Shown here: positions 1 through 64,000 of the stretch, piece after piece
Position numbering within the stretch: the stretch's first letter is position 1
Layout: every line of letters starts with the position of its first letter
DNA from: Clostridia bacterium
Lineage (GTDB): Bacteria > Bacillota > Clostridia > Christensenellales > Aristaeellaceae
Length of the DNA stretch: 64,000 nucleotides
Direction: 5' to 3'
Assembly: GCA_017463245.1 (NCBI GenBank)
Contig: JAFTPN010000017.1
Span: forward strand, 88,422-152,421
Program-made: the position numbers and the translations under genes
Notes under the pieces: model-generated
What the model was told of the DNA's origin: nothing
Seen by the model: the letters and a program-made list of their open reading frames with translations, nothing else
Database searches by the model: none

Positions 1-291
1 CAGAGCGAGCTGTTCCCGCTGTTTGACGCGGCCATGCTTTCCTGCGTGGAGGGACTGGCCAAGCCGGACGAGGCCATCTTCCACCGCTGCACGGCGGGGC
101 TAGGCGTTGCGCCCAATGAGTGCCTGTACGCGGGCGACGGCGGCAGCAGGGAGCTGGAAACCGCCCAGGCGCTGGGCATGCAGGCCGCTCAGGCGGTGTG
201 GTATCTGAAGGCCGGAACCAACCAGCCCAAGGGCAGAATGCCGGAATTCACCCAACTGGAAACGCCCATGGATGTGCTGGGACTGCTGTGA
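1..291 (+). CDS. HAD-superfamily hydrolase, C-terminal part (5' end outside window)
   Basis: Frame 1 is open from nt 1 to the TGA at 289-291. The peptide ...GLAKPDEAIF...CLYAGDGGSRELETAQALGM... resembles the HAD motif III (K) and motif IV (GDxxxxE/D) region. Confidence 0.55.
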   Translation, partial: QSELFPLFDAAMLSCVEGLAKPDEAIFHRCTAGLGVAPNECLYAGDGGSRELETAQALGMQAAQAVWYLKAGTNQPKGRMPEFTQLETPMDVLGLL

Positions 292-306
292 AAAGGAGAA
301 GTGAGC

Positions 307-699
307 ATGAGCGAAGATTTTGACATGGACGAGCTGGCTTCCCGCATCGAGGATGCGGTGGAAAGCGCCATGGAGGATCAGGTGATGGACGCCGTGACCT
401 GCGCCCTGCAGGACATTCTTCCGGAGGCGCTGGGGGAGAGCCTTGCCGACTTTGAATTTGCGCTGCCCAATGGGACGGTTGTCAGACCAAGGCAGTACAT
501 GCGGCTGCTCAGCCCGGACAAGACCAAGCTGCTGCTTTGCTATGGCGGGCTGCGGGTGGATGGCCGATCCCTGGTGGTGCAGACGCGGGTCAGCAGCTGG
601 GAGACCATTGCGGTTTACCCGAACCGGGAAGAGGCCACGGAAGCGCTGGTCAGGGTGAAGAACGCTATGGATGCCCATCTGGAAATGCTGGAATTGTGA
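307..699 (+). CDS. hypothetical protein with acidic N-terminus
   Basis: Track ORF 301..699. AAGGAG at 293-298 lies 8 nt before ATG 307, while GTG 301 is too close to it. Codon use is GC3-rich like the neighbours, and a hairpin plus T-run follows at 829-853. No family recognised. Confidence 0.5.
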   Translation: MSEDFDMDELASRIEDAVESAMEDQVMDAVTCALQDILPEALGESLADFEFALPNGTVVRPRQYMRLLSPDKTKLLLCYGGLRVDGRSLVVQTRVSSWETIAVYPNREEATEALVRVKNAMDAHLEMLEL

Positions 700-716
700 G
701 GCCTCCTGGTTGCGAT

Positions 717-805
717 GTAGGGGCGATCTGAGATCGCCCGGAGCAACGCAGAAGGCCAAGCTGCTTAGATACATGGAGCAGCGGGCGAACACAGTTCGCC
801 CCTAC
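717..805. repeat. REP doublet (REPIN-like inverted pair)
   Basis: GTAGGGGCGATCTGAGATCGCCCGG (717-741) and the inverted GCGGGCGAACACAGTTCGCCCCTAC (781-805). Confidence 0.85.
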
Positions 806-828
806 AACCGCATAAGATGGAATATTTG

Positions 829-853
829 GAGTCGCTGCGTAGCGGCTCTTTTT
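829..853 (+). terminator. rho-independent terminator
   Basis: GAGTCGC-TGCGTA-GCGGCTC followed by TTTTT. Confidence 0.6.
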
Positions 854-958
854 CTATCTAAATATTAAATTTGTGTTAAATTGTTGAGGGGGGGGGTAAA
901 AAGTATGGTAAAATTTTTACAACATAGCGGGCTTGCCCCGGAAAAGGAGAAAGTGCAT

Positions 959-1477
959 ATGAAAAAGCTGGTTTCCGTTTTGCTTTGCCTGATGCTGGTG
1001 TTGGGCTGCGTGTCCGTGGCTGGCGCGGAGGCGTTTGACCCCACGGCGAACATCTGGTTCCTGTGGTCGGAAACAGGGATATTATACATAGATGGATTTG
1101 AAGCTGGCTATTATGAGGAATACCGGCAGCAGGCCGATAAATACGTTTATTTCAAACTGAATCCCGATGGCACGGGATCTTGGACATTGATATTTACGCC
1201 CACTAGTCACATAAGCAGCTCTGATCTGACATGGACGCAGCCCACCGAGACATCGCTTCAGCTTGTATCCAACGACACAGCAGGAACGACTTTTCAGTTT
1301 GAGTATCGGGATGGCGAGCTGCATGAAAGTATTCCGGAAGAGAAGATAGAAAGAGTTTACACGGCTGATAGGGGTTTGTTGCTCCGTGCTTCTATGTGGA
1401 CAAACCTTAAGGATGGGAACCTGAGTGACCAACTCAATGAGCTTGGTATTTGGGAAGAGATCATGGGTGCGCCCTAA
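959..1477 (+). CDS. putative lipoprotein, function unknown (low-GC gene)
   Basis: ATG 959 is preceded by GGAAAAGGAGA. The N-terminus MKKLVSVLLCLMLVLGC has a signal peptide plus lipobox (VLGC). Line 1081-1140 has 25/60 G+C, against about 60% in the flanks. Confidence 0.6.
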   Translation: MKKLVSVLLCLMLVLGCVSVAGAEAFDPTANIWFLWSETGILYIDGFEAGYYEEYRQQADKYVYFKLNPDGTGSWTLIFTPTSHISSSDLTWTQPTETSLQLVSNDTAGTTFQFEYRDGELHESIPEEKIERVYTADRGLLLRASMWTNLKDGNLSDQLNELGIWEEIMGAP

Positions 1478-1532
1478 CGGGAGTGATTGAAAAATGTTCC
1501 TATGAAGGAATGGGATAACTGAACAAGGAAAA

Positions 1533-1565
1533 AAGGAACCGCTCGTAGAGCGGTTCCTTTTGTTT
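1533..1565. terminator. bidirectional terminator between the lipoprotein gene and the GH13 gene
   Basis: AAGGAACCGCTC-GTA-GAGCGGTTCCTT (12-bp stem), flanked by an A-run and TTTGTTT. Confidence 0.8.
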
Positions 1566-3321
1566 ACCTGCGAATGGTGAAAACCTCTTTGCCCTGCTTG
1601 TCCACCGCATTGCCAAAGGCATCCGTGCCGTCCAGGGAGCGGGTGATGGTCAGGGTGTCGTTGTCGATCGCGGTGACCTCGCAATGGCCGAACTTCAGCA
1701 CATCGCTCTCTTGGTGGTGGGTCAGCTTGGCGGAAATGAAGTCGCGCAGGGCTTCGTCCTGGCGCGCCCAGGGGAAGGGGCGGCGGCAGAAGGGGTCGGG
1801 GCAGCCGGTGAGGCCAACCTCGTCGCCATAGTAGATGGTGGGGCAGCCGGGCAGCGCGCAGAGGATGTCCACGCAGAGCTTGTAGCGGCGCACGGCCAGC
1901 TCGTATTCGGCGGGGGTCAGGCGCAGCGCCTGCTGCTCGGCCTTGGGCAGCTCCTTGCCTTCCTTGCCGCACAGCACGTTCAGCACGCGGGCGCGGTCGT
2001 GGGAGCCGATGAGGTTCATCAGCGCATAGCGGAACTGGGCGGGGTACACCTCGGCCTGGTGGTTGATGAGCCGCGCCAGGTCGTGGGCGGTGCCTTCGCC
2101 AGTCACAAAGGCCAGAATGGCCTCGCGCAGGGGGTAGTTCATCACGGAGTCCAGGGTGTCGCCGGTGCAGTAGCAGCGCATCTGGCCATAGGCCACCTTG
2201 TTGCTGGCGTCCTCCCACACCTCGCCCAGCACCACGGCCTGGGGATCGGCCTTCTTGGCGGCCACGCGCAGCTTGCGCAGGAAGTCCATGGACAGCTCGT
2301 CCGCCACGTCCAGCCGCCAGCCGGAGGAACCGGCATGGATCCAGCGGGGCACGATGCCCTCCTTGTCCTGGAACATAAAGTGCTGGTAGTCCGGGTTATC
2401 CTTGCGGCACTCCGGCAGGGAGGGAATGCCCCACCAGCAGGCGTATTCGTCCCGGGAACCCTTGAAGGTGTACCAGTCGTAGTAGGGGGATTCAGGCCCC
2501 TGATAAGCGCCGATGGTATCGTAGTGGCCGAAATGGTTGAAGTAGCGGCTGTCCTCGCCGGTGTGGGAGAACACGCCGTCCAGGATCACATCCATGCCCT
2601 GGTCTTTTGCGGCCTGGCACAGGGCGCGGAACTCCGCTTCGTTGCCCAGCAGGGGGTCGATCTGGGTGTAATCGCCGGTATCGTAGCGGTGGTTGGAGCG
2701 GGCGCGGAAAATGGGGTTGAGGTAGATCACGTCAACGCCCAGCTCCTTCAGGTAGGGCAGCTTCTCCTGGATGCCGGTGAGGGTACCCGCGAAGAAGTCC
2801 AGCGCCATGTGGTCGCCGCTGCGGGGATCGCTGTCGGTGAGGAGATCCTCGTCCCAGCTTTCGTGGATGTGGCGGTCGGTGCGATCGTCCACCGAGGCGG
2901 TGGGGGCGCGGTGGAAGCGGTCGGGGAAGATCTGATAGATGGTGGCACCGTGCATGAAGTCCGGCGTGGTGAAGGCGGGATCATACATGGTGATCTGGAA
3001 GGACTCGATGCCCTCGTCCCACAGGCGGCCTTCGCCACCCTGCAGGTCGGACTGGTTGCCATAGCGCAGGATGCGGCCATCCTGGTGATAGATGATAAAA
3101 TCATACCAGAAAAGCCCCGGCTCGCCGGGCAGGGTGATGGACACAGACCAGGTCTCCTTGCCATCGAAGGTCATGGGATAGGCCAGTTCCTTGCCCGTCC
3201 AGGTGCGCAGCACAACGCTGGCAGCCTCGTCGCAGCGGAAGCGGATGGTAACGGTGGAGCCAGCCACGGCAGGGCCGGCGGGCTGGCGGAAGAATGCCTT
3301 GTGGGAGTCGTGGAGCAGCAT
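1564..3321 (-). CDS. GH13 alpha-amylase family enzyme (neopullulanase/cyclomaltodextrinase-like)
   Basis: 585-aa ORF with the GH13 conserved regions DVILDGVFSHTG, GWRLDVADEL, GEVWED and NLIGSHD. AAGGAGAA RBS before ATG 3321. Confidence 0.9.
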   Translation of the reverse strand: MLLHDSHKAFFRQPAGPAVAGSTVTIRFRCDEAASVVLRTWTGKELAYPMTFDGKETWSVSITLPGEPGLFWYDFIIYHQDGRILRYGNQSDLQGGEGRLWDEGIESFQITMYDPAFTTPDFMHGATIYQIFPDRFHRAPTASVDDRTDRHIHESWDEDLLTDSDPRSGDHMALDFFAGTLTGIQEKLPYLKELGVDVIYLNPIFRARSNHRYDTGDYTQIDPLLGNEAEFRALCQAAKDQGMDVILDGVFSHTGEDSRYFNHFGHYDTIGAYQGPESPYYDWYTFKGSRDEYACWWGIPSLPECRKDNPDYQHFMFQDKEGIVPRWIHAGSSGWRLDVADELSMDFLRKLRVAAKKADPQAVVLGEVWEDASNKVAYGQMRCYCTGDTLDSVMNYPLREAILAFVTGEGTAHDLARLINHQAEVYPAQFRYALMNLIGSHDRARVLNVLCGKEGKELPKAEQQALRLTPAEYELAVRRYKLCVDILCALPGCPTIYYGDEVGLTGCPDPFCRRPFPWARQDEALRDFISAKLTHHQESDVLKFGHCEVTAIDNDTLTITRSLDGTDAFGNAVDKQGKEVFTIRR

Positions 3322-3341
3322 GGCAGTTCTCCTTGGAGAAT

Positions 3342-3697
3342 AATTCGGAATTCGGAATGCGGAATGCGGAATTGAGAGTGTGGCACGGCGGGCAGAGCAG
3401 CGCTATGGAGCAAGCGGCAGAACCACTCCCTCAGTCAGCGCAAGCGCTGAAAGCTCCCTTTACACAAGGGAGGCTCAACCCCTCAGTCCCTTCGGGACAG
3501 CTCCCCTACGAAGGGGAGCCTTAGTTACTTCCCCCGCGTCGCGGCGCGCCCATAGCGCGGCGTGACCCCTGCTCGAAGATCGCATAGCAATGCTCTCCCC
3601 GAAAGGGAGTTCAGAGGGTCGAAGACCCTTTGGTAGGGGATTCCCAAGGGGACAACGTCCCCTTGGGCGGGGTCGAGGGGTGGAACCCCTCGCCTCG
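3342..3697 (+). repeat. hairpin-train (F1) mosaic element with 4 heptamers
   Basis: AATTCGG AATTCGG AATGCGG AATGCGG AATTGAG AGTGTGG, then GGCAGAACCACTCC, GTCAGCG-CAAG-CGCTGA, CTCCCTTTACACAAGGGAG, CTCCCCTACGAAGGGGAG, CCGCGTCGCGG, GGGTCGAAGACCC, CCAAGGGGACAACGTCCCCTTGG and CGAGGGGTGGAACCCCTCG. It fills the whole glgP-GH13 spacer. Confidence 0.85.
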
Positions 3698-6151
3698 TTA
3701 CTTATGCATGGGGTCCAGGTGCCAGATGGTGGAGTTGTATTCGCGGATGGTGCGGTCGGAGGAGAAGACGCCGGACATGGCGGTGTTGGTGATGGCCATC
3801 TTGAGCCACTTCTCGCGGTCGGCGTAGTCGGCGTTGAGGCGGCGCTGCGCCATGGAGTAGGAACCGAAGTCCTTCAGGACAAAGTAGGGGTCGGCCATGT
3901 TGCCATAGTCGCCGATGAGCAGGCTGTGGTACAGCTCCTGCAGGACGGTGGCATTGTTGGGGAACAGGGTGCCGTCGATCATCTGGGTCAGAGCCTGGCG
4001 GATCTCCTGGTTGGTCTCGTAGATCTGCATGGGGTTATAGTTACGCTCGCGGTACATATCGCGCACGGTGTCGGAGCGCATACCGAAGATGTAGATATTG
4101 TCCATGCCGACCTGCTGGCTGATCTCCACATTGGCGCCGTCCATGGTGCAGATGGTCACAGCGCCGTACATCATGTACTTCATGTTGCCGGTGCCGCTGG
4201 CCTCCTTGGAGGCGGTGGAGAGCTGCTCGGACACTTCCGCGGCGGGGATGAGGATCTCAGCGGTGGAAACGTCGTAGTTCTCCAGGAAGACCACCTGCAG
4301 GTACTTGCGGGCGCGGGGGTGCTTGGCGATGAGGTTGCTCAGCGCATTGATGAAGCGGATGATCTGCTTGGCGCGGTAGTATCCGGGGGAAGCCTTGGCA
4401 CCAAAGAAGAACACGCGGGGCTCCATGGTGAAGGATTCGTCGGACACGATGCGGTTATACAGCACCAGGATGTGCAGAGCGTTCAGCATCTGACGCTTGT
4501 ACTCATGTAGGCGCTTGGACTGGGCGTCGAACATGAAGGTGGGGTCGACATCGATGCCCTGGCGATCCTTCACCAGCTTGGCCAGGCGCTGCTTGTTGTG
4601 CAGCTTGATCTCGGCAAACTTCTCGCGGAAGGCGGGATCATTGGCAAAGGGCATGAGCTTTTCCAGCTGCTCGGGATCTTTGATCCAGTCGGTGCCGATG
4701 GATTCCTTGATCAGGCTGGTCAGCTCGGGGTTGCAGCTCATCAGCCAGCGGCGATGGGTGATGCCGTTGGTGATGGCGGTGAACTTTTCGGGCATGACCA
4801 GGTTGAAATCGTGGAAGGTCTCGTCCTTGAGGATCTCGCCGTGGAGCATGGACACGCCGTTGACAGAGAAGGACATGGCGATGCACAGGTTGGCGATGTG
4901 GATCTGACCATAGGAGATAACGGCCATCTGGCCAATGCGCTCCCACTGGCCGGGGAACTCGTTCCACAGGCGGGCGCAGAAGCGGCGGTTGATCTCCTCG
5001 ATGATCTGATACAGGCGGGGCAGCAGCTGCTGCATCATGGCCTCAGGCCACTTTTCCAGGGCTTCGGCCATGATGGTGTGGTTGGTGTAGGCAAAGGTCT
5101 TCTGCACGATGGCGGAAGCTTCGTCCCAGCCCAGGCCTTCCTCGTCCATGAGCAGGCGCATCATTTCGGGAATGGCCACGCCGGGGTGGGTATCGTTGAT
5201 GTGGATGCAGACCTTCTCAGGCAGCTTGGAGAAATCGTTGCCGTGCAGCTTCTTGAAATCTTTCAGGATGTACTGCAGGGTGGCGGAGGTGAAGAAATAC
5301 TGCTGCTTGAGGCGGAGCATCTTGCCTTCGTAGTGGTTGTCTTCGGGGTAGAGCACCTTGGAAATGGTCTCGGCCAGCTCGATCTCTTCCACAGCCTGGA
5401 CATACTTGCCCTGGCCGAAGGAGTTCAGGTCGATGCGCTTGGGGCTGCGGGCAGACCACATACGCAGGGTGTTGACGGTGGCGGTGTCGTAGCCGACGAT
5501 GGGCATATCGTAGGGCACGGCCTCCACGGTGTTGTAATCGCGGTGGACGTACTTGGTCACGCCGTCAACTTCCACAGCGTCCACATGACCGTTGAAGTGT
5601 ACCTCGCAGGCGTCCTCCATCACGGCCATTTCCCAGGAGTTGCCGTTGTCCAGCCAGGAGTCGGGCAGCTCCACCTGCTGGCCGTCCACGATCTTCTGGC
5701 GGAAGAGGCCATACTCGTAGCGGATGGTGCAGCCCATGGCGGGCAGGTCCAGGGAGGAGAGGCTGTCCAGGAAGCAGGCAGCCAGACGGCCCAGGCCGCC
5801 GTTGCCCAGGCCGGGTTCGGGCTCTTCCTTCAGGATGGCATCGATGTCGATGCCCAGATCGGCCAGCGCCTCGCGGTAGGCATCGGTGGAGACCAGGTTC
5901 AGCATGTTGCAATACATGCTGCGACCCATAAGGAATTCCACAGAGAGGTAGTACAGGCGCTTGCTCTTGTTGGCCTTGCGCTCCTCGCGGGAGATGAGGT
6001 ACTTCTGCATGATCTGGTCGCGGACGGTGGTGGCCAGCGCCTTGTAGATCTGCTGCTGGGTGGCCTCCTGAATGGTGCGGCCGTTATAACGCTGCAGCTT
6101 GCCAATAATGGAAGCTTTGATGGATTCTTTATCAAATGAAGTCGTAGGCAT
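3698..6151 (-). CDS. glgP: glycogen/maltodextrin phosphorylase
   Basis: The 836-aa track ORF was trimmed to ATG 6151 (MPTTSFDKESIK...), which has a GAGGAGG RBS. The PLP-lysine motif EASGTGNMKYMMYGA is typical of GT35 phosphorylases. Confidence 0.92.
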   Translation of the reverse strand: MPTTSFDKESIKASIIGKLQRYNGRTIQEATQQQIYKALATTVRDQIMQKYLISREERKANKSKRLYYLSVEFLMGRSMYCNMLNLVSTDAYREALADLGIDIDAILKEEPEPGLGNGGLGRLAACFLDSLSSLDLPAMGCTIRYEYGLFRQKIVDGQQVELPDSWLDNGNSWEMAVMEDACEVHFNGHVDAVEVDGVTKYVHRDYNTVEAVPYDMPIVGYDTATVNTLRMWSARSPKRIDLNSFGQGKYVQAVEEIELAETISKVLYPEDNHYEGKMLRLKQQYFFTSATLQYILKDFKKLHGNDFSKLPEKVCIHINDTHPGVAIPEMMRLLMDEEGLGWDEASAIVQKTFAYTNHTIMAEALEKWPEAMMQQLLPRLYQIIEEINRRFCARLWNEFPGQWERIGQMAVISYGQIHIANLCIAMSFSVNGVSMLHGEILKDETFHDFNLVMPEKFTAITNGITHRRWLMSCNPELTSLIKESIGTDWIKDPEQLEKLMPFANDPAFREKFAEIKLHNKQRLAKLVKDRQGIDVDPTFMFDAQSKRLHEYKRQMLNALHILVLYNRIVSDESFTMEPRVFFFGAKASPGYYRAKQIIRFINALSNLIAKHPRARKYLQVVFLENYDVSTAEILIPAAEVSEQLSTASKEASGTGNMKYMMYGAVTICTMDGANVEISQQVGMDNIYIFGMRSDTVRDMYRERNYNPMQIYETNQEIRQALTQMIDGTLFPNNATVLQELYHSLLIGDYGNMADPYFVLKDFGSYSMAQRRLNADYADREKWLKMAITNTAMSGVFSSDRTIREYNSTIWHLDPMHK

Positions 6152-6346
6152 GGATGTCCTCCTCACTCGGATAATCGGTACGCGAAAGACGGGTAGAGAA
6201 CCCGACAATGCAATAGTATACTACAATTTTCGTGAAAAGACAAGGTTTTGCGGGTAATGTAACCAAAGGGGAAGAAGCATGGGGGATATAGGCGAAATGT
6301 GACCAGAAAGGCAAGGATGGAGAAAAAAGTTACATGGGGAAAGCAA

Positions 6347-6682
6347 AATTCGGAATTCGGAATGCGGAATTGAGAGTGTGGGCGGGCGATTAAGTGGCGT
6401 GTTGAGGCAAGCGGCAGAACCACTCCTTCCGTCAGCCGCAAGCGGCTGCCACCTCCCTCGGGGAGGGAGGCTTTTGGGGTGCGTAGCCAAACAGTCCCCG
6501 CGTCGCGGAGCGCCCGTTGCGCTCCGTGACCCCAGCAAAGGAAAAACCCATCTTCCAATACAGAAGATGGGTTTCGAAAGGGTCGAAGACCCTTCGCGGG
6601 AGTGCAGAGGGCAGCGCCCTCTGCCGGTGGAGTCCAGAGGAGGCAGAGCCTCCTCTGGTGGGGTGCAGGGGCAAAGCCCCGC
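6347..6682 (+). repeat. hairpin-train (F1) mosaic element with 3 heptamers and a terminator module
   Basis: AATTCGG AATTCGG AATGCGG AATTGAG AGTGTGG, then GGCAGAACCACTCC, GTCAGCCG-CAAG-CGGCTG, CTCCCTCGGGGAGGGAG, CCGCGTCGCGG, AACCCATCTTC..GAAGATGGGTT, GGGTCGAAGACCC, CAGAGGGCAGCGCCCTCTG, CCAGAGGAGGCAGAGCCTCCTCTGG and GCAGGGGCAAAGCCCCGC. It ends 1 nt before the proS stop codon. Confidence 0.85.
6537..6573 (-). terminator. rho-independent terminator module inside the F1 element (ends proS transcription)
   Basis: The minus strand reads AACCCATCTTC-TGTATTG-GAAGATGGGTT followed by TTTTCCTTTGC. Confidence 0.7.
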
Positions 6683-8410
6683 TTACAGCTTGCAGTTGAG
6701 GGCGGCGAGGTCGGAGACGACGAGGTCGTAGATGAAGTTGACGGCTTCGTTTGCGGGCTTGTTGTCGCGCAGGGACTTGTCGCGCTTGGAGATCTCGATG
6801 GTGCCGTTCTTGAGACCCTTGGGGCTGACGATGACGCGGACGGGCACGCCGAAGAGGTCGGCATCGGCAAACATGACGCCGGCGGAAACGGGGCGATCGT
6901 CCCAGATGACTTCCACGCCCTTGGCGGTCAGCTCGTCGTAGATCTTCTGGGACATGGCGGCGACTTCGGGATCATCGGCGCGCATGGAGCAGAGATGCAC
7001 GTGCCAGGGGGCAATGGAGATGGGCCAGATGGGGCCGTAGTCGTCGCGGTGGGCTTCGCAAACGGAGGCGGCCAGGCGGCCAACGCCGATGCCATAGCAG
7101 CCCATGATGGGATGCTGCAGGGAGCCGTCCTGAGCGACATAGGTCATGTCCATGCTCTCGGTATACTTGGTGCCCAGCTGGAAGATGTTGCCCACCTCAA
7201 TGCCGCGGGAGGTGTAGATGCTGGGCTTGCCGCACACGGGGCAGATGCCGCCGTCGTAGGCCTTGGCCACATCCACATATTCCACTTCGCCAATGTCGCG
7301 GGGGATGTTCAGGCCGGTGTAGTGCATATCGGGCTCGTTGGCGCCGGTCACCAGGGAGCACAGCCCCTTCAGGGAGGCGTCATACACCACGCGCACTTCG
7401 CTGCTGATGCCTACCGGGCCGATGAAGCCAGCGCACAGGGGGCTGTTCTCGGTGAGCTCGGCGGCGTGGATCTCGGCCTTGAGGTAGTTGCGCAGCTTGG
7501 TCTCGTTGATGTCCAGATCGCCGCGGAGGAAGGCCACCACGATCTTGTCGGTGAGGTTCTCCTGGTAGACCACGGCCTTGCAGGTCTGCTGGGCGGGGAT
7601 GTGCAGGAAATCGCACAGAGCCTCGATGGTCTTGGTCCCGGGGGTGGGAACCTTCTGCAGGGGTGCATCCTCGAAGGTCACTTCCGGCACGATGCAGGGC
7701 GCGGCCTCCATGTTGGCGCGGTAATCGCAATCGTGGCAGAGAACGATGGTGTCCTCGCCCACGGGGGTCAGCAGCATGTATTCGTGGGAGACCTTGCCGC
7801 CCATCATGCCGCTGTCGGAGGCCACAGCCACCACTTCGGGCACGCCAGCGCGGGCGAAGATGCGGTTGTAGGCATCGTAGCAGACCTGGTAGTAGCGCTC
7901 CAGATCCTCCTGGGAGGTGTGGAAGGAATAGGCGTCCTTCATGGTGAACTCGCGCACGCGGATCAGGCCGCCGCGGCAGCGGGGCTCATCGCGGAACTTG
8001 GTCTGGATCTGGTAGATCATGAAGGGATACTGGGTGTAGCTGTCGGCAATGTCGCGCACGAAATGCACGGAGGCCTCTTCATGAGTCATGCCCAGCACCA
8101 TGTCCTGCTCGGAGCGATCCTTGAAGCGCAGCAGCTCGGAGCCGATGGCGTCGTAGCGGCCGGACTCGCGCCAGATGGAGGCGGGCATCGCCACGGGGAA
8201 GAGCAGCTCCTGGCCGTCGATGCGGTTCATCTCCTCGCGGATGATCTTCTCGATCTTGGAGGTGATGCGCTTGGTGACGGGGAACAGGGTGAAGATGCCG
8301 TTGCCCACGGGCTTGATGTAGCCGCCGCGCATCATCAGCGCCTGGGAGGCGATCTGGCAATCGGCGGGGGTTTCCTTGTAGCGCTTGGAGACCAGATTCT
8401 TGAGCTTCAT
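6683..8410 (-). CDS. proS: proline--tRNA ligase
   Basis: The track ORF 6683..8776 reads through the leader and repeat, so I trimmed it to ATG 8410 (MKLKNLVSKRYKETPADCQIASQALMMRGGYI...), which has an AAAGGAGAG RBS. Class II ProRS-like sequence throughout, preceded by a T-box leader. Confidence 0.92.
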   Translation of the reverse strand: MKLKNLVSKRYKETPADCQIASQALMMRGGYIKPVGNGIFTLFPVTKRITSKIEKIIREEMNRIDGQELLFPVAMPASIWRESGRYDAIGSELLRFKDRSEQDMVLGMTHEEASVHFVRDIADSYTQYPFMIYQIQTKFRDEPRCRGGLIRVREFTMKDAYSFHTSQEDLERYYQVCYDAYNRIFARAGVPEVVAVASDSGMMGGKVSHEYMLLTPVGEDTIVLCHDCDYRANMEAAPCIVPEVTFEDAPLQKVPTPGTKTIEALCDFLHIPAQQTCKAVVYQENLTDKIVVAFLRGDLDINETKLRNYLKAEIHAAELTENSPLCAGFIGPVGISSEVRVVYDASLKGLCSLVTGANEPDMHYTGLNIPRDIGEVEYVDVAKAYDGGICPVCGKPSIYTSRGIEVGNIFQLGTKYTESMDMTYVAQDGSLQHPIMGCYGIGVGRLAASVCEAHRDDYGPIWPISIAPWHVHLCSMRADDPEVAAMSQKIYDELTAKGVEVIWDDRPVSAGVMFADADLFGVPVRVIVSPKGLKNGTIEISKRDKSLRDNKPANEAVNFIYDLVVSDLAALNCKL

Positions 8411-8660
8411 GGAAAAACTCTCCTTTTCTGTATTGGGACGAAAAAAGCTTCGCCCCCTATGTGCAGGGGCGAAGCTGAACTTCGCGGTACCACCTTGCTT
8501 CGGCGCAAGAAGCGCCCTCGTATGCCCTGTATCGGGAGCAGCCCGGCGGATCTCTCCGCGTACTCGGGAGATGGGGAGCATCCTTTGCTGGCCGTATGCC
8601 TTGCAGCCGTGGGCATACTCTCTTGGGACGCAGCGGGGGAAGCGGTCTCCGTCAATGTAC
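8411..8660 (-). promoter_or_regulatory. T-box riboswitch leader of proS
   Basis: On the minus strand there is an AGAGAG box in stem I, the canonical T-box sequence GGTGGTACCGCG (plus-strand CGCGGTACCACC at 8483-8494), and a terminator AGCTTCGCCCCTGCACATAGGGGGCGAAGCT followed by TTTTTT (8441-8476). The 5' arm of the terminator can alternatively pair with the T-box. Confidence 0.85.
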
Positions 8661-8666
8661 CGTTCT

Positions 8667-8695
8667 ATTATAATAGGTGGAACGGGAAAGTGCAA
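8667..8695 (-). promoter_or_regulatory. sigma-A type promoter for the proS leader
   Basis: Minus strand: TTGCAC (8695-8690), 17-nt spacer, TATAAT (8672-8667). Confidence 0.6.
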
Positions 8696-8733
8696 GCGGT
8701 TTTTGTGGGAAATCAACTGGGCGATGGTTGGAG

Positions 8734-8929
8734 TTTCCACCTCATCAGTCGCCTGACGGCGACAGCTTCCCCTCAAGGGGAAGCCTTAGCGCATGGCCAT
8801 GCAAGAGCCTTCCCCTTGAGGGCGCGACGCGTTAAGAAAATATGCCAGTGGCATATTTTTAGCCAAAGCGGGGAGCAATCTGCGATTGCGACCTGGACAA
8901 GGTGGCCGAAGGCCGGATGAGGTGGAAAG
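8734..8929 (+). mobile_element. MITE-like element F2, long form
   Basis: TTTCCACCTCATC (8734-8746) ... GATGAGGTGGAAA (8917-8929). Internal hairpins: GTCGCCTGACGGCGAC, CTTCCCCTCAAGGGGAAG, AAATATGCCAGTGGCATATTT, GCAATCTGCGATTGC and GGCCGAAGGCC. It lies between the proS promoter and the argS 3' end. Confidence 0.85.
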
Positions 8930-8958
8930 TCACATGATTTGCCCAGCAACAAAGAGCC

Positions 8959-10677
8959 TTACATGCGTTCCGGCGCTTCGATGCCGATGAGCCACAAACC
9001 AGTTTTGATAACATCCTTCGCGGCCTTGGTCAGGGCGACGCGGGCGGCAGCGGCGGTGAGGTCTTCGTCCAGGATGCGATGCTCGTAGTAGAACTTGTTG
9101 TAGGCCTGGGCGATGTCGGTCACGGCGCGGGTGATCATGGAGGGCTCGTACTTCTCAGCGGCTTCCTTGATCACGTCCGGGAAGCGACCCAGCAGGCGGA
9201 GCAGCGCCTGGGCTTCATCGTCGGAAAGGGCGGCGTAGTCCACCTCGGGCAGGTCAACCTCGGCAGCCTTGCGCAGCACGGAGCAGCAGCGGGCGTGGGT
9301 GTACTGCACATAGGGGCCGGTCTCGCCGTCGAAGTTCAGGGCGCGGTCGAAGGAGAAGTCGATGTCCTTGATGCGGCCGTTGCTCAGGTCGGAGTAGATC
9401 ACAGCGCCGATGCCCACCTGGCGGGCGACTTCTTCCTTGTTGGGCAGGTTGGGGGACTTCTCGTTGATGATGTCCAGCGCCTTCTGCATGGCCTGGTTCA
9501 GCACATCCTCCAGGTAGACCACGCGACCCTTGCGGGTGGAGAAGGCCTGACCCTCAAAGGAGATCATGCCGAAGGACACGTGCACGCAGTCCTTCGCCCA
9601 GGGCTTTTCCATCTTCTCCAGCACGCGGAACAGCTGGCGGAAGTGGAGATCCTGCTGGTAGGCCACAACGTAGAGGCACTTGTCGAAATCGTAGGTGTTC
9701 TTGCGGTACACGGCGGCAGCCAGGTCGCGGGTGTGGTAGAGGGTGGCGCCATCGCGGCGCAGGATGATGCAGGGGGGCATCTTGTCCTCTTCCAGGTCCA
9801 CCACGGAGGCGCCGTCGGAAATGGTCAGCAGACCCTTTTCCCGCAGCTCGTCGATGACCACATCCATCTTATCCATGTAGAAGGACTCACCGGCGTAGGA
9901 GTCAAACTCCACGCCCAGCAGGTCATACACGCGGGCAGCGTCCTTCAGGGTGATGTCCTTGAACCAGTTCCAGATGGCGCGGGCTTCCTCATCGCCGTCC
10001 TCGATCTTCTTGAACCAGGCGCGGCCTTCATCCTCCAGGGAGGGATCCTTTTCGGCTTCCTCGTGGAACTTCACGTAGAGGCGCATCATTTCGGTGATGC
10101 CCTTCTCTTCCACTTCTTCCTTGGAGCCCCAGGTCTTGTAGGCGTAGATCATCTTGCCGAACTGGGTGCCCCAGTCGCCCAGGTGATTGATGCCCACGGT
10201 CTTGTAGCCCAGGAAATCGTGGATGCGCTTCAGGCTGTGGCCGATCATGGTGGTAGACAGGTGCCCCACACCAAAGCGCTTGGCAATGTTGATGGAGGAA
10301 TAGTCCAGGCACACGGTTTTGCCAGCACCCATGTCAGAAGAACCGTACTTCTCGCCCTGGGCGAGGACGGTGGCGAGGGTGTCCTTGGCGAAGTTCACGC
10401 GGTTGAGGAAGAAATTCATATAGCCGTTCACGGCCTCCACGCGAGCCACATCGGCATGGTTCCAGCTCTCGCACAGGGTCTGGGCGATCTTGGGGGGAGC
10501 CATGCGCAGCGCCTTGGCCAGGCGGAACACGGGGAAAGCGTAATCGCCCATGTTGGGATCCGGGGGAACAGCCAGCAGACCGCGAATTTCATCGCAGGCG
10601 GGCAGCCCCTGGGCGTCCGGCCAGGTGGCGGTGAGGCAATCAGCAGTCAGGGAGGCAATGCGGGTCATCATATCCAT
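8959..10677 (-). CDS. argS: arginine--tRNA ligase
   Basis: Track ORF trimmed to ATG 10677 (MDMMTRIASL...), with AAGGAG 10 nt upstream. Class I motifs are present: ...AKRFGVGHLSTTMIGH... (HIGH-like) and ...FSTRKGRVV... (MSTRKG, KMSK-like). Confidence 0.9.
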   Translation of the reverse strand: MDMMTRIASLTADCLTATWPDAQGLPACDEIRGLLAVPPDPNMGDYAFPVFRLAKALRMAPPKIAQTLCESWNHADVARVEAVNGYMNFFLNRVNFAKDTLATVLAQGEKYGSSDMGAGKTVCLDYSSINIAKRFGVGHLSTTMIGHSLKRIHDFLGYKTVGINHLGDWGTQFGKMIYAYKTWGSKEEVEEKGITEMMRLYVKFHEEAEKDPSLEDEGRAWFKKIEDGDEEARAIWNWFKDITLKDAARVYDLLGVEFDSYAGESFYMDKMDVVIDELREKGLLTISDGASVVDLEEDKMPPCIILRRDGATLYHTRDLAAAVYRKNTYDFDKCLYVVAYQQDLHFRQLFRVLEKMEKPWAKDCVHVSFGMISFEGQAFSTRKGRVVYLEDVLNQAMQKALDIINEKSPNLPNKEEVARQVGIGAVIYSDLSNGRIKDIDFSFDRALNFDGETGPYVQYTHARCCSVLRKAAEVDLPEVDYAALSDDEAQALLRLLGRFPDVIKEAAEKYEPSMITRAVTDIAQAYNKFYYEHRILDEDLTAAAARVALTKAAKDVIKTGLWLIGIEAPERM

Positions 10678-10713
10678 ACAAGTCAGACTCCTTTGCACAA
10701 TCATACATCCTGT

Positions 10714-10743
10714 ATCATACCATACATTCATGGTGTTTCGCAA
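10714..10743 (-). promoter_or_regulatory. candidate promoter of argS
   Basis: Minus strand: TTGCGA (10743-10738), 18-nt spacer, TGgTATGAT extended -10 (TATGAT at 10719-10714). Confidence 0.5.
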
Positions 10744-10790
10744 CGGGAGAAATCAGCAAAACATGGTAAGAAAACAAATAAAAATTATCG

Positions 10791-10819
10791 TTGCAGGCGC
10801 AACAATGGTGTGCTATGAT
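10791..10819 (+). promoter_or_regulatory. candidate promoter of the FMN-binding lipoprotein gene
   Basis: TTGCAG (10791-10796), 17-nt spacer, TGcTATGAT extended -10 (TATGAT at 10814-10819). Confidence 0.55.
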
Positions 10820-10872
10820 AGGTGTGCCTTCGGGCGAGACAAAAATTCCTTTTACTAAAGGAGGAAACAAAC

Positions 10873-11379
10873 ATGAAGAAGATTCTTTCCGTGCTGGTTG
10901 TTCTGGCTCTGCTGCTGGGCTGCACCGCCGCCCTGGCCGAGGAAACCGTGACCCTGAAGCAGGTGTACTGCGCTCCCAACGGCTCCGGCTCTGTGGGCAT
11001 TGTGACCGTGGCTCTGCAGGGCGACAAGATCGTGGCTGTGCACATCGACGAGCTGCAGTGGATGGACGTTGGCTCTGTGAGCGTGATGGACGCTGAAGGC
11101 GACCTGACCAAGGGCTTCCCCGAGGGCAAGGTGCTGGCTTCCAAGCTGGTGAACGACGAGTCCTACAGCGGCATGATGGCCGCCTACGCCGGCTCCACCG
11201 TGACCATCGCCAACAACTACGCCGCCATCGAGGCCTTCTGCGTGGGCAAGACCGTTGCCGAGCTGGAAGCCGCCATCGCTGGCCTGGACAACACCACCGC
11301 TGTGGATGCTGTTTCCGGCGCTACCCTGGTGAACACCCTGGGCTATCTGCAGAGCGTGCTGCAGGCGGCCAAGAACTAA
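10873..11379 (+). CDS. FMN-binding-domain lipoprotein (extracytoplasmic, putative flavinylated)
   Basis: ATG 10873 follows AAAGGAGGAAAC. The N-terminus MKKILSVLVVLALLLGC has a signal peptide plus lipobox. The C-terminal AVDAVSGATLVNT matches the FMN_bind / ApbE flavinylation motif Dxx(S/T)GA(T/S). Codon usage is biased (tcc, gct, gtt, ctg, aag). Confidence 0.75.
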   Translation: MKKILSVLVVLALLLGCTAALAEETVTLKQVYCAPNGSGSVGIVTVALQGDKIVAVHIDELQWMDVGSVSVMDAEGDLTKGFPEGKVLASKLVNDESYSGMMAAYAGSTVTIANNYAAIEAFCVGKTVAELEAAIAGLDNTTAVDAVSGATLVNTLGYLQSVLQAAKN

Positions 11380-11388
11380 CTGTGTTTC

Positions 11389-11563
11389 AAAAAAGTGGCC
11401 TGAAAGGCCACTTTTTTGAGTTTGCGCTCCGTCACTGTGGGCTAAAGCCCACGGCCGTTCCTCCGCGTAAGGAATGTTTCCGGCAAAGCCGGAAACGCCC
11501 CGCCCTGCCGGGAAACCCGGCGGATACGATTACAGTCAGAGGCGCTGCGGCGCCTCCGACACC
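11389..11563 (+). repeat. F3 multi-hairpin repeat, copy 1
   Basis: Shares the ordered blocks AGTGGC..GCCACT, GAG(G)GTTGCGCTCCGTC, CTGTGGGCTAAAGCCCACGG, GTTT(T/C)C(A/C)G..CTGAAAAC/CCGGAAAC, CCGCC(G)GG-AAA-CC(C/G)GGCGG, ATACGATTACAGTC and GGAGG..CCTCC with the copies at 22854 and 44524. Confidence 0.8.
11394..11418 (+). terminator. rho-independent terminator (first hairpin of repeat family F3)
   Basis: AGTGGCC-TGAAA-GGCCACT followed by TTTTTT, 15 nt after the stop codon at 11377-11379. Confidence 0.75.
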
Positions 11564-11572
11564 TCCAGGGTT

Positions 11573-11609
11573 AAAAAAGAGCGACTCGCAAGAGCCGCTC
11601 TTTTTTTTT
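11573..11609. terminator. bidirectional terminator between convergent genes
   Basis: AAAAAAGAGCGACTC-GCAA-GAGCCGCTCTTTTTTTTT has an A-run and a T-run flanking the stem. It abuts the stop of the minus-strand gene at 11609. Confidence 0.7.
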
Positions 11610-12556
11610 CATATTACCTTGATGCAAAACTCCTCGCACACCGGTGCACAGTAGCCGCAGCGGACGCACTTGTCCTGGTCGCACACACACATGCCGTCCC
11701 GGATGCTCAGCGCGCCCTGGCGGCACCGCTCCACGCACTTGCCGCAGGCGCGGCACCAGTCGTGGATGATCAGCCTGCGCGGCTCGCGCTGGGTGCGCTC
11801 GGCAGCGGCGGGGTCGGGGGCGAGGCCTTCCATCAGGCGCAGGTTCACGTCGATCTCGTCCTGGGACTGCATGCCGCAGCACACCGCATCGATGCACCTC
11901 AGGCCGTTCAGGTAGTCGAAGGCTTCAGCAGGGCTTTTCAGCAGGTGCCCGCCCCCCAGAGGCTTCATGGCGAAGATGCCGATGCCTGCGTCATGGGCGC
12001 GGGCGATGGCGGCGGCCATGTCATCCCGGGTGCCGTCAGGGATGCCTACGCCGGTGCGGTTGATCAGCGGGTGAATGATGTCCAGGCCGGGGTAGCGGGG
12101 AGCGTAGTCCACCGCGGCCACCCGGTGGGTGGAGAAGCCCACGGCCTTGATGTTCCCTTTGGCCTTTTGCTCCAAATAAAAATCGAAGGCCTCCCGGTGG
12201 CCTTTCAGGGTGAGCATATCCTCTTGCTCGTGCATGAGGAAAATGGGGATCACGTCCATGTCCAGCCTGCGGCGAGCGTCGTCGAAGGCCTCCTGGGCGG
12301 TGGGACGATCCCAGGCGTAGGACTTGGTGGAGATCATTAGATCAGGCCGCTTCTTCAGCGCCAGGCGCAGCGGCTCGTAGGTATCGTAGAGCTGGGCTGT
12401 GTCGAAAAGATTGATCCCCTGGCTGGCGGCATAGAGAATCAGCTCCGCACCTTTTTCGGGCGGAAAATCCCGCTGCATGGGGCTGATGGTCAGGGTGCCG
12501 AAGGCCAGGGGAAACACATTCAGGCCGCTTTTGCCCAGCGGCCGCAGGGTCATCAC
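11609..12556 (-). CDS. aldo/keto reductase fused to a C-terminal 4Fe-4S ferredoxin-type domain
   Basis: The N-terminus [18 protein letters not shown]...[12 protein letters not shown] is AKR-like. The C-terminus carries two Cys clusters, [11 protein letters not shown] and [11 protein letters not shown]. The GTG 12556 / ATG 12553 start overlaps the upstream stop (GTGATG). Confidence 0.75.
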
Positions 12557-12813
12557 TTGGTGTGACCCTCCAGATAAAAGCGCACCAGCTCCTCCAGAAT
12601 CTCATCCCGCTCCAGGCGGCAGATCATGCTGCGGGCCTGGTTGTGGCTGGTGATATAGGTGGGATCGCCGGAAATAATATAGCCCACGATCTGCGTGATG
12701 GGGTCGTACCCCTTGGCCTGCAAGGCGTTGTAGACATACATGAGGATGTCCTGCGCCTCGTTGCCGGTTTCCTGCAGGGGCTTCAGCTTGGTGGTGTTGA
12801 ACATTTCAGGCAC
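12553..12813 (-). CDS. ireB: IreB-family regulatory phosphoprotein (UPF0297)
   Basis: ...[59 protein letters not shown] matches the UPF0297/IreB pattern. GTG 12813 lies 8 nt after AAGGAG; ATG 12804 is an alternative start. Confidence 0.75.
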
Positions 12814-12930
12814 GGTGGCAGCTCCTTTACCCAATGATACATCTCTATTATACACGCTTTTCCAGTAAAACGAAAGACCTTTTTCTGGCTTTTCATGAGA
12901 AAATATTAAGAAAATTGTAACAAAATTGTT

Positions 12931-13944
12931 TCACACCCGCCAACCCCGCAGCGCACCCCGCAGGGAGACCACCACCGGCAGCGCCGCCACCATGCCCAGC
13001 GCCCCGCCCAGGAGGCCGCCAGCGGAAATGGCCAGCAGCACCGCCAGGGGATGCAGCCGCGTGGCGCCGGAGAGGAACCGGGGCGAGAGCAGCCCGCTTT
13101 CGATCTGCTGCACAAGCAGCAGTACCCCCAGCGTCCACAGGGCAGCCACCCAGCCGCCCTGCAAGGCCAGCAGCACCGCGGGGATGCCCGCGATCACCGG
13201 CCCCACATAGGGGATCAGCTCCATGATGCCCATCAGCAGCCCCAGCACCAGCCAGCCCGGCGTGCCCACCAGCAGCAGCCCTGCGGCGGTCAGCATACCC
13301 ACCGCCAGGGAAAGCAGCAGCTGTCCCCGCAGGAAATTGGCGGTCTCCCGGCGCATTTCCCGGGCGGCGCGGGTGGCGCGGGCACGGTAGCGCACGGGGA
13401 TCAGCAGCATCAGCCCGGAGGCGATGCGCCGCCTGTCACGCAGGAGGTAGAAGGCAAACAGCGGCGCCAGGAAGAGCTTGCTCAGGCTTTGCAGCGCCTG
13501 GGTCACCGCCTGGGCGACGCCGGATACCACCGCCCCCGCCCGCTGGCTCAGCTGGGCAAAAAGCTCGTCCCGCACGGGAGTCAGGTCAAGGCCGCGGGCT
13601 TGCAGAAAGGTCTGCACCCGGCCAAGCAGTTCCTCGCCCCATTGCAGCAGGGCGGGGAAGTCCGCCGCCAGCTGCCGGAACTGCTGCACCAGCGGCGGGA
13701 TCACCACCAAGAGCGCCAGGAGCGCCAGCAAGGCCAGCGCCCCGAAGGAAAGCCCTGCCGCCGCGCTGGGGGAGAGCCGCTTTTCCAGCAGGCGGCACAG
13801 GGGCAGCGCCAGCACCATGAGCAGGTACCCCGCCAGCAGCTGCACCCCCAGCGCCCACAGCACCCGTCGCAAAAGAAACGCCCCCACCATCGCCCCGGCG
13901 ATGATCCACGGCAGGCGCTTACGGTGGGCGATGCTGTGCTGCAT
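12931..13944 (-). CDS. AI-2E family (PerM/UPF0118) transporter
   Basis: 337-aa polytopic membrane protein. The sequence ...RRETANFLRGQLLLSLAVGMLTAAGLLLVGTPGWLVLGLLMGIMELIPYVGPVIAGIPAVLLAL... is typical of the family. Confidence 0.75.
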   Translation of the reverse strand: MQHSIAHRKRLPWIIAGAMVGAFLLRRVLWALGVQLLAGYLLMVLALPLCRLLEKRLSPSAAAGLSFGALALLALLALLVVIPPLVQQFRQLAADFPALLQWGEELLGRVQTFLQARGLDLTPVRDELFAQLSQRAGAVVSGVAQAVTQALQSLSKLFLAPLFAFYLLRDRRRIASGLMLLIPVRYRARATRAAREMRRETANFLRGQLLLSLAVGMLTAAGLLLVGTPGWLVLGLLMGIMELIPYVGPVIAGIPAVLLALQGGWVAALWTLGVLLLVQQIESGLLSPRFLSGATRLHPLAVLLAISAGGLLGGALGMVAALPVVVSLRGALRGWRV

Positions 13945-14008
13945 GGGGATGCTCCTTTCACAAAAGAGGCAAGGCGGTTTGCATATGCAACTGGGCAGGT
14001 TATGTTAG

Positions 14009-14205
14009 TTTCCACCTCATCCGACCTTCGGCCACCTTGTCCAGGTCGCAATCGCAGATTGCTCCCCGCTTTGGCTAAAAATATGCCACTGGCATATTTT
14101 CTTAACGCGTCGCGCCCTCAAGGGGAAGGCATATGCCCGCATGTGGACAAAGGCTTCCCCTTGAGGGGAAGCTGTCAGCGCTTGCGCTGACTGATGAGGT
14201 GGAAA
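14009..14205 (-). mobile_element. MITE-like element F2, long form (inverted relative to the copy at 8734)
   Basis: Terminal inverted repeats TTTCCACCTCATC (14009-14021) and GATGAGGTGGAAA (14193-14205). The interior is colinear with the reverse complement of 8734-8929, including the AAATATGCCAcTGGCATATTT and GCAATC-gca-GATTGC hairpins. Confidence 0.8.
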
Positions 14206-14231
14206 CTGGCGGGCTGAACAGCGCAACACAT

Positions 14232-14357
14232 TTACATGTTGTTTTTCATCCAGCGCTTGGCCATGTTCACCTTCCGGCGGATCATCCGCCCGGCGGGCAT
14301 CATCATCATACCGGCGCCCAGCATAAAGCCCATGGCGCCCATTGCTATTTTACCCAT
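14232..14357 (-). CDS. small Met-rich membrane-associated protein (41 aa; below ORF-track cutoff)
   Basis: Hand translation gives MGKIAMGAMGFMLGAGMMMMPAGRMIRRKVNMAKRWMKNNM*. AGGAGGTGCGCAT places GGAGG 7 nt before the ATG. It starts 18 nt downstream of the PRC-barrel gene stop. Confidence 0.5.
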   Translation of the reverse strand: MGKIAMGAMGFMLGAGMMMMPAGRMIRRKVNMAKRWMKNNM

Positions 14358-14375
14358 ATGCGCACCTCCTTTCGG

Positions 14376-14834
14376 TCAATGGAGGATCCGCTCCAGGGTG
14401 CAGCCGCAGGGGATCAGCACCTGGCCGGGTTCCTCCGGCTGGGGACGCACCACAAACTGCCGCGCCAGCATTCGTCCCAGGGTCAACTCTTCCACCAGCC
14501 CCAGGCTGATCTCCAGCGCGGTGACCTGCATGGTGGCGGGGTTCACATAGGCGTCCGTCACCCGTCCCAGGTTCAGCCCGGCGGTGTCCTTCACGCTGGT
14601 GAGGGTGAAGGACGCATCCCGTGGCAAGCGGGCAGGCTTGCGCCGCAGGATCACGGACACATCCCCCATAACGGCAATGGCCTCGGCTTCCACCCACTTG
14701 GCGCTGCCCAGCCCATGGCGCACCACCAGCCCCCGCAGGGCGCGGCCATCCGGGGTGAGAACGGTTTGCTCCACCAGCCCCACCAGTTGGCCGTTCAGCG
14801 CGGCAGGCAGACCCACCAGACTGCCCAGGCGCAT
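14376..14834 (-). CDS. PRC-barrel domain protein (two repeats)
   Basis: Track ORF trimmed to ATG 14834 (MRLGSLVGLPA...). Two segments have the PRC-barrel/YlmC-like pattern (G..VG.V....L...G.L.GLVV ; GLNLGRVTDAYVNPATMQVTALEIS). Confidence 0.6.
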   Translation of the reverse strand: MRLGSLVGLPAALNGQLVGLVEQTVLTPDGRALRGLVVRHGLGSAKWVEAEAIAVMGDVSVILRRKPARLPRDASFTLTSVKDTAGLNLGRVTDAYVNPATMQVTALEISLGLVEELTLGRMLARQFVVRPQPEEPGQVLIPCGCTLERILH

Positions 14835-14977
14835 CACAGGTCGTCCGCGTCCTGCACGGGCACGTCCCACTCGTCATCCCAGGGGACGCCGGTGTAGGAA
14901 CCCAGCACGTCGTAGGGATTTTTCTTCTGCTGCTCGCGGATGATGGCGTCCACCAGCTCCTTGGGTCGCTTGTTCAT
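14834..14977 (-). CDS. small acidic protein (47 aa; below ORF-track cutoff)
   Basis: Hand translation gives MNKRPKELVDAIIREQQKKNPYDVLGSYTGVPWDDEWDVPVQDADDL*. GAAGGAGGAATGCCGCC precedes the ATG. Its TGA overlaps the ATG of the PRC-barrel gene (ATGA), which suggests translational coupling. Confidence 0.55.
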   Translation of the reverse strand: MNKRPKELVDAIIREQQKKNPYDVLGSYTGVPWDDEWDVPVQDADDL

Positions 14978-15061
14978 GGCGGCATTCCTCCTTCGCAGAA
15001 AAAGATTGCCCGGACGGGCGCGGATTCATGATGAAAACTTGTGGAAAAAGAAAATGAAAAA

Positions 15062-15162
15062 GGCTCCCCTTCGTAGGGGAGCTGTCTGAGCGTAGCGAAG
15101 ACTGAGGGGTTAACCCCTCCGGCTCGCCTTGCGGCGACCCACCTCCCCGATGAAGGGGAGGC
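15062..15162 (-). repeat. partial hairpin-train (F1) element
   Basis: GGCTCCCCTTCGTAGGGGAGC, GAGGGGTTAACCCCTC and CCTCCCCGATGAAGGGGAGG correspond to the reverse complement of modules in the 3342-3697 copy (GGCTCAACCCCTC..., CTCCCCTACGAAGGGGAGCC). Confidence 0.6.
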
Positions 15163-15171
15163 ATTATTGCT

Positions 15172-15330
15172 TTATTCTTCCTCGAACATATCCTTGCCCA
15201 CGCCGCACAGGGGGCAGACCCAATCCTCGGGAACATTTTCCCATTCGGTGCCGGGCGCCACGCCGTTGTCGGGATCGCCGGATTCCACTTCGTACACATA
15301 GCCGCAAACCGTGCAAACATAATGCTTCAT
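15172..15330 (-). CDS. rubredoxin (52 aa; below ORF-track cutoff)
   Basis: Hand translation gives [52 protein letters not shown]. It has the two canonical CxxCG / CPxCG iron-binding knuckles. AAAGGAGATCAAGGCT precedes the ATG. Confidence 0.9.
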
Positions 15331-15417
15331 AGCCTTGATCTCCTTTCGTTGGGGGAGGTTTGCCTCCTGAAAAGAGTATCAACGTTTTTGCGGCGGGTGA
15401 AACAGGTTTTTTGAAAA

Positions 15418-17631
15418 TTATTTTGCAGCAAGCAGCGGCGTGACTTCGCCCGTGGCCAGCACCCGCAGCCGGTGCAGGGGGCGGGTGAGCATCACATACA
15501 GCATCCTGCACAGGAAGGGATCATCCGCAAATTCCGTACTGCTGGCGTTGCACACGGCCACGCAGTCGAATTCCAGCCCCTTCACCATGGCCGCGGGCAG
15601 GATCAGCACACCGCCCTGGTAGTCCGTGTCGTCCTCCTTCATCAGGCGCACGGGCAGGTCGTTTTTCAGCAATTTGTAGAGGTGCTCCGCCCCGGCGCGG
15701 GTCTTTTCGATCAGCGCAATGGTGTGGTAGCCTTCCTCCAGCCAGGCCTTGACCTGCTGGCGCAAGGCGGCATAGCGCTCCTTGTCGGTGGTGTAGACGG
15801 TGACGGTGGGTTCCTCCCCATAGCGCAGCACAGGGCGGGCGGTCTGCTGCCCCGGCACGGGATGACGGGCGGCCACCCGGCTGGCCAGGGTCATAATTTC
15901 GACGGTGTTGCGGTAGCTGGTCACCAGCTGCAGCAGCGTGGCTTCGCCGCCGAATACCGGCTCCATCCATTGTCGGTAGTCGCTGATGCCCTCTTCCTCG
16001 TGGATGCCCTGCATCAGATCGCCCACCAGGGTGAAGGTGGCGGCGGGGTACTGCTCGTGGAGCAGCGCCAGCTGGTAGGGGGAGAAGTCCTGGCACTCGT
16101 CCATCACGATGTGGCGCAGGGGCTTCTTCGGCAATCCATACACCGCCTGGCAGATGCTGCACAGCGCCGCCAGATCCTCCTGCTGCACCCGCTTCTTGTC
16201 CAGCAGGGGCAGGGTGGCCTCCTGCACGGCCTGGGATTCGTGCCGCATCAGGTAGGTGCGGTACACCGTCAAAAGCGACAGGTCGGGGAACAGGCTGGGG
16301 AACTCCTTCAGGTATTGCTTGGCGCGCTGGTCGATCTCCGCCATGCGGTCGTCCCGGCTCTGAAGAAGCTTCCGGGCGCGGGCGCGGCGCTCCTCGCCAT
16401 CGGGCAGGGAGGAAAGCAGCAGCGTCAGGCGATCCTGCGCCATCTTGTCCATGGCGGCTTTCATGGCCTCGGCCACCTGCAAAAGCCGCTTCTTGATGTA
16501 CTTTTTCAGTTCGTCGATGCGCTGCGCCAGGGGGAAGGGGCGCAGCTGCTTGAGGAAGATGTCCTGCACCTCCTCCGGCGTATACAGGGTATGCCCGCCG
16601 AAGCGCAGGCCATTGGAAGGCAGGATCTCTGCCTGGTAGCCATCGAGGAAAGCCTCGATGCTGCGCTTCATGTCCAGGGAGGCCTTGCGGCGCAGCACCT
16701 CGCCCATGGCGGCGCGGGAAGCCTCGGTGCCGGTGAGCTTTTCTTCCAGGCGGCTGACCAGCTGCATCCTGGGGGCGTGCTTGCCCATCCAGCTCTGGCA
16801 CAGCCCGGCGAAGGTGGTCTGGATCACCCGCTCCACGCCCAGGTCGGGCAGGACCTGGGAGATGTAGCTGAGGAACAGCGGGTTGGGGGCGAGGATCATC
16901 ATCTGCTCCGGGCGCAGGGTGTCGCGGAAGGCATAGAGCAGCCAGGCGATGCGGTGCAGGGCGATGGTGGTCTTGCCGCTGCCGGCCACACCCTGCACAA
17001 TGAGGTTCTGCCGCAGGGGATGGCGGATCACCAGGTTCTGCTCGGCCTGAATGGTGGTGACGATCTCCTTCAGCCTGTCGGAGCTGACGGAACCCAGCAC
17101 ACCCTGCAAATAGGCGTCCTGGCTCACCACGCCGCTGTCGAACAGGGAAATGAGCCGCTCGCCTTCCACGGTGAGCATACGCTTCAGGGTCAGTTCGCCC
17201 CGCACCTTGCCGTCGGGGGCCTCGTAGTCCATGGGACCCACCTGGCCGGAGTAGTACAGGTTGGCCACGGGGGAGCGCCAGTCGGCCACCACCACATCCA
17301 GGGTGGAGGTGTCGTGTACGCCCCAGCGACCCAGGTAGTGGGTCTCAGGCGCGCCGCCCTCCGGGGTGAAGTCCAGGTGGGCGAAGTACGCCTGCCTGCG
17401 GGAGCGTGCCAGGTTGTGCAGGGTGTCCACCTTCATGCGAAGGATGTCCATCATCACCTGCTCGTCCATGGTGGCGTCGGCAGGAACCACAATGATGCGC
17501 TCCTCCTCCGCGCCCACGCCGGTGTCCTTTTCCAGTTTGTCGATCTCTCGCTGTACGGTTTGGCACACCTGTGCCAGATGCTGCGCCTCTGCCAGGCTCT
17601 CCGGATGATCGGGTAAAACGTAGGGTTCCAT
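15418..17631 (-). CDS. helD: UvrD-like SF1 helicase of the HelD / helicase IV type
   Basis: 737 aa. Walker A motif in VQGVAGSGKTTIALHRIAWLLY, a long N-terminal non-helicase region, and C-terminal UvrD_C-like ...LKGLEFDCVAV.... GAAGGAGGAAC RBS. Confidence 0.75.
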   Translation of the reverse strand: MEPYVLPDHPESLAEAQHLAQVCQTVQREIDKLEKDTGVGAEEERIIVVPADATMDEQVMMDILRMKVDTLHNLARSRRQAYFAHLDFTPEGGAPETHYLGRWGVHDTSTLDVVVADWRSPVANLYYSGQVGPMDYEAPDGKVRGELTLKRMLTVEGERLISLFDSGVVSQDAYLQGVLGSVSSDRLKEIVTTIQAEQNLVIRHPLRQNLIVQGVAGSGKTTIALHRIAWLLYAFRDTLRPEQMMILAPNPLFLSYISQVLPDLGVERVIQTTFAGLCQSWMGKHAPRMQLVSRLEEKLTGTEASRAAMGEVLRRKASLDMKRSIEAFLDGYQAEILPSNGLRFGGHTLYTPEEVQDIFLKQLRPFPLAQRIDELKKYIKKRLLQVAEAMKAAMDKMAQDRLTLLLSSLPDGEERRARARKLLQSRDDRMAEIDQRAKQYLKEFPSLFPDLSLLTVYRTYLMRHESQAVQEATLPLLDKKRVQQEDLAALCSICQAVYGLPKKPLRHIVMDECQDFSPYQLALLHEQYPAATFTLVGDLMQGIHEEEGISDYRQWMEPVFGGEATLLQLVTSYRNTVEIMTLASRVAARHPVPGQQTARPVLRYGEEPTVTVYTTDKERYAALRQQVKAWLEEGYHTIALIEKTRAGAEHLYKLLKNDLPVRLMKEDDTDYQGGVLILPAAMVKGLEFDCVAVCNASSTEFADDPFLCRMLYVMLTRPLHRLRVLATGEVTPLLAAK

Positions 17632-17730
17632 GTTCCTCCTTCTTCCGGCAGGGTATACAAAAAGCCCCTGCCCTTCATCTAATGAATTCGCAGAGGCTTA
17701 CATCAAGCTGCAAGCGTGTGTTGTGGAGGT

Positions 17731-17759
17731 ATTGTAACAGAAAAGAGAGTTATTGTCAA
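17731..17759 (-). promoter_or_regulatory. strong candidate promoter of helD
   Basis: Minus strand: TTGACA (17759-17754), 17-nt spacer, TACAAT (17736-17731). The leader is about 95 nt and contains a GGCAGGG...CCCTGCC hairpin. Confidence 0.6.
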
Positions 17760-17760
17760 G

Positions 17761-18036
17761 GACGCAGAGGGCTCTGCCCTCTGCACTCCCGCTTAAGGGT
17801 CTTCGACCCTTAAGAATCCCATTCGGGGTGGGCGTTTCGGACGCACATAAGCAGGGGTCACGCCGCGGGGTCTTCGACCCGTTTCATGGGCGCGCCGCGA
17901 CGCGGATAAAGCAGCCAAAAGCCTCCCTCCCCGAGGGAGGTGGCAGCCGCTTGCGGCTGACGGAAGGAGTGGTTCTGCCACTTGCTCCAATGCCATACTT
18001 CCTTGGCACCTGTAGGGGCGATCTGCGATCGCCCGC
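17761..18036 (-). repeat. hairpin-train (F1) mosaic element, inverted copy, ending in a single REP hairpin
   Basis: On the plus strand it contains GCAGAGGGCTCTGCCCTCTGC, GGGTCTTCGACCC (twice), CGCGACGCG, CCTCCCTCCCCGAGGGAGG, CAGCCGCTTGCGGCTGAC, GGAGTGGTTCTGCC and GTAGGGGCGATCTGCGATCGCCCG (18012-18036). This is the reverse order and orientation of the copies at 3342, 6347, 18900 and 48413. No heptamer array. Confidence 0.8.
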
Positions 18037-18103
18037 GGCGCTGCACAAAATGCCAAGCAGGCAGATGATGCAATGTGCGCAGCCAGGGGGCTGCTGCGGA
18101 GAT

Positions 18104-18832
18104 TTACTTCTTCATCGCGAACCCGTAGATACCGATAGCCGCTGCGATAGACAGATTCAGCGAATCGATCTTCTCGTTGCTGGGGATGCGCACGGGCTGG
18201 CCTTTGTGGGCAAACTCGGCGGGGAGACCGCTGCCCTCGTTGCCGAAGACCAGCGTCCAGCGGGCGGGGATGGGCTCGGCCAGCACATCGGGCAGGGAGC
18301 GGGAGCCGTCCAGCATAAAGGGATACAGCGCCCGGTCGGGATGCTCGGCCTGGTAGTCCTCGAAGGTGTCGTAGACCTTTACCCGCAGGGAGAACAGGCT
18401 GCCCATGCTGGCACGCACCACCCGGGGATCGAACACATCCACACAGGGGCGAATGAGGGCGATATCCTCCACGCCAAAGCCCAGGGCGGTGCGCAGAATG
18501 GTGCCCACGTTGCCCTGATCGGACGGGTTGTGCAGCACCACATGGGGGACATCTGCGGCCAGGGCATCGCTGAACTTGCTGAACACGGCGGCGGCAAAGC
18601 AGTTCTCCTTGCCGGAAATGCGGCTCAGCGCCTTATCGGCGATCTCCACGCGGACGTGGAGCTGTTCCGCCAGCGCGGTGAGCATCTGGGCGGCCTCGGT
18701 TCCTTCAGCCTTGGAGTGCAAAAGCACCCGGCGAGCGCAATCGGGGCGGTGGAGCAGGCACTCCATGGCGGGGAAAGCGCCGGGGGCGTAGCCGTAGTCC
18801 AGGTCGGATTTGTAAGGGGCGAGTGAAGGCAT
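18104..18832 (-). CDS. SpoU/TrmH-family RNA 2'-O-methyltransferase
   Basis: Track ORF trimmed to ATG 18832 (MPSLAPYKSDLDYGY...). SpoU motifs are present: ...LHNPSDQGNVGTILRTALGFGV..., ...LVFGNEGSGLP... and ...IPSNEKIDSLNLSIAAAIGIY.... Confidence 0.85.
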   Translation of the reverse strand: MPSLAPYKSDLDYGYAPGAFPAMECLLHRPDCARRVLLHSKAEGTEAAQMLTALAEQLHVRVEIADKALSRISGKENCFAAAVFSKFSDALAADVPHVVLHNPSDQGNVGTILRTALGFGVEDIALIRPCVDVFDPRVVRASMGSLFSLRVKVYDTFEDYQAEHPDRALYPFMLDGSRSLPDVLAEPIPARWTLVFGNEGSGLPAEFAHKGQPVRIPSNEKIDSLNLSIAAAIGIYGFAMKK

Positions 18833-18899
18833 GGTGGTTCCCTCCTGTTCGGGGAGATTATAGCATATTTTTGGGCGGGTGGAAAGAGCGGGGGGAGAG

Positions 18900-19177
18900 A
18901 ATTCGGAATTCGGAATGCGGAATGCGGAATTGAGAGTGTGGCACCCAATCCCTCCGTCAGCCGCAGGCGGCTGACACCTCCCTTTACACAAGGGAGGCTT
19001 TTGGGGTGCATAGCCTAACAATCCCCGCGTCGCGGCGCAACCGTATTTGCGCCGTGACCCCTGCAAAGGAAAAACCCATCTTCCAATACAGAAGATGGGT
19101 TTCGAAAGGGACGAAGTCCCTTCGCGGGTTGTCAGGGCAGCGCCCTGACCGGGAGTCCAGAGGGCAGCGCCCTCTGG
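18900..19177 (+). repeat. hairpin-train (F1) mosaic element with 4 heptamers and a terminator module
   Basis: AATTCGG AATTCGG AATGCGG AATGCGG AATTGAG AGTGTGG is followed by GTCAGCCG-CAGG-CGGCTGAC, CTCCCTTTACACAAGGGAG, CCGCGTCGCGG, AACCCATCTTC..GAAGATGGGTT, GGGACGAAGTCCC and CCAGAGGGCAGCGCCCTCTGG. The last hairpin ends 2 nt before the stop of the upstream ABC gene. Confidence 0.85.
19066..19102 (-). terminator. rho-independent terminator module inside the F1 element (ends the ABC exporter operon)
   Basis: The minus strand reads AACCCATCTTC-TGTATTG-GAAGATGGGTT followed by TTTTCCTTT. Confidence 0.7.
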
Positions 19178-19179
19178 CG

Positions 19180-20982
19180 TCACTCCACAAGACCCTGGTC
19201 TTTGGCTTGGGCGGTGTAGAGTTCGTAGTAGGCGCCGTGTTTGGCGAGGAGCTCGTCGTGGCTGCCGGATTCAAGGATGCCCTTGTTGGAGATGTAGAGG
19301 ATGCGGTCGCAGTTCTTGATGGTGGAGAGACGGTGGGCGATGATGAAGGAGGTACGGTTCTTCAAAAGCGCCTGGATGCCCTCCTGCAGGAGCTTCTCCG
19401 TTTTGGTGTCGATGGAGGAGGTGGCCTCGTCCAGGATCAGGATGCGGGGATCGCTGAGCAGGGTGCGGGCAAAGGATACCAGCTGCTTTTGCCCCTGGGA
19501 GAGGCGGTTGCCGCGCTCGTTCACGGTGGTCATGTAGCCCTGGGGCATTTCGCTGATGAAATCATCGGCGCGAACCATTTTGGCGGCGGTGCGGATCTCC
19601 TCCTCGGTGGCGTTCAGGCGGCCATAGCGGATGTTATCCATAATGGTGCCGGAGAAGATGAAGCTGTCCTGCAGCATAATGCCCAGCTGGTTGCGCAGGC
19701 TGTTCAGCGTGACCTCGGAGATATCGTAGGTCTTGCCGTTTTCATCCGTGAGGGTGATGGAGCCGCTGTTCAGGTTATAGAAGCGGCAGAGCAGGTTGAC
19801 CACGGTACTCTTGCCAGCGCCGGTGGGACCCACCAGGGCGATGCTCTCGCCAGCCTTCACATGCAGGTCGAAATGCTCCAGCACGTGGATGCCCTCTTCA
19901 TAGCCGAAGGTCACATCGTTGAAGTGGACTTCGCCGGTGATGTCGGGCAGGCGAGCAGCGTTCTCCTTGTCGTCCACCACCACGGGCTCGTCCATGGTCT
20001 CGAAGATGCGCTCCAGGTAGGCCAGGTTGTTGACGAAGGAGTTGTAGATGTTGGCCAGGTTGGTGATGGGCTGCCAGAAGCGGCCGACATACTGACCCAT
20101 GGCCAGGATCACGCCGAAGGACACAATGGCGCCGCCCATCCAGTAAACACCGGCGGTGTACATCACCGTGAAGACCACCTGGGTGATCATTTCAGAGGTG
20201 AACCACACGCTGTTGGAAATGTACACAGCCTTCATCCAGGCGGCGCGGCAGGCAATGGCCAGGCGCTCCATGATGGAGCGGTTCACATCCTGGCGGGCAA
20301 AGAGCTGGCTGACGCGAACGCCGTCGATGGACTCGGCCAGGTAGGCATTGTAGTTGGAGTTCTTGTTGCTCTGGTTCTGCCAGGCCTTGCGCTGGCGGGG
20401 TTTCAGATACCAGATGAAGGCTGCAAACACCGGCAGGCCGGCAATGACGATGGTGGCCAGGGTGACATTGGTGGAATACATGAACACCACGATGAAGATC
20501 AGGTTGATGATCTCCAGAATGGAGTTGATGATGCCGTTGGACAGGATGTCCGAAACGGAGTTGACGTAGTTGATGACGCGCACCAGGATCTTTCCGGCGG
20601 GGCGGCTGTCATAATAGGAGAAGGGCAGGCGCTGCAGGTGGGCAAAGAGATCCTTGCGGATATCGTAGATGATCTCCTGGCTCACGTGCGCCATGATGCG
20701 GGAGCGGATGACCGTGAACACGATGCTCAGGCCAATGATGCCCAGGAAGAGGATGGCCATTTTGCCCAGCATGGCCATGTCCTTGTTGGGCACGGCTTCG
20801 TCCATGACCCATTGGGTGATCTTGGGCACGAACAGACCGGCCACGGAGGCGCAGGCGGAAAGCAGCAGCGCCAGGAGCATTTTCACCTTGTGCTTGCTGA
20901 TGTACTTGAAGGCGCGCTTGAGGTGACCCAGGTCAAACGGGGACTCCAGACTCTCGTCAACGTCGAACTTATTGCGAGCCAT
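19180..20982 (-). CDS. ABC exporter, fused permease/ATPase (heterodimer partner B)
   Basis: 600 aa: six-TM N-terminal half, Walker A GPTGAGKST, signature LSQGQKQ, Walker B ILILDEATS. Confidence 0.9.
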   Translation of the reverse strand: MARNKFDVDESLESPFDLGHLKRAFKYISKHKVKMLLALLLSACASVAGLFVPKITQWVMDEAVPNKDMAMLGKMAILFLGIIGLSIVFTVIRSRIMAHVSQEIIYDIRKDLFAHLQRLPFSYYDSRPAGKILVRVINYVNSVSDILSNGIINSILEIINLIFIVVFMYSTNVTLATIVIAGLPVFAAFIWYLKPRQRKAWQNQSNKNSNYNAYLAESIDGVRVSQLFARQDVNRSIMERLAIACRAAWMKAVYISNSVWFTSEMITQVVFTVMYTAGVYWMGGAIVSFGVILAMGQYVGRFWQPITNLANIYNSFVNNLAYLERIFETMDEPVVVDDKENAARLPDITGEVHFNDVTFGYEEGIHVLEHFDLHVKAGESIALVGPTGAGKSTVVNLLCRFYNLNSGSITLTDENGKTYDISEVTLNSLRNQLGIMLQDSFIFSGTIMDNIRYGRLNATEEEIRTAAKMVRADDFISEMPQGYMTTVNERGNRLSQGQKQLVSFARTLLSDPRILILDEATSSIDTKTEKLLQEGIQALLKNRTSFIIAHRLSTIKNCDRILYISNKGILESGSHDELLAKHGAYYELYTAQAKDQGLVE

Positions 20983-22727
20983 TAGGCGATCCCCCCTTCG
21001 TACTCAATGCCGTTCTGGAGGCAGTAGGTCTCATAGTAGTAGCCGTGGTTCTTCAAAAGCTCCTGGTGGGTGCCGCGCTCGGCAATGGCGCCGCTGCGGT
21101 CAAGGACAATGATCTGGTCGGCGTCCTTCACCGAGGAGATGCGCTGGGCGATGATGAGCTTGGTGCAATCGTAGGGCAGGGTCTTCAGCTGCTGCTGGAT
21201 GTACTGCTCGGTCTCCATGTCCACGGCGGAGGTGGTGTCGTCCATGATGAGGATGCCCGGGCGCATGGCCAGGGCGCGTGCCAGGGCAATGCGCTGGCGC
21301 TGACCGCCGGAAAGACCCACGCCGCGCTCGCCGATGATGGTGTCATACCCCTCCGGCAGCTTGGTGATGAAGTCGTCCGCAGCGGCACGGTTGGCAAAGT
21401 CGCGGACTTCCTCGAAGGTCAGCTCCTGATTGCCAAAGGCCACATTGCCCTCGGCGGTATCGGAGAAGAGGAACACATCCTGAATGGCGGTGCCGATGCC
21501 GCCGCGCAGCTCCTGGAGCTTCCACTTGCGCACATTGCAGTCGTCCACCAGAATTTCGCCCTGCTTCACATCGTAGAAGCGTGCCAGCAGCTGGATGATG
21601 GTGGTTTTGCCCGAGCCCGTGGGACCCATGATGGCCACGGTCTCGCCGGGGTTGGCGGTGAAGGAGATATCCCGCAGCACGTCCTGCCCGTCGTAGGCGA
21701 AGGACACATTGCGGAACTCCACCTTGCCCTGGAGCTTCTCGTGGGGCACGGCGCACTCGCTGTCCACAATGGAGGGCTTGCCCAGATCCATTTCCATGAT
21801 CTTGTTGGCGCAGGTGGTGAAGCGCTGGAAATCGTTGAGCAGGTTGCCCAGCATACGCATGGGGTTGGCCAGCGCCCAGCTCAGGCTGGTGAAGATGGTC
21901 AGTTCGCCGGGGGTCAGTTCGCCCTGGATCATGAACAAGCCGCCCAGGAACACGGTGATCAGCGTCATGGCGTTGGCCAGGATCTCGATGAAGGGGTAGA
22001 AGCTGAGCCAGAGCTTGTTGATGGCCAGGTGAGAATCGCGGAAGGCGGCGGAGCGCTGGTCGAAGGCTTCCTTCTCGTGCTCCTCCCGGGCAAAGGCCTT
22101 CACCACCCGGTTGCCGGCAATGTTCTCCTGGGCGGCGGTGTTCATCTCGCTCAGCTTGTCGCGCATGTTGATGAACAGCTGGCGCACCTTCTTGGAATAC
22201 ACCTTGGTGATGATCATCAAAAGCGGCGTCACGCACACCAGTGCCAGCGCCAGCTTCCAGTTGACGAAGAAGAAGTAGATGGAGGTGGACAGGAACATGA
22301 TCACGCTGTCCACGGCGGCATAATCGATATAGGAAAGGAAATGACGGCACCAGTCCGTATCGGCGGACATACGGGTCATCAGATCGCCGGTGCGGTGGGT
22401 GTCGAAAAAGCGCATGTCCTGATACTGCAATTTGGTAAACAGCCGGGTGCGCAGGTTGAACATGGTATTCTGGCTGGTCTTTTCCAGGGAGATCACCATG
22501 TAGTAGCGCATACATTCGCGCACGACCTTAAAGCCCAGCATCGTCAGCAAAATGGGCATCAGGGGATCGGGATTCTGCGCCACGATGACCTCGTCCACCA
22601 GTCGGGAGGTCAGGGTGGGGTTGATCAGCAGCATCACCGAGGTGACCGCGCTGATGATCAGCGCAATGATGTGCTTTCTGTGGAACGATTTGTCCATCAC
22701 CGACCACAGCCATTTGATCTGCTGCAT
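20982..22727 (-). CDS. ABC exporter, fused permease/ATPase (heterodimer partner A)
   Basis: Trimmed to ATG 22727 (MQQIKWLWSVMDK...), with GGAGGA 7 nt upstream. Walker A GPTGSGKTT, signature LSGGQRQ, Walker B ILIMDDTTS. The stop overlaps the start of the downstream partner. Confidence 0.9.
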   Translation of the reverse strand: MQQIKWLWSVMDKSFHRKHIIALIISAVTSVMLLINPTLTSRLVDEVIVAQNPDPLMPILLTMLGFKVVRECMRYYMVISLEKTSQNTMFNLRTRLFTKLQYQDMRFFDTHRTGDLMTRMSADTDWCRHFLSYIDYAAVDSVIMFLSTSIYFFFVNWKLALALVCVTPLLMIITKVYSKKVRQLFINMRDKLSEMNTAAQENIAGNRVVKAFAREEHEKEAFDQRSAAFRDSHLAINKLWLSFYPFIEILANAMTLITVFLGGLFMIQGELTPGELTIFTSLSWALANPMRMLGNLLNDFQRFTTCANKIMEMDLGKPSIVDSECAVPHEKLQGKVEFRNVSFAYDGQDVLRDISFTANPGETVAIMGPTGSGKTTIIQLLARFYDVKQGEILVDDCNVRKWKLQELRGGIGTAIQDVFLFSDTAEGNVAFGNQELTFEEVRDFANRAAADDFITKLPEGYDTIIGERGVGLSGGQRQRIALARALAMRPGILIMDDTTSAVDMETEQYIQQQLKTLPYDCTKLIIAQRISSVKDADQIIVLDRSGAIAERGTHQELLKNHGYYYETYCLQNGIEYEGGIA

Positions 22728-22853
22728 ACGTACATCCTCCACAAAATAATTTGCAGTATTTGGATTGATTGAGAAGTATAGCACAACATGGTTGCAGGTG
22801 CAACGACCTGGATGGGAAAGTTAATGACCGTTTGGGAAATGCTGCGGAGTCGT

Positions 22854-23023
22854 CCAAGTGGCAGAGCCACTTGGACGAGGGTTGCGCTCCGTCGCTGTGG
22901 GCTAAAGCCCACGGCCGCTCCTTCGCGTAAGGAAAGTTTTCAGCAGAGCTGAAAACGACCCGCCCCGCCGGGAAACCCGGCGGATACGATTGCAGTCGGA
23001 GGGTTTGCGAACCCTCCGACACC
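22854..23023 (+). repeat. F3 multi-hairpin repeat, copy 2
   Basis: CCAAGTGGCAGAGCCACTTGG ACGAGGGTTGCGCTCCGTCGCTGTGGGCTAAAGCCCACGG...GTTTTCAGCAGAGCTGAAAAC...CCGCCGGGAAACCCGGCGGATACGATTGCAGTCGGAGGGTTTGCGAACCCTCCGACACC is colinear with copies 1 and 3. Confidence 0.8.
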
Positions 23024-23078
23024 ACCCGGGGATTTGCGTTCCTACTGGAGGTTGGGAATATTGCATCTATATGCAAAT

Positions 23079-23169
23079 GTAGGGGCGAACTGTGTTCGCC
23101 CGCCACGCTGCATCCTCTGCCTTCTGGGCAAATGGTGCCACGCCGCGGGCGATCACAGATCGCCCCTAC
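23079..23169. repeat. REP doublet (REPIN-like inverted pair)
   Basis: GTAGGGGCGAACTGTGTTCGCCCGC (23079-23103) and its inverted partner GCGGGCGATCACAGATCGCCCCTAC (23145-23169), separated by about 40 nt. Confidence 0.8.
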
Positions 23170-23178
23170 ACGGTTGCG

Positions 23179-23940
23179 TTAGTATTTTGCTTTGATCTGT
23201 GCCGCCACAAAGGAGGCAATGTTCTCCTTCCAGCCGTCGTCGGGATGCACCTCGCCGTGCTCCTTGGCGATCAGCCGGGAGAAGCCGCTCTCGTAGAAGC
23301 TGTCGATGACCTTCACCCCCAGGGCGCGGCATACCTTCACGATGATGTCGCGCTTGAGCAGCGCGGTCTCGTAGCTCATCCAGGGCATATCCGTCCAGGT
23401 CTGCAGGGGCGTGGCCACAAACAGCTGGGCATAGGGGAAGGCGCTTTGCAGCGTTTCGATGGCCCAGCGCAGGGCGGAGGCCATGCTGTTGCGGGTCAGC
23501 TCGCGGTAGGGCTGGCGCAGCACCGCTTCTGTGTCGTCCACGGGGGTGTTGTAGGGCTGGTTGCCATCGTTGGTGGAAATGGCAATGTAGAGGATATCCG
23601 GCACGGTGCCGTCCCCGGTGCCAAGGATGCCTTCTAATTGGAAGGAACCGTCCATCGGGTGCCGCCAGCAGACGGTTTCCCCCTGGGGCGTGGCAGCCTG
23701 CAAAAGGCGGCGCACCTGGTTGGAAAGCACGTTGTCGGCGGTGTTGGTGTTGGGCGGCTCAACGAGGGTGACGGGGGTGATGTTGATATCCCCATCGTGC
23801 CAGTCGGTGCAGGTGGCGTAGCCGCAGGCGAAGTTGCCCAGCAGGCGGGCGTTCAGCTTGCGAGCCACCACCGTGCCGATGCCCGTCACCTGGTCGGAGG
23901 TGATGCTGTCGCCCATGCAGGCAAAGACCGGGCGGCTCAT
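23179..23940 (-). CDS. SGNH/GDSL-family hydrolase (esterase)
   Basis: Trimmed to ATG 23940 (MSRPVFACMGDSITSD...), which contains the GDS(L) block I. The start overlaps the stop of the upstream GH27 gene (ATGA). Confidence 0.7.
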   Translation of the reverse strand: MSRPVFACMGDSITSDQVTGIGTVVARKLNARLLGNFACGYATCTDWHDGDINITPVTLVEPPNTNTADNVLSNQVRRLLQAATPQGETVCWRHPMDGSFQLEGILGTGDGTVPDILYIAISTNDGNQPYNTPVDDTEAVLRQPYRELTRNSMASALRWAIETLQSAFPYAQLFVATPLQTWTDMPWMSYETALLKRDIIVKVCRALGVKVIDSFYESGFSRLIAKEHGEVHPDDGWKENIASFVAAQIKAKY

Positions 23941-25184
23941 GCTTCCTCCACGAACCACACGGCAGCGTCGTGGGCGTTCAGCGTGGCGGCGAGCTTCTTG
24001 CCCTTCTTGCCAGACCACAGCTCTGTGGCGGACTTGATGCCGCTAAGACCAGCCTCGGCAGCGTCCAGGCTCAGCTTGCGCTTCTTGTCGCTCAGGTTGA
24101 ACAGGGCGACATACACACCCTTGCCATCCTTGCGGGGGGCAACCCAGGCGGAAGCCTCATCGGTGGTGTACAGGGGATGGGCGCACCAGGTGGTCTTCTG
24201 AATTTCCAGCAGGGGGGCGTTGGTCAGCAGCTCCAGGGTGAAGACATCGTTCTTGGTCATTTCCGCGCCGATCATCAGCGGGGAGCGCATCATGCACCAC
24301 AGAGTCATCATGGTGCGCTGCTCCTCCTGGGTAAAGGCCGTCCAGTCGTTGCCGCCATAGCATTGGCGCAGGGCGCCCACGGGCAGCATATCCGCATCGG
24401 GCCAATGGCCGGGGCCAGCGTGGATGCACCACTTCTCCGCCCGTTCGAACATAGCCTTGAGCAGCTCCCATTGATCCCAGAAGTCGTCGGTGATGCGCCA
24501 CATATTGGCGTAGGTCTTCAGATGCTCGGCTCTTTCGAGGGGAGCAGCGCCGGGGGAGAGGGACAGCACCATGTCCCGCCCGCAATTGCGGCAGGCGGTG
24601 GAGATCAGTTCGATCTCCCGCTGGCAATGGGGATATTCCCGGGCGATGTCGTCGCACTTCACATAGTCCACGCCCCACTGGGCATAGAGCTGGAAGATGC
24701 TGTTGTAGTAGGCCTGCGCCTCGGGCAGGTCGCACTTGAGGCCGTACATATCCGGGTTCCAGGCGCAGATGGAATTGGGGTTGGCCACCTGGCCGCAGTT
24801 CTTGTCGCAGTTCAGGATGGGCAGCTTCTGGTGGGCGGCCATGCGGGGCATGCCGCGCATGATGTGGATGCCGAACTTCAACCCAAGGCTGTGGATGTAA
24901 TCCGCCAGGGGCTTGAAGCCAGCGCCATTCGCTGCGCTGGGGAAGCGGTTCTCCGCGGGGAGCAGGCGGCCGTATTCATCCATGCACAGGGGCGCAAAGG
25001 GAACATATTCGTGGGTGGCGGCGGTGGGCTGATACCATTGGATATCCACCACGATGTACTCCCAGCCGTATGCCTTGAGGTTTTTTGCCATATAATCGGC
25101 ATTCTGCTTCACAATGTCTTCGGTCACAGCGGCGCCATAGCAGTCCCAGCTGTTCCAGCCCATGGGCGGGTATTGAGCGACCAT
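23937..25184 (-). CDS. GH27-family alpha-galactosidase
   Basis: Trimmed to ATG 25184 (MVAQYPPMGWNSWDCYG...), after an AAGGAGG RBS. PMGWNSW and the nucleophile region VDYVKCDD are typical of GH27. Confidence 0.8.
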   Translation of the reverse strand: MVAQYPPMGWNSWDCYGAAVTEDIVKQNADYMAKNLKAYGWEYIVVDIQWYQPTAATHEYVPFAPLCMDEYGRLLPAENRFPSAANGAGFKPLADYIHSLGLKFGIHIMRGMPRMAAHQKLPILNCDKNCGQVANPNSICAWNPDMYGLKCDLPEAQAYYNSIFQLYAQWGVDYVKCDDIAREYPHCQREIELISTACRNCGRDMVLSLSPGAAPLERAEHLKTYANMWRITDDFWDQWELLKAMFERAEKWCIHAGPGHWPDADMLPVGALRQCYGGNDWTAFTQEEQRTMMTLWCMMRSPLMIGAEMTKNDVFTLELLTNAPLLEIQKTTWCAHPLYTTDEASAWVAPRKDGKGVYVALFNLSDKKRKLSLDAAEAGLSGIKSATELWSGKKGKKLAATLNAHDAAVWFVEEA

Positions 25185-25224
25185 AAAAAGGATACCTCCT
25201 TGATGGAATTGTGCGGTGTAGGAA

Positions 25225-25253
25225 ATTATAGCATCTTTTTGCGGACGAAACAA
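25225..25253 (-). promoter_or_regulatory. candidate promoter of the GH27-SGNH operon
   Basis: Minus strand: TTGTTT (25253-25248), 17-nt spacer, TGcTATAAT (TATAAT at 25230-25225). Confidence 0.5.
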
Positions 25254-25274
25254 TCCGATTGTGCGCTTTTCATC

Positions 25275-25303
25275 TTTTCTTGCGGGGAACGATATGCTAT
25301 AAT
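25275..25303 (+). promoter_or_regulatory. candidate promoter of the GH51 gene
   Basis: Extended -10 TGcTATAAT (TATAAT at 25298-25303). The -35 (TTTTCT) is weak. Confidence 0.4.
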
Positions 25304-25347
25304 GACCGTGAAGCACGCGCCCATGGCGCACAAGCAAGGAGCGTACT

Positions 25348-26799
25348 ATGCAAAAGATCACATTGAATCCCGCCCGCAGCGCGGGAACCATCAACAAGAA
25401 CATCTTTGGTCATTTTTCCGAGCATCTGGGTCGCTGCATCTACGGCGGCCTGTTTGTGGGCAAGGACAGCCCCATCCCCAACAAGAACGGCATGCGTACC
25501 GATGTGGTGGAGGCGCTGAAGAACATCAAGGTGCCTGTGCTGCGCTGGCCGGGCGGCTGCTTTGCCGATGAGTATCATTGGGAAGACGGCATCGGCCCCC
25601 AGGAAGGCCGCAAGCGCATGGTGAACACCAACTGGGGCGGCGTGGTGGAGGACAATTCCTTCGGCACCCACGAGTTCCTGGAATTGTGCGAGCAGATCGG
25701 CTGCGAACCCTACATCAATGCCAATGTGGGCAGCGGCACCGTGCGCGAAATGGCCGAGTGGGTGGAGTACCTGAACTCCGAGGGCGATTCCACCGTGGTG
25801 AAGAAGCGCTGGGCCAACGGCCGCAAGGATCCCTGGGGCGTGAAGTTCTGGGGCGTGGGCAACGAGAGCTGGGGCTGCGGCGGCAATATGCGCCCCGAAT
25901 ACTATGCCGATGAGTACCGCCGCTACCAGACCTACTGCCGAAACTACGGCAAGAACCGCCTGTTCCGCATTGCCTGCGGCCCCAATGGCGACGACTACAA
26001 CTGGACGGAAGTCCTGATGAAGAACGCCCGCTGGCACATGGACGCGCTGACCCTGCACCACTACACCATCTGCGGCGATCATTGGAACGACAAGCGCGCT
26101 GCCACGGGCTTCACCAGCGAGGAATATTACCGCACACTGAAGCACTCCACCAAGATGGAGGAGTTGGTGACCCGCCACAGCGCGATCATGGATCGCTACG
26201 ATCCTGAAAAGAAGGTCGCCCTCATCGTGGACGAGTGGGGCAACTGGTTCGACGTGGAACCCGGCACCAACCCCGGCTTCCTCTACCAGCAGAACACCAT
26301 GCGCGACGCCATGGTGGCCGCCATCACCCTGAATGTGTTCATGAACCATTGCGACCGCGTGTGCATGGCCAACCTGGCGCAGACGGTGAACGTTTTGCAG
26401 TCCGTGATCCTCACCGAGGGCGACAAGCTGGTGAAGACCCCCACCTACCACGTCTTCGACCTGTACAAGGCGCACCAGGACGCCCAGCAGGTGGACTGCT
26501 ATGTGGAAAGCGAAGAGGTGGGCGAGGGCAAGTTCACCCTGCCCCAGGTCATTGCCTCCGCTTCCCAGAAGGATGGCAAGCTGACCCTGACCCTGGCCAA
26601 CACCTCCATGGACAAGGCCACCGAGGCGGAGATCGCCGGTGTGTGCCTGTGCAAGGTGCAGGGACGCATTCTCCAGGGCGAAGCTGCCCAGTACAACGAT
26701 TTTGACAACAGCCCCCTGGCTGTTGCGGCCTTCGATGGCATCGAGGGCAACAAGGTCAAGCTGCCCGCCTGCTGCGTGGTGGAACTGACCATCGGGTAA
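25348..26799 (+). CDS. GH51 alpha-L-arabinofuranosidase
   Basis: 483 aa. ...[17 protein letters not shown]...[20 protein letters not shown]... and the acid/base region [12 protein letters not shown] are typical of GH51. Confidence 0.88.
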
Positions 26800-26812
26800 G
26801 CCTTGGTTTTTC

Positions 26813-26849
26813 AGCCGCTTCTGTCGGGATGATGGGAGCGGCTTTTGTT
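26813..26849 (+). terminator. rho-independent terminator after the GH51 gene
   Basis: AGCCGCT...AGCGGCT stem followed by TTTGTT. Confidence 0.55.
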
Positions 26850-26875
26850 CTATTTGAACAAGTGGAGCAAGTAGC

Positions 26876-26992
26876 TTTCCACCTCATCCGGCCTTGCGGC
26901 CACCTTCCCCTCAAGGGGAAGGCTTTTGCGTGGCCATACCTTGGCTTCCCCTTGAGGGGAAGCTGTCGCCGCAGCGACTGATGAGGTGGAAA
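26876..26992 (-). mobile_element. MITE-like element F2, short form
   Basis: TTTCCACCTCATC ... GATGAGGTGGAAA termini. The interior has GGCCTTGCGGCC and two TTCCCCTCAAGGGGAA/CTTCCCCTTGAGGGGAAG hairpins plus GTCGCCGCAGCGAC. It lacks the ~75-nt block of the long form. Confidence 0.8.
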
Positions 26993-27021
26993 GCTGCACA
27001 ACAGTCCTGCTTCTTTTTCCC

Positions 27022-27049
27022 TTGACTTTCCCCGCCTCTCATGTACAAT
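27022..27049 (+). promoter_or_regulatory. candidate promoter of the MATE transporter gene
   Basis: TTGACT (27022-27027), 16-nt spacer, TACAAT (27044-27049). Confidence 0.5.
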
Positions 27050-27081
27050 AGGAAGCGTTACGTTTCAAGGAGGAAATACCC

Positions 27082-28476
27082 ATGTTCAAGCGCTGTATTG
27101 GCGATAAGAGTTTCTATAAGGCGGTGCTGGCTCTGGCCATTCCGCTGGTGATCCAGCAGGCTATTACCAGCTTTGTCAACCTGCTGGACAATGTGATGGT
27201 GGGCGGATTGGGCACCGAGTCCATCAGCGCGGTGGCGGTGGTGAACCAGATCTTCATGGTGTTCAACCTGAGCCTTTTCGGCGGGCTGAGCGGCGCGTCC
27301 ATCTTTGGTGCGCAGTTCTTTGGCAAGGGCGACATGAAGGGCATGCGGGACACCTTCCGCTTCAAAATGATCTTCGGCGTGGTGCTGACCATCATCGGCA
27401 CGGCGCTGCTGACGGTGTTCGGCGAGACCTTCATCAACCTGTTCCTGCAGGGCGAGGCGGACGGCGGCTCCACGGAGCTGGCGCTGCAGGAGGGTCTGAA
27501 CTATCTGCACATCATGCTGTGGGGCTTCTTCCCCTTCATGGTGGTGCAGGGCTATGTCAGCTCTCTTCGCGAGACCGGCGAGACCTATGCTCCCATGAAG
27601 GCCAGCGTGTATGCCATTCTGACCAACCTGGTGCTGAACTATCTGCTGATCTTCGGCCACTTCGGCTTCCCGCGCATGGGCGTTTCCGGCGCGGCGCTGG
27701 CCACGGTGATCTCCCGCTATGTGGAAATGGTCTACATCCTGCTCCATGCCCACCGCCATCCGGAGAAGTACCACTTCCTGCACGGTGCCTACCGCAGCCT
27801 GCACATCGATGGTGCGCTGCTGAAGAAGATCGCCGTGACCGGCACGCCCCTGATGCTCAACGAGGTGCTTTGGTCCCTGGGCATGACCTTCATCAACCAG
27901 AGCTACTCCACCCGCGGCCTTTCTGCGGTGGCGGCCATCAATATCACCGGCACGGCCTGGAACCTGTTCTGCGTGGTGATGTTTGCCATGGGCAGCGCGG
28001 TGGCCATCATGGTGGGGCAGAAGCTGGGCGCAGGCGACAAGGAAGGCGCACGGGACGTGGATCGCAAGCTGGTGTTCCTCACGGTGGTGATGCACATCAT
28101 CATGGGCACGCTGCTGATCCTCTGCTCCGGGCTGATCCCCCTGATGTACAATGTGGAGGACAGCGTGCGGGAGCTGACCCGTCAGCTGCTGATGGTGGCG
28201 GGCGCGTCTTTGCCCATCCATGCCTATGTCCATGTGGTGTACTTCACCATCCGCTCCGGCGGCAAAACGGTGATCACCTTCATGTTCGACTGCGTGTACA
28301 CCTGGGTGGTGCCGGTGGCGCTGGCCTTTGCGCTGTGCCACTATACGCAGCTGCCGGTGCTGGGCGTGTATTTCTGCATCCAGTTCATTGATATCATCAA
28401 GGTGATCATCGGTGCGCTGATGCTCAAGTCCGACTTCTGGGCCAACAATGTGGTGAATGAGGTCAGCGAGGTATAA
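27082..28476 (+). CDS. MATE-family efflux transporter
   Basis: 464 aa with 12 predicted TM segments. The N-terminus ...LALAIPLVIQQAITSFVNLLDNVMVGGLG... is typical of MatE. AAGGAGGAAATACCC RBS. Confidence 0.88.
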   Translation: MFKRCIGDKSFYKAVLALAIPLVIQQAITSFVNLLDNVMVGGLGTESISAVAVVNQIFMVFNLSLFGGLSGASIFGAQFFGKGDMKGMRDTFRFKMIFGVVLTIIGTALLTVFGETFINLFLQGEADGGSTELALQEGLNYLHIMLWGFFPFMVVQGYVSSLRETGETYAPMKASVYAILTNLVLNYLLIFGHFGFPRMGVSGAALATVISRYVEMVYILLHAHRHPEKYHFLHGAYRSLHIDGALLKKIAVTGTPLMLNEVLWSLGMTFINQSYSTRGLSAVAAINITGTAWNLFCVVMFAMGSAVAIMVGQKLGAGDKEGARDVDRKLVFLTVVMHIIMGTLLILCSGLIPLMYNVEDSVRELTRQLLMVAGASLPIHAYVHVVYFTIRSGGKTVITFMFDCVYTWVVPVALAFALCHYTQLPVLGVYFCIQFIDIIKVIIGALMLKSDFWANNVVNEVSEV

Positions 28477-28518
28477 TGTCTCCTGCGCTGGGGCAACCTT
28501 CCAGCGAGGTGATGAACT

Positions 28519-28986
28519 ATGATGTGGACGCAGAAAGAAGCGTCGCTCCTGGAAGACCTGAAGGCACAAGAGAAGCTCTGCATTGAGAAATACGGCAAGT
28601 ATGCCCAGCAGGCCAAGGATCCCCAGCTCAAGCAGCTCTTCAGCCAGATCCAGCAGACCGAGCAGCAGCACGAGCAGACCGTGACCCAGATGCTGAACGG
28701 CACCATTCCCCAGCTGAACCAGCAGGGCGGCGGCCAGCAGCAGAACCAGCAGGCGGGTCAGCTGCCCGCCTATGGCCAGCAGCCCTCGCAGGACAAGCAG
28801 GACGATGCCTACCTGTGCCAGGATGCCCTGAGCATGGAAAAGCACGTCAGCGGCGTGTACAACATGAGCGTGTTTGAGTTCCGCGCACCTCAGGCGCGGG
28901 ATGTGCTGAGCCACCTGCAGCAGGAGGAACAGCAGCACGGCGAGATGCTCTATGGTTATATGGCGAAAAACGGTATGCAGGCGTGA
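28519..28986 (+). CDS. CotF-like (Coat_F domain) protein with Q-rich linker
   Basis: Two Coat_F-like helical halves (EASLLEDLKAQEKLCIEKYGKYAQQAKDPQLKQLF.. and DAYLCQDALSMEKHVSGVYNMSVFEFRAPQARDVLSHLQQEEQQHGEMLYGYM) are joined by NQQGGGQQQNQQAGQLPAYGQQPSQ. Confidence 0.65.
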   Translation: MMWTQKEASLLEDLKAQEKLCIEKYGKYAQQAKDPQLKQLFSQIQQTEQQHEQTVTQMLNGTIPQLNQQGGGQQQNQQAGQLPAYGQQPSQDKQDDAYLCQDALSMEKHVSGVYNMSVFEFRAPQARDVLSHLQQEEQQHGEMLYGYMAKNGMQA

Positions 28987-28991
28987 GAAAC

Positions 28992-29030
28992 AGGGAGGAA
29001 GTCCAAGCGGCTTCCTCCCTGAAAATTTTT
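28992..29030 (+). terminator. rho-independent terminator
   Basis: AGGGAGGAAG-TCCAAGCGG-CTTCCTCCCT followed by GAAAATTTTT. Confidence 0.7.
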
Positions 29031-29122
29031 ATGCTGGTAACGTTTCCGGAAGGAGAAACGCCTCCTTTGGCGAATGCTAACCACATACCCCATTGATGAT
29101 GAAGAAAGCAGGGTGTCATGAC

Positions 29123-31201
29123 ATGATCCGCCGTTACGATTTCGGCTCACCTATCCATACCGGCGCGGTGGTGCGGGAAATTTCCGCAGAAAACGCCGCT
29201 GTGCCTTACTTTGCCACCGAGGTGCAGGACAGCCGGGTACGCTTTACCATTCCCATGGATGCGGACGACCTGGTGTTCGGCCTGGGCGAGAGCCTGCGGG
29301 GCATCAACAAGCGCGGCCACCTGTACCGCGCCTGGAACTCCGATGATTTCTCCCACACCGAGAACAAGGCCAGCATCTACGCCTCCCACAACCTGCTGCT
29401 GTTCAGCGGCAAGGAGAAGCTCTTCGGCGTGTATTTCGACGATCCCGGCGCCATGGAGTTCGACCTGGGCTACACCCGGGGCGATACCGCCGTGATCACC
29501 TCCGAAAACGGCGATCTGAGCGTGTATATCATCGAGGCGGAGAGCCTCACCGCCATCTGCAAGGAGTTCCGCGGGCTGACCGGCCGCAGCTACATGCCCC
29601 CTAAATGGGCATTTGGCTACATCCAGTCCCGCTGGGGCTATTCCTCCGATCCCGAGGTGCGCAATGTGGTGAAGGAGCACCGCGACCGCCACATCCCCCT
29701 GGACGGCGTGTGCATGGACATCGACTACATGGAGGACTTCAAGGACTTCACCTGGAACAAAAAGAACTTCCCTGACCTGCGGAAGTTCAACGACGATATG
29801 CGGCAGGATCACATCCGGCTGATCCCCATCATCGATGCGGGCGTGAAGCAGCTGGAGGGCTACGACACCTGCGATGCGGGTCTGGAGAAGGACTACTTCG
29901 TCAAGAAGGCCGACGGCAAGCCCTTTGTGGGCGCGGTGTGGCCCGGCCGCAGCTACTTCCCGGATTTCCTGCGGGAGGATGTGCGCACCTGGTTCGGCGG
30001 GGAATACAAAAAGCTGATGGACGAGGGCATTGAAGGCTTCTGGAACGATATGAACGAGCCCGCGCTGTTCTACTCCGAGGAGAGCATTGCCGAGGCCTTC
30101 GCCGTGGCGGACAAGCTGCGCCATGAGAACCTGGACATCCACAGCGCCTTTGCCCTGAAGGACGCCTTCAACGGCACGGCCAACAACATGGAGGACTACC
30201 GCCGCTTCTACCATGAGGTGGACGGCCAGACCATCCGCCACGACAAGATCCACAACCTTTACGGCGCTTACATGACCCGCGCCGCTGCCGAGGGCTTCCG
30301 CCGGTATGACAGCAGCAAGCGCTTCCTGCTGTTCAGCCGCGCCAGCTTTGTGGGTGCCCACCGCTACGGCGGCGTGTGGCAGGGCGACAACTCCTCCTGG
30401 TGGAGCCACATCAAGCTGAATTTGCAGATGCTGCCTTCCCTGAACATGTGCGGCTTCCTGTACAGCGGCGCCGACCTGGGCGGCTTCAGCTGCAACACCA
30501 CCGAGGATCTGATGCTCCGCTGGCTGCAGCTGGGCGTGTTCAGCCCCCTGATGCGCAACCACTCCGCCGACCACACCCGGGAGCAGGAGGTCTACCGCTT
30601 TGCCAACTGGGAGGATATGCGGGACATCATCACCGTGCGCTATGGCCTGCTGCCCTACCTGTACAGCGAATTCATGAAGGCTGCCCTCACCGACGGGATG
30701 TACTTCCGCCCCCTGGCGTTCGACTATCCCACCGATGATGTGGCCTGCCGGGTGGAGGATCAGGTGATGCTGGGCAGCGACTGCATGATCGCCCCGGTGT
30801 ACGAGCAGAACGCCCGCGGCCGCCATGTGTACCTGCCCGAGGATATGCTGATGGTGCGCTTCCGCTCCGCCACGGATTACGACCTGACCCCCATGGAGGC
30901 CGGGCACTACTGGATCGAGCTGGCGCTGAACGAAATGCCCCTGTTCATCCGCCGCGGCCATGTGGTGCCCCTGGCCAAGCCTGCGGAGTATGTGGAGGGC
31001 ATCGACTTCACCGACTTGCGCCTGCTGGGCTGGCTGGACGCGGGCATCACCACCACCCTCTACAACGACGACGGCCAGACCACCGAGCCTGTGCTGGAGC
31101 GCGGCCTCACCACCATCACCGTGACGGTGGAGGGGGAGAACGTCACCGCCCAGGGCGCGGGGCTGACGCTGAATGCGGACGATGTGATCGTGGGCGAATA
31201 A
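29123..31201 (+). CDS. GH31 alpha-glucosidase/alpha-xylosidase family enzyme
   Basis: The GH31 nucleophile region GFWNDMNEP and the acid/base region GVWQGDNSSWW are present. The start is uncertain: ATG 29123 (MIRRYDF..) is chosen, and ATG 29093 is possible. Confidence 0.85.
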   Translation: MIRRYDFGSPIHTGAVVREISAENAAVPYFATEVQDSRVRFTIPMDADDLVFGLGESLRGINKRGHLYRAWNSDDFSHTENKASIYASHNLLLFSGKEKLFGVYFDDPGAMEFDLGYTRGDTAVITSENGDLSVYIIEAESLTAICKEFRGLTGRSYMPPKWAFGYIQSRWGYSSDPEVRNVVKEHRDRHIPLDGVCMDIDYMEDFKDFTWNKKNFPDLRKFNDDMRQDHIRLIPIIDAGVKQLEGYDTCDAGLEKDYFVKKADGKPFVGAVWPGRSYFPDFLREDVRTWFGGEYKKLMDEGIEGFWNDMNEPALFYSEESIAEAFAVADKLRHENLDIHSAFALKDAFNGTANNMEDYRRFYHEVDGQTIRHDKIHNLYGAYMTRAAAEGFRRYDSSKRFLLFSRASFVGAHRYGGVWQGDNSSWWSHIKLNLQMLPSLNMCGFLYSGADLGGFSCNTTEDLMLRWLQLGVFSPLMRNHSADHTREQEVYRFANWEDMRDIITVRYGLLPYLYSEFMKAALTDGMYFRPLAFDYPTDDVACRVEDQVMLGSDCMIAPVYEQNARGRHVYLPEDMLMVRFRSATDYDLTPMEAGHYWIELALNEMPLFIRRGHVVPLAKPAEYVEGIDFTDLRLLGWLDAGITTTLYNDDGQTTEPVLERGLTTITVTVEGENVTAQGAGLTLNADDVIVGE

Positions 31202-31210
31202 ATCAACAAG

Positions 31211-31249
31211 AAAACGGCTGCTTTCCTTTGCTGGAGAGCAGCCGTTTTT
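31211..31249. terminator. bidirectional terminator between convergent genes
   Basis: AAAACGGCTGC-...-GCAGCCGTTTT, with an A-run and a T-run on either side. Confidence 0.7.
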
Positions 31250-31252
31250 GTA

Positions 31253-31609
31253 TTACAGGTCGATGCGTACCCGGAAACCCTTTGTTGATTCGAGCGAGAA
31301 CAGCGGCAGGCCATGCATGAGGTATTTGCTGTCCTTCAGCGCGGCAAACATTTCCCGCGCCTGTTCCTCGGTGATGGGCGGGTCAAGGCGTTCGGCCTGC
31401 TGCACATCCTCCAGGGAGACCAGGTCATCCACATCCAGTTCGTCACGGGTGCGCCAGATGGTCTCCAGCTTCTTCTCGTAGTCCTTGCGTGCCTGGGCGG
31501 AGGCGGACTTGGCCAGCAGGTGCATGCCCGCCTTGCTGAACAGGAATCCCGTGGGGAGCCAGAAGGTTTTGTCAGAATCCTTTTGGGGGTCATAAATGCG
31601 AATCTTCAT
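31253..31609 (-). CDS. hypothetical protein, apparently related to the C-terminal domain of the upstream XRE regulator
   Basis: Trimmed to ATG 31609 (MKIRIYDPQKDSDKTFWLPTGFLF...KGFRVRIDL). It lies 10 nt downstream of the XRE gene. The termini echo the ..VRICINLPFVFF.. / ..GKLVDVNDASIKLAIW.. pattern of the regulator. Confidence 0.5.
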   Translation of the reverse strand: MKIRIYDPQKDSDKTFWLPTGFLFSKAGMHLLAKSASAQARKDYEKKLETIWRTRDELDVDDLVSLEDVQQAERLDPPITEEQAREMFAALKDSKYLMHGLPLFSLESTKGFRVRIDL

Positions 31610-31619
31610 CCTGCTCACC

Positions 31620-32141
31620 TCACTCTGTCCAAATGGCCAGCTTGATGCTGGCATCGTTCACATCCACCAGCTTGCCCGTCACGCCGGATTCGATCATCTG
31701 CACAATGGCCTTGTAATCCAGATCGTGCAAGGCCTGAACGGTGGCGGGGCTGATCTCGTCACCATCTGCGTTGAAGGTGAACGACAGCATATTGTACAGC
31801 ACCGCATATCGGAAAAAGACGAAGGGCAGGTTGATGCAGATGCGGACTTCACCGGGCTCTTCCACAGCCATGCGGACGATCAGCTCTTCGGGCTTCCGGG
31901 CGGGGACGTCGGTGGTGGCGGCAGCATCGGCACCGGTGAGCAGCAGGTCGATGCTTACGCCCAGGCAATTGGCCAGGCGGGGCAGCGCCATGATGTCCGG
32001 GCAGGACTGGGCGTTCTCCCATTTGCTTACGGCCTGAGGCGATACATCCATCATTTCGGAGAGTGCCTCCTGGGTCAGTCCCTGCTGTTTGCGCAGGGCT
32101 TGAATGCGCTGCCCCAGGGAGAGGGATTTCATGTCGGTCAT
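31620..32141 (-). CDS. XRE-family HTH transcriptional regulator with C-terminal extension
   Basis: Trimmed to ATG 32141, after an AAAGGAGG RBS. LGQRIQALRKQQGLTQEALSEMMDVSPQAVSKWENAQSCPDIMALPRLANCLGVSIDLLL is a classical HTH_3/XRE domain. Confidence 0.85.
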   Translation of the reverse strand: MTDMKSLSLGQRIQALRKQQGLTQEALSEMMDVSPQAVSKWENAQSCPDIMALPRLANCLGVSIDLLLTGADAAATTDVPARKPEELIVRMAVEEPGEVRICINLPFVFFRYAVLYNMLSFTFNADGDEISPATVQALHDLDYKAIVQMIESGVTGKLVDVNDASIKLAIWTE

Positions 32142-32168
32142 GGGGTGGCCTCCTTTCGATGGCTGCAT

Positions 32169-32213
32169 CATAGCACAACGGACGGTTGAGTTCCATAGCA
32201 CAACGGTTGAGTT
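32169..32213 (-). promoter_or_regulatory. tandem direct repeats overlapping an extended -10; candidate operator of the XRE gene
   Basis: Plus strand: CATAGCACAACGGACGGTTGAGTT (32169-32192) and CATAGCACAACGGTTGAGTT (32194-32213). On the minus strand the proximal copy supplies TGcTATGAT. Confidence 0.45.
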
Positions 32214-32220
32214 GGCCTGT

Positions 32221-32256
32221 TTTTGGTGAAAAACCGCAGCGGTTTTGTCGCTGCGG
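32221..32256 (-). terminator. rho-independent terminator of rqcH
   Basis: Minus strand: CCGCAGCG-ACAAAAC-CGCTGCGG followed by TTTTTCACCAAAA. Confidence 0.7.
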
Positions 32257-32263
32257 CAGGGGG

Positions 32264-33988
32264 TTATTCTTCAACCAGCCTGATCTTCCTCACATCCGCC
32301 TCGGTCACGGTCATGAACAGGGTGCGCTGATTGGTGTAGATCATCATGCCCGGCGCGGCGCCGCTGGGCTTTTTCACGTGGCGGCGCAGGGTGTAGTCGA
32401 TGGGCACGGAGGAGGAGCGCTGCCCCTTGGAGTACCACGCGGCCAGGATGGCGGCTTCCTTCAGGGTCTGGTCGGGCAGGTCGCCCTCGTGGTGGACGAT
32501 GACGTGGCTGCCGGGCATATCCTTGGCGTGGAGCCACCACTCGTTGGGGCGGGCGCCGGTGGTGAGGCGGTCGTTCTGGGCGGCGTTCTTGCCCACCTCC
32601 ATCAGGATGCCGTCGCTGGATTCATACTTGTAGGGCTTCGACTTGGGCAGGGCGCGCTGCTGGCGGCGGTTGGTGTTGCGCTTCATGTAGCCGGTGCGCA
32701 CCAGCTCCTGGCGGATCTCCTCCAGTTCGCTTTCGCCCACGCACTTGCCCACGTCCAGCAGCATGGTCTCCAGATAGTTCAGCTCTTCGAGGGTCTTTTC
32801 CTTCTGCTGGGCGGCGGTCTCCCGGGCGGAGCGCGCCTTCTGGTACTTCTTGAAGTACCGCTGGGCGTTCTGGGTGGGGGTGAGCTGAATGTCCAGGGGG
32901 ATCACGATGCTGCCGCCGTTTTCATCATAGAAGTTGGGCAGCTCGGCCTGCTGCATTCCCTTGCGGAGCTGCCACAGGTTGGCATTGAGGATCTCGCCCA
33001 TCAGGCGGAATTCCTCCATGCGGGCGGCGGAGGCCAGCTCCTCCTCCTGCAAGGCCAGCTTCTTTTCGCAGCGCTCGATTTGCCCCTTCAGCAGGCGCAC
33101 CATGGAGGCGCTCTTCTGGTTGATGCGATCCTGGGCGTCACGGGCACCAAAGTAGCGTTCCAGCGCAGCGGACAGGGAGTCGTATTCCTTCTGCATGTCC
33201 AGGGGCTGGCTGAGATAGGGGAAGGCGAACACATCCAGGGCGTCGCCTACCTCGTCCAGCAGCACCCGGGGAGAGGCCATGTCCGGCAGGCGGCGCAAAA
33301 GGTCGGCCAGCCGGGCGGCGGCTTCTGGCAAATCGCAGTTGGCCACGCGGAAGGCCAGCTCCCTGGCCGCGGGATTGGACAGGCCGGAAACGCTGGCAGC
33401 CAGCGCCTTGTGCAGGGGAGCATCCCCCTGAGCAAGCAGCTTGGCATGGAGCGCCTCGGCGGTGATGTCCTCCGGCTGCAGCTTGTCCTGGGCAGGGGGC
33501 GGCAGGTAGGTCAGGCCGGGCTGGATCTGCCGCACACGGCTCATTTCCATGTTCACATGGCGGGCAGCTTCCAATATCTTGTCCTGCCCGTCCACCAGGA
33601 TCAGGTTGGAGTGCCGCCCCATGACCTCCAGGATCAGGCGGCGCAGCACATGGTCGCCCAGCTCGTCCACCACATCCACATCGATGTACACGATGCGGTC
33701 GCCGCCGATCTGCGTCACGCTCTGCACGCGGCCGCCCAGCAGCTGCTTGCGCAGCAGCATGCAGAACATGGGCGGCTCCAGCGGGTTGGGAAAGTTTGAC
33801 GTGGTGAGGTGGCAGCGGGCATTGTTGGGGGAGGCGCACAGAAGCAGCTTTTTGTTTTCGCTGCCCGCGCGGATCAGCAGGATCACGGTGTCCTTCTCCG
33901 GCTGGGTGATTTTATCGATACGGCCGCCGCACAGGGCTGCGTGCAGCTCCCTGGCAGCAAAGCCGATGGTGAGTCCGTCCATAGGCAT
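32264..33988 (-). CDS. rqcH: NFACT-family ribosome quality-control protein (fibronectin-binding protein A homolog)
   Basis: Trimmed to ATG 33988 (MPMDGLTIGFAARELHAALCGGRIDKITQPEKD...), after GGAAGGAGGAAC. NFACT-N, a coiled coil, and C-terminal ...WWLHAKDMPGSHVIVH... (NFACT-R) are present. Confidence 0.88.
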   Translation of the reverse strand: MPMDGLTIGFAARELHAALCGGRIDKITQPEKDTVILLIRAGSENKKLLLCASPNNARCHLTTSNFPNPLEPPMFCMLLRKQLLGGRVQSVTQIGGDRIVYIDVDVVDELGDHVLRRLILEVMGRHSNLILVDGQDKILEAARHVNMEMSRVRQIQPGLTYLPPPAQDKLQPEDITAEALHAKLLAQGDAPLHKALAASVSGLSNPAARELAFRVANCDLPEAAARLADLLRRLPDMASPRVLLDEVGDALDVFAFPYLSQPLDMQKEYDSLSAALERYFGARDAQDRINQKSASMVRLLKGQIERCEKKLALQEEELASAARMEEFRLMGEILNANLWQLRKGMQQAELPNFYDENGGSIVIPLDIQLTPTQNAQRYFKKYQKARSARETAAQQKEKTLEELNYLETMLLDVGKCVGESELEEIRQELVRTGYMKRNTNRRQQRALPKSKPYKYESSDGILMEVGKNAAQNDRLTTGARPNEWWLHAKDMPGSHVIVHHEGDLPDQTLKEAAILAAWYSKGQRSSSVPIDYTLRRHVKKPSGAAPGMMIYTNQRTLFMTVTEADVRKIRLVEE

Positions 33989-34103
33989 GGGGAAGTTCCT
34001 CCTTCCGGTGTCCCTGCTATTATACGGCATTTTGCCCAAATTGCAAAGGAAAACCGCAGGAGGCAGCGAACATGGAAAAAAGAAAATATTTTGCGGAAAC
34101 AGC

Positions 34104-34128
34104 GAAACATTTGTCGGGTATGTGCGAC
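34104..34128 (+). promoter_or_regulatory. candidate ECF-type autoregulated promoter
   Basis: GAAAC (34104-34108), 16-nt spacer, CGAC (34125-34128), about 45 nt upstream of the ECF sigma gene. This resembles the GAAC/GAAAC-N16-17-CGTC class. Confidence 0.4.
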
Positions 34129-34171
34129 TAACAAATGGAAGCAGCAAAACCGGCCGGGAAGGAGGCGCTGC

Positions 34172-34660
34172 ATGGAAGACTTTGAGAAAATGTGTCACCA
34201 GGAATACCAAACGGTGCAGAAGTTCCTGCTGCGCCTGAGCGGCAATGCCGAGCTGGCGGAGGAGCTGACCCAGGAGACCTTCTACCAGGCGATGCGCAAG
34301 TGGAAAACCTTCCGCAACCAATGCGCGGTGTCCACCTGGCTGTGCGGCATTGCCAAGAACCTGTTTTACACCTACTGCCGCAAGCCCAAGCCAGCCCCCA
34401 TCGACCAGGTGCCTGAAAAACCGGGGGAGGACTTTGTGGACACGCTGCTGGACAAGGAGCAGCGCCTGCAGGCGCACAAGCTTCTGCACAGCCTGCCGGA
34501 GCCGTACAAGGAAGTGGTAACGCTGCGCACCTTTGGCGAGCTGACCCACCAGGAAATCGGCGCGCTGTTCGGTAAGCCCGAGCGCTGGGCGCGGGTGACC
34601 TATTACCGGGGCAGGCAGATGCTTGTCCGACTGATGAAGGGAGAGGAATTTGATGAGTGA
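34172..34660 (+). CDS. ECF-subfamily RNA polymerase sigma-70 factor
   Basis: Trimmed to ATG 34172 after GGAAGGAGG. Region 2 (..AEELTQETFYQAMRKWKTF....STWLCGIAKNLFY..) and region 4 (..PEPYKEVVTLRTFGELTHQEIGALFGKPERWARVTYYRGRQML..) are present. Confidence 0.88.
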   Translation: MEDFEKMCHQEYQTVQKFLLRLSGNAELAEELTQETFYQAMRKWKTFRNQCAVSTWLCGIAKNLFYTYCRKPKPAPIDQVPEKPGEDFVDTLLDKEQRLQAHKLLHSLPEPYKEVVTLRTFGELTHQEIGALFGKPERWARVTYYRGRQMLVRLMKGEEFDE

Positions 34661-35630
34661 TAAGAAGCAGCTGAATGATAAATGCGCCGTGGCTCGTGAC
34701 CTGATGCCCCTGTGCATCGACGGAACTGCCAGCGAGGCCAGCCAGCGCAAGGTGCGCAAGCACGTGGTGGACTGCCCGCCCTGCGCCACCGTGTATCAGG
34801 AAATGCAGACGCAGATCGACCTGGATATGCCTGACCAGCAGGAGGCCAAGCAGTTCGACACGGCGGTGAAAAAGGTGAAGCACAAGCACGCCTGGCGCAA
34901 GCTGCGCAATGTGCTGCTGGGCGTGGTGCTGGCGCTGGTGGTGTGCGCAGGGGCGGCCTATGGCTACTACTGGTACTTTGTGGAGGAAGTGCCCTTGCCG
35001 CTTGACACCTATAGCGTAGAGCTGGTGCTGCGCTCGCCCCAGAGTGAAAAGACGCCGGTGATCATCAAGGCGCAGAATATGCCCAAGCCTGCCGAATTGC
35101 AGGTGGCCTTGCAGCTTGACGGTTCCGTGATGGACGACAGCAACCAGCTGAGACCCTGCTGGGTGATGAACGTTTGGGCTACGGTGACCCGCTCGGTGAA
35201 CCTGGAAACTTGCGGCTACACGGATAACAATTACTACGCCTTTGATCAGCTGATGGAAGGCGAAAACATCTATGACGCTGGTGTATTCATGATCAACGGC
35301 GCACAGTATGATGTGCATACCATCTACAAGGGTGCTGTGGGCGACAAGCAGTCGCTGGTGTTCAAGCGCGGCATGGAGGGCTTTGACCTGGAATGGGAGA
35401 CCATGCAGGATGCTGTGCTGCGCAATGTGTCCTCGCTGACATTCGTGCAAAATAAGCAGGCTTCGGCGGCCTCGCGCAATGAACCGCCGTCCGTGATCAC
35501 CCCGGTGGCGACGCATATGCCTTTTGCCACCATGGAGCCTGTGGCGCTGGTCGATTCCACGCCGGATCCTGATGCTGTGGTTCACGCCACCGCTGCGCCC
35601 AGGCTGACGAAGACGCCTACCGCGAATTGA
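34653..35630 (+). CDS. anti-sigma factor (zf-HC2 N-terminus, single TM, large extracytoplasmic domain)
   Basis: The start overlaps the sigma gene stop. The zinc-binding HxxxCxxC motif is in RKHVVDCPPCATVYQ, followed by the TM segment VLLGVVLALVVCAGAAYGYYWYF. Confidence 0.75.
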   Translation: MSDKKQLNDKCAVARDLMPLCIDGTASEASQRKVRKHVVDCPPCATVYQEMQTQIDLDMPDQQEAKQFDTAVKKVKHKHAWRKLRNVLLGVVLALVVCAGAAYGYYWYFVEEVPLPLDTYSVELVLRSPQSEKTPVIIKAQNMPKPAELQVALQLDGSVMDDSNQLRPCWVMNVWATVTRSVNLETCGYTDNNYYAFDQLMEGENIYDAGVFMINGAQYDVHTIYKGAVGDKQSLVFKRGMEGFDLEWETMQDAVLRNVSSLTFVQNKQASAASRNEPPSVITPVATHMPFATMEPVALVDSTPDPDAVVHATAAPRLTKTPTAN

Positions 35631-35874
35631 TGCACTCCACGATCTCCACTAAGATCACATCATCGCCGATCTTGCAGATATTGTCCCAGGGGATCACAAT
35701 GCCGCAGCGCTCGCCCCGGAAGAGGGCGCTGAGGCTGAATTCCCCCGGCACCACCAGGGCGCTGACCCTGCCATCGGCGGCGCAGAACTCGATATCCATG
35801 GGCTTGCCCAGGGAGGCGCCCGTGAGGGTGTTGATCACGTCCTTCTGTTTCAGATCGCCAAGGGTCATGGACAT
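35617..35874 (-). CDS. YlmC/YmxH-family PRC-barrel protein
   Basis: MSMTLGDLKQKDVINTLTGASLGKPMDIEFCAADGRVSALVVPG...IPWDNICKIGDDVILVE matches the YlmC/YmxH pattern. The 3' end overlaps the convergent anti-sigma gene by 14 nt. Confidence 0.75.
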   Translation of the reverse strand: MSMTLGDLKQKDVINTLTGASLGKPMDIEFCAADGRVSALVVPGEFSLSALFRGERCGIVIPWDNICKIGDDVILVEIVECINSR

Positions 35875-35924
35875 CACCGGCCTTTCGCAGCAGTATATGC
35901 GCGGAAAGGCGGGAATGTGCCAGC

Positions 35925-36029
35925 CAACCCCTCAGTCAGCCGCAAGCGGCTGCCAGCTCCCCTGTGTAAGGGGAGCCTTTTTGCCTTCCCCTTGAGGGGA
36001 AGGTGGCTGAAGGCCGGATGAGGTGGAAA
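35925..36029 (+). repeat. composite repeat: F1-type modules fused to the right half of an F2 MITE
   Basis: CCCCTCAGTCAGCCGCAAGCGGCTGCCAGCTCCCCTGTGTAAGGGGAGCC is followed by CCTTCCCCTTGAGGGGAAGGTGGCTGAAGGCCGGATGAGGTGGAAAG. The right TIR is present at 36017-36029; the left TIR is absent. Confidence 0.7.
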
Positions 36030-36064
36030 GCAGCACACAAGCCCTGATACTTGGCTGCGCATCT

Positions 36065-36153
36065 GTAGGGGCGATCTGTGATCGCCCGCACGCCGCACAA
36101 AAGCATAGCAGGCAGGCAATGCAGCGTGGCGGGCGAACACAGTTCGCCCCTAC
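36065..36153. repeat. REP doublet (REPIN-like inverted pair)
   Basis: GTAGGGGCGATCTGTGATCGCCCGC (36065-36089) and the inverted GGCGGGCGAACACAGTTCGCCCCTAC (36128-36153), with a ~38-nt spacer related to the spacer after the single REP at 18012. Confidence 0.85.
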
Positions 36154-36200
36154 CGGCATCACAAGCGGCGCAATGAGACAAGGGGCAGAACCATTGCCTT

Positions 36201-36283
36201 TTGACGCGCAGCGAAAAAGTTTGATAATTTTCTCACAGAATCGGAAAATCCCCCTGTTCAGACCGGGAAAAGTGTGCTATACT
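36201..36283 (+). promoter_or_regulatory. candidate promoters of the IscU-like/GGGtGRT operon
   Basis: One candidate is TTGACG (36201-36206), 16-nt spacer, GATAAT (36223-36228). A second is the extended -10 TGcTATACT (36275-36283). Confidence 0.4.
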
Positions 36284-36342
36284 ATCATGGACAATGAATG
36301 TCCCCATGTCACGACTATCTCATGATAGGAGGAACCAATCCG

Positions 36343-37044
36343 ATGCTTTACACCAAGGAAGTTGAAGAAATGGTATGCGTCGCGAAGGGCCCCAACCACG
36401 GCCCCGCGCCCATCCCGGAAGAGGGCAAGTGGATCCAGGCCAAGGAGATCAAGGACATCTCCGGTCTGACTCACGGTATTGGCTGGTGCGCCCCCCAGCA
36501 GGGCACCTGCAAGCTGACCCTGAACGTGAAGGAAGGCGTCATCCAGGAAGCGCTGGTCGAGACCATCGGCTGCTCCGGCATGACCCACTCCGCCGCCATG
36601 GCCAGTGAGATCCTGCCCGGCAAGACCATCCTGGAGGCGCTGAACACCGACCTGGTGTGCGACGCCATCAACACCGCCATGCGCGAGCTGTTCCTGCAGA
36701 TCGTGTACGGCCGCACCCAGTCTGCCTTCTCTGACGACGGTCTGCGCATCGGCGCTGGCCTGGAAGACCTGGGCAAGGGCCTGCGCAGCCAGGTCGGCAC
36801 CATGTACGGCACCCTGGAAAAGGGCCCCCGCTACCTGGAAATGGCCGAAGGCTATGTGCTGAAGATCGCCCTGGACAAGGACAACCAGATCTGCGGCTAC
36901 CAGTTCCTGTCCCTGGGCAAGATGATGGACGCCATCAAGAAGGGCATGGAGCCCAACGAGGCCTACGAGAAGAACATCGGCACCTACGGCCGCTTCAAGG
37001 CCGAAGACGGCGCGGTCGCCTGGATCGACCCCCGCAAGCAGTAA
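36343..37044 (+). CDS. NifU/IscU N-terminal-like scaffold-domain protein with unknown C-terminal extension
   Basis: ATG 36343 lies 9 nt after GGAGGA. GIGWCAPQQGTCKLTLNVKEGVIQEALVETIGCSGMTHSAAMASEILPGKTILEALN..LVCDAINTAM resembles the IscU fold and keeps the three scaffold Cys positions. The last ~110 aa are unassigned. Confidence 0.65.
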   Translation: MLYTKEVEEMVCVAKGPNHGPAPIPEEGKWIQAKEIKDISGLTHGIGWCAPQQGTCKLTLNVKEGVIQEALVETIGCSGMTHSAAMASEILPGKTILEALNTDLVCDAINTAMRELFLQIVYGRTQSAFSDDGLRIGAGLEDLGKGLRSQVGTMYGTLEKGPRYLEMAEGYVLKIALDKDNQICGYQFLSLGKMMDAIKKGMEPNEAYEKNIGTYGRFKAEDGAVAWIDPRKQ

Positions 37045-37062
37045 TTAAAGGAGGTATGTGAT

Positions 37063-38080
37063 AATGGCTCTGTTTGAAAACTACGAAGGCCGCATGCCTC
37101 AGCTGCAGCCTGTTCTGGAAAAGTACGGCTTTGCCTCCTGGGAAGACCTGAAGGCTTACAACAACTCCAAGGGCGTGGACGGCTACGGCATCACCGAAGG
37201 CATCCAGCCCATCTGCTTCGAGAATGCCAAGTGGGCCTACGAGCTGGGCGCCGGCATTGCTCTGAAGAAGGGCGTGAAGACTGCTAAGGAAGCCGCCGTG
37301 TGCATCGGCGAAGCCCTGCAGGCCTTCTGCATCCCCGGCTCCGTTGCCGACCAGCGTCAGGTTGGTCTGGGTCACGGCAACCTGGGCGCCATGCTGCTGG
37401 ACGAAGCCACCGAGTGCTTCGCTTTCCTGGCTGGCCACGAGTCCTTCGCTGCTGCTGAAGGCGCCATCGGCATCGCCCGCAATGCCAACAAGGTTCGTAA
37501 GAACCCCCTGCGCGTGATCCTGAACGGCCTGGGCAAGGACGCCGCCATGATCATCAGCCGCATCAACGGCTTCACCTATGTGGAGACCAAGTACGACTAC
37601 CTGTCTGCCGACGTGAAGGAAGACCATGCCCTGACCATCGTGAAGAAGACCGCTTATTCCGATGGCGAGCGCGCCAAGGTCAACTGCTACGGCGCTGACG
37701 ATGTGCGCGAAGGCGTGGCCATCATGTGGCACGAGGGCGTGGGCGTTTCCATCACCGGTAACTCCACCAACCCCACCCGCTTCCAGCACCCCGTTGCCGG
37801 CACCTACAAGAAGGAAATGATCGAGGCTGGCAAGAAGTACTTCTCCGTTGCCTCCGGCGGCGGCACCGGCCGTACCCTGCATCCCGACAACATGGCTGCC
37901 GGCCCTGCCTCCTACGGCATGACCGACACCCTGGGCCGTATGCACTCCGACGCTCAGTTCGCTGGCTCCTCTTCCGTGCCCGCTCACGTGGAGATGATGG
38001 GTCTGATCGGCATGGGCAACAACCCCATGGTTGGTGCTACCGTGGCCGTGGCTGTGGCCGTGGAGAATGCCTCCAAGTAA
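37063..38080 (+). CDS. GGGtGRT-family protein (conserved, function unknown)
   Basis: ATG 37063 lies 9 nt after AAGGAGG. It contains the signature SVASGGGTGRTLHPDNMAAGPASYGMTD. Codon bias is strong (cgt, ggt, tcc, gct, ctg, aag). Confidence 0.8.
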
Positions 38081-38082
38081 TC
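38027..38082 (+). repeat. direct repeat DR1 (3' end of the GGGtGRT gene)
   Basis: ATGGTTGGTGCTACCGTGGCCGTGGCTGTGGCCGTGGAGAATGCCTCCAAGTAATC recurs at 38770-38825 with 54/56 identity by hand alignment. Confidence 0.9.
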
Positions 38083-38089
38083 AGGTTTT

Positions 38090-38126
38090 AAGAAGGGCAG
38101 AAGTGATTCTGCCCTTCTTTATTATT
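38090..38126 (+). terminator. rho-independent terminator (AT-rich, belongs to the inserted segment)
   Basis: AAGAAGGGCAGA-AGTGAT-TCTGCCCTTCTT followed by TATTATT. Confidence 0.65.
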
Positions 38127-38139
38127 GAAGGTGAAGTGG

Positions 38140-38730
38140 ATGGATGCATTAACTTTTTCCTTTTTTGCATTTCTCATTCGAGGTGTGTTTCTTGGCTTTG
38201 TTACCCAGCATATTGCAACCAGCAAAGGATATGAAACGGGATTTGCTTGGGGTTTTTGGCTTGGTTTGATAGGTGTATTCGTAGTTGCGGTAAAACCGGA
38301 AGTCAATGTATCAGCTCATAATTACGGAGAGAAAAACCAATATTGGAAGCGACTTGCTGGAGAAACGCCTAAACAAGCCCCTTGGTGTTGCGTGTGTGGA
38401 CAAGAGAATGTTGCCGATTTGCAATATTGTACCAGATGTGGACGCACGAAGGAAGAAGGCGAAAGCAAGGCGTTTGTGAAGGTGGAATGCTCGTATTGCG
38501 GGGCCAAAAACAATGCAAGCAACGAAGAGTGTTTTGCTTGCGGACGCTCTTTGAAAAATTCTTCTTACACACCGGCAGTGCAGACAGTCAGGCAAGAAAC
38601 GCCGAAACAGGTTGTTGGTGATGTCGACAGCCTGGAAGCGTTGAAAAAACTTGCAGAATTGCGAGATTTAGGTGTGTTGACTGAGAATGAATTCCAAGAA
38701 AAGAAAGCGGCTATCATGGCTAAGATATGA
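38140..38730 (+). CDS. membrane protein with two zinc-ribbon motifs and a C-terminal SHOCT domain (low-GC cassette gene)
   Basis: ATG 38140 follows GAAGGTGA; TTG 38125 is possible. Two N-terminal TM helices. CxxC...CxxC pairs at CCVCGQENVADLQYCTRCG and CSYCGAKNNASNEECFACG. The C-terminus LEALKKLAELRDLGVLTENEFQEKKAAIM is SHOCT-like. Line 38161-38220 has 24/60 G+C. Confidence 0.7.
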   Translation: MDALTFSFFAFLIRGVFLGFVTQHIATSKGYETGFAWGFWLGLIGVFVVAVKPEVNVSAHNYGEKNQYWKRLAGETPKQAPWCCVCGQENVADLQYCTRCGRTKEEGESKAFVKVECSYCGAKNNASNEECFACGRSLKNSSYTPAVQTVRQETPKQVVGDVDSLEALKKLAELRDLGVLTENEFQEKKAAIMAKI

Positions 38731-38769
38731 TGCGATATGGGTGAGGCTGGAGAGTTGAAGTAACAATCG

Positions 38770-38823
38770 ATGGTTGGTGCTACCGTTGCCGTGGCTGTGG
38801 CCGTGGAGAACGCCTCCAAGTAA
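38770..38823 (+). pseudogene. orphan duplicate of the last 17 codons of the GGGtGRT gene
   Basis: Encodes MVGATVAVAVAVENASK*, identical in protein to the end of the 37063..38080 product. It differs at two synonymous positions (GTG/GTT, AAT/AAC) and has no upstream reading frame. Confidence 0.8.
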
Positions 38824-38825
38824 TC
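38770..38825 (+). repeat. direct repeat DR2
   Basis: Second copy of the 56-nt repeat. It is followed by a diverged but recognisably related terminator region (GGTTTCAA...GAAGGGCAGA). Confidence 0.9.
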
Positions 38826-38838
38826 TCTGGTTTCAATC

Positions 38839-38873
38839 GGGTCTGTCCGGAAGGGCAGACCCTTTCTCGTTTT
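38839..38873 (+). terminator. rho-independent terminator (probably the original terminator of the GGGtGRT operon)
   Basis: GGGTCTG-TCCGGAAGGG-CAGACCC followed by TTTCTCGTTTT. Confidence 0.65.
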
Positions 38874-38895
38874 CGCTAAGGGGTAACGGCCGTAG

Positions 38896-39019
38896 TTTCC
38901 ACCTCATCAGTCAGCGCAAGCGCTGACAGCTTCCCCTCAAGGGGAAGCCTTGGTGCATGGTCAAGCAATATGCCTTCCCCTTGAGGGGAAGGTGGCCGAA
39001 GGCCGGATGAGGTGGAAAG
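38896..39019 (+). mobile_element. MITE-like element F2, short form
   Basis: TTTCCACCTCATC AGTCAGCGCAAGCGCTGAC AGCTTCCCCTCAAGGGGAAGC ... CCTTCCCCTTGAGGGGAAGG TGGCCGAAGGCC G GATGAGGTGGAAA. Confidence 0.85.
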
Positions 39020-39056
39020 CTGCTGGAGCGTAACCTATGTAGGAGGCTGATGCCTG

Positions 39057-39140
39057 ATGTGGATCCTATTGACCTACGTATTCCTGCCCATTGTGGCCAT
39101 CCTGGTGCTGAACTGGCTGTTCAAGCGGTCGATGAAATAA
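39057..39140 (+). CDS. possible 27-aa hydrophobic micro-protein
   Basis: Hand translation gives MWILLTYVFLPIVAILVLNWLFKRSMK*. TAGGAGG lies 10 nt upstream. Single TM-like peptide with no homology support. Confidence 0.3.
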   Translation: MWILLTYVFLPIVAILVLNWLFKRSMK

Positions 39141-39179
39141 AGTTGGGGTCGTGTGCCATCTTGAAAAGGGGATTATCAG

Positions 39180-39578
39180 ATGTTTGAAAACATTGGCGGC
39201 AAGTTGAAGACATTTGCAAAAGTCAGTTTCTGGGTCGGTATGGTTTTTGCTGTGCTATTGGGTATTGTGGAAGCGGCGCAAAGCAAAAGCTTTCTGCTGG
39301 GCGTTTTGGAAACGGCGCTTTGGGCTTTGGGCATCTGGCTGGAGGCGCTGGTCGTTTATGCGGTTGGCGATATTGCGGAAAAGTCAGCAGAGAATAATAA
39401 GCTGTTAACGAAGATGGCGGCAAGTCAGTTGGAGCAGGAGCCGAAACGCGTCAGCAGACTGGATGCGCTGAGCAAGGATGAGCCAGCTCGCCCGACGGAC
39501 GGCTGGATCTGCGAACAGTGCGGCATGAGGAATAGTTCAGGCGCAAGATTTTGTAAGGGCTGTGGAAATTACAAGTAA
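39180..39578 (+). CDS. membrane protein with C-terminal zinc ribbon
   Basis: 132 aa. Two TM helices (VSFWVGMVFAVLLGIV.., LWALGIWLEALVVYAVG) and the C-terminal WICEQCGMRNSSGARFCKGCGNYK. By eye its third-position G+C is lower than in the neighbouring core genes (not counted). Confidence 0.65.
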   Translation: MFENIGGKLKTFAKVSFWVGMVFAVLLGIVEAAQSKSFLLGVLETALWALGIWLEALVVYAVGDIAEKSAENNKLLTKMAASQLEQEPKRVSRLDALSKDEPARPTDGWICEQCGMRNSSGARFCKGCGNYK

Positions 39579-39593
39579 TCACTCAAAATGACA

Positions 39594-39631
39594 GGGAGCT
39601 TCCTCCGGCGGGGGAGGCTCCCCTTTTGTTT
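39594..39631 (+). terminator. rho-independent terminator
   Basis: GGGAGCTTCCTCC-GGCG-GGGGAGGCTCCC followed by CTTTTGTTT. Confidence 0.7.
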
Positions 39632-39691
39632 CGAGAAAGTAAAGATTGGGTCAATTTTTTGCCCAAATGGACAATTTCAGCAAGAAAAGGG

Positions 39692-39720
39692 TTGAAATCC
39701 CAGCCTAAATCCTCTATAAT
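39692..39720 (+). promoter_or_regulatory. near-consensus sigma-A promoter of the ABC importer operon
   Basis: TTGAAA (39692-39697), 17-nt spacer, TATAAT (39715-39720). Confidence 0.7.
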
Positions 39721-39776
39721 ATAGGCAGATAAAGCTGGCACGTGATATCGCCAGCGAATAACGGAGGTAGAAACCT

Positions 39777-40814
39777 ATGAAGAAATTGGTTGCCCTGATG
39801 CTTGCCGTGCTGATGATCGGCAGCTGCTTCACCAGCGCCTTTGCCGTGAACGAGGATGTTTCCGGCAAGGTCATGATCTACACCTCGATGTATCAGTTCG
39901 TCATCGATATGATGGACGAAGCCATCAAGAAGGAATTCCCCAACCTGGAAGGCGCTAACGAAGGCTCTTTCTTCTTCTATGGCGGCACCGGCACCATCCA
40001 GCAGAAGGTGGAAGGCGAAATGGACACCGGCACCCTGGGCTGCGATATGCTGATGGTGGCTGAGCCTGCTTACTCCCTGCAGCTGCAGGAGGGCGGCTGG
40101 CTGCACCCCTATGTGGTGGAAGGCGCTGACGAGCTGCTCCGCTTTGACTACGACAAGGAAGGCTACTGGTACCCCGTTCGCGTGTGCAACATGGTGCTGG
40201 CCTACAACCCCGAAAAGTATTCCTACGACGAAGTGCCCCACACCTTCAAGGACTTCGCCTATGACACCAGCCTGAAGGGCCTGACCTCCATGGGCAACGC
40301 CATGACCAGCGGCACCACCATGGCTGCTGTGGCCGCCCTGACCGACAAGTATGGCTACGAGTATCTGGACGCCCTGGGCGCCAATGGTACCATGATCGAG
40401 TCCGGCTCCTCCGCCCTGGCGAAGCTGCAGACCGGCGAGTGCAAGGTCATCATGATCCTGGAAGAATCCGTGCTGAAGATCCGCGAGGAAGAAGGCAGCA
40501 AGATCGAGTGCATCTATCCCGAAGACGGCGTGATCCTGATCCCCTCCACCGTGATGACCGTGGCCGAGGATCGCAGCGCCAACATGAACGTGGAAGCTTG
40601 CGAAGCCCTGACCGAGTGGCTGCTGAGCGAAGAAGCCCAGAAGCTGATCCTGGAAGCTTACATGCACTCCGTGTTCGCCACCATGACCGAAGTGCCCTAT
40701 GACTCTGTGGACACCAATGGCCTGATCGAGAAGGACATGGGCGTTGATTGGGTTCGCTGCTACACCCAGCGCGACGAGATCCGCACCCAGTTCCAGGAGA
40801 AGGTTACCCAGTAA
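39777..40814 (+). CDS. ABC transporter substrate-binding lipoprotein (Fbp/Afu-like, family-1 SBP)
   Basis: MKKLVALMLAVLMIGSC has a lipobox. It is about 345 aa, periplasmic-binding-protein-like, and sits in an operon with a two-domain permease and a TOBE-containing ATPase. The codon bias is that of an abundant protein. Confidence 0.8.
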   Translation: MKKLVALMLAVLMIGSCFTSAFAVNEDVSGKVMIYTSMYQFVIDMMDEAIKKEFPNLEGANEGSFFFYGGTGTIQQKVEGEMDTGTLGCDMLMVAEPAYSLQLQEGGWLHPYVVEGADELLRFDYDKEGYWYPVRVCNMVLAYNPEKYSYDEVPHTFKDFAYDTSLKGLTSMGNAMTSGTTMAAVAALTDKYGYEYLDALGANGTMIESGSSALAKLQTGECKVIMILEESVLKIREEEGSKIECIYPEDGVILIPSTVMTVAEDRSANMNVEACEALTEWLLSEEAQKLILEAYMHSVFATMTEVPYDSVDTNGLIEKDMGVDWVRCYTQRDEIRTQFQEKVTQ

Positions 40815-40835
40815 TTTCAAGCACAGCGGTGCTTC

Positions 40836-40872
40836 CGCGGGGGAAGCCAATCATGGCTTCCCCCGCGTTTTG
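40836..40872 (+). terminator. strong intra-operon hairpin/terminator between the SBP and permease genes
   Basis: CGCGGGGGAAGCC-AATCAT-GGCTTCCCCCGCG (13-bp stem) followed by TTTTG. Confidence 0.7.
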
Positions 40873-40912
40873 AACATTTATGGATGAAACCGTCCAAAAG
40901 GGGGACGCACGG

Positions 40913-43420
40913 ATGAATAGCGCGGCTGAAATGCAGCGTGGTAAGCAGCGGGATTATACGCCGCTGATATCCAAGGTGATTATTGCCCTGCTCCTGATCC
41001 TCGGCCTGGCGATGATCGGCGCCGGTGTGATGGGCATCAGGGACTTTGACGCCTCCGGTTATGACGCGGAGGACGCTTACAGCGCCATTCGCGATCTGTC
41101 CGCTGTGGTGGACAGCGACTGGGAAACCAAGCTCCAGCCTCTCCTGGCGGAGCAGACCCCGGAGACCAAGGCCGAGCTGGATGCTGCTGCCTATGCCATG
41201 CTGGCAGAACTGTGGGAGAGCCAGCGCGAAGGCTCCACCGCTGATCTGGACGCCTGCCTGGCTTCCTTTGCCGAGGGTGAGCGTGCGGAGAAGACCTACC
41301 AGCTGCTGTATGCTGGCTATGCCGTGAATGGCCCCCGCATCACCACCGCTATCCGCAAGGAGCTGGCGCTGGTGCCTGCCGAAGAGCGCGAGGACTTCCG
41401 CCGCGCCGTGCTGGCCTGCATCACCGATGAAACCGCCCCCCTGCCCGCCAATGCCACCAAGGCTGCGGGCGAACTGGAGGGTGCCAAGCGTGCTGCCATG
41501 CTGATGCAGGTGTACTTCGTCAGCTATGACGATAGCGGCGTGGGCGTTGATACCGAGCTGGCCAACAGCTTCAAGAAGGCTGTGCGCAACAAGAGCGCGC
41601 AGCTGGATGCCTATGCCAAGGTGGTCTCCGGCGAAGTTGGCTGGCTGACCGCTACCGTGTTTGGCAACAGCCGCACCATCATCCTCCTGGGCATCCTGCT
41701 GGTGGTGGATATGCTGCTGCTGATCTTCCTGATGAGCAAGGAAAAGACCTGGATCATCGACTTCAAGTGGATCCTGATCCTGGCCATTGTGGACTTCCTG
41801 CTGGTATTCCAGCTCTTCCCGCTGATCTACCTGGCGGCCAAGGCTTTCATTGTGGATGGAGCCTTCAGCCTGGAGACCATCAAACGTTTGTATACCTATG
41901 AAATGAACCTGAAGGCGCTGCTCAACACGCTGATCGCCTCCGGTGCCACCATGGTGCTGGGTACCCTGCTGGCCTTCCCCCTGGCCTGGCTGGTGGGTCG
42001 CACCAACCTGTATGGCAAGAAATTCTTCCGCAGCCTGTTTGTATTGACCTACATGGTGCCGCCCTATGTGGGCGCCATGGCCTGGCTGCGCCTGTTGAAC
42101 CCCAATGTGGGCACCATCAACCAGGTCATCCGCATGATCTTCAACATGGGCGATGTCACCGGCCCGTTGAACATCTACTCCCTGGGCGGATTGATCTGGG
42201 TGCTGACCACCTTCTACTATCCCTACGCTTTCATCACCATCAGCCGAGCGATGGAGAAGATGGATCCCTCCCTGGAGGAAGCCAGCCGCATTTCCGGCGC
42301 TTCTCCCCTGAAGACCCTCTTCACCGTGACCCTGCCCATGATGACGCCCTCGCTCATCGCAGGCGCGCTGCTGGTGTTTGTGTGTGCCGCTTCCTGCTAC
42401 GGCATTCCCTCCATTATCGCTGCACCGGGCAAGGTGCATACGGTGACCACCCGCATCATCGACTACATGGGTCTGGGCGACCAGGGCATGAACGATGCCA
42501 CCGGCCTGGCGGTGTTCCTGATGGTGATCGCCATCATCGTCTTGTATGTTTCGGACTTTGTGGTGGCGAAGAAGCAGTACATCACCGTGTCCGGCAAGTC
42601 CACCCGCCCCAACATCGTTGACCTGCGGCGCTGGCGCATCCCCATGACGATCCTGGTGTCCCTGTTCGCCATCATCGTCATCGGCCTGCCCTTCGCCACC
42701 ATCCTCATCACCTCCTTCAAGGTGGACGTGGGCAAGGGTCTGTGGGAGGCTGGCAACTTCACCCTGAACCAGTGGACGCAGATCTTCGGTCGCACGGAGA
42801 CGCTTGCATCCCTGAAAAACTCGCTGATCTTCGGCGCGGTAACGGCGACCATCGGCATCGTGGTGGCCTGCGTGATGAGCTACCTCCTGCAGCGCACCCG
42901 CATCCGCGGCCGCAAGATCCCGGACTTCCTGATCACGCTGGGCTCCGGCACCCCCTCGGTGGTTATCGCCCTGGGTCTGATCATGACCATGAAGGGCAAC
43001 TATGGCGTGAACATCTACAACACCGCCTACATCATGATCGTGGCCTACCTGATCAAGTACCTGATGATGGGTATGCGCACGGTGGTTTCCGCCATGAGCC
43101 AGATCCACGTGTCCCTGGAGGAATGCAGCCAGGTCTCCGGCGCCAGCTGGCTGAGAACCATGTTCAAGATCACCGGCCCGCTGATCTTCCCCTCCATTGC
43201 GGCAGGCTGGTTCCTGATCTTCATCCCCAGCTTCTACGAGCTTTCCATGACGACGCTCCTGTATTCCAACAGCACCAAGACCATTGGCTTCCAGCTCTAT
43301 GAATACTGGACGTACACCAGCCAGCCCCAGAGCTGCGCCATGGCCTGCGGCATTCTGGGCGTGGTCATTCTGCTGAACTTTGTCCTCAACCGCCTCACCA
43401 AGGGCGAATTCTCCATCTGA
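40913..43420 (+). CDS. ABC importer permease, duplicated BPD_transp_1 type (FbpB-like), with ~300-aa N-terminal extension
   Basis: ATG 40913 lies 7 nt after AAGGGGGA; ATG 40880 is possible. The C-terminal ~540 aa contain two permease repeats with EAA-like loops (MDPSLEEASRISGASPLKTLFTVTLP ; HVSLEECSQVSGASWLRTMFKITGP). The N-terminus adds 3 TM segments and a ~190-aa helical loop. Confidence 0.8.
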   Translation: MNSAAEMQRGKQRDYTPLISKVIIALLLILGLAMIGAGVMGIRDFDASGYDAEDAYSAIRDLSAVVDSDWETKLQPLLAEQTPETKAELDAAAYAMLAELWESQREGSTADLDACLASFAEGERAEKTYQLLYAGYAVNGPRITTAIRKELALVPAEEREDFRRAVLACITDETAPLPANATKAAGELEGAKRAAMLMQVYFVSYDDSGVGVDTELANSFKKAVRNKSAQLDAYAKVVSGEVGWLTATVFGNSRTIILLGILLVVDMLLLIFLMSKEKTWIIDFKWILILAIVDFLLVFQLFPLIYLAAKAFIVDGAFSLETIKRLYTYEMNLKALLNTLIASGATMVLGTLLAFPLAWLVGRTNLYGKKFFRSLFVLTYMVPPYVGAMAWLRLLNPNVGTINQVIRMIFNMGDVTGPLNIYSLGGLIWVLTTFYYPYAFITISRAMEKMDPSLEEASRISGASPLKTLFTVTLPMMTPSLIAGALLVFVCAASCYGIPSIIAAPGKVHTVTTRIIDYMGLGDQGMNDATGLAVFLMVIAIIVLYVSDFVVAKKQYITVSGKSTRPNIVDLRRWRIPMTILVSLFAIIVIGLPFATILITSFKVDVGKGLWEAGNFTLNQWTQIFGRTETLASLKNSLIFGAVTATIGIVVACVMSYLLQRTRIRGRKIPDFLITLGSGTPSVVIALGLIMTMKGNYGVNIYNTAYIMIVAYLIKYLMMGMRTVVSAMSQIHVSLEECSQVSGASWLRTMFKITGPLIFPSIAAGWFLIFIPSFYELSMTTLLYSNSTKTIGFQLYEYWTYTSQPQSCAMACGILGVVILLNFVLNRLTKGEFSI

Positions 43421-43436
43421 GAAAGGGGAAATACCG

Positions 43437-44516
43437 ATGGCAACCGTTACGATCAAGCACATCACCAAGGCCTTTGGTGACAATGTGGTTCTCAAGGAAT
43501 TCAACGAAACCTTCCACGATGGCGAGTTCATCACCCTGCTGGGCCCCTCCGGCTGCGGCAAGACCACCATGCTGCGCATCATTGCCGGCTTTGAAAAGCC
43601 CACCTCCGGCGAATTGTACATCGACGACCAGCTGGTGTCCGGCGGCAAGACCTTCATCCCGCCGGAAAAGCGCAGCGTGGGCATGGTGTTCCAGAGCTAC
43701 GCCGTGTGGCCGCACATGAATGTGTATGACAACGTGGCCTACCCCCTGACCATCAAAAAGACCCCCAAGGCGGAGATCAAAAAGCAGGTGGATCGGGTGC
43801 TGGAGATCGTGCATTTGTCCCAGTATGCCGAGCGCTTCCCCAACCAGCTTTCCGGCGGCCAGCAGCAGCGTGTGGCGCTGGCTCGCGCCCTGGTGGCAGC
43901 GCCCAAGCTGCTCCTGCTGGATGAGCCCCTCTCCAACCTGGACGCCAAGCTGCGCGAGTCCATGCGCTTTGAGATCAAGGAGATCCAGAAGGAGCTGGGC
44001 ATCACCGTGGTCTACGTCACCCACGACCAGACCGAGGCCATGGCCATGAGCGACCGCATCTTCCTGATCAACCGCGGCGTGGTGCAGCAGTGCGACACCC
44101 CCGAGAACATCTACAACCAGCCTGCCAACCAGTTCGTGGCGGACTTCCTGGGCAAGGTGGAGTTCTTCAAGGGCGTGGCCAAGAACGGCAAGATCACCTT
44201 CCCCGCCTTGGGCGATCAGCACATCAAGTACGATGGCCCCAAGACCGGCGCGGTGGAGGTGGCCATCCGTCCGGAGAACATCTCCTTCACCTCCGTGAAG
44301 AAGGGCGACCTGACCGGCGTGCTGGAAGCCCAGTACTACCTGGGCGACGTGGACGACTGCCGTGTGCGCGTGGGCGACAGCACCGTGCGCGTGATTGCTC
44401 CCGGCGCGGCCTTCAAGAAGCTGAAGGACGGCCAGGAGGTTGGCCTGACGGTGGACGACTATCTGGTGTTCGACGACGACGGAATGCTGGAGAAGCTGCT
44501 GGAAATCCAAACCTAA
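43437..44516 (+). CDS. ABC importer ATP-binding protein with C-terminal TOBE domain
   Basis: Trimmed to ATG 43437 (MATVTIKHITKAF...). Walker A GPSGCGKTT, signature LSGGQQQR, Walker B LLLLDEPLS. C-terminal TOBE-like beta domain. Confidence 0.9.
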   Translation: MATVTIKHITKAFGDNVVLKEFNETFHDGEFITLLGPSGCGKTTMLRIIAGFEKPTSGELYIDDQLVSGGKTFIPPEKRSVGMVFQSYAVWPHMNVYDNVAYPLTIKKTPKAEIKKQVDRVLEIVHLSQYAERFPNQLSGGQQQRVALARALVAAPKLLLLDEPLSNLDAKLRESMRFEIKEIQKELGITVVYVTHDQTEAMAMSDRIFLINRGVVQQCDTPENIYNQPANQFVADFLGKVEFFKGVAKNGKITFPALGDQHIKYDGPKTGAVEVAIRPENISFTSVKKGDLTGVLEAQYYLGDVDDCRVRVGDSTVRVIAPGAAFKKLKDGQEVGLTVDDYLVFDDDGMLEKLLEIQT

Positions 44517-44523
44517 CGGTTTC

Positions 44524-44690
44524 GTTGAAGTGGCAAAGCCACTTCAACGAGGGTTGCACTCCGTCACTGTGTCCGGCGCAAGCGCCGTCCACGGCCGTTC
44601 CTCCGTGTAAGGAATGTTTTCAGCAGAGCTGAAAACGCCCCGCCCCGGCGGCAAAGCCGCCGGATACGATTACAGTCCTGGCGGACGGCT
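44524..44690 (+). repeat. F3 multi-hairpin repeat, copy 3
   Basis: GTTGAAGTGGCAAAGCCACTTCAAC GAGGGTTGCACTCCGTCACTGTG...CCACGG...GTTTTCAGCAGAGCTGAAAAC...CCGGCGGCAAAGCCGCCGG ATACGATTACAGTC is colinear with copies 1 and 2. Confidence 0.8.
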
Positions 44691-44721
44691 AAGTAAGAGA
44701 TTTCCAAGAATGTGAAGAGGC

Positions 44722-44764
44722 AAAACAGCCCCGCAGCGGTTTGATCTGCTGCGGGGCTGTCTTT
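44722..44764. terminator. bidirectional terminator between the ABC operon and mfd
   Basis: AAAA-CAGCCCCGCAGC-GGTTTGAT-CTGCTGCGGGGCTG-TCTTT. Confidence 0.75.
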
Positions 44765-47700
44765 ATGCATTTTGAGCGGCTTCCTTCAGTTCGTCCACCT
44801 TGGCGGTGAGCTTTTTCAGCACCGCTACACCCTCGCGGAGCATATCCCGCTCCGGCAGGCGGGGATCCTTCAAAAGCAGCGCCGTGGGGCGGGTGGCGGA
44901 GAGTGACAGCCGCCTGTCCACACCCATGGCTTGCAGGAGGATCATGGGTTCCGGGGTGCAGCGCTCGTCCAGCTTCATCATCAATTGACCCTGGCGGTAC
45001 AGCACCTGGCTCACGCCCAGACGGTTGGCCAGGGCGCGGAGCTGGGCAATGTCCAGCAGGGCATCCACCACGGCAGGGGTCTCGCCAAAGCGATCCAGCA
45101 GCTCGTCGGTAATGTCCTCCCGGTCGGCCTCGGTGCTGAGGGCGGCAATGCGCTTGTACATCTCCATGCGCTGGCGCTCGTCCCGCACATAGTCGCCGGG
45201 CAGGTAGGCATCCACCTTCAAGTCCACACGGGTCTCCAGCTCGCTGGGGTTCATCAGGCCGCCCTGCACCTCGTGGAGGGTCTCCTCGATGAGCTTGCAG
45301 TACATGTCGTAGCCCACGGTGGCCAGGTGGCCGTGCTGCTCGGGGCCAAGGATGTTGCCCGCGCCGCGAATTTCCAGGTCGCGCATGGCGATGCGGAAGC
45401 CTGCGCCGAACTCGGTGAATTCCCGGATGGCGGAGAGCCGCTGCTCGGCGGTCTCGGAGAGCATCTTGTCCGGGCGGACGGTGAAGTAGGCATAGGCCTG
45501 ACGGTTGCTGCGCCCCACGCGGCCACGGAGCTGATATAGCTGGCTCAGGCCAAAGCGGTCTGCGTCAAACACGAACAGCGTGTTGGCAGTGGGCACGTCC
45601 AGCCCGCTTTCGATGATGGTAGTGCACAGCAGCACATCGTAGCTGCCTGCGTAGAAGTCCATCATCACGTCCTCCAGGCCATGCTCCTTCATCTGGCCGT
45701 GGGCCACGCCGATGCGGGCCTCCGGCACCAGGGCGCGCAGGCGGTTGTAGAACTGCTCGATGGAGTTCACCCGGTTGTAGAGGAAGTACACCTGCCCGCC
45801 GCGGCTCAGCTCGCGGAGGATGGCGTCGCGCACCAGGGCGTCGGAGTACTCCACCACATGGGTCTGCACGGGCATGCGCTCCTCCGGCGGGGTCTCCAGC
45901 ACGGACATATCGCGGATGCCCACCATGCTCATGTGGAGCGTGCGGGGGATGGGCGTGGCGGAGAGGGTCAGCACGTCCATCTGGGTCTTCATGTTTTTGA
46001 TGACTTCCTTGTGCGCCACGCCGAAGCGCTGCTCCTCGTCCACGATGAGCAGCCCCAGGTTCTTGAACTGCACATCCTTGGCCAGCAGGCGGTGGGTACC
46101 CACAAGAATATCGATGCTGCCGTCCTTGAGGCGGGCAAGCACGTCCTTGGCCTCCTTGGCGGTGCGGAAGCGGCTAAGCACATCGCAGCTGACAGGGAAG
46201 CCCTTGAAGCGCTTGATCACCGTGTTGTAGTGCTGCTGCGCCAGGATGGTGGTGGGGGCGAGGATAGCCACCTGCTTGCCGTCCATCACGGCCTTGAAGG
46301 CGGCGCGGAGGCTGACCTCCGTTTTGCCGTAGCCCACGTCGCCGCACAGCAGGCGATCCATGTTGCGGTGGGATTCCATGTCGCGGGTGATCTCCCGCAC
46401 GGACTGCTCCTGGTCGGGGGTCAGCTCGTAGGGGAACTGATCCTCAAACTGGCGCTGCCAGGGGGTATCGGGGCCGAAGGCGTAGCCCTGCTGCTGGCTG
46501 CGCTTGGCGTAGAGCGCCACCAGGTCGAAGGCCAGCTTTTTCAGGCCTTCCTTCACCTTGGACTTCTGCTTTTGCCAGTCGCCGCCGCCCAGGCGGTTCA
46601 GCTTGGGGGGCTGGTTGGGGTTGCCGATGTAGCGCTGCACCCGCTCCAGCTGCTCGATGGGCACATAGAGCTTGTCGCTGCCCTGATACTGGATGAGCAG
46701 GTAGTCCCGGTAGGTGCCCTCGCTTTGCAGGTGGATGGTGCCCTGGTAGATGCCCACGCCGTGATCTTCGTGTACCACATAGTCGCCCACCTTCAGGTCG
46801 GTGAAGGCGGCGATGCGCTCGCCGGAGTTTTTGCGCGCCTTGGCCTTGCGGTAGCCTGCGCCGTAGATGTCCGAATCGGAAACCACCACCAGCCTGGCTT
46901 CCGGCCAGATGAAGCCGTGACCCAGGGTGATGGGCAGCACCAGCACCTCGCCCAGGATCAGGTTGTGGGCGTCCTCCACAAAGGTGGCGGGGCAGCCCAG
47001 CTCGGTGAGGGACTGGGTGAGGCGCTTGCCGCGAGCCACGCCGCCGGAGAGCAGCGCAATGGCATAGCCCTGCTGCCGCCAGGCGTTGCAGTCGGCGGCC
47101 AGCAGCTTCACCTGGGATTGATAGCCCGCCACGCCCTTGCAGCCCAGGTCGATGACCTTTTGTGTTTTTACGCCGCCCATGCCCCGCAGGAACTCGGAGA
47201 AGGTGGCCAGGGGACGCTGCATCAGGCTTTGCAGCAGGGTCTCCCAGTCCAGGAGCAGCTTCTCCTGCTGCTGCACCGCTTCGCCGCGCTCCATGGCGGC
47301 GTGGAGATCCTCGGAGAAGCCCCGCAGACGCTCGTCGCTGCGGTCACGGAGCTGGTCGGGCTGGGAGAGCAGGATCACATCCGGCTGGAACCAGTCCAGC
47401 AGGGTGTGTACTTCGTCGGTCAGCACGGGCAGCCAGGCGCGGATGCGGCGGAAGGGCAAGCCCTGCTCCACCAGGTCTGCATCGGAAAGCAGCTGGGAGG
47501 TGCGGCGCTCGATCTCCGCGGTGCGGGTGGCAGAGGCCGCCTTTTCCCGTGCCTTGGGGGCGATCTTCTCATCAAAGAAGGAGGGCAGCTCGTCGTCGTC
47601 CTCCGGCAGGGGAGGCAGGTCGGCAAAGAGCAGGGATTCGGCGGCCTTCTCCGGCTCGCTGCCCTGCACCGCGTCCCGCATCCGCTGGGCGGCGGAGGCC

Positions 47701-48398
47701 CAGGTGCTTTCGGGCAGCAGCACCTCGGTGGCGGGGGGCATCACGGCCACGCGAACCCGCTCCAGGCTGCGCTGGCTGATGCAGTCGAAGGAGCGGATGG
47801 AGTCGATCTCATCATCGAAGAACTCGATGCGCAGGCTCTGCGCGCCGCTGGGCGGGTAGCAGTCCAGGATGGAGCCGCGCAGGGCGCATTGCCCCTTGCC
47901 CTCTACCATGTTCACCCGCTCGTAGCCCATGCGGGTCAGGCGGCGGATCAGCTCCTCCGGAGCGATGCGGTCGGCCACCATGAGCCGGATGGTGGCGGCG
48001 CGGAAGGGATCAGCCGCACCCATGCGCTGCATGAGGGCGTCCATGGAGGCGCAAAGCAGCCGGGTCTCGCCGCCAGTGACGCGAGCGAGGGTCTCCAGGC
48101 GGCGCCAGGCGCTCTCGTGGCTGGAGGCGCCGCGGGTCAGGTCGATCTCCCCGCCGGGGAGGCAGGCGGCTTGGGCCCCCAGCAGCTGCTGGGCATCATC
48201 GGCGGCGCGGGAGGCCTTCAGGTCGTTGGCGGTCACCAGCAGCACGCGCTTGCCGGTATCAGCCGCCAGCTTGGACGCGACAAAAGCGGCCTGTCCTTCA
48301 GGAAGGCCGGTGACGGCGGTGGGGGTGGAGGAGTGGAGGTGGTCAAGCAGCTGCTTGATGGAGGCGGAGGCGGCTCCGCCGAGAAGGGCTTGGGACAT
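44763..48398 (-). CDS. mfd: transcription-repair coupling factor
   Basis: Trimmed to ATG 48398 (MSQALLGGAASASIKQLL...) after a GGAGG RBS. CarD-like domain (DYVVHEDHGVGIY), SF2 motifs (LLCGDVGYGKTEV, LLIVDEEQRFG) and a TRCF C-terminal domain are present. Confidence 0.93.
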   Translation of the reverse strand: MSQALLGGAASASIKQLLDHLHSSTPTAVTGLPEGQAAFVASKLAADTGKRVLLVTANDLKASRAADDAQQLLGAQAACLPGGEIDLTRGASSHESAWRRLETLARVTGGETRLLCASMDALMQRMGAADPFRAATIRLMVADRIAPEELIRRLTRMGYERVNMVEGKGQCALRGSILDCYPPSGAQSLRIEFFDDEIDSIRSFDCISQRSLERVRVAVMPPATEVLLPESTWASAAQRMRDAVQGSEPEKAAESLLFADLPPLPEDDDELPSFFDEKIAPKAREKAASATRTAEIERRTSQLLSDADLVEQGLPFRRIRAWLPVLTDEVHTLLDWFQPDVILLSQPDQLRDRSDERLRGFSEDLHAAMERGEAVQQQEKLLLDWETLLQSLMQRPLATFSEFLRGMGGVKTQKVIDLGCKGVAGYQSQVKLLAADCNAWRQQGYAIALLSGGVARGKRLTQSLTELGCPATFVEDAHNLILGEVLVLPITLGHGFIWPEARLVVVSDSDIYGAGYRKAKARKNSGERIAAFTDLKVGDYVVHEDHGVGIYQGTIHLQSEGTYRDYLLIQYQGSDKLYVPIEQLERVQRYIGNPNQPPKLNRLGGGDWQKQKSKVKEGLKKLAFDLVALYAKRSQQQGYAFGPDTPWQRQFEDQFPYELTPDQEQSVREITRDMESHRNMDRLLCGDVGYGKTEVSLRAAFKAVMDGKQVAILAPTTILAQQHYNTVIKRFKGFPVSCDVLSRFRTAKEAKDVLARLKDGSIDILVGTHRLLAKDVQFKNLGLLIVDEEQRFGVAHKEVIKNMKTQMDVLTLSATPIPRTLHMSMVGIRDMSVLETPPEERMPVQTHVVEYSDALVRDAILRELSRGGQVYFLYNRVNSIEQFYNRLRALVPEARIGVAHGQMKEHGLEDVMMDFYAGSYDVLLCTTIIESGLDVPTANTLFVFDADRFGLSQLYQLRGRVGRSNRQAYAYFTVRPDKMLSETAEQRLSAIREFTEFGAGFRIAMRDLEIRGAGNILGPEQHGHLATVGYDMYCKLIEETLHEVQGGLMNPSELETRVDLKVDAYLPGDYVRDERQRMEMYKRIAALSTEADREDITDELLDRFGETPAVVDALLDIAQLRALANRLGVSQVLYRQGQLMMKLDERCTPEPMILLQAMGVDRRLSLSATRPTALLLKDPRLPERDMLREGVAVLKKLTAKVDELKEAAQNA

Positions 48399-48412
48399 AA
48401 AACCTCCGGAAA

Positions 48413-48738
48413 AATTCGGAATTCGGAATTCGGAATGCGGAATTGAGAGTGTGGTACGGGCGGGCGATCGCAGATCGCCCCTACAGGTGCGGAAACTTGT
48501 TTGACGTTGGTGCAAGTGGCAGAACCACTCCCTCAGTCAGCGCAAGCGCTGACAGCTCCCTCGGGGAGGGAGCCTTTTGGCGGGTGCATAGCCTTGCAGT
48601 CCCCGCGTCGCGGCGCGACAGTATTCGCGCCGTGACCCCTGCTCGGAGACCGACCAGAAACGCTATCCCCGCATGGGTTTCGAAAGGGTCGAAGACCCTT
48701 CGTAGGGGAGTGCAGAGGGGACAAAGTCCCCTCTGCCC
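48413..48738 (+). repeat. hairpin-train (F1) mosaic element with 4 heptamers and an embedded single REP
   Basis: AATTCGG x3, AATGCGG, AATTGAG AGTGTGG; REP GCGGGCGATCGCAGATCGCCCCTAC (48460-48484); then AGTGGCAGAACCACT, GTCAGCG-CAAG-CGCTGAC, CTCCCTCGGGGAGGGAG, CCGCGTCGCGG, GGGTCGAAGACCC and GCAGAGGGGACAAAGTCCCCTCTGC. The last hairpin ends 5 nt before the pth stop. Confidence 0.85.
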
Positions 48739-48741
48739 CCG

Positions 48742-49320
48742 TCACTTCCCGTTGTAGCTTTGCATGGCGTGGTCGATACCGGATTTGAGCCAGGCTTCGA
48801 CGCAGTCGGCGGCGTTAGTGAAGGCGGTGGCCATGGCGTCCTGCTCTTCGCGGGTCTGGTAGTGGGAGAGGACCCAATTGGCCAGGTCCCAGCCTTCGGG
48901 TTTGGCGCCCACGCCCACGCGGATGCGGGGGAAAACCTGGCTGGGGGTATGCTGGAGGATGGAGCGCATACCGTTGTGGGTGCCGGCGCTGCCGGACTTG
49001 CGCACGCGGAGCTTGCCCAGGGGCAGGTCGATGTCGTCATAGATGATCAGCAGGTGATCCAGGGGGCATTTGTACCACTGGAGCAGCTCGCCCACGCACA
49101 GGCCGGACTCGTTCATATAGGTCTGGGGCTGGCAGAGGACGACGCGCTTGCCGTCGATGGTCACCTCGGCCAGCAGGCCATTGCACTTCTTGCGGGTGAG
49201 GGGGGCGTTCCAGCGGCGGGAGAGGATATCGGTGGTATCGAAGCCTACGTTGTGGCGGGTGTGGGCGTACTCTCTGCCGGGATTGCCCAGGCCTACGATG
49301 ATCCAGGTTTCTTTTTCCAT
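48742..49320 (-). CDS. pth: peptidyl-tRNA hydrolase
   Basis: ATG 49320 (MEKETWIIVGLGNPGREYAHTRHNVGF...) carries the classical Pth signature. The track start (TTG 49335) is less likely. Confidence 0.92.
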   Translation of the reverse strand: MEKETWIIVGLGNPGREYAHTRHNVGFDTTDILSRRWNAPLTRKKCNGLLAEVTIDGKRVVLCQPQTYMNESGLCVGELLQWYKCPLDHLLIIYDDIDLPLGKLRVRKSGSAGTHNGMRSILQHTPSQVFPRIRVGVGAKPEGWDLANWVLSHYQTREEQDAMATAFTNAADCVEAWLKSGIDHAMQSYNGK

Positions 49321-49395
49321 AAGTAATTTCTCCAAAACACGTTTTCGCGGAGAGGCAAAATGGATACCCCTCCGCTAAAGTATGGTCAGCTTTTG

Positions 49396-50217
49396 TCAGT
49401 TCATGAGCCAGTCTGCGGGCTTGATGACGGCAGTCTGCTGCTCGTCGCCGGTGATGTCCAGCACCATCAGGCTCTTGTGGCCGGAGATGCGCTTCTTGGC
49501 CGGGGCGGCGGTCTCCATCACGAAGGCCATGCCCACCACGTCCACGTTGAATTCCCGCATCAGCTCCACCATGCCGTTGGCGGTGCCGCCAGCCTTGAGG
49601 AAGTCGTCCACGATCAGGGTGCGCTGGCCTTCCTTCACGGCGCGGCGGGAGAGGGACATGGTTTCGATATGGCCGGAGGAACCAGCCACATAGTTGATGT
49701 TCACCGCGCTGCCCTCATACACCTTGGAGGAACGGCGGGCGATGACCAGCGGCACGCCCAGGGCATTGGCGGTGTACATGGCCACGGGAATGCCCTTGGT
49801 CTCCATGGTGAGGACAAAGTCCGGCGCGGCATCGTAGTATTCCGTGGCGATGATCTCACCCATGCGACGCACGATCTCCGGGCTGGAAAGGATATCCGAG
49901 GAATACAGGAAGCCGCCGGGCAGCACGCGGCTGGTGCCGGAAAGCTCCTGGCTCAATTCCTGGATGTACTGGCGGGCAGCCTCGCGGCTGATGGTGGCGC
50001 GGTAGCGCACGCCCCCGGCAGCGCCGGTAACGGTCTCCAGTTCGCCCAGGCCAAACTGCTTCACCACCTCGCGGAGGATGTCGATATCCTCGCTCATGGT
50101 GGACTTGGCAGCGCCGAAAAGCTCGCAGAAGTAGGAAAGGGTAAAGATGCGGTTAGGTGCATCGGCAAGGATCTTCATCATGGCGCTCATGCGCTCGTTG
50201 CGGCGGATCTTCTCCAA
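49396..50217 (-). CDS. purR: purine operon repressor
   Basis: TTG 50217 lies 9 nt after AAGGAG. MEKIRRNERMSAMMKILADAPNRIFTLSYFCELFGAAKSTMSEDIDIL is PurR N-terminal domain-like. The PRT motif TLIVDDFLKAGGT is present. The purR...pth-mfd order matches that of Bacillus. Confidence 0.88.
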   Translation of the reverse strand: MEKIRRNERMSAMMKILADAPNRIFTLSYFCELFGAAKSTMSEDIDILREVVKQFGLGELETVTGAAGGVRYRATISREAARQYIQELSQELSGTSRVLPGGFLYSSDILSSPEIVRRMGEIIATEYYDAAPDFVLTMETKGIPVAMYTANALGVPLVIARRSSKVYEGSAVNINYVAGSSGHIETMSLSRRAVKEGQRTLIVDDFLKAGGTANGMVELMREFNVDVVGMAFVMETAAPAKKRISGHKSLMVLDITGDEQQTAVIKPADWLMN

Positions 50218-50289
50218 CTGGGGTCGCTCCTTTCATCATACCCGCCTATTATAGCACAAGTTTGCGAATGATGGAAGAGGAAAATTGCA

Positions 50290-50299
50290 CGAACGTTCG
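50290..50299. promoter_or_regulatory. possible PurBox-like palindrome upstream of purR
   Basis: CGAACGTTCG palindrome. The minus strand reads AAACCCGAACGTT, an 11/13 match to my recollection of the B. subtilis PurBox AWWWCCGAACWWT. It lies ~45-60 nt upstream of a TGcTATAAT element. Confidence 0.25.
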
Positions 50300-50408
50300 G
50301 GTTTGTTTTCGGCAAAAAAGTCCACTCGCCCGGCAAGAGTAATGGCAAGGATGAAGTCCTCCTTCACTTTACACCATGGAAATACCGAAACAGCAAGCCC
50401 GCCAGTGC

Positions 50409-50438
50409 TTGCCATTTCTTGTACTGCTGTGATAGAAT
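50409..50438 (+). promoter_or_regulatory. candidate promoter of the low-GC GNAT gene
   Basis: TTGCCA (50409-50414), 18-nt spacer, TGaTAGAAT (TAGAAT at 50433-50438). Confidence 0.5.
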
Positions 50439-50470
50439 GAAAACGATAGGCTTGAATTTGGCGGTGTGTT

Positions 50471-51232
50471 ATGAATTTTGAAAAAATGTATTTGGAAGAG
50501 GATTTATTTCCGAGAGAGATAGCTTCTTACGAAAAGCGAGATTATGGCCTTTTGTTTTATAACGAAGAAAACAAAGACTCCTTCGACTCTAACCATGCAA
50601 TCATATTCAAAGAAAAGATATATGATATAAAAATGGTTCTCAGGGACATCCTCAACTTTTATTTTGAAAAGGGAATCAGGCCAAACATATATCAATCTAT
50701 TCGTGATGAGGGATATTTTGATGAAATAGCAAGCGAACTCTCTGCTTGTGGCTTTGAATACTGGACTGAAGCGCAAAAATACATGGCTTTATCCGAGAAG
50801 AATACAATTGTACCCAACCCTGAAATCATTGTTCAAAAGACATCAAAATGGAACGATGAATACGGAACCGAGATATTTGAAAAAGCAGGTGAACCTTGGG
50901 AAATAGATGTAGCAAAAAGAGCGCTATTGAACAGCAACACATTATTCTTCGTTGCCTATTATAACGGGAATCCTGTAGGCATGACGCATTGCCACATCAC
51001 AGATGATGTTTGCAGAGTTGACTATTTGCTTGTTTCAAAGGCGCATCGGAATATTGGTGTAGGGCGAGCATTGATCAACAGCTTTGTGACGTATTGCCAC
51101 GAAAACCATATCGTGAATTGCTATTTGTGGCCTGACGGAGAAACAGCTGAGAGAATATATTATGAAGCTGGTTTCCGCTATGTGGAAACAAAGCTGGCCG
51201 GAAGAGCGACGTACAAGAGAGCTAATCCATGA
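50471..51232 (+). CDS. GNAT-family N-acetyltransferase (low-GC, probably acquired)
   Basis: 253 aa. The C-terminal half ..FFVAYYNGNPVGMTHCHITDDVCRVDYLLVSKAHRNIGVGRALINSF... contains the R/Q-x-x-G-x-G/A acetyl-CoA motif (HRNIGVGRAL). Line 50521-50580 has 21/60 G+C. Confidence 0.75.
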   Translation: MNFEKMYLEEDLFPREIASYEKRDYGLLFYNEENKDSFDSNHAIIFKEKIYDIKMVLRDILNFYFEKGIRPNIYQSIRDEGYFDEIASELSACGFEYWTEAQKYMALSEKNTIVPNPEIIVQKTSKWNDEYGTEIFEKAGEPWEIDVAKRALLNSNTLFFVAYYNGNPVGMTHCHITDDVCRVDYLLVSKAHRNIGVGRALINSFVTYCHENHIVNCYLWPDGETAERIYYEAGFRYVETKLAGRATYKRANP

Positions 51233-51369
51233 CTGGACGATTAGAACAAACTTGAATTTATCGGGCCACATAAACAAGTGAGCATCCGGCATTTTCGCTG
51301 GATGCTCACTTGGTCGTTGCAGGACAATAGTTCCTTCAGAACCCTCCCACCTGGGGCGAGGGGGAAGAT

Positions 51370-52119
51370 TCAGTCGCTCAGCCCATCCTGCAGCTCCTGC
51401 AAAATGCGCTGGCGCAGGGTTTCGCATTCATCAGGCCAGCGGCGGGCGCAATGCTGTGCCAGCGCCTCGTCGGCCATGGGGAGAAGTAGGGTCAGGGTAG
51501 GGCGGTCGGCGTCGTCCACCAGGGAGAGCAGCCACTCCTGCTGGCTGGTCTGCTCCAGGGCGGCGGTGGGGGGCAGGGGCGCTTCGCTGGGGGCGAAGTC
51601 CCGGCTCAGGGTCAGGGTCACGGCGTTGTACACCGCCTGCGCCGCGCTGCGCCAGCGCCGCTCCAGAAAGGTGGGCGGGGTGTCCTTGGGCAGGGTGATG
51701 AGAATGTCCAGCAGGGAGGTGCTGCCCTCCAGCAGCCGCAGCCGCAGGCAGAGCCGCCCATCTCGCAGGGTGAAGGAATCTGCCGGGGTCAGCTGCTCGG
51801 TGCGGAATTGCTCGCGCCAGCGGGGCGCCTGGGCGTCCATCAGCTGGCGGCGGCTCACCGGGATGCGGTGGGCAAAGGCCTCGATGGCATACTCCCCCTC
51901 GGGGGTCAGGGTCAGCAGATCGCCCAGGGGATGCGCCTGGGTGGCCAGCTGGCCTTGCTCCTGCATATCGCTGAGGCTCAGCTGCATGGTGAAGTAGTTC
52001 ATCAGGTCGTTTTCCACCAGGAATTGCAGCAGCTGCATGGCCGTGGCGGGCTGCAAACGGCGCAGGGCATAGAGGATGGTGAGCCTGTTTTCGGATTCGG
52101 GAATGTGCTTGCGCTCCAT
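51370..52119 (-). CDS. DUF4364-like protein (winged-helix N-terminus)
   Basis: ENRLTILYALRRLQPATAMQLLQFLVENDLMNYFTMQLSLSDMQEQGQL resembles the N-terminal pattern I recall for DUF4364 (putative PadR-like regulators of Clostridia). Confidence 0.55.
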   Translation of the reverse strand: MERKHIPESENRLTILYALRRLQPATAMQLLQFLVENDLMNYFTMQLSLSDMQEQGQLATQAHPLGDLLTLTPEGEYAIEAFAHRIPVSRRQLMDAQAPRWREQFRTEQLTPADSFTLRDGRLCLRLRLLEGSTSLLDILITLPKDTPPTFLERRWRSAAQAVYNAVTLTLSRDFAPSEAPLPPTAALEQTSQQEWLLSLVDDADRPTLTLLLPMADEALAQHCARRWPDECETLRQRILQELQDGLSD

Positions 52120-52129
52120 AAGGCCTCCT

Positions 52130-52166
52130 CAAAGAGAAAGCCTCCCAGACTTGCGCATGGGAGGCT
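52130..52166 (-). terminator. rho-independent terminator after the HPr-like gene
   Basis: Minus strand: AGCCTCCCA-TGCGCAAGTC-TGGGAGGCT followed by TTCTCTTTG. Confidence 0.55.
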
Positions 52167-52194
52167 GTGCTTGCTTGTGAAAGGGGATGAGCGA

Positions 52195-52428
52195 TCAGGC
52201 CAGGAAAGGCTTGATGTCGTTCATCAGGTCATCGCAGTCGTCGGTGTAAACCTCCAGGGTGATGGGCTTGGACAGATCCAGGGAGAAAATGCCCAGGATG
52301 GACTTGGCGTCCACCACGTGACGGCCGGCACGCAGATCCATGTCGTAGGGATAGCGGTTGACGGTGTTCACGAAGGTCTTTACATTCTCGGCGAGGCTCA
52401 GCTTAATGTTGATGGATTTCATATTCAT
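52195..52428 (-). CDS. HPr-like small protein lacking the His-15 phosphorylation motif
   Basis: 77 aa. ..HVVDAKSILGIFSLDLSKPITLEVYTDD.. resembles the HPr Ser-46 region (KS[IV]xxxxxLG). No GLHARPA-type active-site His segment is seen at the N-terminus. Confidence 0.6.
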   Translation of the reverse strand: MNMKSINIKLSLAENVKTFVNTVNRYPYDMDLRAGRHVVDAKSILGIFSLDLSKPITLEVYTDDCDDLMNDIKPFLA

Positions 52429-52457
52429 CTTACCTCCATTATCTCTCTACAGATAAC

Positions 52458-52486
52458 ATTATACTGGAAACCATGGAAAAAAGCAA
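52458..52486 (-). promoter_or_regulatory. candidate promoter of the HPr-like gene
   Basis: Minus strand: TTGCTT (52486-52481), 17-nt spacer, TATAAT (52463-52458). Confidence 0.55.
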
Positions 52487-52599
52487 GGGCTGCGGCCAAG
52501 AAAATTTGCAAAAAGTCCAGAAAAATCAAGGCTTTGCGGGGAGCGGCTGCATCTGGAAGGATAAGGGGTGAAGGCGACAGGGGACACATCGTTTCGGGG

Positions 52600-52629
52600 T
52601 TGAAAAGCAAGCGCCCGCCGTGGTATACT
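52600..52629 (+). promoter_or_regulatory. candidate promoter of recD2-comF
   Basis: TTGAAA (52600-52605), 18-nt spacer, TGgTATACT (TATACT at 52624-52629). Confidence 0.55.
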
Positions 52630-52663
52630 TATCTGTATGCTCAGAAAAGAAGGAGGCGCAGGC

Positions 52664-54901
52664 ATGGAGCAGGTGGAAGCCAGCGTGCTGGGTACCATTT
52701 ACCGCAACGAGGAAAACGGCTACTCCGTGCTGATGGCGCGGATGGGTCGCAGCGAGATCACCATTGTGGGCGTGCTGCCGGAGCTGACCGCCGGGGAGCA
52801 GGCCATTTTCTCCGGGGAATGGGTGGAGCATCCCCAATATGGCCGCCAGCTGAAATGCACCGGCTGCCAGCTGCAAAAGCCCACCACCCTCCTGGGCATC
52901 GAGCGCTACCTGGGCTCCGGGCTGATCCACGGCGTGGGTCCCAGCACGGCCAAGCTCATTGTGCGCCAGTTTGGCGAGGAGACCCTCACCGTGCTCTCCG
53001 AGCATCCTGAGCGCTTGCAGGAAGTCCCCAAGATGGGCAAGAAGCGGTGGATCCAGATCGCCGAAAGCTTCCGCGAGCAGCAGAGCGCCCGGGAGGCCAT
53101 GATCTTCCTGCAATCCTACGGCATTCCGGCCAACCTGTCCGTGAAGATCAGCCGCCTCTACGGCGAGCGCACCCCGGCGGTGATCCGCGCCAACCCCTAT
53201 CGCCTCTGCGAAGACCTGGAGGGCGTGGGCTTCCTGACGGCGGATCGCATCGGCACCGCCCTGGGCATTGCCCCGGACAGCGAACACCGCATCCAGAGCG
53301 CCATCAAATACATATTGAAGGAAGTCTCCGTCAGCATGGGGCATGTGTACCTGCCCCGGCGGGAGCTGATTCAGCGGGCGGCGGGGCTGCTCCATGTGGA
53401 GGATGCCATGTGCCAGCGGCAGATCCAGCAATTGCAGCTGAACCGGGACATCGTCATCCAGGGCGGCGACGGCGAGGAGGAGCGGGTGTACCTGCCCCTG
53501 TTCGATGCTGCCGAGCGTGAAGTTGCTCAGCGCCTGTGCGAGCTGATGGCCTCCCTGGCACCCACCAAGAGCGGCAGAAGCGTGCTCAGGGACATCGACC
53601 GCTTTGAAAAGACCCGCAGCATCCGCTTTTCCCAGCGCCAGCGGGAGGCCATCGTCAGCGCCCTGGAGCAGGGCGTGCTGGTGATCACCGGCGGCCCCGG
53701 CACGGGTAAAACGACCATCATCAACTGCATCATCAGCCTGCTTTCCAGCGAGGGCGAGGTGGTGCTGTGCGCCCCCACCGGCCGCGCTGCCAAGCGCATG
53801 ACCGAAGCCACCGGCTTTGAGAGCAAGACCATCCACCGCTTGCTGGAATACGGCGGCGACGATACCTCCTTTGCCCGCAACCAGGAGAACCCCATTGAGG
53901 GGGACTGCATCATCGTGGACGAGACCTCCATGGTGGACTTGATGCTGATGCGGAACCTCCTGCGCGCCATTGAACCCGGTACGCGGCTCTTGCTGGTGGG
54001 CGACGCCGATCAGCTGCCCAGCGTGGGCGCGGGCAATGTGCTGGGGGACATCCTGCAAAGCGGCGTGGTGCCCCATGTTCGCCTGACGGACATCTTCCGC
54101 CAGGGCGAGACCAGCCGCATCGTGGTGAACGCCCACCGCATCAACCAGGGCGAAATGCCCCTTTTGAATGAGAAGGGCACGGACTTCTTTTTTGAGCGCA
54201 AGGAAGGCTTTCAGCTTGCCGCCCAGACCATTGTTCAGCTGGTGACCACCCGCCTGCCTAAGTTCCTGGGCTATGGCGAAAAGGAGCGCCTGGCGCAGGC
54301 GGTGAAGAACATTCAGGTGCTGGCTCCCGCTAAGAAAGGCGAGTGCGGCGTGGGTGCGCTGAACAATATGCTGCAAGCCGCGCTGAACCCGCCTGCTCCC
54401 CACAAGCCCAGCCTGCACTATGGCGAGACCATCTTCCGCCTGGGCGACAAGGTGATGCAGACCAAGAACGATTACCAGATCGAATGGCGCAGGGAGACTG
54501 CCTCCGGCTGGGAGGACGGCACCGGCGTGTTCAATGGCGACGTGGGCTTCATTACCGAAGTGGACGAGGAGGAACACAGCCTCACCGTGCTCTTTGACGA
54601 GGAGCGCGAGGTGGTGTACCAGTCCGCGCAGCTGGAAAACCTTGATCTGGCCTACTGCCTCTCCGTGCACAAAAGCCAGGGCAGCGAGTTCCCCGTGGTG
54701 GTGATGCCCGTGGCAGGCGGCCCGCCCATGCTGCTGACCCGCAACCTCTTCTACACCGCCCTCACCCGCGCCCGCTCGCTGGTGGTGCTGGTGGGCAGGG
54801 AGGACGTGGTACGCCAGATGGTGGAGAACGACCACATCCTCAAGCGCTACACCACGCTGACGGAGCGGCTTGCCGCCATGTCGGCGCTGCTGCCCCGATG
54901 A
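52664..54901 (+). CDS. recD2: RecD2-type SF1B ATP-dependent DNA helicase
   Basis: ATG 52664 lies 7 nt after GGAGG. N-terminal OB/HhH region (..GYSVLMARMG..; LIHGVGPSTAKLIVRQFG), Walker A VITGGPGTGKTT, Walker B CIIVDETSMVD, and C-terminal ..AYCLSVHKSQGSEFPVVV... Confidence 0.9.
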   Translation: MEQVEASVLGTIYRNEENGYSVLMARMGRSEITIVGVLPELTAGEQAIFSGEWVEHPQYGRQLKCTGCQLQKPTTLLGIERYLGSGLIHGVGPSTAKLIVRQFGEETLTVLSEHPERLQEVPKMGKKRWIQIAESFREQQSAREAMIFLQSYGIPANLSVKISRLYGERTPAVIRANPYRLCEDLEGVGFLTADRIGTALGIAPDSEHRIQSAIKYILKEVSVSMGHVYLPRRELIQRAAGLLHVEDAMCQRQIQQLQLNRDIVIQGGDGEEERVYLPLFDAAEREVAQRLCELMASLAPTKSGRSVLRDIDRFEKTRSIRFSQRQREAIVSALEQGVLVITGGPGTGKTTIINCIISLLSSEGEVVLCAPTGRAAKRMTEATGFESKTIHRLLEYGGDDTSFARNQENPIEGDCIIVDETSMVDLMLMRNLLRAIEPGTRLLLVGDADQLPSVGAGNVLGDILQSGVVPHVRLTDIFRQGETSRIVVNAHRINQGEMPLLNEKGTDFFFERKEGFQLAAQTIVQLVTTRLPKFLGYGEKERLAQAVKNIQVLAPAKKGECGVGALNNMLQAALNPPAPHKPSLHYGETIFRLGDKVMQTKNDYQIEWRRETASGWEDGTGVFNGDVGFITEVDEEEHSLTVLFDEEREVVYQSAQLENLDLAYCLSVHKSQGSEFPVVVMPVAGGPPMLLTRNLFYTALTRARSLVVLVGREDVVRQMVENDHILKRYTTLTERLAAMSALLPR

Positions 54902-55506
54902 AGCTGCTCCGTGCGCTTTACCCGGAGCGGGTGATCTGCGTGGCCTGCGGGCGGCCATCGGACGGGGAGTTCCTCTGCTCCAAGTGCGAAGAAGAGCTGG
55001 CGAAGCTGCGCCTGGATACCCCGGGCCAGCACGCTGCCTATGTTTATGATGGCGTGGCCAAGGAGCTGGTGCATCGCCTGAAATACGATTGCGTCACCGC
55101 CTCGGCCACCGTGCTGGCGCGGGAGATGTCCCGCTGCGCGGTGCAGCTGCACCTCTCGCCGGACACGGTGGTGACATGGGTCACCATGCCAAAGCTGCGA
55201 AGGAAAATGCGCGGCATCGACCATGGCAAGGTGCTGGCGCAGGCGGTGGGTCTGCGGCTGGGCTTGCCGGTGAGGCAGCTGCTCATCCGCAGCGGGAAGC
55301 ATCCCCTGCGCACCCAGCGGGGCTCCAGCAAGGCCAAGCGCCTGCGGAACCTGGTGGGGATGTTCTCACCCGTTGAAGCATTGCCGAAATACATTTTGCT
55401 GGTGGACGATGTGACCACCACCGGCGCTACCATGGAGACCTGCTGTACCTGCCTGCGTCAGGCTGGCGCACAGGTGACACATCTTGCGGCCACCAAGGTC
55501 GTGTGA
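54898..55506 (+). CDS. comFC: ComF-family protein (phosphoribosyltransferase domain)
   Basis: The start overlaps the recD2 stop (ATGA). N-terminal double CxxC (CVACGRP...CSKCEEE) and PRT motif ILLVDDVTTTGAT. Confidence 0.85.
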   Translation: MKLLRALYPERVICVACGRPSDGEFLCSKCEEELAKLRLDTPGQHAAYVYDGVAKELVHRLKYDCVTASATVLAREMSRCAVQLHLSPDTVVTWVTMPKLRRKMRGIDHGKVLAQAVGLRLGLPVRQLLIRSGKHPLRTQRGSSKAKRLRNLVGMFSPVEALPKYILLVDDVTTTGATMETCCTCLRQAGAQVTHLAATKVV

Positions 55507-55525
55507 TCGTTGGAGGGATCGACCC

Positions 55526-56770
55526 ATGAAAAGCCTGAAGCTGCTGCCGCTTTTGCTGGTGCTGCTCTGCCTGTGCGCCTGCGCCGGGGCAGAGGAAATC
55601 TGGACAGCCACAGACCTCACCCCCGCCACCGAGGATATGCCCCTGGCGGAGGACATCACCCAGCAGGTGCTGATCAACGGCTCTCTGGACAAGGGTCACC
55701 TGAACAGGATGCGGGACGGCAACTACCGCTCCATTTGGGAAAGCCCCACCCACTACAAGGTGCCGGAACTGATGATCACCCCGCCGGAGGGCAAGGCAGC
55801 GGGCGGATTGATGATCAAGTGGCGCTCCATTGAGACGCTGAAAACGGAAATTCAGGTGCGTAACGCCGCTGGCGAATGGGAGACCGTGGCCTATGGCGGC
55901 GACGACTTCCTGGCGCAGTACATCCCCCTGCCCAATATCACCGAGGAATTCCGCATCATCCCCGGCGAAGAGGGACGGCGGCTGCAGATCAGCGAGATCA
56001 TCGTGATGGCTCCCGGCCGCCTGCCCCATGATTTCCAATTGTGGCAGCATGCCCCGGAAAAGGTGGACTTGATGCAGATCGTGGGTCACCCGGACGATGA
56101 GCTTTTGTGGTTCGGCGGCCTGCTGCCCACCTATGCGGGAGAATTGGACAAGGAAGTGCTGGTGGTCTGCTCCTCCTATCGCAATTTCCACCGCCGGCTG
56201 GAGATGCTGGACGGCCTGTGGACGGCGGGGGTGACCAACTATCCCCTGTTCCCGCGCCTTCCTGACCTGCTGACCAACAACATGGAAGAGGTGCTGGACT
56301 TCTGGGGTCGCAACACCGCGTACAAGACCATTGCGGAGCTCCTGCGGAAGTACAAGCCCGATGTGCTGGTGCTGCAGGACGAAAAGGGCGAGTACGGCCA
56401 CGGCGTCCACCGCGCTATCACCTATGTAAGCAAGAAGGCCGTGCCCCTGGCAGCGGACGCCGCCTATGATCCGGAAAGCGCCCTGCGCTACGGCCTGTGG
56501 GATGTGCCGAAGGTGTACATCCACTTGTATAAGGAAAACCAGATCCAGATGGACTGGAAAAAGCCGCTTTCTGCCTTTGACGGCAAGACCGGCCTGGAGG
56601 TGGCCACGGAGGCCTTCCGCAAGCATGTGACCCAGCAGGGACACTGGGATGTGTGGGACGGCGGCAAGTGGGACAACAGCCTCTTCGGCCTGTGGCACAC
56701 CACCGTGGGTGTGGATGAAGTGGGCGGCGATATGTTTGAGCATATCGACAAGCTGTATGCGGAAGACTAA
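55526..56770 (+). CDS. PIG-L/LmbE-family deacetylase lipoprotein with N-terminal extra domain
   Basis: Trimmed to ATG 55526 (MKSLKLLPLLLVLLCLCACAG, lipobox-like). The metal-binding motif VGHPDDELLWFGG is typical of PIG-L deacetylases. Confidence 0.75.
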   Translation: MKSLKLLPLLLVLLCLCACAGAEEIWTATDLTPATEDMPLAEDITQQVLINGSLDKGHLNRMRDGNYRSIWESPTHYKVPELMITPPEGKAAGGLMIKWRSIETLKTEIQVRNAAGEWETVAYGGDDFLAQYIPLPNITEEFRIIPGEEGRRLQISEIIVMAPGRLPHDFQLWQHAPEKVDLMQIVGHPDDELLWFGGLLPTYAGELDKEVLVVCSSYRNFHRRLEMLDGLWTAGVTNYPLFPRLPDLLTNNMEEVLDFWGRNTAYKTIAELLRKYKPDVLVLQDEKGEYGHGVHRAITYVSKKAVPLAADAAYDPESALRYGLWDVPKVYIHLYKENQIQMDWKKPLSAFDGKTGLEVATEAFRKHVTQQGHWDVWDGGKWDNSLFGLWHTTVGVDEVGGDMFEHIDKLYAED

Positions 56771-56790
56771 GCCCAAAGGAGGCTGCAACG

Positions 56791-57306
56791 ATGATCGATG
56801 GAACGCTGGTGCGGCTGCGCGCCTTTGAGCGCAGCGACGTGGACGCCAACCACGCTTTTGTCAACGACATGGAGACCCTGCGGGGCATGATCAGCGGCAT
56901 CCCGTTTCCTGCCTCCATGGAGGACGAGTACCGCTGGCTGGAGCAGCAGTCGAGCTACAGCCGGGGCGAGTATCAGTTTGCGGTGGAGGACTTCCAGGGC
57001 GACCTGGTGGGGCGCTGCGGCGTGATCCGCCTGGACTGGAAGAACCGGGTGGGGGAGCTGGCCATTATGATCGGCACGCCCTACCGTGGCCGGGGCTATG
57101 GCAAGGAGGCCATGCAGCTTCTGTGCGACTTCTGCTTTAAGGAAATGAACCTGCATAAGCTGAAGGTGAGCGTGTTCGCCTTCAACACGGCGGCCATCCG
57201 CTGCTACGAGCGTAACGGCTTTGTGCAGGAGGGCATCCTGAAGCAGGAGATCTTCCGGGAGGGCGCCTATCAGGACGTGGTGGTGCTGGCCCGGCTGCAG
57301 GACTGA
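56791..57306 (+). CDS. GNAT-family N-acetyltransferase (RimJ/RimL-like)
   Basis: 171 aa. ..LAIMIGTPYRGRGYGKEAMQLLCDFCFKEMNLHKL.V.VFAFNTAAIRCYERNGF.. has the acetyl-CoA binding pattern. Confidence 0.85.
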   Translation: MIDGTLVRLRAFERSDVDANHAFVNDMETLRGMISGIPFPASMEDEYRWLEQQSSYSRGEYQFAVEDFQGDLVGRCGVIRLDWKNRVGELAIMIGTPYRGRGYGKEAMQLLCDFCFKEMNLHKLKVSVFAFNTAAIRCYERNGFVQEGILKQEIFREGAYQDVVVLARLQD

Positions 57307-57334
57307 TTATTTGTTGTTTTTTTCACACTCGCCG

Positions 57335-57363
57335 TTGACAGAACGGGAAAGCGGCGGTATGAT
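57335..57363 (+). promoter_or_regulatory. near-consensus promoter of the aspartate kinase gene
   Basis: TTGACA (57335-57340), 17-nt spacer, TATGAT (57358-57363). Confidence 0.65.
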
Positions 57364-57402
57364 GGACTTTGTTATTGGTTTGATGGATGGAGGAAACGCA
57401 AG

Positions 57403-58719
57403 TTGAAGAAGATCGTAACGAAGTTCGGCGGCAGTTCCCTGGCAGACGCGACGCAGTTTGCCAAGGTGAAGGGCATTCTGGAACTGGAAGCAGCCCGGCA
57501 GTATGTGGTGCCCTCTGCCCCCGGCAAGCGCTATAAAGAAGACGACAAGGTCACCGACCTGCTCTACCGCTGCTACAAGCAGGCGGCCGCAGGCGAGGAC
57601 TATCAGCCCACCTTTGCCCGGATCGTGGATCGGTATATGTCCATCGCCCGTGAGCTTGGCCTGAAGGTGGATATCATGGCCGCCCTGAACGAGGTCAACG
57701 AGAACATCGGCAAGGGCGCCAGCGCCGACTATGTGGCCAGCCGCGGCGAATACCTCAACGGTATGCTGCTGGCGGACTACCTGGGCTGGCGTTTCCTGGA
57801 CAGCGCCACCGCTGTGTTCTTTGACGAAAACGGCAACCTGGACAGCGAAAAGACCCAGCAGGTCATGTCCGGCCTTCTGGCCGATGGCGAACCCACCGTG
57901 GTGCCCGGCTTCTACGGCTGCGGCGCTGATGGCCAGGTCAAGACCTTCTCCCGCGGCGGCAGCGACATCACCGGCGCCATTGTGGCTCGTGCGGTGAATG
58001 CCGATATGTACGAAAACTGGACGGACGTGTCCGGCTTCCTGATGGCGGATCCCCGCATTGTGGAAAATCCCCGGGATATTTCCTCCATCACCTACAAGGA
58101 GCTGCGCGAACTGAGCTACATGGGCGCTTCCGTGTTCCACGAGGACGCCATGTTCCCCGTGCACAAGGCGGGCATCCCCACCAATATCCGCAACACCAAC
58201 AAGCCCTATCACCCCGGCACCATCATCAGCCTGAATGCCCCGGTGGAGACCGCCGTGCCCACCATCACCGGCATCTTCGGCCACAAGGGCTACAGCGTTA
58301 TCTCCGTGGAAAAGGCCATGATGAACGCCGAGCTGGGCTTTGGCCGCAGGGTGCTGCAGGTGCTGGAAGAGGAGGGCATCTCCTTCGAGCATCTGCCCAC
58401 GGGTATCGACACCATGTGCGTGGTGGTGCATGGCGAAGCCCTCGCCCCCAAGCGCGAGACCGTGCTGAGCCGCATTGTGGACAGCGTGGAGCCGGACACC
58501 ATCACCGTGCATGACAATATGTCCATCATCGCCACCGTTGGCCGAGGCATGGTGCACAACTGCGGTACCGCTGCCCGCCTGTTCTCCGCCATGAGCCGCG
58601 CCCGCATCAACGTCCGCATGATCGACCAGGGCTCCAGCGAGCTTTCCATCATCGTGGGTGTGGACGATACGGATTTTGAAGCGACCATCAAGGCGATTTA
58701 TAACGAGTTTGTGGGTTGA
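57403..58719 (+). CDS. aspartate kinase
   Basis: TTG 57403 lies 8 nt after GGAGGA. The N-terminus KKIVTKFGGSSLADA (KFGG(T/S)S motif), an amino-acid kinase fold, and C-terminal ACT repeats (..MSIIATVGRGM..; ..RMIDQGSSELSIIVGV..). Confidence 0.88.
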   Translation: MKKIVTKFGGSSLADATQFAKVKGILELEAARQYVVPSAPGKRYKEDDKVTDLLYRCYKQAAAGEDYQPTFARIVDRYMSIARELGLKVDIMAALNEVNENIGKGASADYVASRGEYLNGMLLADYLGWRFLDSATAVFFDENGNLDSEKTQQVMSGLLADGEPTVVPGFYGCGADGQVKTFSRGGSDITGAIVARAVNADMYENWTDVSGFLMADPRIVENPRDISSITYKELRELSYMGASVFHEDAMFPVHKAGIPTNIRNTNKPYHPGTIISLNAPVETAVPTITGIFGHKGYSVISVEKAMMNAELGFGRRVLQVLEEEGISFEHLPTGIDTMCVVVHGEALAPKRETVLSRIVDSVEPDTITVHDNMSIIATVGRGMVHNCGTAARLFSAMSRARINVRMIDQGSSELSIIVGVDDTDFEATIKAIYNEFVG

Positions 58720-58723
58720 GGTT

Positions 58724-58763
58724 GCGAGAGGGCGGCTTTTTCTGAGAAAAAGCCCCCTCTCGC
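58724..58763 (+). terminator. long hairpin after the aspartate kinase gene (no clear U-tail)
   Basis: GCGAGAGGGCGGCTTTTT-CTGA-GAAAAAGCCCCCTCTCGC. Confidence 0.4.
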
Positions 58764-58901
58764 GCTCTCCCCGAAAAAGCGGCGACTTTCGCATAATGGG
58801 CTTCTGACATGAAGTGGTGCGTTAGCGAAACGGAATATTGCTGGATTTTCAAGGGAGTGTTGGAAAACGCTTCCTTGTTTTTGCGAAAGAAGGAACTTTT
58901 C

Positions 58902-59663
58902 ATGGAGATCACCTGGCAGATGTTCCTCATCGTGTGTCCGCTGGCCTTCCTGGCTGGCTTTGTGGACAGCGTGGCCGGCGGCGGAGGGCTGATCAGCCTG
59001 CCTGCGTATTACCTGGCGGGGCTGCCGCCGGTGCTGGCGGCGGGAACCAACAAGCTCTCGGCCTGTTTGGGTACGCTGGCGGCTTCCATCCGCTTCATTC
59101 ATGGCGGGTGGGTGCAGCTCACCGTGGCGGTGCTGGCGGCGCTGGGGGCTTTTCCCGGCAGCTGGCTGGGCACCACGGTGCTGCAGCTGATCCCGGAGAA
59201 TGTGATCCGCGTGATGATGATCGCCGCCATTCCCCTGGTGGCGCTGGTGGTGCTGCGCAAGGGCAAGGAGATGCAGGGCGTGTGCCGCATCCCGGCCAGG
59301 TGGTTCCGGGCGGTGAGCTTCCTCATCGGCTTTGTGGTGGGCTTCTATGATGGCCTGGTGGGGCCTGGCACCGGCACCTTCCTGATCCTGCTTTTCACCA
59401 TGCTGCTGGGCATGGAGGCCGTTACCGCCAGCGGCACGGCCAAGCTGGTGAACCTGGCCAGCAATGTGGCCTCGCTGGTGACGCTGCTGTTTGCGGGCAA
59501 GGTGCTCATCGGCCTGGGCATTCCTGTGGCGCTGTTCGCCATTGGCGGCAATTACCTGGGCGCGGGCATGACCATCCGCAAGGGCACCGGGTTCATCCGG
59601 GGCATGCTGATGGTGGTGCTGGCACTGCTGCTTGCCAAGATGGTGCTGGATGTGGTATCATAA
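58902..59663 (+). CDS. TSUP-family (TauE/SafE) membrane transporter
   Basis: Trimmed to ATG 58902 (MEITWQMFLIVCPLAFLAGFVDSVAGGGGLISLPAY...). Polytopic, with a repeated G-rich motif (FYDGLVGPGTGTFL). Confidence 0.8.
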   Translation: MEITWQMFLIVCPLAFLAGFVDSVAGGGGLISLPAYYLAGLPPVLAAGTNKLSACLGTLAASIRFIHGGWVQLTVAVLAALGAFPGSWLGTTVLQLIPENVIRVMMIAAIPLVALVVLRKGKEMQGVCRIPARWFRAVSFLIGFVVGFYDGLVGPGTGTFLILLFTMLLGMEAVTASGTAKLVNLASNVASLVTLLFAGKVLIGLGIPVALFAIGGNYLGAGMTIRKGTGFIRGMLMVVLALLLAKMVLDVVS

Positions 59664-59693
59664 TAAGTCAAGAAGAGGAAGGAGGCTGCCCGC

Positions 59694-60089
59694 ATGATGG
59701 AGCAGACCCAGCAGGATATTTCCCTGCGCGTACCCGGTGAAATGGCTTATGCTTTGGTGATCCGCACCGCATTGGGCGGCGTGGCCATCCTGAAGGACTT
59801 GACTGTGGATCAGATGGACGATCTGCGCACCGCTGCTGACGAGGCCTGCGACTGCCTGCTGCATCAGGGGCGTCCGGTGGCGGCCATCAACGTCCGCGTA
59901 ACGGACAGGGGCGAGAAGATCACCGTGAGCCTGGAGGCAGAGTTCTCCGGCTGCAAGGAGGGCGAATGTGCCGACCAGACGGCCATTTCCCAGGCGGTGC
60001 TGGAGACTCTGGTGCCGGAGGTGGCGCTGACGGCTGGCGAGTGCGGCTGTATTCAGCGCATCGACCTGACCATGCACCGCACGGTGTGA
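59694..60089 (+). CDS. SpoIIAB-like anti-sigma factor homolog, apparently degenerate in ATP-binding motifs
   Basis: 131 aa, immediately upstream of a SigB/F/G-type sigma gene. ISLRVPGEMAYALVIRTALGGVAILKDLTVDQMDDLRTAADEACDCLLH parallels the N-terminal helices of SpoIIAB/RsbW. It has EACDC where the N-box has EAxxNA, and no DxGxG or GxGxG boxes are evident. Confidence 0.5.
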   Translation: MMEQTQQDISLRVPGEMAYALVIRTALGGVAILKDLTVDQMDDLRTAADEACDCLLHQGRPVAAINVRVTDRGEKITVSLEAEFSGCKEGECADQTAISQAVLETLVPEVALTAGECGCIQRIDLTMHRTV

Positions 60090-60099
60090 GGAGGCTGCC

Positions 60100-60852
60100 A
60101 TGAACGAGCTGTCCTTAACGCCGCTGCTGGAAAGCTATGCGCGCACGCCCTCGCCGGGGCTGATGGAGCAGCTGGTGGAAGGCTATCTGCCCCTGAGCCA
60201 TGCCATTGCCCGGCGCTTTATGGGGCACGGCGTGGAGCTGGAGGATCTCCAGCAGGTGGCGGCCATGGCGCTGATGAAGGCCATCCAGCGCTTTGAGCCG
60301 GAGCGGGGGCTGAAATTCTCTACCTTCGCTGCGCCCACCATCACGGGTGAGGTGCGCAACTACATCCGCGACAAGGGCTCCATCATGCGTATGAGCCGCG
60401 ACGCCCGCTCCCAGCTGTACCGGATGCAGCAGGTGCAGGATCGCCTGACCCAGCAGCTGCAGCGGGAACCCACCCTGCGCGAGGTGGCCGATGAGATGCA
60501 CGTTACCTACGACGAACTGCTCTCCTGGCTGGATCAGCGCGAGGCTACGGATGTGTCCTCTCTGAACGAAACCTTTTCTGATGATGACGAACGGGATCTG
60601 GAAGCCCGTCTGGGCGTGGCCGAGGGCGGCTACGAGCAGGTGGAACAGCGGGAATGGCTGAAGTGGGTCTTCAGCCAGGTGACGCCGGACGAGCGGCGGC
60701 TGCTGGAATTGCGGTTCATCCACCGCATGGGTCAGCGGGAAACTGCCCGCATGATGAACGTGAGCCAGATGCAGGTCTCCCGCATAGAGCGCCGGGTGCT
60801 TGCCCGCTTGCGGGAGCATACCGAGGACTGGCGCGCCTCCCGGGAATCCTGA
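60100..60852 (+). CDS. RNA polymerase sigma factor of the SigB/SigF/SigG subfamily
   Basis: 250 aa. Region 2 (DLQQVAAMALMKAIQRFEPERGLKFSTFAAPTITGEVRNYIRDKGSIMRMSR), region 3, and region 4 (RRLLELRFIHRMGQRETARMMNVSQMQVSRIERRVLARL). Confidence 0.85.
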   Translation: MNELSLTPLLESYARTPSPGLMEQLVEGYLPLSHAIARRFMGHGVELEDLQQVAAMALMKAIQRFEPERGLKFSTFAAPTITGEVRNYIRDKGSIMRMSRDARSQLYRMQQVQDRLTQQLQREPTLREVADEMHVTYDELLSWLDQREATDVSSLNETFSDDDERDLEARLGVAEGGYEQVEQREWLKWVFSQVTPDERRLLELRFIHRMGQRETARMMNVSQMQVSRIERRVLARLREHTEDWRASRES

Positions 60853-60883
60853 TTGCCTGATTGAATGGAAGGAGCTTATCTCC

Positions 60884-62104
60884 ATGTATCAAATGACGCC
60901 GCCACAGCCGCCCAAGCCCCCCAAGAAGAAGCTCAGCTTTTTTCAGATTTTGCTGATTGCCTCTGCCTTCGGCTTCTGCGGCTGGTATCTGTATACGGCG
61001 CTGGTGCCGGCTGCGGCCACCACCGCCACCATCACTGCCGGTACCCTGTCCGCCCGGTATGAGGGCGACTGCCTCATCGTCCGCGACGAAACGCCCTACG
61101 ACGCCGAGGGCGTGACCTCTGTGGACTACAAGGCGGAGGAGGGCAGCGTGGTGCAGCGCGGCTATGAGATCTGCCATGTGTATTCCTCCGGCTTCTCCAC
61201 CCGCGAGATGACTGCCCTGCAGGACTACCGCGACCAGATCCGCGATTATCAGATGCAGCTCATCAAGGCCGAGACCACCTACGATGCCCGCAAGGAGCGC
61301 GTGGAGAGCGATGTGCTTGCCCGCGCCAAGGAGGTGCGGGAGCTGATCAACGGCGCCCGGGGCAGCCTGAGCAACCAGGAAAAGCTGCTGGACGCCGCCA
61401 TCGACGCCCGCCAGCAGTACCTGAAGCAGAAGTATTCCTCCGACCAGCGCCTCAGCCGCCTCTACGACGACGAGCTGTCCCAGATGCAGCGCATCGACTC
61501 CTGGACCAAGCCCTATGCCGCCACGGCAGAGGCCATTGTCAGCTTCTATTCCGATGGCTATGAGTACGGACTGAACGCCACCAACTACGCCACCTTCACC
61601 CCGGCGGAGGTTCGCGCCATGTACAATGGCCTGAAGCCGGAGAAGTCCACCATCCAGAAGGGCAAGACCACCATTTACCGCACCGTGAAGGACGGCGCGT
61701 GGAACGTGCTTTTCCTGGTGAAGGACACCACCTGGAACCCGGTGGAGGGGCAGACCTACGAATTGCAGATGGAGCGCTTTGAAAACACCACGGTGAACGC
61801 CACGGTGGAGTCCTTCACCCGCTCTGGCGGCGAGCTGCTGGTGCGGCTCTCCGTGCGGGATTCGGTGCAGCCTGTTTTGTACATGCGCACCTGCCAGGCT
61901 GTGCTGGGCGACTATATGTCCCAGCTGTGTGTGCCTTCCCGCGCCCTGATCCGCCAGGACGATACCGATGGCGTGGTGGTGGTGGACGGTACCAACCAGT
62001 CCTTCATCCCGGTGAACATCATCTTCCGCAATGGCGAGGATGTGTATATCTCCGCCATCCAGCAGGGACTCTTGTTTGAAGGGCAGACGGTGCTGCTGTT
62101 CTAA
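60884..62104 (+). CDS. HlyD-like membrane-fusion-type protein (N-terminal TM, coiled coil, beta-barrel)
   Basis: Trimmed to ATG 60884 after GGAAGGAG. TM segment FFQILLIASAFGFCGWYLYTALV, a central heptad-rich region (RDYQMQLIKAETTYDARKERVESDVLARAKEV..), and a beta-rich C-terminus. Assignment by architecture only. Confidence 0.45.
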   Translation: MYQMTPPQPPKPPKKKLSFFQILLIASAFGFCGWYLYTALVPAAATTATITAGTLSARYEGDCLIVRDETPYDAEGVTSVDYKAEEGSVVQRGYEICHVYSSGFSTREMTALQDYRDQIRDYQMQLIKAETTYDARKERVESDVLARAKEVRELINGARGSLSNQEKLLDAAIDARQQYLKQKYSSDQRLSRLYDDELSQMQRIDSWTKPYAATAEAIVSFYSDGYEYGLNATNYATFTPAEVRAMYNGLKPEKSTIQKGKTTIYRTVKDGAWNVLFLVKDTTWNPVEGQTYELQMERFENTTVNATVESFTRSGGELLVRLSVRDSVQPVLYMRTCQAVLGDYMSQLCVPSRALIRQDDTDGVVVVDGTNQSFIPVNIIFRNGEDVYISAIQQGLLFEGQTVLLF

Positions 62105-62138
62105 ATTCGGAATTCGGAATGCGGAATTCGGAATGGAG
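62104..62138 (+). repeat. isolated CGGAATK heptamer array forming the whole intergenic spacer and running into the yggS RBS
   Basis: AATTCGG AATTCGG AATGCGG AATTCGG AATGGAG. The array starts at the last base of the upstream TAA. The GGAGG of the last unit lies 7 nt before ATG 62147. Confidence 0.85.
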
Positions 62139-62146
62139 GTGTGAAT

Positions 62147-62833
62147 ATGGAGTTTCTTGAATTGAAAAACCGGGTGGAAACGGTGAGGGCGAATTTAGCG
62201 AACGCATCGGAGGGAAAGTACCCCGCACCGAAGCTGATCGCGGTGACAAAGACCCATCCCGTGGAGACCATCCTGCCCCTTTCAAAACTGGGTATTGTGG
62301 ATGTGGGGGAGAACAGAACACAAGAAATTGTGGAAAAAAGGAATTTTTTAAGAGAAAATTTTCAAATTCACCTCATTGGACGGTTGCAAAGTAACAAAGT
62401 TAAATATATAATAGATGATGTATGTTTGATCCATTCGCTGGACAGGTTATCCCTGGCGGAGGAGATCGACAGGCAGGCGCAGAAGCACAACCGTGTGATG
62501 CCTGTGCTGGTGCAGGTCTCCCCGGCGGGGGAGGAGCAGAAGGGCGGTATGCCGCCGGAAAATGTTCTTCCCTTCCTGCGTGAGGTATCCCGGATGCCCG
62601 GCCTGCACGTTCGCGGCCTGATGGCGGTGATGCCCAACACCCAGGACGAAGCCTATCTGTCCGGCCTTTTCGCGGATATGCGCACCCTGTTCGAGCGTCT
62701 CAGGGATGAGGCGGTGCAGGGCGTGGACATGGAGGAGCTTTCCATGGGCATGTCTGGCGATTATCTGCTGGCCGCCCGTCACGGTGCGACCATGGTTCGC
62801 GTGGGCAGCGCGCTTTTCGGCCCCCGAACCTGA
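62147..62833 (+). CDS. yggS: YggS/YlmE-family pyridoxal-phosphate homeostasis protein
   Basis: PLP-lysine context LIAVTKTHP. ..GENRTQE...HLIGRLQSNKVKY....IHSLDR..., ..GLMAVMP.. and ..LSMGMSGDY..A...GATMVRVGSALFG are all typical. Confidence 0.9.
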   Translation: MEFLELKNRVETVRANLANASEGKYPAPKLIAVTKTHPVETILPLSKLGIVDVGENRTQEIVEKRNFLRENFQIHLIGRLQSNKVKYIIDDVCLIHSLDRLSLAEEIDRQAQKHNRVMPVLVQVSPAGEEQKGGMPPENVLPFLREVSRMPGLHVRGLMAVMPNTQDEAYLSGLFADMRTLFERLRDEAVQGVDMEELSMGMSGDYLLAARHGATMVRVGSALFGPRT

Positions 62834-62863
62834 TGCAGGACTCAATGGTTGGGAGGATTTTCA

Positions 62864-63928
62864 ATGGCGTTTAAAGATTGGACGCAGTCCATTTGGGACA
62901 AGATCAAGGCCAGCAGCCCCTTTGGCCAGGCGGATGTGGAATCCAACATGGCCAACGGCGGCTTCAGCGGCTACAAGCCCAACACGGCCAAGCACCGTGC
63001 CATGCGTGAAACCATGCAGCACACGGCCATGGGCGATATGCCCCAGATGGATCCTATGATGACCGGCATGAACTGGGAACAGCCCCAGCAGGTGGAGCAG
63101 TCCACTGCCTTTGGCGGCTTTACCGGCATGGTGCCGCCCCAGGCCACCGGCTATCAGTCCACGGGCTACCAGCCTACCGGCTATCAGCAGCCCATGAACA
63201 GCTATACCAATGTGCAGCAGCCGGTGATGGGCTACCAGCCCACGGGATACCAGCAGCCCATGAACACCTGGCAGGAGCAGCCCCAGCAGCCCTATGTGGA
63301 TCCCATGGCGGGCAACCAGTTCGGCGCTCCCCAGCAGGGCATGAACTTTGGCAACACGGTGCAGTTCCCCGGCGCGCAGCAGGGCGGCCAGTTTGCTCCC
63401 CAGCAGAACCAGCCCCCGGTGCCCCAGCCCAATAATATCAGCTATATGCCCGGCAATTTCGTGGGCGAGGACGGCACGGCCTACAGCCATTGCGAGCGCA
63501 TCGCCATGATCGCCAATGTGAGCATGTGCTACCGCATCATCGAGTTTATGCGCAACAACGAGTCCGTGATCGTCTCCACCGAGCAGATCACCGACGAGGC
63601 GGAAAACCAGCGCTGCCTGGACCTGCTCTACGGCGCGGCCTTCTCCATGAAGTGCTCCTTCACCCGCATTTCCGCCAAGAGCATCTACCTGGTGGCTCCC
63701 GGCTCGGTGATGGTGATCCCCTACAAGGCCGTTCGCCAGATGAGCGACCAGGACATCAACGCCCGCTGGCCTGAGCAGGAGCGCAACGATCGGCGCGACC
63801 GCTACGCCCCCCGCTCCGAAAACCGCTACGGCGCCCGCAGCCAGGGTTATGCCTATGGCCGACGGGACTACCAGCAGGATGACTACGCACCCTACGGCGG
63901 CTACAACGCCGTTGGCTATGGAAGATAA
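62864..63928 (+). CDS. sepF: cell-division protein SepF with long Q/P/Y/G-rich disordered regions
   Basis: ATG 62864 lies 6 nt after GGGAGGA. The SepF/DUF552 core is ..IAMIANVSMCYRIIEFMRNNESVIVSTEQITDEAENQRCLDLLYGAAFSMKCSFTRISAKSIYLVAPGSVMV... It sits between yggS and yggT, as in other Firmicutes. Confidence 0.8.
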   Translation: MAFKDWTQSIWDKIKASSPFGQADVESNMANGGFSGYKPNTAKHRAMRETMQHTAMGDMPQMDPMMTGMNWEQPQQVEQSTAFGGFTGMVPPQATGYQSTGYQPTGYQQPMNSYTNVQQPVMGYQPTGYQQPMNTWQEQPQQPYVDPMAGNQFGAPQQGMNFGNTVQFPGAQQGGQFAPQQNQPPVPQPNNISYMPGNFVGEDGTAYSHCERIAMIANVSMCYRIIEFMRNNESVIVSTEQITDEAENQRCLDLLYGAAFSMKCSFTRISAKSIYLVAPGSVMVIPYKAVRQMSDQDINARWPEQERNDRRDRYAPRSENRYGARSQGYAYGRRDYQQDDYAPYGGYNAVGYGR

Positions 63929-63948
63929 GGATTTGGAGGTACAAGAAC

Positions 63949-64000
63949 ATGGGTATTATTACTGGTCTGATCGATCTGGTGCTGATGGTTTTTGAGTTGG
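63949..64000 (+). CDS. yggT: YggT/YlmG-family membrane protein, 5' fragment (runs out of window)
   Basis: ATG 63949 lies 9 nt after GGAGG. MGIITGLIDLVLMVFEL is hydrophobic. The position after sepF matches the conserved ylm operon order. Confidence 0.55.
   Translation, partial: MGIITGLIDLVLMVFEL

Follow-up and report, generated by a model that had tools for sequence, protein, structure and literature searches.

Hairpin-train repeats at gene junctions of Aristaeellaceae, a probable mosaic family of the REP/BIME/BOX kind

The junction between the glycogen phosphorylase and alpha-amylase genes in the 64-kb stretch of DNA analyzed here (the window) is filled by an array of 7-base units followed by a chain of short GC-rich hairpins. 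This raises the question of what kind of sequence such a hairpin train is and how it came to lie between two ordinary genes. An earlier interpretation based on the letters of the window (the sequence-only reading) had proposed a dispersed modular family that fills gene junctions, and this proposal holds, with copies at unrelated junctions and in other genomes. In our assessment the hairpin-train repeats are probably non-coding, non-autonomous mosaics of the REP/BIME/BOX kind that are specific to Aristaeellaceae and whose copies are assembled from separately occurring blocks. The host was assigned to this family on the basis of its Pth and TrmH homologues, which are named Aristaeellaceae or Clostridia bacterium MAGs. 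The Aristaeellaceae, formerly the Christensenellaceae R-7 group, are abundant in rumen and hindgut and are known mostly from MAGs.

Related sequence is present at all seven places reported before; a blastn self-search of the window also picked out 14149-14202, 38874-38951, 36047-36200 and 62099-62150. Five full copies are present (E1 to E5, Table 1), one of them inverted as described; the earlier list of partial copies was incomplete, lacking the two further fragments, the family C element and the isolated heptamer array of Table 1. Copies measure 250-380 bp, and the full ones are 64-83% identical to each other (E 1e-14 to 1e-58), while the nhmmer profile built from the five window copies (alignment A1) scores 243-312 bits on each of them. 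The motif GGAATKCGGAAT occurs 14 times versus 0.01 expected, and the pattern CGCGTCGCGG-N14-44-CGTGACCCC five times versus 0 expected. Perfect hairpins, defined by a stem of at least 7 bp and a loop of 3-9 nt, number 63 in the approximately 9 kb of intergenic DNA of the window versus 33 in approximately 55 kb of coding DNA; 16 copies of the family contain 2-8 each, amounting to 93 hairpins with 46 different stems. Neither an open reading frame nor a tRNA was found within the elements. The flanking genes of the window copies are ordinary housekeeping genes, all of them on the - strand.

Table 1. Positions of hairpin-train copies, their parts and related repeats (window coordinates unless a locus is named; T-type and R-type, with and without a terminator-like hairpin)
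Feature	Position	Strand	Remarks
E1, R-type	3342..3697	+	between glycogen phosphorylase and alpha-amylase genes
E1 neighbor glgP	3698-6151	-
E1 neighbor amylase	1564-3321	-
E1 head	3342-3373		heptamers, plus GAGAGTGTGG to 3383
E1 GCGGCAGAACCACT module	~3414-3427
E1 GTCAGCG/CGCTGA hairpin	~3434-3450
E1 CTCCCTT hairpin	3454-3472
E1 extra hairpin	3500-3519
E1 12-bp stem	~3538-3566
E1 tail hairpins	3643-3667; 3674-3692
E2, T-type	6347..6682	+	after ProRS stop codon 6683-6685; proS to glgP junction; tail of three hairpins
E2 terminator-like hairpin	6544-6574	-	AAACCCATCTTC..GAAGATGGGTTTTTCC
E3, T-type	18899..19179	+	after ABC transporter (exporter) stop codon 19180-19182; SpoU/TrmH methylase next; without GGCAGAACCACT module
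E3 terminator-like hairpin	19072-19102
SpoU promoter-like site	18885-18857	-	just past E3 heptamers
E4, R-type	48413..48741	+	exactly from pth stop codon (48742-48744) to mfd ribosome-binding site CCGGAGG
E4 heptamers	48413-48444
E4 GTAG-tagged REP unit	48462-48484
E4 hairpins	48536-48553; 48555-48573; 48684-48700; 48712-48736
E4 12-bp stem	48607-48636
E5, inverted, without heptamers	17761-18036	-	with REPIN-type spacer to ~18100; between SpoU (stop codon 18104) and UvrD-like helicase (promoter, -35 TTGACA at 17759)
E5 REP unit	18012-18034
Heptamer array alone	62102..62137	+	4.4 units AATTCGG; from stop codon of HlyD-like gene to GGAGG ribosome-binding site of next gene
Partial copy	15060..15172		two GCTCCCC/CCTCCCC-type hairpins; last hairpin ends 2 nt before stop codon of - strand ORF 15164-15511
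Partial copy	35913..36030	+	GTCAGCCG and GCTCCCCT hairpins; fused to half of a CCTTCCCC/GATGAGGTGGAAAG element
Middle block alone	35913-35985
Family C element, related	38874..39020	+	bounded by inverted repeat CCACCTCATC..GATGAGGTGG
Further fragments	14149-14202; 36047-36200
Inverted REP doublets, ~90 nt	716-806; 23073-23170; 36058-36156		all intergenic
Right half alone, L036	14520-14652
Right half alone, L037	16000-16170

The order of the modules, given here for the + strand of E1-E4, is that of the chain described earlier, as seen in alignment A1. Three to five heptamers AATTCGG or AATGCGG lead into AATTGAG-AGTGTGG, which are degenerate heptamers themselves (module 1); in some copies GAATAAT, GAATGAT or GAATTAT units stand in place of GAATKCG. 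A single REP unit GGGCGATC-nnn-GATCGCCCCTAC, a GTAG-tagged palindrome on the other strand, makes up module 2 and is present in E4, E5 and five copies elsewhere. It is followed by (A)GYGGCAGAACCACT (module 3), by the hairpins GTCAGC(C)G-CAAG-CG(G)CTGAC (module 4) and SCTCCCT-loop-AGGGAGS (module 5) and by a 12-bp stem GTCGCGGCGCGA/TCGCGCCGTGAC with an invariant G.T at the fourth pair and a loop that differs in length between copies (module 6). The 'CCGC-GTC-GCGG' hairpin of the sequence-only reading is really the base of this 12-bp stem. A variable slot (module 7), GAAAGGGTC-GAA-GACCCTTC (module 8) and a tail of one to four hairpins in tandem, each built as NNNNGGG(n)-loop-(n)CCCNNNN (module 9), complete the chain.

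What had been taken for a single unit is put together from three or more blocks, which are also found separately. In the head block, three to five GGAAT-core heptamers run up to a terminal GAATTGAGAGTGTGG, behind which one GTAG-tagged REP hairpin is often found; the middle block comprises two hairpins common to a second, MITE-like family; and the right half contains the 12-bp stem, the variable slot and one to four tandem GGG...CCC hairpins. The head stands alone at locus L005 and in the isolated window array, and the right half alone at L036 and L037. The middle block occurs by itself in the window and also as half of the second family, which is bounded by CTTTCCACCTCATC...GATGAGGTGGAAAG; family C likewise shares the block CCAC..CTCA-GTCAGCG-CAAG-CGCTGAC with the middle of the hairpin-train family (family A). 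Between copies and between species, stretches of 21-45 nt of the head are 100% conserved. This conservation is unexplained by neutral selfish DNA and counts against the explanation that we consider best.

The family extends well beyond the window, with about 15 further copies in other genomes of the Aristaeellaceae (Christensenellales). The 21-mer AATGCGGAATTGAGAGTGTGG is found seven times in the MAG RGIG9056 (JAGBEX01), which comes from water-deer rectum, while RGIG5986 and RGIG8955 have one occurrence each, and the loci from these three genomes yielded 11 profile matches with the same module order. The genes beside these copies are unrelated to those of the window, arguing for a family that is dispersed and common to several species; when orthologues of the element-flanking genes of RGIG9056 were sought in the window, only paralogous ABC transporters were detected. 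This answers the test against a local duplication that the sequence-only reading had set. Neither a segmental duplication confined to this region nor an artefact of assembly, to which the clustering of five copies within 64 kb might point, is tenable, given that copies lie at unrelated housekeeping-gene junctions and in several other species and that E1 was reproduced with 0 differences in three other, independent metagenome assemblies of the same species. As these assemblies diverge by only 0.2%, the identity of E1 is uninformative on variation within the species. A scan of JGI metagenomes with the 21-mer returned 0 matches, and a second one with a 22-mer from a hairpin module returned four relevant short contigs and two coincidences in coding sequences. 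In viral contigs, four chance 16-mer matches without heptamers and 0 matches to the hairpin pattern were obtained.

The conservation of the hairpins was assessed at the level of base pairing. In 14 aligned cores, 95.5% of the cells of the three core helices are paired; 8 of the 28 pairs have changed on both sides and 0 on one side only, in line with the earlier observation that stems are kept while loops vary. Neither this degree of pairing nor the covariation score of 0.214, compared to 0.080 in shuffles, was reached by any of 500 shuffles, and in slid controls pairing dropped to 35-53%. Among 30 distinct tail hairpins aligned on their loops, double-sided changes occur at nine of the ten stem positions. 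The inner six pairs served as the selection criterion in this alignment, so that only the outer four provide an independent test, and in these 60-97% of the cells are paired (18-29 of 30). The change from a 7-bp to an 8-bp stem, noted as compensated in the sequence-only reading, consists in an added C:G pair; the neighboring pair is broken in 6 of 14 copies (GCTGCC). Thus, complementarity of the hairpins is clearly kept while their sequence drifts, which is compatible with maintenance at the level of RNA, single-stranded DNA or cruciforms alike.

Read as RNA, the copies are predicted to form strings of stable hairpins, as had been suggested, with folds 5.4-6.7 standard deviations better than those of shuffled sequences (z -5.4 to -6.7). 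The two strands fold equally well, however: the mean difference in energy is 0.7 +/- 7.1 kcal/mol, and each strand is favored by 8 of 16 copies. G-U intermediates were absent from the core stems, and their sole wobble pair is the invariant G.T, which lies on the strand antisense to the flanking genes. Since the stems covary strongly and folding shows no strand bias, selection on RNA is indistinguishable from upkeep of DNA palindromes, and the palindromes may just as well be kept as DNA, in the manner of REP-like elements. Of the earlier claim of selection on structure, the covariation therefore stands, whereas selection at the RNA level is not established, considering the equal folding of the strands and relatives that lack the element.

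The copies occupy a defined position relative to genes. Among the first 16 copies there are 13 whose first tail hairpin follows the end of a co-oriented open reading frame (80 codons or more) after 0-10 nt, in some of them with the stop codon inside the stem of a tail hairpin, and the tail also abuts the stop codon in L035 and in both L036 copies. In E1-E4, only 0-5 nt separate the end of the last hairpin from the stop codon of whichever gene is transcribed into the element, which bears out the earlier reading. Clear exceptions are E5 and L037, which abut a -35 box TTGAC(A/C). At the other end, the heptamers face the start of the next gene, again as proposed, and a ribosome-binding site and start codon follow them within 1-18 nt in 9 of 15 copies.

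The module content of the copies fits their transcriptional context. A terminator-like hairpin with a T-run occupies the variable slot of the T-type; on the gene-sense strand it reads (G)AAACCCATC...GATGGGTTTT and then TCCTTTG, and may also be written AAACCCATC..GATGGGTTTTT. It is found in five of the six copies without a following ribosome-binding site (E2, E3, L008, L014 and L013b) and in 0 of the 9 copies with one (Fisher p = 0.002), a correlation drawn from 15 phylogenetically non-independent copies with a criterion set after seeing the data, the first version of which missed E2 and E3 as the T-run was taken into the stem. No such hairpin was found in the variable slot of E1, E4 and seven other copies. 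Promoter-like sites lie directly beyond E3 (10/12) and E5 (11/12). E4, in turn, would have to be read through, since mfd has no other promoter-like signal and, where the site is empty, follows pth after only 12 nt.

These observations lend some weight to the view that the hairpin train is a functional cis-acting RNA, i.e. an array selected for its effects on mRNA stability, on termination or read-through, or on translation, and recruited as a cassette rather than spread selfishly. The covarying stems, the tail 0-10 nt after stop codons, the match of terminator and read-through variants to operon context, and the heptamer end 1-18 nt before a ribosome-binding site in nine copies are all what such an RNA would lead one to expect. 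They have to be set against the unbiased folding energy, the core stems devoid of G-U intermediates, the inverted orientation of E5 and of the L037 copy relative to transcription, and close relatives without the element at the same junctions; overall we regard this view as unlikely. That the copies are separate genes for small RNAs, each driven by a promoter of its own, is highly improbable: despite the very stable predicted structure, a promoter scan detected none inside the copies, the sites nearby belong to the flanking genes, and the mosaic content, whole-module indels, occurrence in both orientations and lack of an Rfam match also speak against it.

Copies of the family are gained and lost at gene junctions, whole or blockwise, as seen from insertion polymorphism at three orthologous junctions. 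Between pth and mfd, 340 nt separate TGA from CCGGAGG in the window, and L017 (GCA_965325125.1) carries a collinear, diverged copy of 300 nt without the REP unit. The site is empty in L015 and L016, where a gap of 12 nt between the genes reads AAG-TAA-CCGGAGGTTTTTATG (TAA-CCGGAGG), and family modules were absent from the pth-mfd junctions of L018 (43 nt) and L020 (11 nt). By protein identity the window, L015 and L017 are about equidistant, with L018 and L020 outside, which implies either a precise loss in L015 or two entries at the same spot. Filled and empty sites have at most 1-2 nt in common, and the insertion is seamless. The SpoU-helicase junction measures 122 nt in L028, where the helicase -35 box TTGACA shares bases with the TGA that ends SpoU, versus 472 nt in the window, where E5 sits immediately before this TTGACA. 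Between glgP and the amylase gene, L037 has 66 nt with only a native terminator-like hairpin, L036 has 218 nt with only tail, variable slot and 12-bp stem, i.e. the right half, the window has 376 nt with the full element, and L035 has 579 nt composed of the right half, unrelated DNA, a REP unit and one GTCAGC hairpin. With orthologous junctions empty, half-filled or otherwise filled, and with blocks found alone, the mosaic is built up and dismantled in blocks.

The seamless presence or absence at pth-mfd without target duplication, together with the hairpin-rich ends, could also be explained by a transposon of the MITE/PATE type that moves as a single unit, namely an IS200/IS605-like deletion derivative, perhaps carrying a guide-RNA scaffold, that inserts beside a specific stop-containing tetranucleotide. 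T(T/C)AC or TTGAC does stand beside the tail in 13 of 20 copies, but this flank is inseparable from background stop-codon usage. Moreover, the blocks occur separately, the same junction is half, full or otherwise composed in relatives, known transposon-associated RNAs gave no Rfam match, and divergence and variable modules are too great for one conserved RNA scaffold. The ends of the element are the heptamer array and the hairpin tail; neither terminal inverted repeats nor a clear target duplication, the hallmarks of a MITE, were found. A Pfam search of the roughly 50 open reading frames of the window identified no transposase, RAYT/Y1_Tnp, TnpA, TnpB or integrase. Taken together, movement as one such unit is distinctly improbable. 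GTRA, which corresponds to T(T/C)AC next to the tail, is unsupported as a preferred target: of 18 copies, 11 have a G before the stop codon, compared to 42% of 146 background genes, and TAG stops are rare anyway (5%).

On the preferred reading of a non-autonomous mosaic repeat, the transcript of the upstream gene would include the element as its 3' UTR or as an intercistronic spacer, and the hairpins may block 3'-exonucleases and insulate the cistrons from each other. The variable slot would provide for termination in the T-type at the ends of transcription units or for read-through in the R-type inside operons, and the unstructured, G-poor heptamer stretch could keep the next ribosome-binding site clear of hairpins. 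For spread in trans, the most plausible agent would be a tyrosine (Y1) transposase, either REP-associated or IS200-like, that acts on single-stranded hairpins, while the blocks would be shuffled by recombination between similar hairpins or by replication slippage. The copies would basically be selfish or neutral DNA, the survivors being those positions and variants that spare the expression of flanking genes. Recent transposition is not evident, as the copies within one genome are only 64-83% identical.

The repeat family is a further example of bacterial intergenic repeats of the REP/BIME/BOX kind and does not constitute a new type of system. Co-transcription with the upstream gene, action as 3' barriers and insulators, and movement in trans are also ascribed to the BIMEs and REPs of enterobacteria. 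The analogy to BIMEs and BOX elements drawn in the sequence-only reading is apt: like the BIMEs of E. coli and its relatives, the hairpin trains are extragenic mosaics of GC-rich palindromes and non-palindromic motifs in fixed order, located at gene 3' ends or within operons, with a variable number of modules and with GTAG-tagged REP units. They differ in that BIMEs, strictly defined, are built from alternating REP pairs with specific extra-REP motifs between them, whereas here each copy has 0 or 1 REP unit (a unit is present in 2 of the 5 copies of the window and in 7 of all 16), most hairpins lack the GTAG tag, a heptamer array marks one end and a terminator module is optional. The host differs as well, being a Firmicute without a RAYT among the approximately 50 window open reading frames.

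REP units as such do occur in the window. Their pattern GTAGGGGCGAWC has eight matches compared to 0.6 expected, with 8-bp stems and 3-nt loops, and following the published definitions and classes (PMC3733652) the units GTAGGGGCGAWC-loop-GWTCGCCC with their GTAG tag are of the REP/REPIN type. Besides the inverted doublets, single units lie inside E4 and E5; the same REPIN units are thus present, but within the hairpin train they constitute one optional module and not the other hairpins. A survey of REPs makes no mention of Firmicutes or Clostridia (PMC3733652).

The likeness to BOX is of a more general kind. In Streptococcus pneumoniae, BOX elements have the structure boxA-boxB(n)-boxC, with ordered modules, a variable internal number and strong predicted structure. 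A modular intergenic repeat of a Gram-positive host with ordered modules in variable number and strong predicted secondary structure is also what we find here, but the hairpin trains are longer (250-380 nt), contain many more hairpins and carry a heptamer array. Judged by the general description of BOX, their module set is apparently unrelated.

The claim that the family is undescribed has to be qualified for its heptamer part. Over the whole window 0 matches to Rfam families were obtained at gathering scores, and a permissive E-value applied to 17700-19200 (E3 and E5) gave only noise with E > 4; a literature search by sequence strings and taxon returned primers and unrelated papers. The heptamers, however, belong to a described class of GGAAT-core intergenic repeats, with GGGAATC in Xanthomonas and GGGGAYT in Nostoc, mostly of about four units located 0-50 bp from the ends of open reading frames, the G-rich strand being non-coding upstream of a reading frame and the array overlapping the stop codon downstream (PMC4692102). 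The STRR heptamers of cyanobacteria are similar (PMC2670836). The arrays studied here, five in number with 3.6-4.7 units and one overlapping a stop codon (62102-62137), have the same geometry but are physically joined to a hairpin train. As their units GGAATTC and GGAATGC contain only GG and no GGG tracts, the G-quadruplex explanation given for Xanthomonas is not obviously applicable.

The sole match of the 21-mer outside Clostridia lies on a contig that is truly cyanobacterial, as its HIP1 octamers show (12 versus 0.16 expected). A degenerate array on this contig comprises 12.6 GAATGCG units together with an identical GAATTGAGAGTGTGG, and hairpin modules were absent from the contig. Mainly because of this unexplained 21-mer and its heptamer array, a more novel reading is kept open, although we consider it quite unlikely: GGAAT-core arrays, which end in GAATTGAGAGTGTGG in Aristaeellaceae and the cyanobacterium alike, may be the working end of a cross-phylum DNA-processing system, in which an enzyme that binds to or primes on 7-nt-phased GAAT seeds, extends or mobilizes hairpin trains at stop codons. 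If this were true, the repeats would be a new class of non-autonomous element rather than a passive, REP-like relic.

What is new, then, is the family as such with its traits, i.e. the heptamer head, the tail hugging stop codons and the terminator or read-through variants that fit their context, and with it the physical link between hairpin repeats and the GGAAT-core heptamer arrays reported in Xanthomonas and cyanobacteria. The empty, half and full junctions and the terminator and read-through variants form a clean natural series bearing on how REP-like arrays affect operon polarity and the 3' ends of mRNAs in Firmicutes, a group in which elements of this sort have received little study. Furthermore, repeats of this kind break assemblies, generate spurious open reading frames and may mislead screens for non-coding RNAs. 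By a rough sum of coordinates, the hairpin-train family and three sister repeat families make up about one third of the intergenic DNA of the window.

Outside the Clostridia, a heptamer head identical in kind to that of the mosaic elements is present at L010, a locus on a cyanobacterial contig, where 12.6 GAATGCG heptamers stand in tandem together with an exact copy of the 21-mer AATGCGGAATTGAGAGTGTGG, the diagnostic string of the head. The hairpins, however, are absent from L010. The same contig contains 12 sites of the octamer HIP1 (GCGATCGC), used as a cyanobacterial mark, as compared to 0.16 expected. At the metagenomic locus L026, hairpin modules of the kind found in the mosaic elements are flanked by arrays of other heptamers, namely (ATTCCTC)n, (CTATTSC)n and (GGGGAAT)n. 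Thus, the adjoining of heptamer arrays to hairpin modules appears to be a general habit among related organisms.

The middle block of the mosaic elements is homologous to the left half of a family of MITE-like repeats, each about 115-130 nt long, whose ends form the inverted repeat CTTTCCACCTCATC...GATGAGGTGGAAAG enclosing GCTTCCCC-TTGA-GGGGAAGC hairpins. One AT-rich hairpin, AAAATATGCC-nnn-GGCATATTTT, recurs unchanged at two sites, both adjoined by CCTTCCCC/GCTTCCCC hairpin modules.

A second repeat family has a unit of about 150 nt and the layout GGGTTGCGCTCCGTCRCTGTG-hairpin-CACGGCCG..GTAAGGAA-GTTTYCRGC/GCYGRAAAC-..CCGGCGGATACGATTRCAGTC; compensated changes occur in its stems (GTTTTCAGC/GCTGAAAAC versus GTTTCCGGC/GCCGGAAAC). 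Every copy is preceded by a terminator-like hairpin, and the window copies gave no match in Rfam. In addition, palindromes with a GTAG tag (GTAGGGGCGAWC-nnn-GWTCGCCC) are paired, GTAG ends pointing outward, into REPIN-like inverted doublets, of which there are three, each about 90 nt long; a RAYT gene to accompany them was not found in the window.

Repeats and other features (window positions unless stated)
Feature	Positions	Remarks
Heptamer array, L010	6847-7085 (own coordinates)	JBCDAJ010000118.1, Cyanobacteria MAG
Hairpin modules and heptamer arrays, L026	2034-2330 (own coordinates)	JGI metagenome contig Ga0326511_10095739
MITE-like family	26878-26995, 38895-39020, 8740-8930, 14140-14205, 35984-36030	8740-8930 split by other DNA
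AT-rich hairpin	8837-8859, 14078-14100	
About 150-nt family	11420-11570, 22880-23035, 44545-44680	
REPIN-like doublets	716-806, 23073-23170, 36058-36156	
tRNA-Lys(CTT) call	13056-13152	- strand
Low-G+C stretches	38001-40000, 50001-52000	G+C 0.49 and 0.52

The 97-nt tRNA-Lys(CTT) called by ARAGORN is probably a false positive; it lies within an ORF (12931-13944) with a strong Pfam match to AI-2E transporter (E 3.6e-55). Two stretches with a G+C content lower than about 0.60 are possibly acquired DNA; they include a gene for a GNAT acetyltransferase (50471-51232) and ORFs that match no Pfam family (39180-39578).

Follow-up and report, generated by a model that had tools for sequence, protein, structure and literature searches.

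In the window, by which we mean the whole stretch of 64,000 nucleotides of Clostridia bacterium DNA that was analysed, a gene for a GGGtGRT protein is followed by a short segment of low G+C with one gene, and after this segment the end of the GGGtGRT gene appears a second time. The questions raised by this locus are which of the two gene ends is the original one, how the other came to be there and by what route the gene between them has moved. The explanation that we favor, with a probability of about 0.6, is that the segment is an islet without an integrase, which sits in a tyrosine-integrase attachment (att) site at the end of the GGGtGRT gene, and that it was founded by one integration and later passed on by homologous recombination.

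Organization of the locus

The features of the locus that are used in the following are given here with their positions in the window.

37064..38080, + strand: GGGtGRT gene, 338 aa, the target gene (full-length match to PF14057, E 9.5e-185)
38012..38082, + strand: attB-equivalent identity block, ATGGGCAACAACCCC ATGGTT...TAATC, the stretch that is reproduced by free-standing copies in phages and elements
38027..38082, + strand: left copy of the 56-nt repeat, attL-like, the current gene end, which arrived with the insert (G38044 and T38068 are found in 0 of 9 empty sites)
38083..38825 (equivalent frame 38027-38769), + strand: the 743 nt that are extra relative to empty-site relatives, which join 38082 to 38826
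38090..38119, + strand: predicted hairpin terminator carried by the cassette (13-bp stem, then a T-rich tail)
38140..38730, + strand: cargo gene, 196 aa (SHOCT, PF09851, above the cut-off; DZR, PF12773, below the cut-off)
38600..38747, + strand: right-end block, with about 92-100% identity per 40-nt window in a sliding comparison of the three double-copy cassette types
38731..38769, + strand: 39-nt spacer from the SHOCT stop codon to the right copy, beginning with the family-conserved TGCGATATGGGTGA
38770..38825, + strand: right copy, attR-like, the displaced resident gene end, equal to the single copy in the empty sites L095, L098, L100 and L102
38839..38862, + strand: resident GGGtGRT terminator, a predicted hairpin that lies 3' of the single copy in all empty sites

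A sequence-only reading of the window had described a 56-nt direct repeat that duplicates the 3' end of the GGGtGRT gene, and this description proved to be exact. The two copies (38027-38082 and 38770-38825) are identical at 54 of 56 positions and consist of the final 17 GGGtGRT codons, the stop codon and 2 nt beyond it; such a pair was absent in 100 shuffles. Both differences are synonymous changes in the third position, GTG versus GTT (both Val) at 38044/38787 and AAT versus AAC (both Asn) at 38068/38811. The weaker similarity that had been noticed between the two terminator regions is real as well, with GGTTT[T/C]AA and GAAGGGCAGA following the left copy and the right copy in the same order, and a GGAAGGGCAGA-type sequence is common to the cassette terminator on the left and the resident terminator. 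For the 687 nt between the copies (38083-38769) the low G+C that had been claimed was found (0.443, versus 0.618 for the GGGtGRT gene and 0.603 for the whole window). This segment also holds, again as described, a terminator of its own, here a predicted hairpin, and one gene for a membrane, double zinc-ribbon and SHOCT protein, of which the zinc-ribbon match is the one that stays below its cut-off.

That the repeat might turn out to be an assembly artefact, a concern raised in the same reading, can be ruled out, since the structure is spanned with both of its copies by contigs from at least six independent samples. A transposon, IS or MITE was also ruled out, as the ends of the insert have no inverted repeats and the 56-nt duplication coincides with the gene end. 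The absence of an integrase, which had been stated too, holds for the window, where tblastn found no integrase homologue in the whole 64 kb, but the statement overlooks the integrases of relatives that target the same sequence. None of the three arm-type repeat motifs seen in L008, L110/L127 and L124 is clustered in 37900-39200, and there are no repeated 8-mers near the cassette ends except for the terminator stem.

Empty and filled sites in relatives

The comparison with related genomes that had been proposed as a check turned up empty sites, filled sites and sites with alternative cargo. The search set consisted of 20 contigs encoding a GGGtGRT protein identical to that of the window, and the 17 contigs accounted for comprise about 15 empty sites versus 2 filled ones. 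Among the matches listed there are nine empty sites (L094-L098 and L100-L103) and one filled place. In these listed empty sites the GGGtGRT gene is followed directly by the gene for a 132-aa protein, which is found at 39180 in the window, and 38082 is joined straight to 38826, with one copy of the gene end and no insert. In the NifU-like and GGGtGRT genes the identity of the empty-site contigs to the window is about 99%, and the divergence is 7-30% in the upstream sigma/anti-sigma region and 3-8% downstream; judged by these alignments they are close relatives of the window and belong to a different strain. Relative to them, the window has no excess of mismatches near the cassette that would mark the left crossover.

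Which of the two gene ends is new becomes apparent from the variant positions. The position equivalent to 38044 is T or C in the empty sites and the one equivalent to 38068 is C, so that the G38044 and T38068 of the window occur in none of the nine, and four of them (L095, L098, L100 and L102) match the right copy at all 56 nt. Because the empty sites carry the variants of the right copy, the right copy is the resident end and the left copy the newcomer. In L104 and L107 the difference extends to the protein, with ..ENASK encoded by the left copy versus ..ENAQK by the right copy, and the ENAQK tail is also found in the related species L001. On these comparisons the site is polymorphic for an insertion that brought the left copy with it.

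These results bear out the earlier proposal that the cassette arrived by recombination at the 3' end of the gene and imported a replacement end, given that the empty sites are single-copy and have the variants of the right copy. They likewise agree with its view of the locus as a site-specific accessory-gene slot. The slot is a real one and was found either empty or holding one of three SHOCT alleles, the 2.6-kb element of L008 or prophage-like elements.

The gene end as an integrase attachment site

The end of the GGGtGRT gene is, by the position of integrase genes and of copied gene ends, used by the integrases of relatives. In L008, whose GGGtGRT protein is 86% identical to that of the window, an insert of 2.6 kb with a G+C of 0.45 lies between two copies of that contig's own gene end. 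It has TTGACCGC arm repeats near both ends, a gene for a CPBP-type protease and a tyrosine integrase that is decayed, having an in-frame stop codon and no N-terminus. The homologues of this integrase for which the context could be read all abut the end of a GGGtGRT gene (L051, L110, L117, L119, L120-L123 and L124). P0028 (L117), P0030 (L119), P0042 (L120-L123) and the integrase in L051 lie tail-to-tail with the 3' end of the GGGtGRT gene, and the neighbours of P0042 in L120-L123 are an S24 repressor, an SSB and a primase.

The gene end is also found apart from the gene. In L124, a viral contig, a copy encoding MGNNPMVGATVAVAVAVENASK and a stop codon stands free of any gene body with an integrase adjacent to it, and it is flanked on both sides by TGGGGACA repeats, at least eight in all, so that it looks like an attP. 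Further free-standing copies, each with arm-type repeats of its own, are present in L127, L136 and L141 (MT836118.1). The copies in L124, L127, L008, L136 and L141 start with ATGGG(C/T)AAC, which is 15 nt upstream of the start of the right copy in SHOCT cassettes; the right copy of the window (38770..38825) is thus without the first 15 nt of the identity block present in integrase-type copies. In the searchable papers that mention GGGtGRT the gene is nowhere described as an integration or att site. The gene is conserved and comes up in metaproteome papers on the gut and the rumen.

Cassettes and integrase elements meet at the same locus. The order in L110 is a P0002 cassette, the right copy, a terminator', three copies of TTTGTCCAC and, pointing the other way, an integrase gene of which the 3' end is seen. 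Here an integrase element has been added at the right copy of the cassette, a case of tandem accretion. At the P0008 loci the SHOCT gene has a core copy on one side and terminator' on the other, and beyond the latter come arm-type repeats and an integrase stub of 20 aa. These decayed loci are the only ones of this kind, and none of the integrase elements that still have their integrase gene was seen to carry a SHOCT gene internally; an intact progenitor of the cassette did not come to light.

The cargo gene and its family

In the cargo protein a pair of membrane helices is predicted, and it has a double zinc ribbon and a SHOCT domain at the C-terminus. Homologues of the protein are rare, with 26 clusters in 5.8 billion proteins. 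The two closest ones, P0002 (79% identical) and P0004 (60%), have the layout of the window, in which the gene starts 59 nt behind the GGGtGRT stop and the gene end occurs a second time. There the GGGtGRT stop is followed by TGCGATAT(G/A)GGTGA, the spacer terminates in GTGACAATCC and the second copy starts at ATGGTTGG. The cassettes of the window, P0002 and P0004 have their right junction in common, and the context 3' of the second copy varies from host to host. The hairpin at 38090..38119 is kept in P0002-type cassettes and has a related version in the P0004 type; given its similarity to the resident terminator, it looks host-derived rather than phage-derived. More distant homologues are found in other arrangements. 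P0008 (44%) also lies behind the GGGtGRT stop codon and has no second copy, P0007 (50%) lies 3' of a degenerate free-standing copy, and P0010 (43%) and P0020 (40%) are ordinary chromosomal genes at other places.

All site-bound cassettes have a G+C of about 0.44 versus about 0.60 in their hosts. A distant chromosomal homologue of the cargo gene is also AT-richer than its own genome (0.49 versus 0.64), and composition alone is therefore weak evidence of a foreign origin. The 687-nt segment had no matches in GenBank phages, the conserved block and the cargo protein had none in IMG/VR, and a profile of the cargo family found only two partial matches in viral collections, both to the membrane segment. 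The defence-system and NCBIfam libraries returned nothing for the cargo protein.

Between cargo alleles dN/dS is 0.25-0.31, and values of about 0.25-0.3 throughout mean that the gene is under purifying selection. The synonymous divergence is very uneven along the gene, with dS ranging from 0.78 to saturated in the 5' 120 codons versus 0.04-0.2 in the 3' 85 codons. By this pattern the cassette alleles, of which there are at least three at the GGGtGRT site, are mosaics.

Movement between lineages

Recent movement of the cassette can be followed by comparing host genes with the cassettes behind them. In L105 the GGGtGRT gene is 96% identical to that of the window, and the cassette just 72%. The genes of L104 and L105 differ by about 20% upstream of position -337, whereas the stretch that starts at -336, takes in the cassette and reaches into the right copy is 99.7% identical in the two (3 mismatches in about 1,090 nt, in metagenome-assembled contigs that are possibly chimeric), and the divergence returns at the last codons. 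The tract begins inside the gene, 283 nt upstream of the repeat, which argues for homologous recombination. It is what a double crossover would leave, with the gene body and the duplicated end as its two arms, and it indicates such recombination across species, with the reservation that the contig may be a chimera. L082, in which a divergent gene passes into sequence of 100% identity no more than 74 nt ahead of the stop codon, was set aside as a possible chimera. A pattern for the junction of a circular, excised form had no match in the metagenome collection, and as the control pattern for the cassette itself had none there either, this result carries no weight against excision.

Origin of the islet

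Putting these observations together, we propose that in gut Clostridia a family of prophages and integrative elements with tyrosine integrases uses the final ~70 nt of the GGGtGRT gene as its attB. Such elements would bring their own copy of the gene end, and integration would rebuild the gene while the original end is shifted downstream as a direct repeat. In the window the islet consists, in order, of the replacement gene end, a terminator, the SHOCT gene, the 39-nt spacer, the displaced resident end and the resident terminator. We infer that it goes back to one integration at the att site, where the first insertion could have been made either by a site-specific integrase or by a RecA-dependent single crossover of the Campbell type; either founding route would have left an islet with no integrase and no arm sites. 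Its current spread between lineages would be mainly by homologous recombination, with the gene body as the left arm and the duplicated end together with the conserved right block as the right arm. Recombination between the two copies would remove it and restore a perfect empty site.

Some observations count against the integrase part of this model. The cassette in the window has neither an integrase nor arm repeats and its right copy is 15 nt shorter, and in addition the SHOCT family is missing from IMG/VR and GenBank phages and the terminator is host-like. A possible, though rather unlikely, alternative is that an integrase was never involved and that a circle or linear fragment with a host-derived gene end, a terminator and the SHOCT gene entered in a RecA-dependent way. 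This could have been a single crossover of the Campbell type within the 56 homologous nt, or a double crossover for which the gene body and the copied end provided the homology. That the repeat overlaps a phage att site would then be chance, or due only to the high conservation of the sequence. The lack of arm-type repeats, the likeness of the left terminator to the resident one and a right copy shorter than the integrase-type identity blocks all fit this alternative, as do the L104/L105 tract, with its start within the gene and 283 nt upstream of the repeat, and the frequent homologous recombination seen in the mosaic alleles. However, it leaves unexplained how the first cassette came to have a copy of the target end on its far side. 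It also has to contend with a duplicated stretch that falls within the block duplicated by at least five independent integrase elements or phages, and with the integrase element of L110, which integrated at the right copy of a cassette.

A bolder idea, which we regard as doubtful, is that the SHOCT unit is itself mobile. It would be a minimal cassette of one gene without a recombinase, with the 3' end of its target as a portable att site or homology arm, and would enter any GGGtGRT genome whatever lies downstream, by way of RecA or of integrases borrowed from phages that use the same site. If this were true, no smaller hitch-hiker of att sites would have been described, and a single gene would have a route across species boundaries in gut Clostridia.

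The cassette could also be an old resident of the clade, in which case the polymorphism would mostly reflect loss by deletion between the repeats, and gene conversion would have kept the two copies alike. The ancient divergence of the alleles (dS about 1 or saturated in the 5' 120 codons) and the same junction in several lineages would be expected from this, and repeat-repeat recombination would yield a perfect empty site. It is nevertheless improbable when set against the distribution of the cassettes. Apart from the possible chimera L082, every contig with the filled P0001 allele has an identity of at least 98% to the window, lineages 96% identical in the gene have cassettes just 72% identical, and a near-identical cassette is found in hosts whose genes differ by 20% (L104 and L105). 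Furthermore, the left copy is unlike all empty sites and the right copy equals them. Lastly, the suggestion in the sequence-only reading that a second tandem GGGtGRT paralog was almost wholly replaced, with the right copy as its remnant, is effectively refuted, because its sole point in favor is that a second gene end exists, while gene-body homology before the right copy is missing from every cassette type, relatives have just one gene with an exact empty site behind it, and the same short piece stands free in phage att sites, where it starts 15 nt further upstream.

Returning to the islet in an integrase att site, this reading has several consequences. The 3' end of the GGGtGRT gene would be a recurrent integration hot spot in gut Clostridia, and replacement of the gene end would explain why the C-terminal tail of the protein varies between lineages. 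The locus would be a clean natural example of a decayed, att-flanked islet that is still moving by ordinary recombination. Where a gene is followed by a short orphan copy of its own end, this could be used in annotation as a marker for such slots. Because the cargo protein is tied to an att site, it could be tested for phage exclusion or for a function in the envelope.

Comparison with known systems

Elements of the ICESt1/ICESt3 family are located at the 3' end of fda. It is for this family of streptococci that the cis-mobilizable elements (CIMEs) were defined, and tandem accretion, in which an incoming element integrates at one att copy, has been described for them (PMC5704250). The islet of the window resembles a CIME in being apparently foreign DNA with one cargo gene only and no genes for integration or transfer, and in its boundaries, two direct repeats made from the 3' end of a conserved protein gene that serves as attB. 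An integrase element in tandem at one of the repeats (in the relative L110) and empty sites in relatives of the islet add to the likeness. The differences are that the islet has only 743 bp and one gene, that it has no detectable arm-type sites and a right repeat without the first 15 nt of the identity block, that the integrase elements related to it have the look of prophages rather than of ICEs (S24 repressor, SSB, primase), and that the sole transfer of the islet that can be traced looks like homologous recombination. Membership in the class would be partial, as the islet has the cores and, like a CIME, no integrase, but it has no arm sites.

Temperate phages and integrative elements are known to enter the 3' end of a tRNA or protein gene with a replacement end carried in their attP. 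The GGGtGRT locus follows this scheme in that the identity block begins within the gene and ends shortly after the stop codon, the gene has been rebuilt with an element-borne end while the displaced original forms the distal repeat, and L124 has an attP-like copy with arm repeats on both sides. It departs from the scheme in that the insert of the window is without any element machinery, and the use of GGGtGRT (PF14057) as an att site is new relative to the searchable literature that mentions the gene.

A third parallel is the replacement of allelic cassettes through flanking homology, which takes place at variable loci of naturally recombining bacteria. The anciently diverged alleles between conserved flanks, the mosaic breakpoints and the tracts that run into the flanking gene are all of this kind. 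What sets the islet apart is its right flank, which is a portable copy of the end of the left flank, and this is why the downstream context differs between hosts.

Variation at the gene end

The C-terminal residues of GGGtGRT past ..VAVAV differ among lineages (window 38027-38080, compared with the same end in contigs L001-L080), and the versions of the tail include ENASK, ENAQK, EEAQKA, EEAVK, EQSQK and AQAMAK, among others. Many tblastn matches to GGGtGRT end at residue 322. In L008, the contig with a 2.6-kb insert and a decayed tyrosine integrase between two gene-end copies, the tail now in use is AQAMAK, and the displaced copy has AQAMNK. The variability of the tail may be driven by integrating elements that repeatedly replace the gene end.

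A free-standing GGGtGRT end of the type ..AIQEAAEQGKF is found in L141 (MT836118.1), a contig of an uncultured gut phage. The same stretch of this contig (1-420) contains CTACCTACCC repeats, along with an integrase N-terminus whose orientation is opposite to that of the other integrase family. It seems from this that the GGGtGRT end is used by at least two integrase lineages.

L082 (contig k141_46130), which had been set aside as possibly chimeric, was compared with window 36268-41000. To the left of about 38006 it shares only 51-90% identity with the window, and its GGGtGRT gene encodes 332 aa; from about 38006 rightward it is 100% identical over more than 3 kb. Either the assembly is chimeric, with its join at the conserved end of the gene, or the contig is a large recombinant.

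Upstream of GGGtGRT, the window and the empty-site relatives differ by 7-30% in the sigma-70 / anti-sigma / PRC-barrel region (window 34181-36381), and in the adjoining NifU-like and GGGtGRT genes they share about 99% identity.

Sequence downstream of the cassette

Features in the window
38874-39037: palindromic interspersed element of 164 nt, just 3' of the resident terminator
351, 8915, 14007, 26874, 26979 and 36016: related ends of this element
39058-39141: small hydrophobic ORF of 27 aa (MWILLTYVFLPIVAILVLNWLFKRSMK), preceding the 132-aa gene
39180-39578: resident gene of 132 aa, downstream of the cassette

The resident 132-aa protein and the cargo protein (38140-38730) have a common layout of two membrane helices and then a zinc ribbon, and their similarity is weak (25% identical across 125 aa, pairwise E 7e-6).

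The contig L093 matches the window at 100% identity from 39049 on, and upstream of the matching point (L093 1-360) it has two RHH_5-type (CopG-like) genes instead. This change of genes where the identity ends suggests another variable junction near 39049.

The 164-nt element is a second indel at this locus, independent of the cassette. It is missing from the empty-site relatives, where about 53 nt of different sequence takes its place. Across the window the end motif of the element turns up 7 times, where 0.04 occurrences would be expected, and folded as single-stranded DNA the element gives -53 kcal/mol (z = -8). The element resembles those of the REP or MITE type.
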